Source: Thelocarpon superellum
Taxonomy: Eukaryota
Length of the DNA: 51,504 nt
NCBI GenBank assembly: GCA_026025795.1
Contig: JAPEUG010000087.1
Coordinates: forward strand, 1-51,504
Direction of reading: 5' to 3'
Shown here in pieces: positions 1 through 51,504 of the stretch. A program made the translations under genes and the position numbers. The first letter of the stretch is position 1, and each line of letters starts with the position of its first letter. Below the pieces are notes generated by a model that was not told the origin of the DNA, did not search any database, and was given only the letters and a program-made list of their open reading frames with translations.

Positions 1-787
1 ATGGCATGACTACCTACTACAGGGAGTTCGGACTCTGGCTTCGTCCACTTCTTCAAACGCCACCGTCAGCGGGTCGTATGACGATCCGGAGTCCGGGACC
101 GAGGTGGCCAGATCGGAAGCATGAAGTTGTTGGGCGGATGGTGGCAATAACCCCTAGACCGGCCAATGGCCAGCACGATATCTGCCCACGAGGGCTCCGA
201 TTGTCAGATGTCTGGCACAATTGGTCGCGTTCTTGGGTCATATAATTAATTGAACTCTTGCGTCGGTCGTTGGAGGTTGCCATTTGCCTTGCTTGAACAT
301 GCGTGGACCATGAACGTGCCATTCGCATCACATTGCACGTCTCATGAAAGAACCCATGAGACAACCCATGAGAGAGGGTGGATCGGCGGGTGCGTGTGCC
401 ACGCCACACGGTGGTCCCTGATGGTGGCGGCAGTGGCCGAGTGGCTGCCACCTGCAGGAGAATGGAACGACGAGCGCTTCCTACTAGGTAAGTCTTGCTC
501 GCCCTCCGTACAGTGCAAAGATCATTGTACGAAGCACTTCGTACGAAGCACGAATACTCTGACGCCCGTGGCGCCACATGCCACCGTAGTACTCGCGAAT
601 GGTAGCCCCGCGGAGGTGGGTTCAGTTAAGCGTCTTCAGCAATCTAATGACGTCTACGAAACTGAGATGTTTCGGACGTTCCATTGGGGCATGAATTCGA
701 ACATTTGTAGACACCCCGTCCATCGTGCCAATCTTTTCCGTGTCAAGCATTGGCGCATTGGACGATTCCAATTGCCTCCATCCGTAC

Positions 788-1706
788 ATGGCCCATGGAA
801 GCACGGAGGAGAATATTGCTCCCTCCATCGCGGTGAACCGACTGCACTACGCATTTCCCGACGGCACCTCTGGTCTCCACGACGTCATCCTCGATCTGCC
901 ACCACGCAGTCGCACGCTCTTGATTGGCGGTAAGGACGAACTGGGGCGCCCAGTTTCCTGGTCCTCGTCGAGGCCGTGCTGACGCGCCACGCCTAGCCAA
1001 CGGCGCCGGCAAGACCACCTTGCTACGCCTACTCTCCGGCAAGCGTCTCGCACCGACGGGTACGGTCAACATTGCGGGCGTCGATCCCTTCAGCCATGGC
1101 TTGAAAGGCGTGACCTACCTCGGGCTGGAGTGGGTGCTGAACCCGGTCGTGCGCACCGACATCGATGTGCCCACGCTGCTGTCGTCCGTGGGGGGCGACT
1201 ACTACTCGGCGAGACGAGATGAGCTGGTTGAGATTCTCGATATCGATCTGGCGTGGCGCATGCATGCCGTGAGCGATGGGGAGCGGCGACGTGTCCAGCT
1301 CGCCATGGGTCTGCTGAGACCGTGGAGCATCCTGCTCTTGGATGAGATCACGGTCGATTTGGATCTGCTGAGTCGGAGCAATTTCTTGCACTTCTTGAAA
1401 CGGGAGACCGAGTCGAGGCCCTGTACCATCGTCTACGCCACGCACATCCTCGATAATCTGGCAGACTGGCCCACGCACCTGGTGCACATGTCGATGGGCC
1501 GCGTGAAAGAGTGGGGCGCGGTCGAGGATTTTCGCGTCGATCAAATCGCCCAGACGGGCAATAGCCAGCTCGGCGAGCTCGTGCTGACCTGGCTGACGGC
1601 AGATTTGAAGAAGAGGGGGCCCCGCGGAGGCCGGGGTACCGAGGGGAAGACATACCAGTCCATGGAAGGACTGGGCGGCTACGGCAACGAGAAAAGTCGT
1701 TCATGA
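788..1706 (+). CDS. CAF16: Soluble ABC ATPase, CCR4-associated factor 16-like (2 exons, intron 930-996)
   Basis: Splicing GTAAGG...CTGAC...CTAG joins LLIG to ANGAGKTT (Walker A). The protein also has the [13 protein letters not shown] signature, LLLDE Walker B and YATHI switch. It has a single NBD and no TM segments. Confidence 0.85.
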
Positions 1707-1812
1707 GGCTTTGCCAGGCATTCTAGACGGTCTTGGGGAGAGGCGGAAGCGACACGCATCTCGACATTCAACATGGGCAGCCTGTGCTTAAGAAAACCAT
1801 CTATCGAGCCAC

Positions 1813-4551
1813 TCATGCGGAGGAAGCTTCGCCGCTGGACTTGTGTAAAATTGGAAGTCGAACGGTGTAGATGCGTACCGAGGTATCCTCACTCACCACG
1901 GCCAATTGATGAGAGGTCGTTGTACCGTCGGACTCGCTCGCGTCTACTCCATCGAACGACTTGCTGCCCGGTCTCCAGGCCACTTGCGTGACCGATCGCG
2001 AGGGCCCAATCCTGTCGTGGGCGGAACATTAGCTGAAGTGACATACCAGGTGGTATGGATCGGCTCTCGTACCTCTTGTCCAATGTAAAGGAATCTTGAA
2101 TCGCGAGAGAGTCTCGGGCCAGAATGACGAGCTGCACGGTGCCATCCTCGAGACCCAGGACCAGCAGCAGTCGCTCTCCCAGCGCATGAGGGAAGAAGGC
2201 AAGGGAGGTAACAGGGCAGCCCGCAGAGATTGTAGTCTTGCATTGGACCTCCTCACCCGGTGAGTTGGCTGGAAAGGCCCATATCTTGGCCTTGGGAAGG
2301 ATCAGCGTCCGCGCAAAAAATCGACGTAGAGCCGCCTCACCGTTTTGTCCCGACTGGCTGTGGCAAACACCCGCGGGCATGGAGCGGGGGCCCAGGACGC
2401 GTCGAGAACCATGCGCGAATGCCCCTTGGATTGCGAGAAGACCGGCCCATACAAGCCAGACTGGGTCGCTCCAGCCCTCTTGAAAACGCTCCATTGCCGA
2501 TCCCGACCGACACTGAGTAGGTATTGATCATCATGCGAAAATTGCAGTCGCGTCACGGTCAACGCATGCGCAGTCAGCGGCGGCTTGATCTCGCGCCAGC
2601 TGGCCGTGTCAAACAGCCGGATCAGCGCATGTTCGATGGAGCTAGCTCGACACGCCGTGGCCACCACCGACCCGTCATGACTTGACGCCACCGCCGAGAT
2701 CTCGTACCCATGACCGTAGAGCTTCTCCATTTCGGGCCATAGCGTGTGACGTGCCAGATGGTCCTCGAGCGGAGGATGATCGATGTTGAGGGTGGAGCGG
2801 CGAGACTTGGCGCCGGGATCGACGGCTTCTCGCTCGTCACCCACGTCTTGCACGACCAGCTCTTCATCGTCCGCAACTGGAGTGGCCTTGTTGGACAAGC
2901 CGAGAACGGGCACATTGGCAGCATCAGGCATGTGGGACCGCGCGAATGTCTTTGTGCCACAAAGTCGTCCCAGGAGGTATGCTACCGTCCGGGGCTCTTC
3001 GAAGACGCGGAGGAGCTTCTCGTCCGCACCGGAAATGAACCGAGACGCCGGCATGGTATCGATACAATTCAGATCATAGCCGTGGATCTGTGGTCGCGCG
3101 AACTCGTGCCACGAGTCTACGTGGGCGGGCTTCTTCCACTCGGCGAATAGTCTCGTCGTCTGGTCTGCACTAAGGTCCGTCAGCGTCGGCAGCACTGGGC
3201 GCGAAGCTGTGAGGACAAACCTCGTCGTGAGTAAGTAGGAGCCATCTTTGGCCCATGCCGTACCGGAGATGGCCTTGGTATGGCCCGACACCGCCACTCT
3301 TGGGAGCCATGTATTCTGCTCGGCGGCTCGTTGCCACAATCTCCAGCTGCCACTCCTCCCTAGGCTGGCAACGGCGGTGCCGTTTGGCGACCATAGACCA
3401 ATCCAGAAGCCGCCTGTACTTCCCGTCGCCGTCGTCGATCCCTTTTGACCGCTGATCTCGCCCAGGCGCGTTGTACAGACCCAGACCCCCGAGGCCTGAT
3501 CCGCCTCCCATATCGCCAGGGAGTTGTCTGCGGAAGCAGACAATAATTGCAAACCCCCTCCGTGGCTGCACCAGGCGGTCGTGTACACCCAGTCATCGTG
3601 ACCCAGCAGTAAGGCTTCAAACGTCACTGAGTAAGTCGGAAATGGGTGTTGAAAGCGATGAGCTTTGTTGGATAGTGACTTTTCAAAACCGCCCAACACC
3701 ACTTGTCCTGCTACTGCGTGGGCTGGGGGCAGGTCCTCTCCTTGATGGATCCGCCACAGTCGGATGTATTTATCCTGGCTAGCCGACGCAAGTAGCAGAT
3801 CGCCACGCTTCCCAGGGAATTCCGGCGTCAGGGCGAGTGATCGGATCCATCCTTCATGCCCAACCAGGGCGAATTGAAAGGAAAACATCAACGGTTGCTC
3901 CGGCTTAGCGGGATGGGTAACATAGATCTGGACCGTGCTCGCTGTACCGGCCACGGCCAGGAGGACAGGGGCTGTAGCATCGTCTGTGAGAGGAGCCAAG
4001 GCCAGTGCTAATGGAAGGAAGGCTGGTCGTAGCTCGATGGTTTGGACGAGCGAGACCGCGGCTTGGCCGTCACGACCATCGAGCTTCCACAGCTTCACGG
4101 ATTTATCCGCGGATCCAGAAGCACAGATGCCGCTGTGGTCCTCGAGGGTCAAGACATTGATCGAGCTTTGGTGCTCGGAAAGCACAACGACCGATGAGAA
4201 GCCTGCCGGGGTGGAGGCATCTTGTCTCCAGAGACGAATGGTTTTATCCACAGAGCCACTCAGGAGGAGAGTCTCCTTCAAGGACATGCAGTGCCAGAAG
4301 CGCACCACCGTCACCTTCGCCGAGTGTCCGGCGAGCAAGGCAAAGACGCCTCTTTGGCGCTCTTCCTTTGCTTGAGAGGTTACAACGTGTGTGGGGAGAA
4401 CCCAAGGAAGACTGAGACTCACGAGAGGCTTCCACACGGCAATGTTATGATCGGCGCCAAAGGCCAACAGACCAGTGGAGGCATCCCAGTCTGCGGCGGC
4501 CGGGTGCCTGTTTCCTCCGACGGCCACGAAGTCGGGCTCGATGGAAATCAT
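1813..4551 (-). CDS. ELP2: Elongator complex subunit 2 (double WD40 propeller), 5 exons
   Basis: Motifs include GGNRHPAAADW, GHEGWIRSL, LASASQDKYIRLW, WHEFARPQIHGYD and LWPEMEKLYGHGYE. Introns lie at 4366-4422, 3170-3220, ~2292-2341 and ~2012-2072. The spliced C-terminus reads QVAWRP...LAVVSEDTSVRIY...SSA* (stop 1813-1815). Confidence 0.93.
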
Positions 4552-4809
4552 TGGGAGGCTGTGCTATATCCCCATCACGGTTGTCAGCCGGCATCGCCAG
4601 CATCGCAAAGGAGCAATGCTGCTTTACTTTGCGTCGTGGGGTGGAAATGTTGGTGTGTTCCTCTCCGTATTCTCGTCTAAGCTTCCGTCGCTTTGATCTT
4701 GAGACGCACAAGAACAAACAATCGACGCTCTTTCCATGACCTCAAACGCAGGCGAGCCGGCCAATTATCTTCTGCTTCCGAGACCGATGACCTCTCACTG
4801 ACCCTGAGG
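4552..4809. promoter_or_regulatory. Probable bidirectional promoter shared by ELP2 and URM1
   Basis: Only 258 bp separate the divergent start codons. Confidence 0.6.
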
Positions 4810-5281
4810 ATGACGGAGATTCTCCCTTCTGATGCCAACAAACAGCCATCGGCCAACACGGCGCCTTTGCCCATCGTTGTGGAATTCGCGTAGGTGTCTT
4901 GAATCGTTGCATCTAACACAGCTCTAAGCCCGTCTTTAGGGGTGGCCTGGAGATGCTCTTCTCCAACAAGAGGCGTCATGAGCTGTCCATCCCTGATGTC
5001 AACGATGACGGTACTCCGACCAACGTCGCCTTGCTCGTGGACTTCCTCTGCGATCACGTCATGCGCGACCCGCGGAAAGAGCTCTTCGTGCTCGACGGCA
5101 GCGTGTAAGCATTGACTGCTCTCGTAGACGAACGGTTCAATGAATACTGATGCCGTGACCTAGTCGACCGGGGATCTTGGTCCTCATCAATGATGCCGAC
5201 TGGGAATTGGAGGGAGAGGAGAAATACGAACTGAAGGCCGACGACAACATTCTGTTCGTGTCTACGCTGCACGGTGGATGA
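4810..5281 (+). CDS. URM1: Ubiquitin-related modifier 1 / sulfur carrier for tRNA U34 thiolation, 3 exons
   Basis: Spliced product: ...[19 protein letters not shown]...[49 protein letters not shown]. The C-terminal STLHGG is diagnostic. Two canonical introns. Confidence 0.95.
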
Positions 5282-5501
5282 GGCTCAAATCCCAAGTACG
5301 ACTTGATGAGGGTGGGCGAGCAATTCTCCCTACGGCCCTACCGGCCTACGGGCCTCGATGCAAGGCGTAAGATACATCGGATATCTCCATGGTCTCTCCA
5401 AGGCCCTTGGTCCCCATTTCCCACCGCAGGCGCCCAAGCATCCTTTCAAACTCCGAGCCAATACGTCCATGTCGTCCCAGCCCTGGGCATAATCACCGTC
5501 T

Positions 5502-7730
5502 TCAATTTTTCGGGACCTGCAAGTTCGCTGTGTCGGCGCGTGTTAGTTCCTCAACCGGCTCCTGTGGGGTACCAATGCCGGGCATGGGTGAAACCACCCC
5601 GCTCAAAGGCACCGGAATCTTGATGTCTTCCGGTGAATCGGGCACGATCTTCTCTGGGAGGTTCGGAATGCGGATCCGCTTGGTCTCGTTGTTGTAGCTG
5701 GCCGGAATAATCTGTGGCGGGTCAGTCGCGATCGGCCATGGATCGTCCTTGGCCGGTGATCCCACCTCAATAATCTCGTTTCGCGGAAACTTCAGGCTGG
5801 GTATGTCCGCGGCGTTACAGGCCATCAGATATCCATACAGGACCCGCAAGACGCTCTCGTGCGCGATGATGAGCAGGTCGTTCTTCTCCCGCTCAAGCTC
5901 CAGGATGACAGGCTCGAGTCGTACGGCGAGGTCGTGGTAGGACTATGAGGGCGTGAGCAGGAAGGATCATGCCGCGGCCATGACTTTCAAGTACTACCTA
6001 CCTCAGCCCGTGGATATCGGTGATGATATGGATCTTCCTCGTGCTTGGCCACCTCCTCGGGAAATTCACGGCGAATCGCTCCTTCCGACATCTTGCCACA
6101 GACGCCGGGGTTGAGTTGACTCATTTGCGACCGCTGACGCACCTTGAAGCCACGATCCTTGAGATACTGTGCCGTTTCTGTCGTACGCCGCCGCGTCGAG
6201 GTCCAGACGCTGAGAGGCTTTAGCGGCGGCGCGGAGCCATCACGATCGACGATTGCTTGTCGCTCCTCAGCACGGTGTCGCAAGAGGGTGTCTGCCATCT
6301 TCTTGGCATAGTCGTATCCCCCTTCCGAAAGGGATGCGTCCGTTTTGTAGAAATCCTCCTCGCTCGCGACACCGGCCTAAGAGATGGGTCAGTTGAAGGG
6401 CCGACGGCCCAGGTGACGCGCTTACCCTTGCGAAATATGTTTGGCGTGACTTGATGTGTAGGTTCAGGAGGTAGAACACGATCCGATGTGACAGGTAGCC
6501 AAACGAACAGTTATTCACCATCACTCGTTCACCTGCGTTGATCATCTGCCGTCAAGGATGCTTAGCTCACGAGTGAACTGGGAAGGCCATCACAGGAAGG
6601 GCAGCGAACCTTGACGTAATTCAGGTCGGATTCTTCCATGGTCTCGAAATGCGGAATCTTGGCCGACACTCGACGCAGATAGTCCTTGATGGCATCGTTT
6701 GGGTCCCAGCCCATGTACTGGCATGACCATCAATATCAGGGTGAAGATCACCTCTCGGCTCTCCAAGTGTCTACGTACATCGGGGGAGGAAATCTTGACG
6801 TTTCGAACATTTTCTTCAATGATTTTCTCATCGTCGCACGCGGACTCAATGAATAGCGTCTGGTGGACATCAGCAATCTTGGAAGATTTGCGGTCATCGG
6901 ACTAGGACAGCTGACCTGGACGCCATGTTTGAGAAACTCGTGAGCCAACGCCCTTCGCCCGGCGGCCACGGGATTCACGGCGTCATAGATGGCCACTTGA
7001 CCATTCTCGTGGTTGAGAAAGTAGAGAATGTCCTCACGACACTTTTTCAGGATCTTACTGCGCAGTAAAACCGAGGATGGTGAAGCTGTTCCGCTGTGGC
7101 GTCAGCTGGACGGCCAATCCATTAGCTCCACGAGAAGTCCGACGAACCATTCACGAAGAAGTAGTCGTGCGGAAGGTCATCGCCATCGCCGACAGTGGCA
7201 CGACGGTAGTCCCCAAGGTGGAAAACCCTCGTCGTGACGCCTAGCCTATCGTCCATCGCCGTCAGTGTAAGGAGCATAACGCAGATGGGACCGCAGGACG
7301 ATGACCCACCATCGGAGATATCTCGCCAGGGCGACGGAGGTATGCCTGACCGAGACACCGCGAGTGTTAGTGTATGGATGTGTGCGCCAAGTCCTGCAGG
7401 CAGTCGACACGGTGATTCACTTACGTTTTGCCCCGCGCGGGCAACCCGACGGTGGAGATGATGATCCGGCCCGAGTGGAAGAGTCGACCCGACTCAGTGC
7501 TATACAGCTGCGCAGGAGCCATGGCCGTCTTCTCCGGAAGATCATGGATGGCATCCACCATGACGCTCGATTTCCGTCGAAATCGAGGCGACGTAGCCGC
7601 CAGCCCTCCGTTCCTGCAGGAGACATCAGGCCGAGAGCTTGCTGACGTGCAACCCGGGCGCAGCGAAGACGAGCATGTAATAGAGCTGGAGCATTCACGC
7701 AGGGACAAGGACTCACGTGAGAGTATCCAT
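5502..7730 (-). CDS. 6-phosphofructo-2-kinase/fructose-2,6-bisphosphatase family protein (YLR345W-like), multi-exon
   Basis: Motifs include PAQLYSTESGRLFHSGRII...VGLPARGKT (P-loop), RVFHLGDYRR, YHHRYPRAESY and LLIIAHESVLR. The ATG at 7730 (MDTLT|NGGL...) is inferred from a GTGAGT...CTGCAG intron. Confidence 0.85.
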
Positions 7731-8409
7731 GATGGGACTTGGTGCTGTGGAGTCCTTTCATTCACGGTTCTGTCGCCGGATACTCGTGGAGCGAGGGGGA
7801 AGTGGGGAAGGTCGCGAGCAATGCAATCATTAATGACAGCGGATAATTTGGGGGTATGAGGTCCCCGGTTTATCCCCTGGATATATCCAAAGGCCGTTGG
7901 AAGACGCCGAAATCCATCAGAATCCTATAATGCTGAAATCATGTCATCTGTGATTGAATCCCGGACCGTGCGACCCCAAGTCCGTCCATCGAGTACCTTT
8001 GGTCTGGTCCCTGGTCCCTGTTGTCGGAGTCTACGGCGGAGGTTAGGAATCGGCGGTTCTGGAAACGGTATGCCATACAGCGTCTACGTGCAGTTTCCGA
8101 AACGTTGCCCAGACATTGTGCTCTCCAATCTTGTTCTTATGTAATACGAGAGCTAGCGTGGCTGGAGAGTCTGGCGCGACGACCAGGAAACCGCAGCTGG
8201 CCGAAAAGTTCAGTACCTGCCTGGCAAACGCTCGTTGGCCCGTAGCTCCAAGTACACGGTAACCATCGTTGCCAGTCAACGCCGTGACCGCTTCCACTTC
8301 TTCCGCAGGGTGTGTCGTGACGGATCCGACAACCCCAGCTACATCGTGAGGGGTACCGCTGGGGCGTGTAGGTGATCCCGTGGAATCCAGCCGTCGGACG
8401 ACGTTCACC

Positions 8410-9623
8410 ATGGCGAGCGAAAAGCCGACGTCAATGTCTTTCCTGGCCGATAATGCGATCGCGGCCGCCTTCCGGGACACGTGGGCATCCTTCTCGGCGC
8501 ATCGAGAGGCATTGGGATTGAGCAATCCGGGGTCGGTGGAGAACATTGCGAAAGAGGTCCAGAAGGATGTCTTGCTCAACAACTACACCTTCACCGGCCT
8601 CCGAGCCGATCTGACCAAAGCCTTCGGGGTCACGCCTCTGTTCCAGATCTCGCATGCCTTCTCCATGGGCTCGCAGGCGCTCCCTCCCTACACCTTTGCG
8701 GCGCTGTACGGCACGAGTAATGTGCGGCACCCCTTCCTCTCTCCTTGCTCTTGATGAGCGGGGACGACTTCGGCGCTGACCGGTCGAGCAGGTATTGCTC
8801 CAAGGGAACGTCGACAATGACGGGCAGCTCTCCGCGCGGGCCAACTACCGATGGAGCCGGGCCTTTGCCACGAAGACCAACGCGCAAATTGCCCCCGGCC
8901 CTGGGCAAGCGATGTTACAAGTGGACAACGACTATACAGGCGATGACTTCACCGCGTCGCTGAAGGCACTCAATCCCTCGATCCTGGATGGCGGTCTTAC
9001 CGGCATCTTTGTCGGGAGCTACCTTCAAGCTGTCACCCCCAGTCTCGCGCTGGGCGTCGAGGCCGTGTGGCAACGCGCCGGCCTGAACCTGGGGCCCGAA
9101 ACCGCACTCTCCTACTGCGCCAAATATAAAGGTGACGATTGGATTGCGAGCGCCTCGCTCCAGGCACAGGGCGCCCTCAGTACATCATACTGGCGAAGGA
9201 TTACCGACAAGGTCGAAGCCGGGGCGGATCTGAACCTCCAGTTAGTGGGCCTGGGACGCGGACGTGGTGGAGGGTTGATGGGCGGCGCGATGGGGAAAGA
9301 GGGGCTTGCTACTCTCGGCGCGAAATACGACTTCCGCGCATCAACCTTCCGGGCACAAATTGACAGCAATGGCCGATTGGGATGCTTGCTCGAGAAGCGA
9401 TTAGCTCCCGCGGTCATGGTGACGTTTGCTGGCGACATGGACCATTCGAAGGTAAGTTGATGTAGCGCGTGGTTCGGACATGCACGGCAGCTGCTGATTT
9501 CCGGCCGTGCTGCAGCAACAAGCCAAGATTGGCTTGGCCGTCTCCATCGAAGCGGCAGGCGAAGAAATCATGGAGCAACAAGAGCGAGCGGCGGCATCGG
9601 CTGCGCTTCCACCTCCATATTAG
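8410..9623 (+). CDS. TOM40: Mitochondrial outer membrane translocase pore Tom40, 3 exons
   Basis: Motifs [36 protein letters not shown] and [18 protein letters not shown]. The last exon ends ...LPPPY*. Confidence 0.95.
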
Positions 9624-12600
9624 CCCCGTCGCGTGACGTGGACCGGCTCGGCATCATCCCTCCCCCTCTCGTCATCATCATCACCACCGGCTCCAACTCT
9701 CTCACTCCCACTCTCGCGCTTCTTATCTGTTTTATTAAATCCTCACTCTTCTCTCAGCGATTCAAGACGTTTCGGTGCCCAGCATGGCAAGTCACGGTTC
9801 CCCCCATCTGCCTCGGGAAATGAGGCCTGTATCTATGGTTTTCCCGTCGGCGGGCCCTCATCGTGTGTGCATTCTACAATAGACTTGGGTCCCGCCGAAT
9901 ATCATGGCTTCGCTAGATCTTCCTTGTGTGAAAGCTCTCGGCGTGCTGGGGCTAGTTTCCGTACGACCCTGCACCGGTTCACGCGCATGATAAAGCGGAT
10001 CCTTTCAGGTCCTTTTGGGAGTCCACAGGACTTAGGAAACCACCACGCCTCTCGTCGTTACTGCCGCGCCGTTGTGAGATGCACGGCCTCTCAAGTGACC
10101 TGGTCATTGACGACCTGACAAGCGACGAGCCACGCGTCCGTCCCAGGCGAAAGGAGCATTGTGACCTGTGACTGCGCCGCCTCCCCAACCGGTGCGATGC
10201 AGCCTGCCCCTTGCCTCTTCAGCCCTGTGTTACGTCGCCAAAGGCTACTGCACTGAGCCCTGCGAGACGACGAGCCCAGGGCTCTTTACGCCGTACCTCT
10301 CTGTGCTTGGTGCGCAGCAGGGGGGGGGGCGAGATCGGCGCACTCATTGCTACTATGGATCAATCCGACAGCTCGCCGTGCCAGTAGTGTGACGTGAATG
10401 TGAAAGCTACGCGAGTGCGAATTCTTTGGTCGACTTGAGCGAGGTTTGCATGGGCGGAATAGGTGGAGGGTGGACGTGGAGGGCCCACCACCGCTAACAT
10501 GCGGTAGTAGCGCCACCATCACCACTACCACTGGCGGGCCTGTGTCGCCACAGCCTGGCGTGGCAATGCTGATCTAGCCAGGAGCCCTGACAGACGTTGC
10601 ACTCTCACGGCCCACCCACCCATGCACGAGTACTTCAAAACATGTCTTTGTGTCATGGATGGGGGAATACTTGGAGGTTAGAGCTCGACTTCGAGATCAA
10701 GCTTCCTTGCGCACACATGCTCATCCATGCTTGGTAAAAGAAGCTACGACGTGTCAAGGCTCACCAATAGTATTGGTTACGGTTGGTCCATCATGAACGC
10801 ACAAACTTCTTCACAAGTACTGGCATCGAGCGCGCGGATGTGTTCAGGGTGCATCCTCACAGGGCCGCATCATGGTCATAGCCAGGACTACAAAGCATGC
10901 TGCGTGTGCTGCAGTATGCTGGACGTGGTAGTTGACCGTGCAGAACCTATGACCTCAGTGGATGGAGCCACCGAGCCATCTACTTAGTGTAGCCGTAGGT
11001 ATCTCCACGTACCTGGCACAGAGCACATCAGCAGGCCACAGCCTTGCAGGTCGAGGTATGCCCGCTGCGGACACAAGCGAGGGCATCACGTTCCGACAGG
11101 AAGGAATTCGACCAAGCGAGCTGGAACACTAGACGGCAACCCTGTGCAGCCTGCTGCCAGGCGTAGTCAGTACCTGGAATACTTGTCCGTACACAGGCGT
11201 TGTCGGATCTGACCGCACAGCTCGAGCTTGAGCAGTATGGTATGGGATAAGCACAACGTAGCCAGCAGGAATGAGGCGAGCTGGTGCATCATCGTGACAC
11301 AGACCAGGTGCCGGCCCGGGCGCCATCTGGACGTGCGCCCTCAATCAATTCAAGGTGACCCGTGAACCGTGGACGCTCACTGGCTTCTTGGCACCCCTCA
11401 ACGCACGCTCCCATGCCGGTCGCGCTCCTCGGTCAGACTCCCTTATGATTGTCGAAATTCCAATGTGGGCGAAGCAGGCCAAGTGGGGCCGGGTTCGGTG
11501 TCAGTTGAGGGCCAGGTCAGCGTCGGATCGAGCAAAAGTAGTCGTGGACAGTTGAAGACCCAGGCCGAAGAGGGAAAAGCGTGATCAAGATCTTCGTGGT
11601 CACGCGCACTCGGACCTTAGCGCCGCCGTCATTGGCCGGCACAGAAGCAGAGGCCAGACGACGCCGTCATCTTTGACGGCCGCACGGTGTCGCGCAACGC
11701 CAGGTGTGCGTGTGCGTGTGTGCCAGGGAGCGAGAATGGGAGACAAGTTACTGCGCCGGGACCTCCTGCTGCCCAAAACAGCAGTGGTGAAGAAGCCTTT
11801 CGTTGCGTCGGGTGAAATCGCAATCCGCCGACCCCCTCTTCTCTCCGCCTCCACCTCCTCCTCCTCCTCCTCCGCCGCCCCCATTAGACGCTGCCTGCCT
11901 CAGCTATGACGCGAGCTGCGGCGGATCTAGATCTAGTGTATGCACGGTGATTGGAAACGCATCGGCCCATGTTCGACGAGAGAAGGGCAGATGACTTCTT
12001 CGCGCGGCGCTGAATGAAAGGAAACGGAGCAGAGGAGCGGTAGCGGTTTCAGGGACACGCTTGTCGCCAAGCGAGGCGAAGCCCGCAACGCCCTCCTCGC
12101 CCGCCGAGAGGGCACCCGCGCTCGCCGTTGGTGAACCGAGGGGGGGGAAGTCCCACCCTGACGAGCCCGCGGCACTGGTTTGGTGCGGATCCAGGGTCCG
12201 AGGCGGAGCGGCATGCCCGGGTTGACGATGGCGGGGCTCGCGCCGACGTCCGCCACGGTCGTCAAGAAAGGCCCGGTCCTGACCTGACCTCTCGTTTCAG
12301 AAGACGAATGTGACCTGGGTGCTACATGTACAGGATTGCGTTGCTGCCATGGCATGCTTCCGGCCCTGCCCCCGGCGGCGCCTCTCTCGCTCAACTCGCC
12401 AAGCCGGTGACTGGCTGCGGCTCGAGGGCGCTGCGTGACATCTGTCGAGGGAGCATGCATGCCGTGACGCGCTTGGGTCCATTCGCTGAGGTCCGAAGGT
12501 TCCGACCATGGCCACATTGGACCCACTTGGACTGCCTCAAGGATTCCGCTGTCGGGTGCAGCTGCGCGCTCATCCCGGATGACCTGCGTGCGCAGCGGAC

Positions 12601-15019
12601 AGACGTAGACGCCTGCCGGCGGACGCCAAAGATGTCACAGTGGGAAGAACCGCACTGTTCACATCACGGCCGCATGTCCGCCAGCGGCCCGAGAAACCTC
12701 GCGGCGCCCGCATTGAGCCAACCTCGACGAGCAGCTCGTGGCGCTGGCCTGCCGCAACTTCAGGGTCACGACGGCGGAAGAGGTTTTACGGTGCCCGCTG
12801 AAGCTCGCCGGTCGGGGAGCAGGAGCACCGGAAGGCATTGTGATGCATCAGAAATGGTCCCTGGGCGTCGAAGTGTCTTTCTATCTGTCGGAATGTCCTC
12901 CCAACCTCATCCCAGAGCTTCCACCACGTCCTGCACGTCGAGCAGGCACCGGGCCTGCCCACTGGTCTGCTCTCCTGGCGCTCGCTACCTGTTCTACCGC
13001 ATTGCTAGTGTCAGGCCTAATCTCAAGAAAGCGTCATGTGCCTGCCCGGAATAGGCGCCTCCGCGCGATCACTTTCACCCTCCTGGTCGTGCTTCCACGA
13101 CTTGACGCGGGCGGCGAGAGCTACTCCAGCCAAACCCAATTCACCTCTCACGCCAAACGTCCAGCTCGCAGCTTCTTTCCGATCACAAAGGCTCCACAGG
13201 TGCAGGCCGAATTGGGTCGCGCTGCCATGAGCAGCACGAGCCGCCGCCATTCGGAGTCTACGTGGAGATGTACAATCCTCGTAGCCACGAAGTCGAACAC
13301 GTCCCATGGTGGCACTAAGCCGTTCCCAGTGGCAATGGCCACTGCCGAAGAGGGTTCGCGGACCTTAGCCAGCTGACGGAGGCGACTCTCCCACAGCATT
13401 CGCCTGCACATGGACCCCTCCCCCTCTCCCTCTTGCGGCGCACCCGCGCCCGCACTCGTACCTTCCATCTCCATTTCCCGGTCCTTCGTTTGCTGGGGCC
13501 TGCCTTGCCCGTAGGCGATGCACTTGACGATCGTCTCACGGGCGTCCCGCTCCCGCATCTCTTGCAGCTTAAGCCTCCGCCGTAGCTACTCGGATCCCCT
13601 GTGCTCGTCATGGCCACGGTGGACGCATCGCCAATGCTCCTCACCAGTTCTCACGCTTGCTGACGCAGGCCGCGACCACGTCGCGCCCTGCCACAAGCGT
13701 CGCGGCGTCACTGCAGCCACCGGGGCCAGTTTGACGCATCACGCATCCCCATCCTGGCGGACCGCGAAGCGTCTAAAATCAGCAGTAAACGACCGTGACA
13801 TTCACCGTGGGTCGGTAGATTCAAGGCCAAGGTCCCAACGAGGCTGGCACGCCGCAGCGGGTCTGGCTCCCCCTAGCGGTGCAGTGCCTACCGCAGGTAC
13901 TTCGCAAATTTGGCCAGGTACCTCGACCCTACGTAATTGCTGCTGTAGCCGTCATTTTCTCGGCACCAGGGGAAGAGGAGTCGATCGATCATAACGAGGT
14001 CAGTTGGCGGGCTAGAGGGTCCAAACTGTGCGCGTGCCACAACCACATTTGGGATCAACCGCCTGGCCGTGTGTGGGCCTGGGTCCAGCAGCAGCAAAGG
14101 AGCGCAGCAAGCAGCAGCAGCCACAGCGCCAGCACTACGGACAACCACGACCAACAACCTAGTCGTAAGGTCCGAGTACACATACGACCACAAGCCCACC
14201 TCTGGTGCCCTTGGACCACCACCACCGCCGCCGCGGCCGCTCGCGACACTACTACTGGGAGGATACTCTGCGCTCACTCGCTCAACACTCGCCCTCTTCA
14301 CCCTCACGCTTCGACACACCCCATCCGCCCTTACTTCATTCGCTCTCGCCCACCTCCCATCCTCTTCTCTTCTTCGCCCTCCCGTGCCTCTCCCTCGATT
14401 CCCAACCTTTCCAAGTTACCCGGCCACACTTCATCTTCGCAATTGCCAACCCAACTACATCTCCGCCGTGCGCGCCCCTCCGCCCACTGTCACGAGCAAC
14501 CCCGCGACACCCGACGCTCTCCAACCGCCCTGCCAGGAGCCAGACTTACCCCCCGACCGGCACCTGAACCCACCCACTCCCGTCAAACTCTTCTTCTTCT
14601 CCTCCCTCGTTCCCTCCCTTTCTCTCGAGGCTCGCCGCTCAGTGACTCTTCGTCCGCCTCCGCCGTCGCTGGGGACCCTGGCGTGACTGCTCTCGATCCT
14701 GCATCTCCCCCTCCCGCCCCACTCGAGTCGCGTCGCAACCTCGCCGCCCGCTCAGGCTCCCGTGATCGACCGTCTTCCAGACCCGGTCCGCCGTCCTCGG
14801 TCTGCCCATCAGTTCGACCGTGCTCGTTCGGAGTGCTGCCCGTGTTTGAGTCGTCCTCCGGTCCTCCTGCTGTCTTTCAGCTGGACCACTCCTCCCGCCA
14901 AATCCCACGTAGACGCCGCCCATCACGGCCGACACCACGACTTCGACCCCACACTCTCGCCAGCTTTCTAATCTGAGTCCTCCCTTCTCTCGAAAATCCT
15001 CCGTTTTGGCTACATCACG

Positions 15020-16579
15020 ATGCAGCAGCCTCGACCATCTACCTTTTCCGGTCTTCGGATGGGCGGTAAGCTATTCTCCGGCAATCCTCGCGATTGAGCG
15101 GGCCTACTAACGCTTAGGGCCAGAGGTTATCCGCGAGAAGGTGCAGGATGGGTTGACGGGCGAGGCACGCGAGATGCAATACACCCAGTGCAAAATCGTT
15201 GGCAACGGCTCCTTTGGGGTCGTCTTCCAGACCAAGCTCTCGCCCAACGGCGAGGATGCCGCCATCAAACGCGTTCTCCAGGACAAGCGTTTCAAGGTGC
15301 GACACGGGTCCCCCAGACCTGTCGAGATAGCGGAGGCTGACCGGCTCTAGAACCGTGAGCTGCAGATCATGAGAATCGTTCGACATCCGAACATCGTTGA
15401 GCTCAAAGCATTCTACTACTCAAATGGCGAGAGGGTGAGTCCCCGCTGCAAGCCCCATCGTAGACGAGGACCGCCCCCACTGACCCCGTCCTATGTCCCC
15501 ATAGAAGGACGAGGTTTATCTGAATCTCGTCCTGGAGTTTGTGCCGGAGACGGTGTACCGTGCCTCGCGCTACTTCAACAAGATGAAGACCGTCATGCCC
15601 ATTCTCGAGGTGAAACTCTACATCTACCAGCTCTTCCGGTCTTTGGCCTACATCCACTCGCAAGGCATCTGTCATCGGGACATCAAGCCCCAGAATCTCC
15701 TCCTAGACCCGAGCAGCGGCGTGCTAAAGCTGTGTGACTTCGGGAGCGCCAAGATCCTGGTGGAGAATGAACCGAACGTGTCGTACATCTGCTCGCGCTA
15801 TTACCGGGCGCCCGAGTTGATCTTTGGCGCGACCAATTACACCACGAAGATTGGTAAGTCTCGCGTCCGCTCTCTCCCACCTTCGATCCTCACTCTCGAC
15901 CCGGCTGACGAGCTTCCGAACAGACGTGTGGAGCACGGGCTGCGTCATGGCGGAGCTGATGCTCGGGCAACCCTTGTTCCCTGGCGAGTCGGGCATCGAC
16001 CAGTTGGTGGAGATCATCAAGGTGCTTGGCACTCCCACGCGGGATCAGATCCGCACGATGAATCCCAATTACATGGAGCACAAATTCCCCCAGATCAAGC
16101 CGCATCCCTTCAACAAGGTGCGTCCATTTCCGCCCGTGGCGCTGATGAGAGATGGACCTAATGAATGATGGGCAGGTGTTTCGCAAGGCCTCTCCGGACG
16201 CGATCGACCTGATCTCACGTCTCCTTGAATACACGCCAACGCAGCGCTTGTCGGCGATCGAAGCCATGTGCCACCCCTTCTTCGATGAGCTTCGAGATCC
16301 CAACACCCGATTGCCGGATTCCCGCCATGCCAACGGGCCCATCAAAGATTTGCCGAACCTTTTCGACTTCACGAGACATGGTACGTAACGCGCCAGGCCA
16401 CGTGCTGACCGATGCCATAGCTGAAGCTGACGATGCACCTGGCAGAGCTGTCTATCAAACCGGAACTCAACTCGCGTCTCGTTCCCGCGCACGTCCGCCC
16501 TGTCCTGGTGGCCCGCGGGCTGGACCTGGACAAACTCGTGCCTATGACGAAGGACGAGATGCTTGCACGGCTGGACTAG
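15020..16579 (+). CDS. GSK3: Glycogen synthase kinase-3 (RIM11/Gsk3 family), 7 exons
   Basis: Motifs [42 protein letters not shown] and LCDFGSAK...[18 protein letters not shown]. Six canonical introns. The protein ends EMLARLD*. Confidence 0.96.
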
Positions 16580-16757
16580 ATCCTGCTCCATCAACGCACG
16601 CGGATGGCGACGACACCTTCACCTCTCATCACCCGTGGACCTTTCCTTCCGCTGTTGCTCCATCATGCTGCTCGGGAGACCTGCGCGCCACACACGGGCC
16701 GTCGATCCGTACTTGTCGAATGCACGATTCTGATGGTGGCGTATCTGGGCATGGGAC

Positions 16758-16781
16758 GATGGATGGATGGATGGATGGATG
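16758..16781 (+). repeat. (GATG)6 microsatellite downstream of GSK3
   Basis: Read directly from the sequence. Confidence 0.9.
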
Positions 16782-17996
16782 AAGGGGTGATGGGAATCGG
16801 CATGAAGATTACTGCGGATCATTCTCTGGCGCGTGGTCCGATATGCGTTTGAGCTATGAGAGCACGACCAACCTTCAACCTTGCGGAAGCGGACGAGGAA
16901 TCCTGTGGTGGCGGGCCCGCGGCGGTCCGGCCAAGGTGTCCGCCAGATTGTTTTATCTCTGTCGACCACGCCTCCGGCATCCGCTGGCGTGGAGAAGAGT
17001 GCGCGCGCAGTCGTTGGCGGGGCTCAACCGATGCCGGCCCGGTTACCTCTGTGGACAAATCCCTACCGCGCGTCGGTGGCAACCGAAGCACAGGTGGCTG
17101 AGGACTGCTGTCGAGATGCCCGGTGGCTCATGGCCTCTCACCCTGTTTTCTTTTGCTGCTTGCGGTACGACCTTCGTCGACCCTTCCCGACGGGCGCTTC
17201 CCCTTCCGGCCGCCGATGATGCTAGTCACACGGTGGCGGCACCGATCCCCCATCGTTGTCACGATCATGGTCTTTTCATTGGGTCCGAAAAGTCGCGAGC
17301 AGAATGGGATGGGTTGGATGCGATGCATGGGGTGAGCATGAAATTTGACACGGGCTGGGCCTCAAAAGATTTCGTTCTCCTTTGTCTCTTGCGCCAGCAC
17401 TAAGCGGTCTTGTTGCTCTCTTACGGAAGATTCCTTAGCCCGCTCCCGGTTTTTTTGCTGGTCCTGAACTGCATGTACGTGTTGATGATGCGCAGACGGG
17501 AGACCCCACTTCGAAATCCTTGCCTTCCCCCCCCACTCCCCTGAAGACCCAGGGTTCCGTAAACAGCAGTAGGAAAATTCAATCGGCTGCTATCCCTTTC
17601 CAATCAGCGAGGTACTCACCGAAGCAACGGTGGACCCGCAAAAGGCTGCGTAACCTTCTGTAGTACAGATCACTCTGCTGTGATTGCTCCTCTTGACGAG
17701 GGTCCAACAATTTGGCGGCGTTCTGGTAGGTCCCAGAGTGGTTCACGTGACCTGAAGCTACGTTTCTCGGACGTGAACTACAGGAGGATCGGCAAGCGTG
17801 ACAATCCTCAGGCGTTGATTTGAATCACATCCTTCCGTATCATCCAGCTTCGAAGTCTACGTGCAAAGCTGCTGAGAGGATCATCCACCCGGATTCGCCT
17901 TCCTGTGCATGTAATACTTCCACGTGGAGAGCACAGGTTGTCGGGGCCCCTGACTGTTGCAATTCGATTCCGCCGACCGTTGCGCATCTGCTCAAG

Positions 17997-20876
17997 ATGG
18001 CCGACTACGAACGACGAGGCCGCGGCGGCCGCGTTTTCAATCATCGGAAGCGGCGCTATGGAGGTAGGTCCTGCTGGCGCGTTGAAGCTCGAGAAGGAAG
18101 CGCGTCCTGACGTGACCGGCTCCCACCACAGACGAGGAAGACTTTGACCATCGACCACAACGACGGCGTTACGAGGAGCCGCTGGCGCTGAAGCTTCGCA
18201 AGCAGATGCTGACCATCGCCGAATCGGTGTGTGATATATGACCGATGCCGAAAGTGGCGTGACTGATCGCCTGCATAGCCTTTGAAGAGGCCTGAAGACG
18301 AAGTTAGTGCCATCGCCAAGATTGTGGCGGAGAACTACTTCGACGAGGAACTTCAGACGGGCTTCTACAGCCTGCTCCTGCAACTGTGCGTCATGGCTTC
18401 CAGGCTGCCGCTGGTCCCGGCTAATGTGGGACAGTGTCGTCGAGCAGCCATTCAAGATTCCCTTTGCAGCTGCCATCGTCCTCGTCGCCAACCCGAAAAA
18501 ACCCGAGGTGACGCAAGAGGTCCTGGTACGCGCGGGAGCGGCGGCACAAAAACACCTCGAGGCTGGCGCGTGGCGTGAATTCAAGCTGGTGTTGAGATTC
18601 CTGGCCTGTCTTCAAGGCTTGTTCGAAGATGCGGGAGTCTTTCCCATCCTGGACGAGCTCTTCTCGCGAGCCGCTGATATGCAGACCGCATCATCTGAGG
18701 ATGTACGTTTCATACCGCGTCCACGAAGACGAGGCTTACAATTGAGCGTAGGCACTGGGCTTGGAGCTGGTCAAGATTATTCTCTTGACCCTCCCCTACG
18801 TCCTCACCTCCCCACACATCAGCCCCGGCCAAGAGGCCTTGGTTTTGCTCGACAAGACGGACATTATCGCCTCTACCCCGCATACCCTTGAAGCATTGGT
18901 GGATCCCTACTCTGGAGAGGGAGGTGACAAACCGCGCGAGCCGGCCAGTGTATGTTCTTCCCGCATGAGACAAAAGCTGCGGAGTCACTGACGTTCACGT
19001 TCTCATCTAGCTCATCAGCCTGTTGCAGAAACAGCTCCAGAACGAGGCCACTCGGGGTTGGGAATTCGCGTGTATTCCCCGCGCCTGGAAGACAGCGGCG
19101 GGAGAGGACGAGGAAGATCCGTTGATCAATGCCCAAAAGCATCCCTTCCCGTCCCTCGTCGTCCCTAGCGTGGTGCACCAGGGATCAAAGCCCATCTTTC
19201 CCGAAATGTTCTTTTCCGTATACGCGGATCAACCAGTCGAGGTACGTCTCGAAGGCGGACATCAACGATCATGGCCGTTGACAAGCTTCAGACCGTTCCC
19301 CCGTTAACGGATGTGGCTTCGTCAATCCTTCGGGATTCTCTCGTGGACACGATCAACATCCTGGATTACAACCGTAATGCGACCGCCAAGTTCCTCATCG
19401 ATATGGACGGGTATTTCGCCCCCGGCACCTTTGTCAAGCGCGCGACGCCGTTTGATCGGCTGAAAGAGGTGGCGGGAGATCGATCGACATGGAAGCCTGA
19501 AGATGTAGCGGTTGACGCCGTCTTCTCCCAACTCTTCCAACTGCCAACGCCGGAGCACAAGCTGATCTACTATCATTCCGTCCTCACCGAGTCCTGCAAG
19601 ATTGCGCCGGCCGCCATTGCGCCGAGTCTTGGCCGTGCGATTCGGACGTTGTATAAGTACATCGACGTGATGGATCTGGAGCTCAGCTATCGGTTCATGG
19701 ATTGGTTTGCGCATCACTTGAGCAACTTTGGATTCACGTGGAAATGGACAGAGTGGTAGGTCGCCAGTTGTGGTATTGATCTCGCTCCACTCATCTTCGT
19801 TACAGGACGGACGACGTCGAGCTACCGATGGCGCATCCGAGGAAGGCATTCATGATTGGCGCGCTCGACAAAGAAATTCGTCTCAGCTTTGCCCAACGCA
19901 TCCGTGGGACGCTGCCGGAGCCATACCAAGCCTTGATCCCTCACGCCAAAGAGCAGGACACACCAGACTACAAATTCAACACAGAGGGTGAGTGACACGG
20001 GTGATGAGGCGACTCTCGCTAAGCAAGTGAACAGCCAATCCGTATTCTGCCGAAGGCAAGGAGATGGTGGTCTTGGTTCGGAAGAAAGCGGCCGACGATG
20101 AGATTGAGCCTGTGACGCAACGGGTTCACGAGAAGGCGGCGTTGGCGGGGGTGTCGGAGCCACTCCTGATCTCGACGGACATCTTCGTGACGGCCATCTG
20201 CTTCATCGGATCCAAATCGCTCTCGCACGTGCTCTCGGCCATCGAGCGGTGCAAGGAACGCCTATTGGCCATTGGGCCTCGATCGGAGGTGGCGCGCAAA
20301 CAGATCATCACGTCGGTGATGTCGTACTGGAAAGACCAACCCGGCATCGGCGTCAACATCATCGACAAGCTCCTCAACTACACGATCCTGACGCCCATGT
20401 CCGTGATCGAATGGGTGCTCCTCGAGCACAATGAAGCCGGCGCCGCCCTAACGCAGAGCCACATCTTCGAGATGGTCTGGACGACTGTCTTCAAAGTGAC
20501 GAACCGCGTTCGGCAGATCGTGGCGGCGCGCAACCAAGCCGCCCTTCCAGTGGCGCAAGTCAAGATCCTAGACGACACGCTGCAGCACGAACGACACGAG
20601 CAAGCGGCCATGTTCAGCGTGATTGACGACACGCTGCTGGCCTTCGCGCAGGGGTCCAAGGACGAGATGCTGGATGCGCCGTCGGCCGAGGACGGGCTGT
20701 TGCGCGCGTGGGGCGAACGCTGGCTGCGCGTCTTCCGCCGCAAGTTTGCCGTCGAAGAGGCCATGTTTATCGATGCCATGGCCGATGCCGCTGCCGCGAC
20801 CAGCGATGGTGATGAGGCTCACAATGGAGCTGGGGCTGGGGCGGAGACGGGGAACATGGAGGACGTGATTGAGTAG
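17997..20876 (+). CDS. CBP80: Nuclear cap-binding complex large subunit (CBP80/NCBP1/Sto1), multi-exon
   Basis: Basic N-terminal NLS (RKRRY). Conserved segments VEQPFKIPF, RFMDWFAHHLSNFGFTWKW, KEIRLSFAQRI and IGSKSLSHVLSAIER. Confidence 0.92.
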
Positions 20877-20983
20877 CGTCGTGGTATTCATTCAATGTAC
20901 TAGTACTATGGCATGTATTTTACACAAGAAAGGATCCTGCACACGCCGTCTGTGCCATTGACATCCGGTGATGAGAGTCGAGA

Positions 20984-23277
20984 TCAGTATCCGTTGACGG
21001 CTGCATCATCTCCATTTCCACCATCACCACCACCACCATCACCAGCTGCAGCAATGTCAGAGCGAAAGCGAGGATTATGCGCCGCCCTCCGTGCCAGCAA
21101 GTCACCCACAACCTCGACGCGGGCCTCCTTGCGTTTTTCGCGGCGCACGTAGCGCAAGAGATGCAGCGCACCAGAGGGCGTGACGCCCTCAATGCGACGG
21201 GCCTGGCCGACGGACTCGGGGCGCGTGTGGCGCAGCAGTGCCCGTTCCTCCGTCGACAGGCCCGCGATGGCGCCGTAGTCGAGACCGCTGTCAAGGCGCA
21301 GGTTCTCGTCGCGCTGGAAGGCGCGGATCGCGGACCGCTGCTGCGTGATGTACGGCTCGTAGATCGCTTCGATCGTCACGCGTGATTGGGCACGGGCGGA
21401 GAAGGTGGCGATGCCGGGGATGTGTGCGGTGAGATTCGTCGTGCTCACGCCCGGTAGGCGGAGCAGGTCCAGTCCTGTTCGTAAAGTGGAGTCGCTGTTG
21501 ACTTGGTAGCCGAGGCCGCGCCATGTAGGTGCCGGGCGTCGGGTTGAGGTCAGCAGTTCCGTGAGCGTGTCCATCTCGGCGACCTGGTCGCGGAAGTGGC
21601 GCCATCGCGTCGAGCTCACGACGCCTGCTTCGTGCCCCTTGCCTGTCAGCCGCAGGTCGGCGTTGTCGGCGCGCGAGCTCATGCGGAATTCGCTGCGCGA
21701 GGTGAACATTCGATACGGCTCCGACACCCCTTTGGTGATGAGGTCGTCGATCATGATGCCGATGTAGCCGTCACTTCGGGAGAGTATCATCTCCGGCTTT
21801 CCTTGCGACGCGAGACCTGCGTTGATCCCGGCGATGATCCCCTGCGCTGCCGCTTCCTCGTAGCCTGTCGTGCCGTTGATCTGGCCCGCGAGGAAGAGCC
21901 CTTTGATGGCTTTCGATTGCAGCGATGCCCTGAGACCACGCGGATCCACATAGTCGTACTCCACGCCGTATCCGGGTTGGATCATCTTCACGTTTTCTAG
22001 GCCCCGGATCGTCTTCAACAACTGTTCTTGCGCATCCGCCGGAACCGTCATGGAGATTCCATTCGGATAGACCACGTCTGTATCGAAGCCCTCCGGCTCG
22101 AGCCAGATGATGTGTTTGCTCTTATCTTGAAATCGAATCACCTTGGATTCCAGCGACGGACAGTATCGTGGACCTTTGACAGTCTCGCGGATATGAATCG
22201 ACTTGTCAAGATTGGCACGGATAATGGCGTGCGCCGCTTCGTTCGTGTGAGTGCCGTAGCAGGTCAGTTGATCCTTGACCGCCACCTCATCGCTGAGATA
22301 GCTGAACGGTGTCGGAGGGCTGTCCCCTGGCTGGGCCTCCAAAACTCCAAAATCAATCGTCCGGCCATCTAGTCGTGGCGGTGTCCCCGTCTTCAGCCGG
22401 CCGAGCCGGAATCCGGCGTCTCGAAGAGATTTGCTGAGACCGAATGTGGCCTCTTCGCCCATTCTGCCCGAGGGGAAGACGTCCAGCCCTGGCCCAGGTT
22501 AGTCTAGGTTCAGGGCGGTGTTGGAATGCAATCCTACCAATATGTATCTCGCCCCCAAGAAACGTCCCAGTCGTGATGACCACATGGTTGGTTGGAATCA
22601 CTTCTCCCGCTTCCAGCCGTACCCCGGTGATCCGTCGACGAGCTCCCTCATACTCCGGATCTCCATCTACATCTTCTTGGACCACAATGTCGGCAACCTT
22701 GCCCTCGAGAATAGAGACGTTAGGATAGGCTACCAGTTCCGCTTGCATGTGCTTTTTGTACAGCTGTCGATCAATCTGTGCTCGAGGTCCCTGGTCTTTC
22801 GTCAGCGTCCGTTGTCATGGTCATCCGTCATGAGCTGCCTACCCAGACTGCCGGTCCTTTCTTTGTGTTGAGAACGCGGAAATGAACGCCGGCCTTATCT
22901 ACAATCCTACCGCAGAGGCCGTCCAGCGCATCAATCTCTCGGATAATGGTGCCTTTCCCGATGCCTCCGAAGCTCGGATTGCACGAGCAAACCCCGATAT
23001 TGTCGAGCTTGGGAGTCACCAATGCCGTTCGCGCACCAGCGCGGGCTGCCCCTGCGCTGGCTTCAGATCCAGCATGACCACCTCCAATCACCACGACATC
23101 GTACGGCCTGGTTATGGATCTGCGTTAGCTCGGGATAGACCAGCCATGGTGACGAGAGGCGTACCGGGCGTCGTGTGATACGGTGGCAAAGCGCCTTCGA
23201 GCGAGTCTGATAGACCGGGCCCGAGGGCTATGGCCCCACAGCCACCGCACCGCCTTGCCACAACCTGCTGTAGCCAT
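20984..23277 (-). CDS. MTO1: Mitochondrial tRNA U34 carboxymethylaminomethyl modification enzyme (GidA/MnmG family), 4 exons
   Basis: Arg-rich presequence. Motifs [75 protein letters not shown] and [13 protein letters not shown]. Confidence 0.95.
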
Positions 23278-23579
23278 GACGGATTTGTCGTGATGGGAAT
23301 CGTAGGTCGTCGCCTTGTCGCCCGATAGCCTGAAATTCCAACGTATCAAAGGATCGATTACATAAGCAAATCTCGACTTCACAACGTCCCGGAGGTGAAC
23401 TTCCCCCTTTCCCCTTGTACCACGAGACTGGCCATCTATTATTTGCATCTCAATCCGAGACTCTATACGTATCAAGCTCCGCTTGCTGGGAGAGATACTT
23501 TCTGGTCATGTCCTATGTACAGCGAACGAGACCGGCTACAGGAGTCGACCCCTTTGCCGGTCCATCCCTGGATCATCCG

Positions 23580-25569
23580 TCACGGTAGCTGCGCCATCTC
23601 TTCCAGAAACGTCGCGCTATTGTGCACGGTCGTTCCGCCCAAGACCACCCGAACTCCTGGCGAGCTTGCATTGACCTGGGCCACCATCTTGGCCTCTTCA
23701 AATGTCACCCCGCCCACGATGAAGATGACGATATCCTGGGGCTTGTCTCTTGTCGTGCCCCCGCCTTCGACGAAGGGATATTGCTGGTCGCGAAGTCGTC
23801 CTTTGATCAGGTTTTGCAAGGTCAGCTCGAGCCGCGGCGAGTGTTGCGTGTAGACATTTTCCACCCCCTTAAGCCCTTTAAATCGCTGGCGTGCCCCCGA
23901 GAAAATGGATGACGACTCGAAGAGGTCGGACAGGCCACCTGCCGCGGGAGCCGACTGTAGAGAGTGGTGATAGGCGAGAAGCTTAGGAATGAGGCCGACT
24001 CGATTCTGCGGAACCTTTCCCGCTGCTGAGAGCAAGTCGAGAAGTAGAGCCAGGGCATTGGATGGATGTCGCTCGTACCGCAGCGAGTACAGCGCCACCA
24101 GTCGTAACTTGTTGTCCGCCGGCACGTCACGGGACTGGATCAAGCGTTGGAGATTCTGAAGCAGCTGTCAGCGGTTACCTCTTCTTGATAGCCCTGTCTT
24201 GCCCGCTCTCCACGTACCTTGAGATCGTTGTTGTGGTTGTCGTTACATGCTAAGCTCTGCTCCATCTCACTGACTTCTAAGAGGCTCTCTTGCCCCACAC
24301 GACGGCTCAACTCCCCAACCAAAGTGACGTGTTTGCTCACGTTGCCCGATAGCTTTCGAAATTCTGGATAATCTTCCACGAACCGTTTCATGTCCCCAAT
24401 AGATTCGATGTTGGTGCTGCTCTTGGTTTTGGACTGATACTGTTCCACATAGTCCTTGATGTTCCCGCCGAGGTCCCCGAAGTTCATGTACATGTTCTTC
24501 TTGAAAAAGGGGTCTTGGTCTTGCGCTAGCACAATTTGCTATTTAAGCATTAGTTCTCCAATCACGGCATCACTTGAAGTGGGGTTGGCGGACCTTTAGC
24601 TCGGGCCGGACGTCGGGGACCTCGCTCAGATTCACCTTTCCGTTGTCGATTCCGAGCAGTTCATGTACCATGGCCTGGTAGGTCCATTGGGTCAAGAGCG
24701 GCGTGATCGGGTCATCCCGCCGATCCAGGATGAGGAGGATCGGAGGCGTATCGGTCTTGCGAAAATCAAACAGCTGCTCCTCTTGCGTCATATGATATCG
24801 CACTTCCGTCGCCAGCTTCTTTGCGAGCAAACTATTCTTCTCATATCGGATCAACGGCCGCTTCTTCAGCGACAACAAGAGCGCCAAGACACCCTCGGTC
24901 GACCGTTGCAGCGCGTCCGAGTTCCATAAGTCCGGACTGCTGCCCCATAAACGGTATTTGGGATAGGCCAGGTTGAGTGCGAATAAGTCGGGGTTGACGA
25001 CGATGTAGTCGGCGAAATGCTCCTGCACTTGCCGCACCACTTCATGATCATCGGCCTCGGCCAGTCGCTCAAGGGACGACTTCCGAATCACGTTGCTGAA
25101 ATCTGAAGCGGTTAGGGCGGACCGTGCGGGAACTGCGGGATCTTCCACATACAGATGTAGTAGTCTCCGTATCTGGGGTCCCGAAACTCGTCGATCAGGA
25201 ATTGGACGGACTCGGGCGACGGACGGACAAAGCAGAGGCAGCGCAGGTGTCGCATCTTCTCGCGTGCTTGGTTATCCAGCCGACTTTTGCCGTGGTCAGC
25301 GACAGCGAGACTGGTGATAGCAGACGACATACTCAATCAAATATACCTCGTGATTGAGGAGAGTGGATTGGGTGATGGCGGTCGACACAATCGAGACCTG
25401 TACCGCCGTCAGAGTCTGCTTTACGTGTGTTCCCGTCGCTGTTTAGTAGACCCACCGTCTCACTGTCGAGCAATAAGATCTTCATCTTGGCTGACGGGGT
25501 CCCGGACGCCCCGTCGCCCGTGGCCACCATCTTCGAGACATAGCCCGAGACGGCGAGCAGCACGTCCAT
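23580..25569 (-). CDS. VPS45: Sec1/Munc18-family vacuolar protein sorting protein 45, 6 exons
   Basis: Motifs MKILLLDSET, MRHLRCLCFVRPS, LILDRRDDPITPLLTQWTYQAMVHELLGI, SGNVSKHVTLVGELS and ENVYTQHSP. Confidence 0.94.
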
Positions 25570-26098
25570 GGTGTGACGGGGCCAGAGTCACCTCCTAATA
25601 CTTCTGGAGTCACCTCCCTCGCGGCGAGCGCAATTATCGGCTCATGGCTGGTGCTTCAGTACGTGCGAGGTGTGGTGGGCCGCCTGCGTCACGTTCTCTA
25701 CAGCGGGGCAGATGGGTTGTCCATAGGAGTGGGAGGACTGACTGCCTGGAGCTCGGTAGCTGCGGTGCTATTCTCCCGTTAGACGATCGTGGGGGACCCT
25801 GGCAATGTGGCACTTGAGCGTGGACGTCGGCCGTGCTTCAGGTGATGATTCGATTCGCCTAGAGCTCGGAGCTAGGCGGAAGCGCAGGGATCCCCGTCAG
25901 ATGTCCACACTGCCTGATGACGGCGAAGTCCGAAGCACGGCTCCGGCTATGATCCAAAGCACTTGCTCCAGCATCACTCGTCACCTTCTGCCCGGCCTCC
26001 CGCCGCGATAGAGCGTCCAAAGGTCACATCAATGCCTTGCATGGAGCATCTCCCTACCCACCTCACTTTCGTCGTGTCATAACTCTGGGACGGGCACC

Positions 26099-28175
26099 AT
26101 GTTGCCCTACATCAACTACCGTGGGCCTCCCACTTCGCTGCCTCGGCTCCGTCTCTACTTCGACTGACCGGCTCTTGCCCAGCGTTCGAGTACCTCTCCA
26201 GCGTATCGGGTACCTCGTCAGATGAAGGTAAGTCGCCCACCACCCAGGGCACTCCCAGATGTTTGACAGCGACGGGACCTTGCAGCGAAGATCATCGTCT
26301 CCTTCCTGCTCTCCTATCCGTTGGCGGGCATCCTCAAGCGAATCCCGGATCGACGTCCGGCCCTCAAGAACCTCTTCATCATCGGGTACGCATATTTCCC
26401 CTTGATTTCCTCGGCCCCTGCTAAGATCCTGCAGGGTCTCGATTTTCTACCTTGTGGGGCTTTTCGACTTATGGGCCGGCTTCCGTACCCTCGTCATCGC
26501 CGCCGTGGGCGCATATGCCATCGCGGCGGGAATCGATGGCCCTTTCATGCCATGGATCGCCTTTGTCTTCCTCATGGGCCAGATGTCCATCAGCCACATT
26601 GCACGACAGCGTGCCAATGCCCCTGACGTCATCGACGTGACCGGTAGGTGGAATCCTGCCATGTTCGATGAGCCTGAAGGTTGTTGACCGGTCCCAGGTG
26701 CCCAGATGGTGCTTGTGATGAAGGTGTGATTCTTCATGCATTCATCGCCCTAGCAATACTGATAACGGTGTGACTGCAGCTCACGGCATTCTGTTGGAAC
26801 GTTCATGATGGCCGGCTCCCCGAGAAAGACCTCTCGGATTTTCAGAAGGAGCGTGCCCTACGCCAACTGCCAGGTCTTCTCGATTATACCGCCTACGTGG
26901 TTCGTACCTGGGCCTGCGCGGGCTAAGAGATTGCCGATGCTGAGTCAGGATAGTTCTTCTTCCCGTCGCTGCTGGCCGGGCCGGCCTTCGATTTTGTACA
27001 ATATCAGCGTTGGATCGAGACCAGCATGTTCGACATCCCCCCCGGCACTGACCCGACGCTGCGCCCTCGCACCCGCAAGCAACGCAAGATCCCGCGCAGC
27101 GGCACTCCGGCGATGTTCAAAGCCGTGACGGGTCTGCTGTGGGCGGCGGCCTTCTTCCAGTTTTCTCAGTGGTTTACCACGGACCTCTTACTGGGCGATG
27201 AGTATATGCAATATGGTTTGCTACGACGAGTCTGGATCTTGCACATGTTTGGCTTCACGGCACGGCTAAAGTATTATGCCGTCTGGGCCCTAACGGAAGG
27301 CGCCTGTATTCTGTCGGGCCTCGGGTACAATGGAGTTGATCCCCAGACGGGCCGCGTCCGATGGAATCGCCTGCAGAATGTGGCGCCCTGGCCGCTTGAG
27401 ACGGCTCAGAACACCCGAGCTTACCTGGAGAGCTGGAACATGAACACCAATCACTGGCTCCGCAACTACATGTACCTCCGGGTGACGCCTAAGGGCAAGA
27501 AGCCCGGCTTTCGCGCGAGTCTGGCGACCTTTGTGACCAGCGCCGTCTGGCATGGCTTTTGGCCTGGGTACTATCTGACCTTTGTGTTGGCTAGCTTCTT
27601 GCAGACCGTGGCCAAGAGTGAGTGCCCTTGTGCTCGCTTCTCTTCCAGGCTGCTCGACTGACCAATGCACGATAGACTTCCGCCGCCATATTCGGCCCTT
27701 CTTCTTGACGCCAACCGGGGCTGCCACGCGATTCAAGCCGATCTATGACTTTCTCTCCTTCCTGGCTACCCAGTTGTCATTCTCGTTTGCCGTGGCCCCC
27801 TTCATCCTCCTTGATCTCCACTCCTGTCTACTCGTCTGGTCTCGAGTCTACTTCTATTGCATCGTCGGCGTCGCCTGCTCCGTAGCTTTCTTCGCCTCAC
27901 CGGTGAAGCCCTTCCTGATCAAGACCCTAGAAGCCCGCAATGGTGCCTCATCTCCTCAGAAACGGCCGGGGCTGGCGGATCGACGGAGCACGAGTTCGCG
28001 CAGCACCAGCTCGAACGGAGAGGCTGGAAATGTCTTGGGTCTCCCAGGAGACCCGGTGAAGGATTTCGACGAGGCGCTGCACGAGGTGAAGGAGGAATTG
28101 GAGGCGCGACGGCAGGCTGGAGCCACCGTGACCAAGGCTGATGTGGACAATGTCAAGCGCGAGAAGGGATTGTGA
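26099..28175 (+). CDS. ALE1: MBOAT-family lysophospholipid acyltransferase, multi-exon
   Basis: Spliced N-terminus MLPYINYPFEY...SFLLSYPLA. Further motifs GAQMVLVMKL, WNMNTNHWLRNYMYLR and SAVWHGFWPGYY (catalytic His). Confidence 0.9.
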
Positions 28176-28408
28176 TCGTTGAAGAAGCAGCATCAAGCGT
28201 TAACTTGCGACGGACCCTGTAATTTCTCCATTCTATTCCTGCATCCTACCCATCTGGGCTGGATCAGCATCAAAGCGACGGAAAGAAAGCGACATTGGAA
28301 GCAATCAGAACTAAAGCGTTGGTGATATGCAAGAGCGGACAATCTCAACAAATGGAGACAATTTTGAAGCTTTGGAAATATACACAAATAAGGCTTGTCC
28401 GTGATTAA

Positions 28409-28489
28409 GCGGTGTTAGTATAACGGTAGTATTTACGCTTCCCAGCCGGGAATGTGCGTACCGCCCGGGTTCGACTCCCGGACATCGCA
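28409..28489 (+). tRNA. tRNA-Gly(CCC) with a 10-nt intron (28445-28454)
   Basis: Acceptor stem GCGGTGT/ACATCGC, anticodon stem TACGC/GCGTA with loop TT-CCC-A^T, and T-arm CCGGG-TTCGACT-CCCGG. Spliced length is 71 nt. A TTTTT run follows. Confidence 0.9.
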
Positions 28490-28494
28490 TTTTT
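28490..28494 (+). terminator. RNA polymerase III terminator (T5) of tRNA-Gly
   Basis: TTTTT lies immediately after the discriminator base, with a second T-run at 28501-28505. Confidence 0.75.
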
Positions 28495-28740
28495 GGTTCG
28501 TTTTTGGAGACCGAGGCCGTGGAGATGCTTCGAGTATTTTTGGGGATCGGGAAGCGTGAGTAACTAAGGGGTCCATCCACCTGCAAAAGAAGGGGATGAG
28601 TCCAGAAATGAAGTTATAAGTTACACGCGAATCTCGGACCACGCCACTTCGACCTCTTGTAGAGCTCTCCAACGAACGACGAAGGCGCCTGGGACTCTTC
28701 CGAGCTCTCTTAGACTCTCTAACCCGAGACAGCGGTGGTG

Positions 28741-29965
28741 ATGGGGTCCAAGATCCAAAAGACCATTACCAGATTGCAGGGAACGTAAGTGCGATCGTGC
28801 TGAGGGGAAAACGGTACCGATGAGCAAGGCTGACAATGTTCTGGCCGCAGCATCGAAGAAGGCCAGTACTATGAGGCGCACCAGCAGCTCCGGACCATAG
28901 CGTCGCGATACGTGAAGCAAGAGAATTACAGTGCCGCCGTCGACATCCTCTTCTCTGGCGCCCAATCGCTGTTGAAGGCTGGCCAGGGCGGGAGCGGCGG
29001 AGACCTGTGTCTCTTCCTCGTGGACGTCTACAAAAATGCCGAGCTCAAGCCGGACGCAGGGACGAAAGGTTGGTGGATGAGATGCCGGACGCGGAGGTAC
29101 ATCGGCTCAGATCGGTGCTGACGGGGGTTCCCGGGTCAGAGAAACTCCTCACGCTCTTGAGACTCTTCTCCCCGGATGAGCCCAGCCGGAAGAGATTCAT
29201 CGCGGATATGATTGCATGGTCGTCGGCCTTTGGGGAGTTTCCTGCTGGAGACCCGGAGCTGCACCACGTGGTGGGTACGCTCTACAGCGAAGGTATGCAC
29301 CGTGGTTCCAGACGGAAGAAACGTGCCTACAGCTCTGGCAGACAATAACGTTTACGACGCGGAACGACATTTGACGCTGGGGACGAAGGATTCGCCTGAG
29401 CACTTGATCCGGCTCGAATACGATTGGTATAGCGAAGACGACTCCCACACTGCTGCACTCTATGCCGCTCGAGCCGTGTTTCCCTATCTCTTGATCGGCA
29501 ACGTCCGTGACGCGACGAGATCCCTGCAATTGTTCACCAGTCGCCTGCGTGAGACGAACGGGAGCTTGAGCGTACAAGAGGTCGGCAGTGGGAGCGTGGA
29601 GGCGAAGCTCTACCCAAGCTTACCGCTGCTTAATTTCTTGAGTCTGTTGTTGTTGGCGGTCCAGCGAGGGAGCGCGGATCTGTATCGACAGCTCATGAAT
29701 CACTATGCCACGTACCTCCAGGAGACATCCAGCTGGGGCGAGGTGAGTGTCTACCTATGAGTTCGATCTCCATGATGCTGACGGTTTGTCATGGCAGTCG
29801 TTAGAGCTGGTCGGAGAAATGTATTTTGGCGTCCCCGTCCGACGACAGACGAATCCTTTGATGGATATGATGGGGAGCTTGTTCGGGGGTGCCGGGGGAC
29901 CAGCTGCACCCCCGACCAAATCACGCAAGATCCAAGCCGCACCGCCGGCAGCAGATTTGGACTAG
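28741..29965 (+). CDS. GET4: Golgi-to-ER traffic protein 4 (tail-anchored protein targeting), 5 exons
   Basis: Spliced motifs IEEGQYYEAHQQLRT, GQGGSGGDL, GDPELHHVVG, ARAVFPYL and LPLLNFL. The C-terminus is YFG...NPLMDMMGSLF...ADLD*. Confidence 0.92.
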
Positions 29966-30129
29966 AAAACGGTGGCTTGCGCTTCTTACCAAGGTTGAAT
30001 GGAAGAATAACATCCTAGAAGACATTTCCGGTGCTATCGACCAAAGCGGGTAGCAATAGGGACGGCGGGCAAACGAACGCTCCATCTAACGCCGCCAGGG
30101 AAGTAATGACCTTCGTAGCCAATTGTGCT

Positions 30130-30683
30130 TCAATCGTCCCCTTCACCTTCATACATCCAACTATCCTCCGAGAGGGACGCGACTTTACTACGCAGGCTGG
30201 CTTGAACGGCAGCAAGAAGTTCTGTGGCGTGTCAGCAAGCGATCGACGACTCGCACCAAGAACGATGGCACGACTAACCGGCAGGTTCACTGGGTGTTCG
30301 GTTCCTGTCTCTGCAATGGTGCTTGACGGCTTCTGATAGCCTGGCCTCTTCTTCTAAGGTGGAAAAGCGATTAGCCCAGGATCTTAGCAGCCGGAGAATG
30401 CCACCACCCCATGGCGTTGTGGTAGGCAAAACGCACTGTCCTTGTCCAACAAGTCGTCTGGCTTTTCGACAGGTATCAGAGGCAGTTCGACCTGGAAGTT
30501 GCCATTCTTGTCGCGAATCACAATGTCATTGTTGTGATCCGCGGGTGCGGTGTGTAGATTAGGCGCCGTGGCGCTGGATGAGGTCGTGGAGGCTGTTGGT
30601 CGTCGGCTGAGGTGATGATGGAAGAGATTCCGTCGGACGCCGGACGATGATGTGGCGGGCCGGGTGGTGTTACGAGAGTTCAT
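30130..30683 (-). CDS. Small hypothetical protein, 137 aa, 3 exons (30683-30437, 30353-30279, 30221-30130); candidate APC16-like
   Basis: Two canonical introns (GTGCGT...CTAAT...TTAG and GTTAGT...CTGAC...ACAG) join 247+75+92 = 414 nt in frame. The product ends ...PAELLAAVQASLRSKVASLSEDSWMYEGEGDD*. Confidence 0.8.
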
Positions 30684-30900
30684 GGCTACGGGCTTGCTTG
30701 GATGGAGGAAGGTGGGCAATGTGGATGTGTTTTGGACGGTGGCGAGGATAGTGGGGCAGCTCATCTCGGGACAGCTGGGGGTCGTGGTAGCTAGTTCCAG
30801 TCCAACACCAAACCGTCACGTCCACATCTCCATAGCAATCGGTCCACGAAACTCAGATCTTTTCCAGGTCTTTACAGTTCTCCTCTATGGAGTCTCCTTC

Positions 30901-32624
30901 ATGACAAGCTTCGACATCCAGCCCATCGGGCGATTTGCCGGGTCGAGTGCGGCGATCCGGCGGCCCAAGGTCGGTTCGGTGCTCGTCAAGTCCCCATCCA
31001 CCTACCGTGTACATACTGACTTCAGCAGGAAGTCACTTGTTTCTCTTACGATGATGACCATGTTCTACATTTGGATGATTCGTCCCTACGCTACTACTAT
31101 CCTCCACGAATGGGGGCAGATCTATCACGGGGATTCGACACCTTTCGGAAATTGGACGACACGGCAGATGATCATCTTGACAGCCTCTTGACGAGTATAG
31201 CGGCATTGGAGAAGGAGATGGGTACACGGTGCGATGCGGATGTCGTTACATGGCGGGGGATGATCACCAAGGTGCGGCGTGTGTTGGCTGGGCAAGAATT
31301 GGATTAATGGAGATGGCAGATCATGGCCACGCCTTTCGACCAAACGAATGGGTATGATCGAGTCGAGCCCCCGGCTGTGTCTAGTGCTGACCGCTTTGAC
31401 AGCTTCGAGATGAATGCCACATGTTTTCAAGTTAGCGATCCTACCGGGTGCCTTGTCCCTTTCTATGACTGACGCTGCGGCCTGGGCAAAGGGCACGATG
31501 TGAGTCTTGGGATTTGAAGGGGAGAGGTCGAGGATTCTGAGAAGAGAAAGCTTCATCGAAGAAAACCACGATCATAAGCTCGCTCGCTGGAAGAGTCAGC
31601 AGTCACAGTCCGGACGACCGGGTGCTCCGTCACAAGACGTGATGAGTTTCTGGGGTGAGCCTATGAGTTTCGCCCTCCAGTGGCCAGCAGAAAGCTGATG
31701 AGGTGCGACCAGGCTACAAATTCGAGACCTTATCCCTACTCCCCAACACATGGGCCGCAACGCCTCGAGAAGTGATCGACGGACGGGAGGACGAGGTTGT
31801 CAGTAACCACGCCCAATACTGTTCGGTTGTTCGGACGGGGATCGGAAAAGCAAAGATGATAATCGGGGGAGAAGTGGACGCGGGTAGGTCTCGGAGCCCA
31901 TGTCGACGCCCGTCATGATCCCCCCCAAGCTAAGACGAGCCACCCTCACAAACAGTTTGGGACAGCAAGCCCGAGTCCAAAGACGAGCCGATAAATTGGG
32001 TCGAGCTCAAGACATCCGAAGAAATCAGCAACGACCGGGACATGTTGAAATTCGAACGCAAGCTGCTCAAGTTCTGGATCCAGTCCTTCCTGCTCGGCGT
32101 GCCCAAAATCATCGTCGGTTTCCGCTCACGTAGTGGCATCTTGCAGCGTCTGGAAGAGCTCGAGACGAAAAACATCCCGTCGAATGTCAAACGAAAGGGC
32201 AAGGGCACTTGGGACGGGAATCTGTGCATCAACTTTACTGCTGCTTTCATGGACTGTAAGTTCCACTTCCACTTCCACTTCCACTTCCATTACTCGCGAT
32301 TTCAATTTCATCCGCGCAAGAAAAGAACAGGGACACTAATGATGTAACGGCTGTCCAGGGCTGAAAAGCACAATCACGACGCCGGCAAAGTACCGCATCC
32401 GACGGCGCGACAGATCGTCGATCATTGAGGTCGAGGAGATCGAACCGGCCCCCACTTCCTCTTACGCCCCTACAGCCCCCGCCACCCCTACGCCAAACAC
32501 CACCGGCCCGTCAAGGATCCTGACGACCGAATTCGTGGCTTGGCGCTTGGAACTGGCTTCCACTACTTCCCCTATCTCCAATAATACAATTGCTGATGCT
32601 GCCGACTCTGTTGGCCAGGTATAG
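30901..32624 (+). CDS. RAI1: Decapping/deNADding nuclease Rai1/DXO, multi-exon including an 8-nt microexon
   Basis: Motifs DVVTWRGMITK, WGYKFE, QYCSVVRTGIG, GGEVD, WVELKTS and KLLKFWIQSFLLGVPKIIVGFR. Confidence 0.92.
32261..32289 (+). repeat. (TTCCAC)4-5 microsatellite in the last RAI1 intron
   Basis: Read directly; it starts immediately after the GTAAG donor. Confidence 0.9.
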
Positions 32625-33178
32625 GGATGATGTTGGTAACCATCTTGGAGAACAAGTATCTTGGTTGTGTATCTACATGACTACAGAAGTATTCTCTATC
32701 AGTTGTGCTAGGTGTTTCCTCCCACCCCTCCCGCCGCTGTGGCGACTCGGCGCTATGAAGTAGGGACAGGCCCTGTCTCTATCGACACTCTCCCTGCTGT
32801 CGTCCTCTAGTACCAGCCTCAACGCGCCCCGGGTCGCGCAAGCGTAGAGCGGCGTCGCGCACTCGCTAAGTTGAGAAAGGCAATGGATGAATCGGCCACA
32901 AATATGAATTCTACCGGGCTAGGAAGGCAGTTCAAACGCTCGACCCAGCCCCTCCTCTTCCATCTGTAGCGAAACACACATTTTTTTGGTACCCTGCTCC
33001 TCCCGCTATCCCACACCAGCAAATGCAAATCATCCGAGTTCAAGATACCGCTGACGCTCTCGTGAAGAGAACGAAGAAGAGGAAAAGTTCATTTGTACAT
33101 GCGTTGAAGAGGAGTCGTGATGAAGGGAGAAGAGGAGAAGAGGAGAGAAGGAGAATTAGGAAATCTGCCATGCGCTGG

Positions 33179-33205
33179 TGCTGATGCTGATGCTGATGCT
33201 GATGC
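33179..33205 (+). repeat. (TGCTGA)4 microsatellite in the protease 3' region
   Basis: Read directly from the sequence. Confidence 0.85.
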
Positions 33206-33363
33206 CTCCCATAAGTGCAACGTGCCACATGCGATGAGCAATGTCGAAAACGCATAACCCCTGCTGTCCCTGCTCAGATCCCCCCCGTTCCATGCGTGGT
33301 CCATGCTGCGCCAGTGTCGAGAGAAAACGCCGAGATATAGACGGTAGAAGTAAAGGGATGAGA

Positions 33364-34936
33364 CTAGATGGCAAAGTTGACGGCCAGTGCACCAGCCAAG
33401 ATGCCCATGAGACCCATCTCCATCTTGGTGACGCCCAGGGCGACGGCGGCTCCGGTATGAGTCGGCGTAGTGGAGGGAAAGGCCGTGGCGGAGATGGTAG
33501 GCACGCCAAGCCGACCACCTGTCTCGCCTGGAGAGGCCGTGGCGGCGTTGGTGACCGTACTGGCGCCCGGAACCGCTCCCTTGCCCGAGCCAATCTCCTT
33601 AACGCTCGAGGAGGTTGCGTTGAAGACCGTCTGGGCCAGAGAGATCTCGTTGTTGCCGAGGTCGTACACCACGTAGGCGCTTCGAAGGAAAGGATCGCCC
33701 AACACGGCAGGACCTTGGCCGGCGGGCTCGATGGCGAAGAGACATAGCTGAGCCTCGCCCGAATCGCCGAACGGGCTATCCGTCTGCACCGGGATGGCCA
33801 GCTCCGCCATCGGCACGGAGATGGTGGCGCCCGAGAAGCTAAAGTCCAACGTCTGCGACTTGCTGATCACCGAACAGTCGATCGTTGCCAGTCCTTGCGT
33901 CGGATCGTACTGAGCATCGATGGCTTTGTAGAGCGCCTCGGACAGGTCGTCCGGCAGATAGGCGAGACTGCTGCCCGAGTCTAACAAGACCGCGTCATCG
34001 CGAGCGCCACCAATGCTCTGTCCGCCCAGAGAGAGACCGGTCAGGGCGATAAAGAACTCCTCGGGTTGTGACGATCCAGGATCCAATTGGATTGGCAAGG
34101 TCGACAGGTCGCCATGGTATTTGTCCGTGTCCACCCCGCCGAACAGGATCGATCCCGTATTGGCGTCGAGATCGTTCAGCCAGAGACTGTAGGCCGGGGA
34201 TTGGATCAGGTCTAGGGATACCAACGTTTCTGGAAAGTTCCGGTATTCTTGGGCGTCGCCGAAGATGACTTGCGCTTCGTGATCGGGATAGCCAATGCCT
34301 AGGATCCCCTGCGGAGAAGAGGACGCGTATCCGATGCCAAATTGCATCTTTGGGATGCTGTGGCCGCCAAAGACGAACGTATCCGTCGCGTAATCCCCTT
34401 CGGCGCCGGATGAATCGGCGTACGAGATGTTGAAATTGCTGTTCAGGTAGATGTACGACGAGGACGAGTTCGCGGAGTCTGGACAAGGTGTCAGCCCGAA
34501 AGTCCGCTTCCGTCGCTCCAATGGGGGCACATACAGACGCCAGCGGCTGCGCAGGGATCCTCGCCCGACCGGCAAAGTTGCGAGTTGGGCGCGTTGGTCC
34601 ACAGATCACTGCTGCCCGTGTCGAGGTTGACACTCAGTTGCTGGGGAGGAGTGCCCAGGCTGACATTGGCGACGTAGAGCGATACCTACAATCATAAGTC
34701 GGGCTCTCCAGGGCTCGAGGACTGGGAACCCAACGTACCATGTTGTCGAGGTCTTCCGAGACCGTTTTGATGCTGGCTCGTCGCCGTAATCGATCGCGTG
34801 CATGAGGATCCGACACGTGCTTCCGTTCGATATCCATTCCAATCACGGCTGGCTGGGCGCCGCGTCGCTCGAGCAGTTGGATCGCCTCCGAACTCGCCAG
34901 AGCGGCCATAAAGGCCAGAGCGAGAGCGTCTCGCAT
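33364..34936 (-). CDS. Secreted/GPI-anchored A1 aspartic protease (yapsin/OpsB-like), 3 exons
   Basis: Signal peptide MRDALALAFMAALASS. Catalytic motifs LDTGSSDLW and LLDSGSS, plus AYSLWLND and VLGDPFLRSAYVVYD. The Ser/Thr tail ends in a hydrophobic GPI-type signal. Confidence 0.9.
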
Positions 34937-36413
34937 CTTGGACAACGTGCGGTGCAGGCGCGACGAATGCAGGCAGTACGGTTGCGCTGAGAATGGCTTC
35001 TCCGCTGGTGTTCCGTTTGCGACTGAAGGCACGCTGGACAACGCACAAATTACCACGGCCAAGGCCAGGCGGGCGGTGATGCAGATTTATGAGGATCAAG
35101 ACGCGCATGTCCATGAGTGGCGTCCAGCCTGGGATACATCTACGCCTGCGAAGCCCAGGTGCTGACGACGTGCACTAGCTGCCGCGCAGGAGCCCGCCTA
35201 CCGGAGCTGCCCCCTTCTTGGTCCTAGGAGCTACCGAGGTGCTAAGGCCGTGGTGGCCAACCTGTGAGGGGCACCGATAAATTCATCCCAGCAATGGCGC
35301 GGGGGGGCGGAGTCGGCAAGCCGCCGCACCCCCGGCTACCGGATTTCGGTCGGGAGTAAGTGGCTGATGACGCGTAGACGACGCCCGGGCCTACGGCTCC
35401 GGTAGGCTAACCCGAGACCCAAACGGAGATCGTCTCATGCGCCCCCAGTCAACCATCCAGCCCATGCTGGTTATTTGACAAGGAAAATAGATCAGACCGG
35501 ATCAGACCCGGCCGAGAGCCTCAACGGCCAGCCCAGCCCAGCGTGGTGAACGACGATGTGACCGGCGTTGGCCAGCACCGCCTGGTCCAACGTCAAAGGT
35601 CTGAAGTTGCGCGCTTGGGCCATCGCTAGTCGGCAGGATCCGGCTTGGCCGCAAGCCTCGGTTTCGGCACCGGCGCGAGATCTGGCAGTGGTCAGAGGGA
35701 TCCACGCGACCGAGTGATGACACGGTAACAACGCTCATGTGGCAACTGGGGTTTGCATGACCAGCCATTTGACGGTACAGGACCACCCTAGACCAGAGAG
35801 GGCAGCAGCAAGACTCTTCCTGTCTCGGCGGCGAGGCTCCGACGAACCTCAACCTCGCACCTCCGTCGAGTCCCTGTAGCAGATCCCTGGTAAGGGTCCC
35901 CAAATGGTCCTCGGCCTTGGGTTCTTAATTTCGCGGGCTTCCACGTCGGTTTCTCACGAAAGGCAATCCCGAATTTTCGTCGTGCCCACCTGGAAGGACG
36001 TCTGCTTACGGACGGGCCTGTGGCGCGTCTCAGTCTCGCTCATGCATAGCAAGGGAATGTAAAGGTCCTCCTTCGTCATAAGGCGACCGAGGTGGGCCGG
36101 GGCCACGCAATCCTCCATCATTTGACGTGCAAGTATTCGTCACCCGTCACACTCTACTCGTACTCGTTCCGCGCGCCGTTACTCTAACCCGTTGCTCGTA
36201 CTCGTACTACGCACCGGTCCCCATGTCGCCGTAGCCCATCACGTGGCGACTTGTCGGATCGGTCGGTTCAGCGCGATAGTAATTAGCCACGAATGATACG
36301 AAGACTGAACGACGACGCGCAGCTTGCGCGAAAGTCACGTGCATCGCCGCGTTTTCCGTCAATGGACGTGGCGGTGCTCCTTCACCACTTGGGACCAGTA
36401 GGAGATCAACGTC

Positions 36414-37785
36414 ATGGTCAACGCAGAATCATCCTCGGCCGGTGCCCGAAGAGGCTTGCCCTTTACGGCCAATGGATCAGGGCCAGCGCTTGAGCTACCA
36501 TGGTATGGGGATCACGTAAAAGTGCGCCCCCACGGCCGACTCAAGCTGACCACGGCGGACGCACAGGGTGGAGAAATATCGCCCGGTGTATCTCGATGAT
36601 ATCGTCGGAAACACCGAGACCATCGAACGGCTGAAGATCATCGCCAAAGATGGCAACATGCCCCATGTCATCATCTCAGGCTTACCGGGAATTGGCAAGA
36701 CGACGTCCATTTTATGCCTCGCGCGACAGCTGCTTGGAGATGCGTACAAGGAAGCCGTTCTGGAGCTCAATGCAAGTGATGAGCGAGGTGGGTGGTGGCC
36801 GGCCTGACTGTACGATGGCCGAGGCTCATAATCGTCTTCTAGGCATCGATGTGGTTCGAAATCGTATCAAGGGTTTTGCCCAAAAAAAGGTCACCTTACC
36901 GCCCGGTCGACAAAAGTTGGTCATCTTGGATGAGGCGGACAGGTACGTTCACGGACACGAGCCACCACCTACAAATGCTCATTTCCCACAGTATGACGTC
37001 CGGAGCGCAACAGGCCCTTCGCCGGACCATGGAGATCTACTCATCGACGACGCGATTCGCCTTCGCGTGCAACCAGTCCAACAAGATCATCGAGCCGCTG
37101 CAATCGCGATGTGCCATTCTGCGGTACGCACGGCTGACGGACATCCAAGTGGTGAAGCGCATCATGCAGATCTGCGAGGCGGAAAAGGTGGAACACGCAG
37201 AAGACGGCATTGCCGCGCTGGTCTTCTCGGCCGAGGGTGACATGCGTCAAGCCATCAATAATCTGCAAAGTACCGTGGCAGGCTTTGGGTTCGTCAGCGG
37301 AGACAATGTCTTCAAAGTAGTCGACAGTCCGCATCCAATCAAGGTGCAAGCCATGATCAAGGCCTGTCAAGACTGCAAGGTCGACGCGGCGCTCGAGACG
37401 CTCAACGAGCTGTGGTACGCAGGCCATCCATCCATCCATCCCCACTTCCATCCAGCTACTGACTCGTCCAGGAATCTGGGATACTCGTCCCACGACATAA
37501 TCAGCACCATGTTCCGCGTGACCAAGTCAGTGCCGTCACTAAGCGAGCACCAAAAGCTCGAGTTCATCAAGGTGCGATTCCACCTCCTCGCAGACATTGA
37601 CCCCCAAAGCGATCGTCCATCCGCAAGGCGACACCAGCACTGACGACGAGGCCGATCATCAGGAAATCGGCTTCACGCACATGCGCATCCTCGACGGGGT
37701 ACAGACGCTGCTGCAGCTCTCAGGCTGCGTGGCGCGGCTCTGCAAGATCAATATGCCGCCGAATTTGTTCGTGGCTCCTACTTGA
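36414..37785 (+). CDS. RFC4: Replication factor C small subunit (yeast Rfc4 / human RFC2 type), 6 exons
   Basis: Motifs [49 protein letters not shown] and LQSRC. Confidence 0.93.
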
Positions 37786-38168
37786 GCCCGCTTCCTTCTT
37801 CCTCTCCCCCTTCCAGTTCCGCTTTCTTCTCTAGTCTGATCATCGTCATCACCGGCGTGGCGTTTCAACGCGGGACGAGAGGAGAAAGGAACAAGGAAAC
37901 TTCGAGGCGCACGAAATGTATCTCAAGGCTCATGATTTGATATACCTGAATGGAAGATCTTGTATCGTATCGCATATGCGTACAACATACAGACGGATCG
38001 TCTTGGTAAATTCCGGAACCTTGAATATTCACATACATGGACGAAGTAGAATTAGATGCGCGTCGCGTGCCGAATCCCTCCCATAGTTCCCCAAACACCC
38101 CCCGCCTTCCCTACCTCCATCCGTGTATTCCCTTCCTTCCCCTCCGTCTTCAAATATCCTTCAGAACG

Positions 38169-39465
38169 TCACGTGGCACGGCTGAAACTAACAAGTTGCG
38201 TTTCTGACTCCGTCAAGGTCCACAAGGTCTTCCAGAAGCCAATTGCACCCGCAAACAGTAAGAGGTAGTACGCGATGGTCCAGCCAATGCCAAGACTGCC
38301 ATTCCCGACCCTCAGCTTCGCCTCGATGCCGCTGCTGTTGCTGCCGCCTTCACGCCGATCCACCTTGTCGTTGTCGCGCTCACGGAGGGGCGGCCCAATC
38401 GGTACCCCGGCTTCGACGCGGCCCCATAATCGTGGGAGCCCGCAGAGGTTGCAGAAGCTGTGCACCAGGACCACGGCCGGGAGTGATCCCGTGCGCAGAA
38501 AGACGAAGCTCGCGAAAAAGCCGAAGACCGAGGTGTATGCGAATTGGATCACGACGCGCAGTAAGGCTGGCAGTAACGGCGTGTGCGGATGCGTAAGCTT
38601 GTACTCGTAGAAATGGTGCACGTGCGCGATGCCAAAGTACAAGGGCGTCAGGAAGACCATCCGATCTGGCGGGGTCTTTGCCAGAATGTGCGGCGGGATA
38701 ATCGTGGAGCGGAAGACAATTTCTTCCGTGATGGGACCCTGGAGGATGGAGGTTAGGATTTGCTGGACACCGGTGATGGGATGGAATGCTCACGGCAACA
38801 AAGTTACGCCACCCGATCCAGCTTCCAAAGACCTCGCCCAGCTGTTCACCACGGGTCCAGTCCTTCCAGCCACCTTCAACGATTCCTTTCTCAAACAGAG
38901 GTCCGGCAAAGAGAAGGGCCGTGAGTGTAAAGGACTTGCCAATGGCTCCCACCGAGACGGGCCAATAGCCTAGCAGCCGGACGGCCTCCAGCGGGGAGGC
39001 GTGGCCCCACGTCGCAATCACGTAGAAGGTCGCCGCGGTACTGACGATACAGGAAAAGGTGACGGCGCGTATCCGGGCGCGGATGACGGAGGGTGCATCA
39101 CGCGAGAGCTGGGTGGACGGCCGACTTGTCGGCGACACGTAGAGGGGGAGGACATAGAGCAGAGTGTAGAGGATCTTGGCATCACATCAACTGCTGCGCG
39201 CGGAGCGCCATGGGTGCATGGCACATGAGGGGCGTGGGCGTGGGCGTGGGGACCTACCGACAGAACCGCCGCGGCCTGCGGGGTGATGGCGGGTACGTCT
39301 TTCTCTAGATGCATGGATGGGGTAAGTGGGAGGTCGATGACACCGAAAGGGAGAGAGCTCGAGAGAAGTCGACAGGAAGGAGAATCGCGGCGTAAGATAG
39401 GTCCTCTTACCAGGATCCTTGGAGTAATATCCTTTCAAGCGATTGAACAGCCCTGTCGGCGCCAT
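38169..39465 (-). CDS. RCE1: CAAX prenyl protease 2 (Rce1/Abi family), 4 exons
   Basis: Motifs SRDAPSVIRARI, WRNFVAGPITEEIVFR, FGIAHVHH and VHSFCN, with multiple TM segments. Confidence 0.9.
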
Positions 39466-39710
39466 GTGGTACAGAACGTCCCGTGCGACGTGGTGTAGGT
39501 GTCGGAGTACTGGACCCTATGTTGCACAGCTGGTTGCCGGGTGCCCGACGACAAGCGGGGCTGGTTGATTACCGGACAGCACGAGTGGGACAATGGAAAC
39601 AGCTCCGTCAGCCTCACTCACGGACGTCCCCGATACGGTGGGGGGCCGCCCGCGCTGGGTTACGGTGCTTCGCTCGTCCTTTCGCCAGGCCGGAGAGCAA
39701 TTGGGCTTCA

Positions 39711-39737
39711 GCAGCGGCAGCGGCAGCGGCAGCGGCA
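39711..39737 (+). repeat. (GCAGCG)4 microsatellite between RCE1 and the NmrA-like gene
   Basis: Read directly from the sequence. Confidence 0.85.
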
Positions 39738-39907
39738 CTAGCGAATCGCTCCCTGGCGGCTACCGACGCGGGCTCGGTCGGGATTGCGCGTCTCGCCACG
39801 TCAGATGGACCCTTGAAACCTCTGGCGACGAGGATCGGTACGAAAATCTTGGCGTCAAACCTTTGGTTCGACGGTAGGATATGATACAGTGACTCAGCTA
39901 ACTGCGG

Positions 39908-40855
39908 TCATTTCCCCAGATTCTCCCGTGCCCACCGCTCCACCTCAGTCACATCAATCTTCTTTTGGGCGTTGAAGGACGTCTCGACCGGCCACGCCAC
40001 GCCGTGTCCACGCGCGAAGACCAATCGGTACTTGGATGTGGAATCATCGGGGTGCTGGTCCAGTTCCCGCTGCAAGAAGTCCACGTCCCACAATTCCCGT
40101 CTGACCTCTGTCCCCATGACTTCTTCCACCACGTTCGCTAGACGCTCGTAGCTGATCGTGTCGCCCGCCGTGTACACGATCCTGTTGGTAACCTCAGGCG
40201 CTTCCCACACGACCCGGGCGGTAAGATCGCCGATGTCCTCGGGAGTCGTGAGCGTCACCTCCGTGTCCCATCCCCCCAAGGCCCGGACAAGAGGTCTCGA
40301 TCCCTCGATTCTGCCTTCCCCCATGTTCACCACGCCGAATTCCCGCTCAAACACAAAGCTGGTAAACATGCCGGTGGAGATGATGACCCACTTGGTCTTG
40401 GTCTGCCCCCGGATCAAGTCGCGCACGTCGATTTGCTCGTCGAAGAGATCCTGGCCCGACCCACGACCGATGATGTCATAGTCCACGCCAAACTGCCACG
40501 GGATATATTTGGGCACATTTGCTGCGAGCACTGCTTGACATAGCTTCAGCTGAAGGCCAGTGCCGCCCACCGCGAAGCCTGTGCAACCAATGATGAGATG
40601 ATAGGGCCGGAAGAGGTCGGCCAACGTGGCGGCACTGCTTGCGACGAGATCACCAGGAAGCAGCGCGACGCCCAGGGAGCGGATCTTCTCGAGCTGCTCA
40701 GCCTTGGCTGGTGAGGGAGAATGGACGCTGAAAGGCTGCAGTAGCACCGTGATGGAGGTGGACGGTGGTGAGTGTTTTACCAGGCCGCGAAGAACGGCCA
40801 TGCCAAGCTCACCAGCACCCAAGACAAGAATGGACGTGGGCGTTGAGGAAGCCAT
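39908..40855 (-). CDS. NmrA-like / isoflavone-reductase-like atypical SDR, intronless
   Basis: Rossmann motif ILVLGAGELG, plus YIPWQFGVDYDIIGRGSGQDLFDEQ, WVIISTGMF and TTPEDIG. Single uninterrupted ORF. The start at MASSTPT (40855) is inferred. Confidence 0.88.
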   Translation of the reverse strand: MASSTPTSILVLGAGELGMAVLRGLVKHSPPSTSITVLLQPFSVHSPSPAKAEQLEKIRSLGVALLPGDLVASSAATLADLFRPYHLIIGCTGFAVGGTGLQLKLCQAVLAANVPKYIPWQFGVDYDIIGRGSGQDLFDEQIDVRDLIRGQTKTKWVIISTGMFTSFVFEREFGVVNMGEGRIEGSRPLVRALGGWDTEVTLTTPEDIGDLTARVVWEAPEVTNRIVYTAGDTISYERLANVVEEVMGTEVRRELWDVDFLQRELDQHPDDSTSKYRLVFARGHGVAWPVETSFNAQKKIDVTEVERWARENLGK

Positions 40856-42175
40856 CGTGCCCCTGGAGAGGACAATTGAAACGCGATGCGGACTGGATCT
40901 CATTCATCTCCCGCATACCTTCACGGAGGTATTTGTAGTGCACCTTCATGATACTCACGAGCATTGATTGGTCAGCCAAAGAAGCCCAGCGGCCACCTCA
41001 GCCACCGGAACGGAACATGACAAATCCACGAACGAGCTTCGAGATTGTAATCGTTGTAGCTCGCCCCGGAAAAGAGTTCCCTTGTCATTGCGGTACCTGA
41101 ATATCAACCATCCTTGCGGTGGTTTGCAACTCGGTCAAAGAAGGATACAGGGGCGGTACGGAGAAGGGGGTGGATAGTTGTGCACGGGGCGACGCGAAAG
41201 GACAATAAGCCCCATTTTGGTGGGCCGTAATTCGTTGGGCGAGTGGGCGCTTGGATTCTTCGTGGAGGGAGAAATTAAACACCGCGGACCTCCAGAATGA
41301 CATCATCGAGATTGACTGACGGGCGACGCGTTATGGCTTACCCTACATCTTACGAAGAATTTCGCCTCCTGCCACGGCATAACACGACCTCGAGATTGGC
41401 GAGGTCCCCCAACTCGCGTTGACTTTCTTTCTCACGGCCACGTAGCAGGCACAGCAGCTAGTCACGGTGGCGGCGTCGTGTGAGCTGGTGGCAGCGGTTC
41501 GCACTTATCTCTGTAGGAGGCGTCGTCCAATCCCCGGTGGGTACTCGTCCTGCACAAGTACAGGTAGTTGGTCCGGCTCATACTTGCAGCACTTACCTGG
41601 GAACGCGGCTTGGCGCACTGAAATTAGCGCATGCTGGGAACGGAAGCTGGTTGAGGACGGCATTGGCCGGCGGTTCCATATCCCAGCTGCAGCTGCTCTC
41701 GACGTGGCCCACGCCTCTCTCGCTTGTTCCATGCTTTGGCCGCTTCCCACCCACCTTTACCCACGCTCCAGCGCGCTCCAGCGTGCTCCATCTCCACGCT
41801 AAAATGGACCAGCGAGACCTGGCTAGCTGTTGAGTGCCGATCAATGGGAGGATCCCGTCCAAATCAGTTAGGCTCCATGTGTATCTGGCACCGACACAAG
41901 GGAGATGCTTGCTTGCGAGTTCGACCATGGCGCTAATTTGTGGGCTGATGGTCCTGGGGCCCGCCTCACCACAATGTCCAGGCCCTCTAGAGGATCCCAT
42001 TGAGCAGTGATGACTGGCTCCTTGCAGCCTGATCACAGAGCAGTTCCTGGCGTACATCATGATTCGGATTCCCGCCTATGTCTTCTCAGAGCTGCGCGGA
42101 TGGTGTCCAGTTTGAAGCTCTCCTGGTGTGCCGGTCCCGCGTACCAGATCGTCAAGACCCCAGGACGAGAGAACC

Positions 42176-43654
<1,479 letters not shown>

Positions 43655-45399
43655 CGATGTCCTAACCCAACAGGCTCTCGTCTCACCACATTTCATCTTC
43701 TCGTCGATCCTTGACCACGATTCACGATCCCACCTGCGCGCTGCAGTTGGCTTCGTGACGCCTATATAAAGAGCATTCCGGGGACCTCTCGGCACGCTGA
43801 GGGTCTCAATGCACCGAGGCACCCATCTTAGAGTCGCTCCCTTTCGACTGGGTGCCTCGACGGTGCATTTCATCCCCTTTTCACTCTTCGGCCTAGCAGT
43901 GTCGCCGCCTAATCTGTAACGAGACATCCGAGGGAAGTGTAGACTAGAAGCTTGTGACGTTATGCACTTGCGACGCCGACTACTTGGGTGACGAGGGCAT
44001 GGATCCCAGTTCACAACGGGTACGCCGTAGGTAGGGGAGTGCCCCAGAAAATATAGCGGGACGAAGTCGCACTGTTGGAGCGCTCCATTATCTGAAGATC
44101 TCCAAAGTCAGGTACTTCGCTGCCAGGCATCGCACGACTTTTCCGGTCGGGCATCAGGCCGCCCCATTGTCTCACGGCGCCTTGATCTCTCACTGATGCT
44201 CTCACATTACGTACGATCGCTGCGGCCAGTCTCAGGACCAAGACAGTACCGAAACCGTTGACCGGTAGCGAGCGCTTACAAGAACATCGTACGGGGCTGG
44301 TGGATTTTTGACTGGTCGTGGCGTGGTCATGATCCTCGACAACGGCGGATGCACCTGCAGCCCTGTGCCAGAGGTTCGACCGCGGAGGCCAGCCAGTCGT
44401 ATGGCCCGCTGCCCTCGTCCCCCTTTTCCATTCGTCGAGCGGGCAAAACGAGGCCGGAACGACGCTCGAGTTCGAGAAATAGTACGGAGCTGGACCTTGT
44501 ACGCAGAGTGCAGCTGCACGTCGGGGAAATCGAAAGGCGGTGTCGAATGGCAATGCAGGGGCAAAGAACAAATTTCCAATCGGCCGCTCGAAAACGTTAT
44601 TCCCCGGCCCCGCCACGGCCCCACGCGAACGCCGCCGCCATCGCGCCGCCCCTGGCCCCTCGCCCCGGCCGGTTCGGTCACCGCCAAATTTGTCCCTGCA
44701 CTCGAGTCGCTCGAATCGCTCACCTCGCTCAACTCGACGCATAATGAAACGCACTTAGACGCACTTACGTAGGTTGAGGCTACATGCTGCTTCGGGCGTC
44801 GAATGGTATCACCGCCTTATGCATGGCGCGCGCATGACGACTCTACCAGCCTACCAGGTGCTGGAGGATGCGCCGAGCGCAACCATGGTCACTCCGGACT
44901 CCGCCCCCCCTGAGGCCGACAGGCAGCCGACAGGCTCGTCTGATATCGCCTGAATTGGGGGGAAAATGGGGAGATGGCGAGATGGCGAGCTCATGGGCAG
45001 CATGAAATCCTTTGGCCGCGGCCTCCGTCCACCTCGGTCGTAGCTATCTGCTCGTCGGCGGCCCTCGTCGCTCTCCGTCTCTTCTCTTTTCCCCGTCCTT
45101 CCCTCTGGCTGGGTTCCCCGACCGCTCGTCACTCCTTGACCCTCCTTTCACCCTCCGGCGGCGTGCACCCCGACACTCTTTTGGTGGTGCCGCCTCGATT
45201 TTCGTCACTCATTCTTCTTGTTTTTCTTCCTTGTTTCCCTTGGACCACCGGCCTCGGTAGGAGCGATTTAATCCCGGACGATCGACGGCGATAATTCTCG
45301 GCCATGCTGGGGAGGGCAACGTGGGCGACGCTGATCCCGCTGGGCCGCCACTACCGAGAGTTCCGATAGGCATAGGAATGTTCGGCCTATCCTCACGCG

Positions 45400-48025
45400 A
45401 TGGTCTCACCCGAACCGTCTCCACCACGACGAGTCCTCCACGATCGCCCCGAGTCCCACATCAACAAGCTCGAGCGGCCGTCCATCCGTCTGGTGCAGAA
45501 TGCCGACATCTATGCCACCAGTCCGGGCATCTATTCCACCAGTCCTTACCCTTCGCAACCCGCTCATGTCCTCCCGCCGAACGATGCCACAGTTCCTGTC
45601 TCAGGCAAGAACCCCTCCACCTCCTTTTCTCACTTCGCCAGTCGACTGCCACCACCCCGCTCCGACGTCAGTGGCCCCAGGACCCCCAAAGCCCCCAAGA
45701 CCCGCGACGCGCTCTCCAGCGTCGCCGCGCGATTGTACGACCATGAATCGCGATCCAATCTTCCGCGCACACCCCGCTCATCTCCACCACGTGCCGACCG
45801 ACCACCGCCGCCTCGAGGCTCGCCGCCCACGCCCACACGGCCCTCGCCGCCACGCGCGTCGCGCCCATCGCCGCCCCGGGCACAGCGTGCGTATGACGCC
45901 TCATCCACGTCACGAGGTCCGGGGGGAGAGCTCCCTCGACCACCGATACCCTCGAGATACCGACCACGACCGTCGCGAGACTTTCCGCCGAACCCCTCGG
46001 TGACGGACTACCTGGCCGAGGTCGAGTCGCCCATTGCAGCGCTCCGACCATTGGCTCTGCGGCGGGACGGTGGAGACCCGTTCGTGGACCGTCCGCCCAG
46101 TCGCAGCGGCCCGGCCAGTCACCACGGCACTTACGTCGCGTCTTTCGAGACCAGTCCGCCCTCCGACCCGTCCTATCGACGACGCGATCCGGCTCCTTTC
46201 GAGCGCCCCACCCTCGTCCGACCGTCATTCGTCTCTGGCACCTCCTCCGCCTACTCGGATACATGGTCGGAGAAGCATACCGACAGCTTGGGAAGTCTTT
46301 CGCAGAAGACCCGCAGTCGACGACCCTCGGCGTCATATTCAGCCTTCCCCGCGCCCACACAGCCCTTGCCCAAACTTCCTTCCCCAGGTCCCTCGACTGC
46401 AGCGTTACCATCTCCCGGGTCCCTCATCAAGACCTCGAGGCTTGGAGATACCCCTCCCTCGCCTCACCCCGACTCTCCCGACTCGTCGCGATCCGGATCG
46501 CCGCCCTCGTATATCCAGCCCTCACCGGCCATTCGTCCAGGCGGGGGACCGCAGCCCCCGTTCGTCCAGCCTCCAGCGTCCTTAACCTCATGGGCGCGTC
46601 AGTCCATCTCTCTTCCGAAGCGGCCCCCCGTCATGGCGCGGCCGTCCTTCACTCGGTCGCGACATTGGAGCAACGACCTTTCGACCGTCCACTCGGAGTC
46701 AGAACGGACGTCCGGCAGCCTTTCCCCGGCGCGGAACAGCGAGTATGGCTCTGTCATTGCTTCCATCATCGATTCTAGCGATCCCAAGTCGGATGAATCG
46801 GAATCGCTCCGCCGCAGTATTGCCCTGATTCCGGACTTTCCGGTGCCTCAGACGGGTCCCAAAGGCCCACCTAGGCCTGCTCCTGGAAGCCCTCCGAGGC
46901 CTCCTCCGAGGAGCCCTCCGAGGAGCCCCCCGAGGCCCAACTCCAAGAGCCCCCCACGGCCCAATCTCAGGAGCCCCCCGAGGCCGACCGCAGACGAGCC
47001 GCGCTCGCGACCCTTGAGCAAGAGCGAGGAATTCCGTGATGCACTTGGAAAGCTGCCCAAGCTACCCTGGAGCCGAGCCTCTTACTCCTCGCAGAGCGCG
47101 TCGCAAAATGCCTCGCAAGAAACCTCGTCCACGGTCAAGCGAACGTCCCGCAGCGAGGCGGATCCGGACTTCTCACGAGGTAGCTTCCTCAACACCGGTT
47201 TACCGGCGTGGGTGAAGTAAGTGCTTCACGTCTATGACAGCATGGAGATCGCGAACACGAAGCTGACCCCCTCAATAGGGCATACTACGGAAGTGGCGCC
47301 CAGATTCCTCTCGAAGACACGTCCGAGGAGGGCTCGGAGGTGGCGATCGTACGACGCAGTCGACCCATCGCCGGCCATCCCTCCTATAGAATCTCTCGCC
47401 CACGAACCCGACCGCCGGAGGTCGCGCTTCCTCGCGACGAGTCGCCCTCGCAAAGACCGCTTCCAGAGCCCGAGGCGGCGTACGACCCGCGCTTCACCTT
47501 CCGAGAATCCGCCGAGATCTGGTCCCCACGACTGCACCCCAACCGACGAACCACGCGCTACAGCATGTGGGAGATGCCTCAGATCCCACCGGACAAAGTG
47601 GAGGAGGAGGGCTTCATCGCGCGCATGGGCGGGCAGATGATCTTCTTCTGCGTCGGATTCATCTTTCCGATCGGTAAGGCTCCTCCGTTTGGGGTGCTCG
47701 GAGAGAAGGTGACTGACAAGGTGCAGCATGGATGATTGGAGCGCTCTGGCCTCTACCACCAAATCCACAATCACCTTCTATCGCGGGCAAAAGCCGGAGC
47801 AGCCAGTCGGACCTCGAAAAGGTCAGCGTCAACGAGCTGCGATACCTGACGGCACGGTGGTGGCGGACGGTGAATCGCATCATGTCGGTCATTGGCATAC
47901 TACTGATTGGCGCCATCGTAAGGACTCATGCCTTGCGCAGGACTCTGACAGCAGACTAATTACGTCTACAGGTTGCCTTGTTGGTCGTGGCCCTTCACAT
48001 CGAATACAAAGCCGTACCGTCGTAA
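45400..48025 (+). CDS. Ser/Pro/Arg-rich hypothetical protein with C-terminal transmembrane segments, 4 exons
   Basis: A ~600-codon low-complexity exon is spliced to exons giving QMIFFCVGFIFPIAWMIGALWPLP and ARWWRTVNRIMSVIGILLIGAIVALLVVAL. Three canonical introns. Confidence 0.75.
46888..46985 (+). repeat. Coding tandem repeat (GAGCCCYCCGAG-like units) encoding SPPR arrays
   Basis: Translates as SPPRPPPRSPPRSPPRPNSKSPPRPNLRSPPRP. Confidence 0.8.
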
Positions 48026-48989
48026 CCACCACGGGCGCAAAGCTACCATATACAGTCCGACCGAGATTCCCCCACCCTCCACCATACACCCCATTTCACG
48101 TTTACGAATTTCTGTTCTTAACCACTATAGATTGACGTGTCATCGTCATCGTCATCACTACATCAGGCATCCGAGGGACCACGGATGATTCGACCATGGC
48201 ATTTCTTCCCTTGTACACATCCTCATCGAGCGGCGGACCGGGACCGGGCGCATCTGACGTCTTAGTGGGATCGGATTCCTTCCATTCCTACTATTCCGCG
48301 GCATCATGCGTCATGACGCCTGACGCCTGACGACCTTGTATCATTCATGCATGAAGACATTTCCTTTCCCACGTCCCAAGTAACGGTGGTCCAGGCGTCA
48401 AGCTGACCCACGAACCAACCGAGCTACCCCGCACGAATCCTTTGGCATAAACACTTTACTTCCGATGAGATTACGACGCTATGCACCCGAGTGCTTGCTG
48501 CACCGCACGAGTAGCCCCCAACGCCACCACGACCCTACATAGACACGCCGTCCATAAACACACGCGCTCGAAGCGACATGAACCACGCCGCGGGACGAAG
48601 CCCGGCGCCGGTAACGACAAAGGAGGAGGCGGAGGGGGGGAGGGAGGGAAGGAAGAGGAGCGGAGCAACTTGCGGCCTGGTCCCGTCCACTGACCTCCTA
48701 CCACAAGTCGGCCTTCCTTCGGTCCGATCCGACCTGACGAGACGCTGTCCTTCTCTTGATTTTACATCCGACGTCGTCGTCGCCTCCCCGCTTTTTCGTT
48801 GCTCTCTCTCGAGAACATTACTGTATTCTGTACTCGCTCTAACCCTTTCTCTTCTCCCGTCCCTCACCGGCCTATTCTGCAGCTCTCTCTTTACTTTCTG
48901 GCTTCGGTCTTGAAGATCTTTTTTCCTGTTCTACGTGTTTGGCTTTCAGCCATGGTGGTGGTTTAGATTGTAGCATAGGTTATGAATAG

Positions 48990-49599
48990 AGTCCCGCTAT
49001 CTTGAGAAGTGGGCGCGCCGTAGCACGCTCGCGTCCATGGCAGGGTTGCAGTATCATTCGACCTCGTGGCTACATCCGTCGTGGGCAAGCACGGATGTGG
49101 TGTGATTCAATCTCCGACGTGCCCATTCGACGACCGAGCGCCTGCCACACCTACACCACCTGTTCGGTACCTAGGGAACAACCGAAGCCCGGTCTCTATT
49201 GGACACCCTCGCCGAAGCAATCTTGACCGCCCCTGAGCGAACCGGACCCTGTTCTGCCTCGGCGCGGTCATGTAGGAACTCGATTTTGGCACATCGATTG
49301 CGGAGCTCCTGGATCTGAATCTATCAGAGGTACCTCCCAGCCACGATGCGGCACGACCACCACGGAGCCTCTGGGAACGACTCGTGAAGCTGAAACAAGA
49401 CGCTGGTGCTCCTCTCGGTGAAGGATACGGCAACATCGTGCGGCAATGTCTAGACTGCGACTTTGCGCTGGGCTGCCGCGACCACTCGCTGAACAATGAG
49501 GCTCTGCGCCGGACCTACTATGTCCATGTCATCGAAGGATTGGGCAGGATGATCAGCCACGAAGCTCAGATTCAGGCTGTACCTGGATTAGATCAATGA
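48990..49599 (+). pseudogene. Disrupted remnant of a fungal kinase-like C-terminal domain (type found in HeLo/peptidase-associated proteins)
   Basis: Frame 2 reads TLASMAGLQYHSTSWLHPSWASTDVV*F. After a frameshift, frame 1 reads *ANRTLFCLGAVM*ELDFG...GEGYGNIVRQCLDCDF...LNNEALRRTYYVHVIEGL. In-frame stops lie at 49103, 49234 and 49273. Confidence 0.65.
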
Positions 49600-50105
49600 G
49601 TCTTGGAGGAATTCGTCTTGTTTTCAAAATACGGGATCGTATCGAGGAGGCTTGCTAGGCTACACAAAACGAATCAGACGGAGCTATGGCTCCTCGATTA
49701 CGTTTGGACTCGTGTTATATAACCCATCCTACTATAGAAGCCGGTCGATATCCAGGGAGGACCCCGAATTATACGAAGCCATGTACAAGTGCGGGGGCGC
49801 CTCCCATTATATCGAAACATCCATATTAATCAAGGCTTCTCTTATAATTCGAGTCATGATTTTGGTAGACAGGGCGCCTCCTACCACCTCATAGGTACAT
49901 AGGTGGGTCTATTTTAGATCCACAAGTATACATGAAGGCGGCTAGGCCATGCGCGGCCAAAGGGCCAAACATCCAATGCGCTTTCCAACGCCGCGCACTA
50001 TGCCCGAGCAGACGCCACCGGAAAAATAAACATTAGAAGGAGTAATATGCATATAGTCATGGCATCGCATCGCATCGCGTTGGGCGGCACGGTCTGGTCT
50101 AGTCC

Positions 50106-51504
50106 TCACCAGCCAGCGGCAGCTCTGACGTTGCCGATCCACGCCGGATATTGCGGATGGTACTGCCAGGTGCCGACGCCGCCGTATTCGGTCGGGACGG
50201 TCTTGAGACAGTCGCCCAGGGCGGTGCCGACGCCGTCGGAGAAGGCGTTGCCGCCGTCGGTGTTGAACTGCGGCATGCCGACCAACCACTTGGACGCGGG
50301 GATGATGCCCTGGGCCATGACTTCGCCGGTCGAGCAGCCCTGGTAGTTCCCCGATGCTACCGTGAGCTCGGGGCACGTGTCCCACGTCCCGACCCCGCCG
50401 TAGTAGTACATCCCGTTGATGTAGTCGAGGTCGTCGATGACGGCGGCCGCAACGGAGCCAGGCATGTTGGAGAAGAGGCGCCCTGGGACCATCCAGCTGG
50501 GCGACACCGACGCGGAGAGGATATAAGGGCGCGGGAGCGCCTGTCGGATCGTCTGGAAGATGGTGGTCAGGAAGACAATGGCCTCTGGCTGGCTGTTCTG
50601 GGCGTAGCCAAAGTCCTCGAAATCAATATCGACCCCGTCGAATTGGTACTTTTGAACAAACTCGGCGATTTCCGTCCCCATGGCGGTCGCGTCCGCTGCT
50701 GTCCACGCCGGGCGCTGGTCGAGCCCGCCGAAACAGGTGAATGTAAGTCGGATGTCGGCGTCGTGGAACTTCTGCTTGGCGGCCGTGCGGTCCGCGTCGC
50801 TCAGGCTCGTCCAGGCTGCGATGGAGTCCATTGGTCCGCCGGTCGTGCCGGGGTCCATGACCGGCGCGTATGTCGTCCAGAACGCGAGCACGTAGGTGTT
50901 GTAGCCCGCAATCAGCGACGTGTCCAGGATCAGATTATCCGTCGTGATGTTCGAGGTGCTAGAAGCAAAGGTGTTAGAGGCTGGCATTTTGGTGGATTCG
51001 ACCGACTTACCCATCTTGATAAATGACGGACCACTTGGATGGTGATGGCAGGATAGAAAGAGATGTGGTTGAGGACGGCGTTGAAGATGTTGTACTTGCG
51101 CTGGTGGAGGTAGTGGAGCTGGAAGACGATGACGAAGAAGTGCCAGACGTTGTGGCCCCGCTGGTAGTCGAGGTGTCCGTCCCGCTGGTGGTCGAGGAGG
51201 TGGTCCCACTCGTGGTCCCACTCGTGGTCGAGGGAGTGGTCCCGCCGGTAGTAGAGGTGGTGGCCCCGCTGGTCGCCGGGGCACCGGACCCGCTGATCGC
51301 TGAGGTGGCCGCTCCACTGGTCGTGAACGTGGCATTTACACCGGTGACACCAGTCACGGTGGCATTGGACCGAGTCGCCGCACTGGTCGGAACAGGGCTC
51401 ACAGTCGCGGTGATGGTAATGTTGCCTGCCAACCCCAGGGCCTGTGCCACAGTGACAGGGGTTGATGTCACAGATGCTGCTGTCTTCTGCGTCGGATTCG
51501 ATTC
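50106..51504 (-). CDS. GH18 chitinase-like protein with Ser/Thr-rich linker; 5' end outside the window; intron 50959-51010
   Basis: FDGVDIDFE (DxxDxDxE) is intact, with TCFGG, DYINGMYY and GGVGTWQY. The intron GTAAGT...CTAAC...CTAG joins WSVIYQDG to TSNITT. The upstream exon is a TTSG-repeat linker. Confidence 0.85.

Follow-up and report, generated by a model that had tools for sequence, protein, structure and literature searches.

How the Elongator and Urm1 thiolation arms of tRNA wobble-base modification stay in step is not settled. A contig of the lichen-associated fungus Thelocarpon superellum (MAG), in which one gene of each arm stands head to head with the other, raises the question of whether this arrangement is a local accident or an old and meaningful feature of ascomycete genomes. 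Elongator has six subunits, of which ELP2 is one, and ELP2 and URM1 are unrelated genes, each supplying one half of the same modification. Loss of either half of mcm5s2U34 is described as slowing the decoding of AAA, CAA and GAA, and loss of the modification as affecting stress responses and virulence of plant-pathogenic fungi (PMC11705076). We analysed the whole 51,504-nucleotide stretch of the contig (hereafter the window) together with the equivalent loci of other ascomycetes.

The initial annotation had placed the ELP2 ATG at 4551 on the minus strand and the URM1 ATG at 4810 on the plus strand, 258 bp apart, and both genes proved to be real and the distance exact (Table 1). The first long ORF of ELP2 (minus strand, 2302..4551, 749 codons) recovered yeast Elp2 in a phmmer search against PDB (5m2n_A, E-value 9.9e-142, query positions 4-739 on chain positions 5-680 of 788) and also the mouse and human Elp2 chains (6e-95 and 7e-89), as against 1.8e-21 for the best WD40 match other than Elp2; the Pfam WD40 match has an E-value of 2.4e-36, and public homologues carry the name Elongator complex protein 2. 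The deposited protein (P0002, 856 aa) maps from 4551 down to 1816, and the stop codon is therefore 1813-1815. Three introns appear in its model: one of 57 nucleotides, in frame, at about 4366-4422, and two more, near 2297-2335 and near 2030-2095. The predicted product thus matches what is expected of Elp2, a WD40-repeat protein of about 800 aa. The three-exon structure of URM1 read off the sequence agrees with the deposited protein of 120 aa, and its second and third exons match positions 8-58 and 59-96, respectively, of the 96 positions of the Pfam Urm1 profile (PF09138), both above the gathering score. Comparison with the PDB Urm1 chain 6yuc_G gave 1.1e-17. With a Urm1 domain of about 100 aa and a C-terminal Gly-Gly, the predicted protein is a Urm1. 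The position of the first intron recurs in 33 of the 40 spacer sequences examined.

Table 1. Features of the ELP2-URM1 locus and its neighbours (positions in the window)
Feature	Position	Strand	Basis or remark
Stand-alone ABC-type ATPase gene	250..1706 (start near 250 approximate)	+	Left neighbour, tail-to-tail with ELP2; control junction
ELP2 (Elongator subunit 2) coding region	1813..4551	-	ORF, Pfam, PDB, deposited model
Divergent spacer, presumed shared promoter region	4552-4809	.	ATG-to-ATG, direct reading
URM1 exon 1	4810-4889	+	Direct reading and deposited model; closes two bases past Val-Glu-Phe codons, then donor GTAGGT
URM1 intron	4890-4939	+	Direct reading and deposited model
URM1 exon 2	4940-5104	+	Translation, Pfam Urm1 1.8e-7, mapping of deposited protein P0122
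URM1 intron	5105-5163	+	Direct reading and deposited model
URM1 exon 3	5164-5281	+	Pfam Urm1 5.9e-18, PDB; ends ...HGG, stop codon 5279-5281
PFK2 (6-phosphofructo-2-kinase/fructose-2,6-bisphosphatase)	5500..7924 (ends approximate)	-	Right neighbour, tail-to-tail with URM1; control junction
TOM40	8350..9460	+	Head-to-head with PFK2; Pfam Porin_3 1.2e-55; PDB Tom40 9i6b_A 9.4e-85, 5o8o_A 3.7e-83

The arrangement extends far beyond this lineage, to which the initial annotation had allowed that it might be restricted: it was found in 41 of the 44 informative metagenomic lineage clusters, covering at least five classes, as well as in 12 named genomes compared by accession. Among the latter, ELP2 and URM1 carry consecutive GenBank accessions in 11 species (Thelocarpon, Lindgomyces, Dendryphion, Melanomma, Lepidopterella, Kalmusia, Piccolia, Venturia inaequalis, Bipolaris maydis C4 and C5, Aplosporella and Delitschia), and in a twelfth named genome, that of Sclerophora, the accessions are 2 apart. 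One accession series of V. inaequalis has the two numbers 25 apart, and in Aspergillus fumigatus Af293 the accessions of PFK2 and ELP2 follow one another and leave no URM1 record in between. In the metagenomic set, 66 of 80 ELP2 loci have URM1 immediately upstream of ELP2 and in the opposite orientation, and 11 of the 14 loci that lack it there have less than 700 bp of upstream sequence; a hand count by cluster, confined to clusters in which the upstream sequence reaches 1500 bp or more, gave 34 of 37 with the pair. Mis-assembly of the MAG as the cause of the adjacency could be ruled out, given that 66 independent contigs show it.

On the tree, pair-bearing loci fall in the Dothideomycetes, Lecanoromycetes, Eurotiomycetes and Leotiomycetes and in an additional clade (L062, L066, L072, L077 and L080) that probably represents the Sordariomycetes, because it stands as the sister of the Leotiomycetes and its URM1 proteins best match Sordariales-type names at 74-86%; the protein atlas places this clade at the level of the phylum Ascomycota only, and its best named representatives in the 50%-identity library are a Dothideomycete and a lichen fungus. 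The tree implies two independent losses of the pair, one in the Pseudogymnoascus clade (L028, L067) and one in L062. Across 11 representatives of the classes, ELP2 is the sole gene of the flanking regions common to all, and URM1 lies beside it in 11 of 11.

The junctions on either side of the pair served as controls. The ATPase to the left matches Pfam ABC_tran (1.1e-11 on 924-1703), and its PDB matches are all ABC nucleotide-binding proteins; the right neighbour, called PFK in the initial annotation, carries the Pfam domains 6PF2K and His_Phos_1, and Aspergillus 6-phosphofructo-2-kinase proteins map to 5556-7603. The ATPase adjoins the 3' end of ELP2 in 23 of 40 informative lineages (58%) and PFK2 adjoins URM1 in 11 of 31 (35%), as against 93% for ELP2-URM1, both comparators being tail-to-tail junctions, unlike the head-to-head pair. 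Tail-to-tail junctions are the less stable class. Counted as break events on the tree, the pair broke twice in 17.2 at-risk branch-length units, whereas the flanks broke three times in 9.5 units (ELP2-ABC-ATPase) and twice in 6.2 units (URM1-PFK2); the event-based rate of the pair is not significantly below those of the flanks (one-sided p of 0.24 and 0.29, pooled 0.19). The possibility voiced in the initial annotation, that the pair is no better conserved than its neighbours, is thus only partly answered: more lineages retain the pair than either flank, but the difference in break events is not significant. Its suggested comparator, PFK2-TOM40, is also kept, in 9 of 10 informative clusters, a figure limited to loci with the block intact, since only there can this junction be scored. 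Lecanoromycete- and Eurotiomycete-like loci retain all five genes of the block.

The spacer itself is short throughout, with a length of 166-543 bp (median 245) in 32 lineages and the window, and thus falls below 1 kb in all of these. Short head-to-head spacers are ordinary in the compact genome of T. superellum. What goes beyond chance for ELP2-URM1 is the conservation of the arrangement in other genomes, not the shortness of its spacer. A k-mer screen of the true ATG-to-ATG spacers (n=33) recovered the 8-mer TAAGCGAG in 11 of them against 0.2 expected, and of the 20 copies present in 740 kb, 14 fall inside the ELP2-URM1 spacer. It is spacer-specific in Leotiomycete- and Dothideomycete-like loci and occurs in either orientation; in 10 of the 11 spacers, 96-136 bp separate it from the URM1 ATG. 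In the Helotiales, where the spacer has grown to 315-543 bp, the distance is 99-136 bp in five of six cases and 367 bp in the remaining one (L011); this position near URM1 rather than in mid-spacer is what an element specific to URM1, and promoters that can be separated, would produce. The exact 8-mer does not occur in the window or in the other classes, and no motif is common to all classes among the 33 spacers.

A different word, TTATCGATAA, is present in four other spacers, and its core also occurs in neighbouring promoters. In the window, the spacer has TAAGC (4678-4682) and TCGCTT (4688-4693) some 122 bp ahead of the URM1 ATG; it further contains a CCAAT near 4762 and a uORF of 4 codons that starts at 4787. 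Tests for CCAAT, TATA, a Gcn4-type site and CACGTG showed no enrichment in the spacers, and PAC-like and RRPE-like words were no more than marginally enriched (7 and 6 of 200 shuffles, respectively). Rfam at gathering scores gave no RNA gene in the window; a hidden RNA gene in the spacer was likewise rejected, as the sole Rfam match was a chance-level miRNA in L031.

ELP2 and URM1 belong to different enzymatic arms, whose only meeting point is the tRNA substrate, and are not known to bind each other, unlike the partners of SNZ1-SNO1, RAD16-RAD7, HSP60-HSP10 and histone H2A-H2B, which form one physical complex in each case. In other respects these four pairs, listed in Table 1 of PMC2871058, are closely comparable to ELP2-URM1, being non-homologous genes of the same process (pyridoxine synthesis in the case of SNZ1-SNO1) with a short bidirectional spacer and long retention. 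More generally, the fungal pairs catalogued by Davila Lopez, Martinez Guerra and Samuelsson (2010; PMC2871058) resemble ELP2-URM1 in their head-to-head orientation, short spacers, conservation in Pezizomycotina and related function, and conserved divergent pairs with short spacers are described there as enriched for functionally related genes. Table 1 of that paper has approximately 50 entries, mostly pairs that Saccharomycotina or Taphrinomycotina retain as well, and ELP2/URM1 does not appear in it. We found no paper describing the pair, which may sit in the supplementary lists of PMC2871058. Another parallel comes from ribosome-biogenesis pairs of S. cerevisiae, likewise neighbouring housekeeping genes of one process, whose co-expression is reported to depend on adjacency, with the divergent ones acting via a bidirectional promoter (PMC7653285). 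Co-regulation has been shown experimentally for those yeast pairs, whereas for ELP2-URM1 it is suggested by the arrangement; neither Elongator nor Urm1 occurs in PMC7653285.

ELP2-URM1 is therefore a real, ancient and conserved divergent pair with a plausible functional link, and the remaining issue is what has held it together. One answer is historical accident followed by neutral persistence, with independent promoters, few rearrangements falling in a small interval and the shared pathway a coincidence. The two to three break events at all three junctions, with rates that do not differ significantly, are in keeping with this, as is the retention of the functionally unrelated PFK2-TOM40 in whole five-gene blocks. 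Table 1 of PMC2871058 also includes many divergent pairs that are deeply conserved although nothing evident links their functions; ELP2-URM1, however, has survived over ELP2 branches that sum to about 17 substitutions per site and spans classes that share nothing else in the 20-kb neighbourhood. Moreover, the conserved spacer-specific motif argues for constraint on the spacer, and a random neighbour would belong to the same pathway of about 25 genes in well under 1% of cases (a rough estimate, not a computed value). We consider a purely accidental origin of the persistence unlikely.

Alternatively, as the initial annotation suggested, adjacency might be kept by selection for a fixed ratio of the mcm5 arm to the s2 arm, with elements in the spacer regulating both genes together. 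Such a selected, co-regulated module is plausible but unproven, and on balance we find it doubtful. The pair persists in 41 of 44 lineages even though both outer neighbours differ between classes, yet its event-based break rate is not significantly under that of the flanks. Similarly, the retention of TAAGCGAG in two classes and in either orientation is as expected of a protein-binding site, but its near-fixed distance is to URM1 only and no element is common to all classes. A Pfam scan of the window found no other Elongator subunit and no UBA4, NCS2 or NCS6, and in S. cerevisiae the two genes (YGR200C and YIL008W) are unlinked, both of which count against a dedicated module. Its proponents could point to the action of both products on the same U34 of tRNA-Lys, tRNA-Gln and tRNA-Glu (PMC11705076) and to the tendency of conserved divergent fungal pairs towards functional linkage (PMC2871058), although the same source does not name ELP2-URM1 among its top pairs with conservation beyond Pezizomycotina. 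The strongest form of the idea would make the spacer a dedicated regulatory node, presumably more than 300 million years old, which sets the mcm5 : s2 ratio via a putative factor binding TAAGCGAG, such that splitting the pair would uncouple the modifications and alter codon-specific translation under stress; we regard this as improbable.

We instead propose, as a reading that in its entirety we judge only narrowly probable, an ancestral head-to-head pair with shared-promoter transcription that has persisted mainly through the constraint of a short spacer. The pair would go back to the ancestor shared by the main filamentous ascomycete classes (leotiomyceta). Because the spacers are so short, both core promoters would lie in one short, probably nucleosome-free region, and from this it would follow that divergent transcription of ELP2 and URM1 starts from a promoter that is shared or interleaved. 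Hence ELP2 and URM1 may share promoter activity and be co-expressed, as their arrangement suggests; the basal expression of an Elongator subunit, for the mcm5/ncm5 arm of wobble-U34 modification, would then be broadly coordinated with that of the Urm1 sulfur carrier, for the s2 arm. Under this proposal the pair would persist mainly because a breakpoint within so short a spacer would harm at least one promoter, a constraint that would be reinforced by whatever advantage lies in expressing the two arms of the pathway together. Against the proposal speak the break rate, which is not significantly below those of the flanks, the position of the 8-mer near URM1 in the Helotiales, the lack of a motif common to all classes, the two losses, the accession records of one V. 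inaequalis series and of A. fumigatus Af293, and the fact that ELP2 is just one of six Elongator subunits.

That one component of each arm adjoins the same spacer of about 250 bp in most Pezizomycotina offers a simple experimental handle on the coordination of the two arms, comprising one short promoter, natural split lineages for comparison and a candidate cis-element. ELP2-URM1 is also a clear same-pathway addition to the catalogue of conserved divergent pairs, and even if co-regulation were absent, it shows for how long two genes can be kept together by a short bidirectional spacer.

The initial annotation had placed ELP2 (minus strand) and URM1 (plus strand) head-to-head across a 258-bp spacer (4552-4809), and every detail of this arrangement was borne out, including the end of ELP2 at 1813. 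The 749-codon ELP2 ORF contains WD40 repeats (Pfam, 2.4e-36) and aligns nearly end-to-end with yeast Elp2 (5m2n_A, E 9.9e-142; query 4-739, chain 5-680 of 788); the mouse and human Elp2 structures were recovered at 6e-95 and 7e-89, and the closest non-Elp2 WD40 structure only at 1.8e-21. The 856-aa ELP2 protein deposited for this contig spans 4551 to 1816, and the stop codon therefore occupies 1813-1815. This deposited model excises a 57-nt in-frame intron (~4366-4422, minus strand, GTGAGT ... AG), through which the long ORF reads, such that ORF-based translations gain 19 extra residues. The third URM1 exon matches solved Urm1 chains (6yuc_G, 1.1e-17). The junctions of ELP2 with URM1 and of PFK2 (6-phosphofructo-2-kinase/fructose-2,6-bisphosphatase) with TOM40 are head-to-head, and those of the ABC-type ATPase with ELP2 and of URM1 with PFK2 are tail-to-tail. 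A GidA/MnmG-type (MTO1-like) gene lies 16 kb from the pair, beyond the 10-kb flanks of the loci compared below; GidA/MnmG (MTO1) is a mitochondrial enzyme that likewise modifies the tRNA wobble U34. In a Pfam search of the whole window several long ORFs at 11.9-18.9 kb and 41.6-47.8 kb had no match.

Features of the window and of the metagenomic ELP2 loci (L numbers)
Feature	Locus	Position	Strand	Basis
ABC-type ATPase, stand-alone	window	~250-1706	+	Pfam
ELP2 coding region	window	1813-4551	-	749-codon ORF 2302-4551 and deposited 856-aa protein
URM1 exon 1	window	4810-4889	+	sequence reading and deposited protein
URM1 intron 1 (50 nt)	window	between 4889 and 4940	+	
URM1 exon 2	window	4940-5104	+	Pfam Urm1 1.8e-7
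URM1 intron 2 (59 nt)	window	between 5104 and 5164	+	
URM1 exon 3	window	5164-5281	+	Pfam Urm1 5.9e-18; C-terminal ...HGG, then stop
PFK2	window	~5500-7924	-	Pfam; Aspergillus 6-phosphofructo-2-kinase proteins map onto 5556-7603
TOM40	window	8350-9460	+	Pfam; PDB Tom40 9.4e-85
Cap-binding-complex large subunit (MIF4G_like)	window	19169-20873	+	Pfam
GidA/MnmG-type (MTO1-like)	window	20987-22498	-	Pfam GIDA 9.2e-87 and both C-terminal domains
Sec1-family protein (VPS45-like)	window	23583-25271	-	Pfam
MBOAT acyltransferase (ALE1-like)	window	26954-27658	+	Pfam
GET4	window	29212-29757	+	Pfam
Aspartyl protease	window	33367-34605	-	Pfam
Replication factor C subunit	window	36843-37640	+	Pfam
Rce1-like CAAX protease	window	38172-38789	-	Pfam
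NmrA-like protein	window	39911-40903	-	Pfam
GH18 chitinase-like protein	window	50109-51335	-	Pfam
Shared gene past URM1	L031	4068-6281		
Shared gene past URM1	L029	4678-6705		
Shared gene past URM1	L080	6296-7360		
Shared gene past URM1	L072	5606-6689		
TATCGATA outside ELP2-URM1 spacer	L018	6819		
TATCGATA outside ELP2-URM1 spacer	L042	6868, 13568		
TATCGATA outside ELP2-URM1 spacer	L054	7276		
TATCGATA outside ELP2-URM1 spacer	L055	6432		
TATCGATA outside ELP2-URM1 spacer	L061	13701		
TATCGATA outside ELP2-URM1 spacer	L065	6919, 13575		
TATCGATA outside ELP2-URM1 spacer	L079	13392		

JGI metagenome contigs were scanned with an alignment of 12 ELP2 proteins, and the best 80 of 321 relatives were analyzed together with flanks of at most 10 kb in either direction. 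Their ELP2 is 48-61% identical to that of the window, and the sample thus represents Pezizomycotina and is silent on more distant fungi. In Saccharomyces cerevisiae ELP2 (YGR200C) and URM1 (YIL008W) presumably lie on different chromosomes. URM1, detected by tblastn with the Thelocarpon protein, lies directly upstream of ELP2 on the opposite strand in 66 of these best 80 loci; 11 of the remaining 14 are uninformative (less than 700 bp upstream of ELP2, or the ELP2 5' end missing), and in three (L028, L062 and L067) tblastn found no URM1 within 10 kb upstream of ELP2. Clustering at ≥90% nucleotide identity in ELP2 reduced the 80 loci to 53 lineages. That the pair might be limited to the Thelocarpon lineage is contradicted by its presence in 41 of 44 informative lineages from several classes (34/37 in a hand count that required 1500 bp or more upstream) and in named genomes; it is a leotiomyceta-wide feature rather than a one-genome quirk. 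Thelocarpon superellum itself, from whose metagenome-assembled genome the contig comes, is classified by NCBI as leotiomyceta incertae sedis, order Thelocarpales.

A FastTree phylogeny built from 85 ELP2 sequences, with one representative for each of the 53 lineages and 32 references of known name, groups 22 lineages with Dothideomycetes (clade support 100), L002 and L070 with Acarosporales and seven lineages with Letharia (Lecanoromycetes), L053 with Thermoascus (86% identity) and L068 with Aspergillus (Eurotiomycetes), 12 lineages with Helotiales, and L028, L050 and L067 with Pseudogymnoascus. A further well supported clade, L062 + (L066, L072, L077, L080), within a group also containing Leotiomycetes, probably represents Sordariomycetes: no Sordariomycete occurs among the best 120 ELP2 names, the class would otherwise be absent from the sample, and URM1 of L066, L072 and L080 best matches Sordariales-type names (74-86%), the best match of L077 being an unnamed record. 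Loss of the pair maps to two events, one in the sisters L028 and L067 and a separate one in L062; ELP2 faces a co-directional WHIM1-domain gene in L028, an ATG43-like gene in L067 and ORFs without assignment in L062. Helotiales-like and probable Sordariomycete loci share a gene 3-6 kb past URM1 that is absent from the other classes, which fits a sister relationship of the two groups.

In named genomes linkage was assessed by comparing GenBank protein accessions, whose numbers run along contigs, with the window itself as calibration (KAI9850116, ELP2; KAI9850117, URM1). Thirteen organisms were common to the best 120 ELP2 matches and the URM1 matches; in 12 of them the longest contig is equal in size for both genes, and the thirteenth, Bipolaris maydis, with multi-member clusters, was settled by accessions. 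Consecutive accessions were found in Lindgomyces ingoldianus, Dendryphion nanum, Melanomma pulvis-pyrius, Lepidopterella palustris, Kalmusia sp., Piccolia ochrophora, Delitschia confertaspora, Aplosporella prunicola (ELP2 obtained through a representative search), B. maydis strains C4 and C5, and three accession series of Venturia inaequalis; a fourth Venturia series shows a gap of 25 (RDI83490 versus RDI83465). In Sclerophora amabilis (Coniocybomycetes) the accessions are 2 apart, and for Zopfia and Pleomassaria the sign of linkage is an equal longest contig only. PFK2 (EAL85529) and ELP2 (EAL85530) are consecutive in Aspergillus fumigatus Af293 with no URM1 record between them; URM1 is either unannotated there or located elsewhere. 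In certain public records a single gene model joins PFK2 to ELP2 across the opposite-strand URM1: the Sarea resinae 'ELP2' record has 1151 aa with 6PF2K and His_Phos_1 domains, and Aspergillus turcosus ELP2 shares its 90% cluster with true 6-phosphofructo-2-kinase proteins. Two URM1 records are misnamed, as 'Nuclear cap-binding protein subunit 1' (Hypoxylon texense) and 'Regulator of nonsense transcripts 1' (Venturia nashicola).

The spacer measures 166-543 bp (median 245; start codons placed in 32 lineages and the window), and lengths of 315-543 bp are seen in five lineages of Helotiales, in Dothideomycete-like L051 (333) and in Sordariomycete-like L066 (335). URM1 intron 1 begins two bases past the Val-Glu-Phe codons in all 33 sequences with a callable exon 1 (of 40). 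The top words of a first k-mer screen were discarded as promoter elements, being URM1 exon 1 and its splice donor. In the 33 true spacers TAAGCGAG or its complement occurs in 11 against 0.2 expected, and in shuffles no 8-mer exceeded 7. Of its 20 occurrences in 740 kb of lineage representatives, 14 fall in the ELP2-URM1 spacer, two of these from contigs that end short of URM1 (L012, L040). The 8-mer precedes the URM1 start codon by 96-136 bp in all but one of the 11 spacers (L011, 367 bp); its distance from ELP2 is variable (~70 to ~410 bp), and it is URM1-sense in Leotiomycete-like and ELP2-sense in Dothideomycete-like loci. Of this 8-mer the window spacer has no more than partial words, TAAGC (4678-4682) and TCGCTT (4688-4693), at an equivalent distance; TAAGC is found in 22/33 spacers (shuffle mean 12.2; 22 reached by 0/200 shuffles). 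Four spacers of Lecanoromycete- or Eurotiomycete-like type contain the palindrome TTATCGATAA at a distance of 113-135 bp from the ELP2 start codon. Its core, TATCGATA, is found again in the same loci between PFK2 and TOM40 and in front of the ABC gene, and may hence be a word common to housekeeping promoters of these fungi. No element is universal across the spacers of the 32 lineages and the window, yeast-type promoter motifs showed no or marginal enrichment in them, and Rfam detected no RNA gene in the spacer. From sequence comparison, the spacer appears constrained within classes, and its best motif, TAAGCGAG, may belong to URM1 alone. A four-codon uORF (4787-4801, plus strand; ATG 4787, stop TGA) begins 23 bp ahead of the URM1 start codon and is relevant only if the URM1 transcript begins upstream.

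The initial annotation further called for a comparison of the pair's retention with that of neighboring pairs. By lineage counts the pair is retained better (41/44): the ABC-ATPase adjoins the ELP2 3' end in 23/40 informative lineages (Lecanoromycete-, Eurotiomycete- and Leotiomycete-like; in no Dothideomycete-like or Sordariomycete-like lineage examined) and PFK2 lies beyond URM1 in 11/31, all Lecanoromycete- or Eurotiomycete-like (18/35 and 10/30 by stricter hand counts). By event rates, breaks per at-risk branch length under a loss-only model (ELP2-URM1 2/17.2, ELP2-ABC 3/9.5, URM1-PFK2 2/6.2) give a ~2.7-fold lower rate for the pair, a difference that is not significant (one-sided p 0.24 and 0.29, 0.19 pooled). 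The proposed PFK2-TOM40 control, scored only where PFK2 remains in the locus, is likewise kept in 9/10 informative lineages. Moreover, both flanking controls are tail-to-tail, a configuration described in part of PMC2871058 as less stable than the divergent one, and the comparison is thus no proof of special selection. A specifically selected regulatory module accordingly seems rather doubtful to us, the more so as the one strong cis-element possibly serves only URM1. The five-gene block of ABC-ATPase, ELP2, URM1, PFK2 and TOM40 is intact, in the order and orientation of window positions 250-9460, in L002, L018, L042, L052, L053, L055, L064, L065 and L068, all Lecanoromycete- or Eurotiomycete-like; in L061 TOM40 is relocated to the other side.

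From the PFK2-TOM40 retention it follows that the whole block is simply conserved in such loci, which would suit neutral persistence of two genes with independent promoters. Against this, in an all-against-all comparison of 20-kb neighborhoods from 11 class representatives, ELP2 was the sole gene common to all; the 300-nt ORF filter used there excludes the short URM1 exons, and the tblastn survey places URM1 in 11/11. The pair therefore moves as a unit while its outer neighbors change, and we regard neutral persistence as quite unlikely. We lean, with modest confidence, toward constraint by a shared promoter: with start codons 166-543 bp apart both core promoters would share or interleave one short region, so that basal co-expression of ELP2 and URM1 from it is likely, and breakpoints within the spacer would be harmful, which would suffice alone to explain the long persistence. 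Any selection that favors a coupling of both modification arms might add to this constraint.

Full-text literature searches found no paper describing the ELP2-URM1 adjacency. Conserved, short-spacer, divergent pairs of functionally linked genes are known in fungi from the portion of PMC2871058 consulted, and adjacent-gene co-regulation in yeast is summarized in excerpts of PMC7653285. As far as the former account goes, ELP2/URM1 resembles its pairs in short spacer, divergent orientation and related functions; it is absent from Table 1 of PMC2871058, and that table holds mostly pairs also conserved outside Pezizomycotina. The phenomenon itself is known, and ELP2-URM1 would be a further instance of it. 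It is established, and restated in PMC11705076, that Elongator makes the mcm5/ncm5 side chain and the Uba4-Urm1-Ncs2/Ncs6 pathway adds the s2 group at U34 of the same three tRNAs; a function of the pair in coupling these two arms, which we infer, is an appealing idea that has become readily testable. The pairing reaches beyond the single genome in which it was noticed, being real and leotiomyceta-wide.
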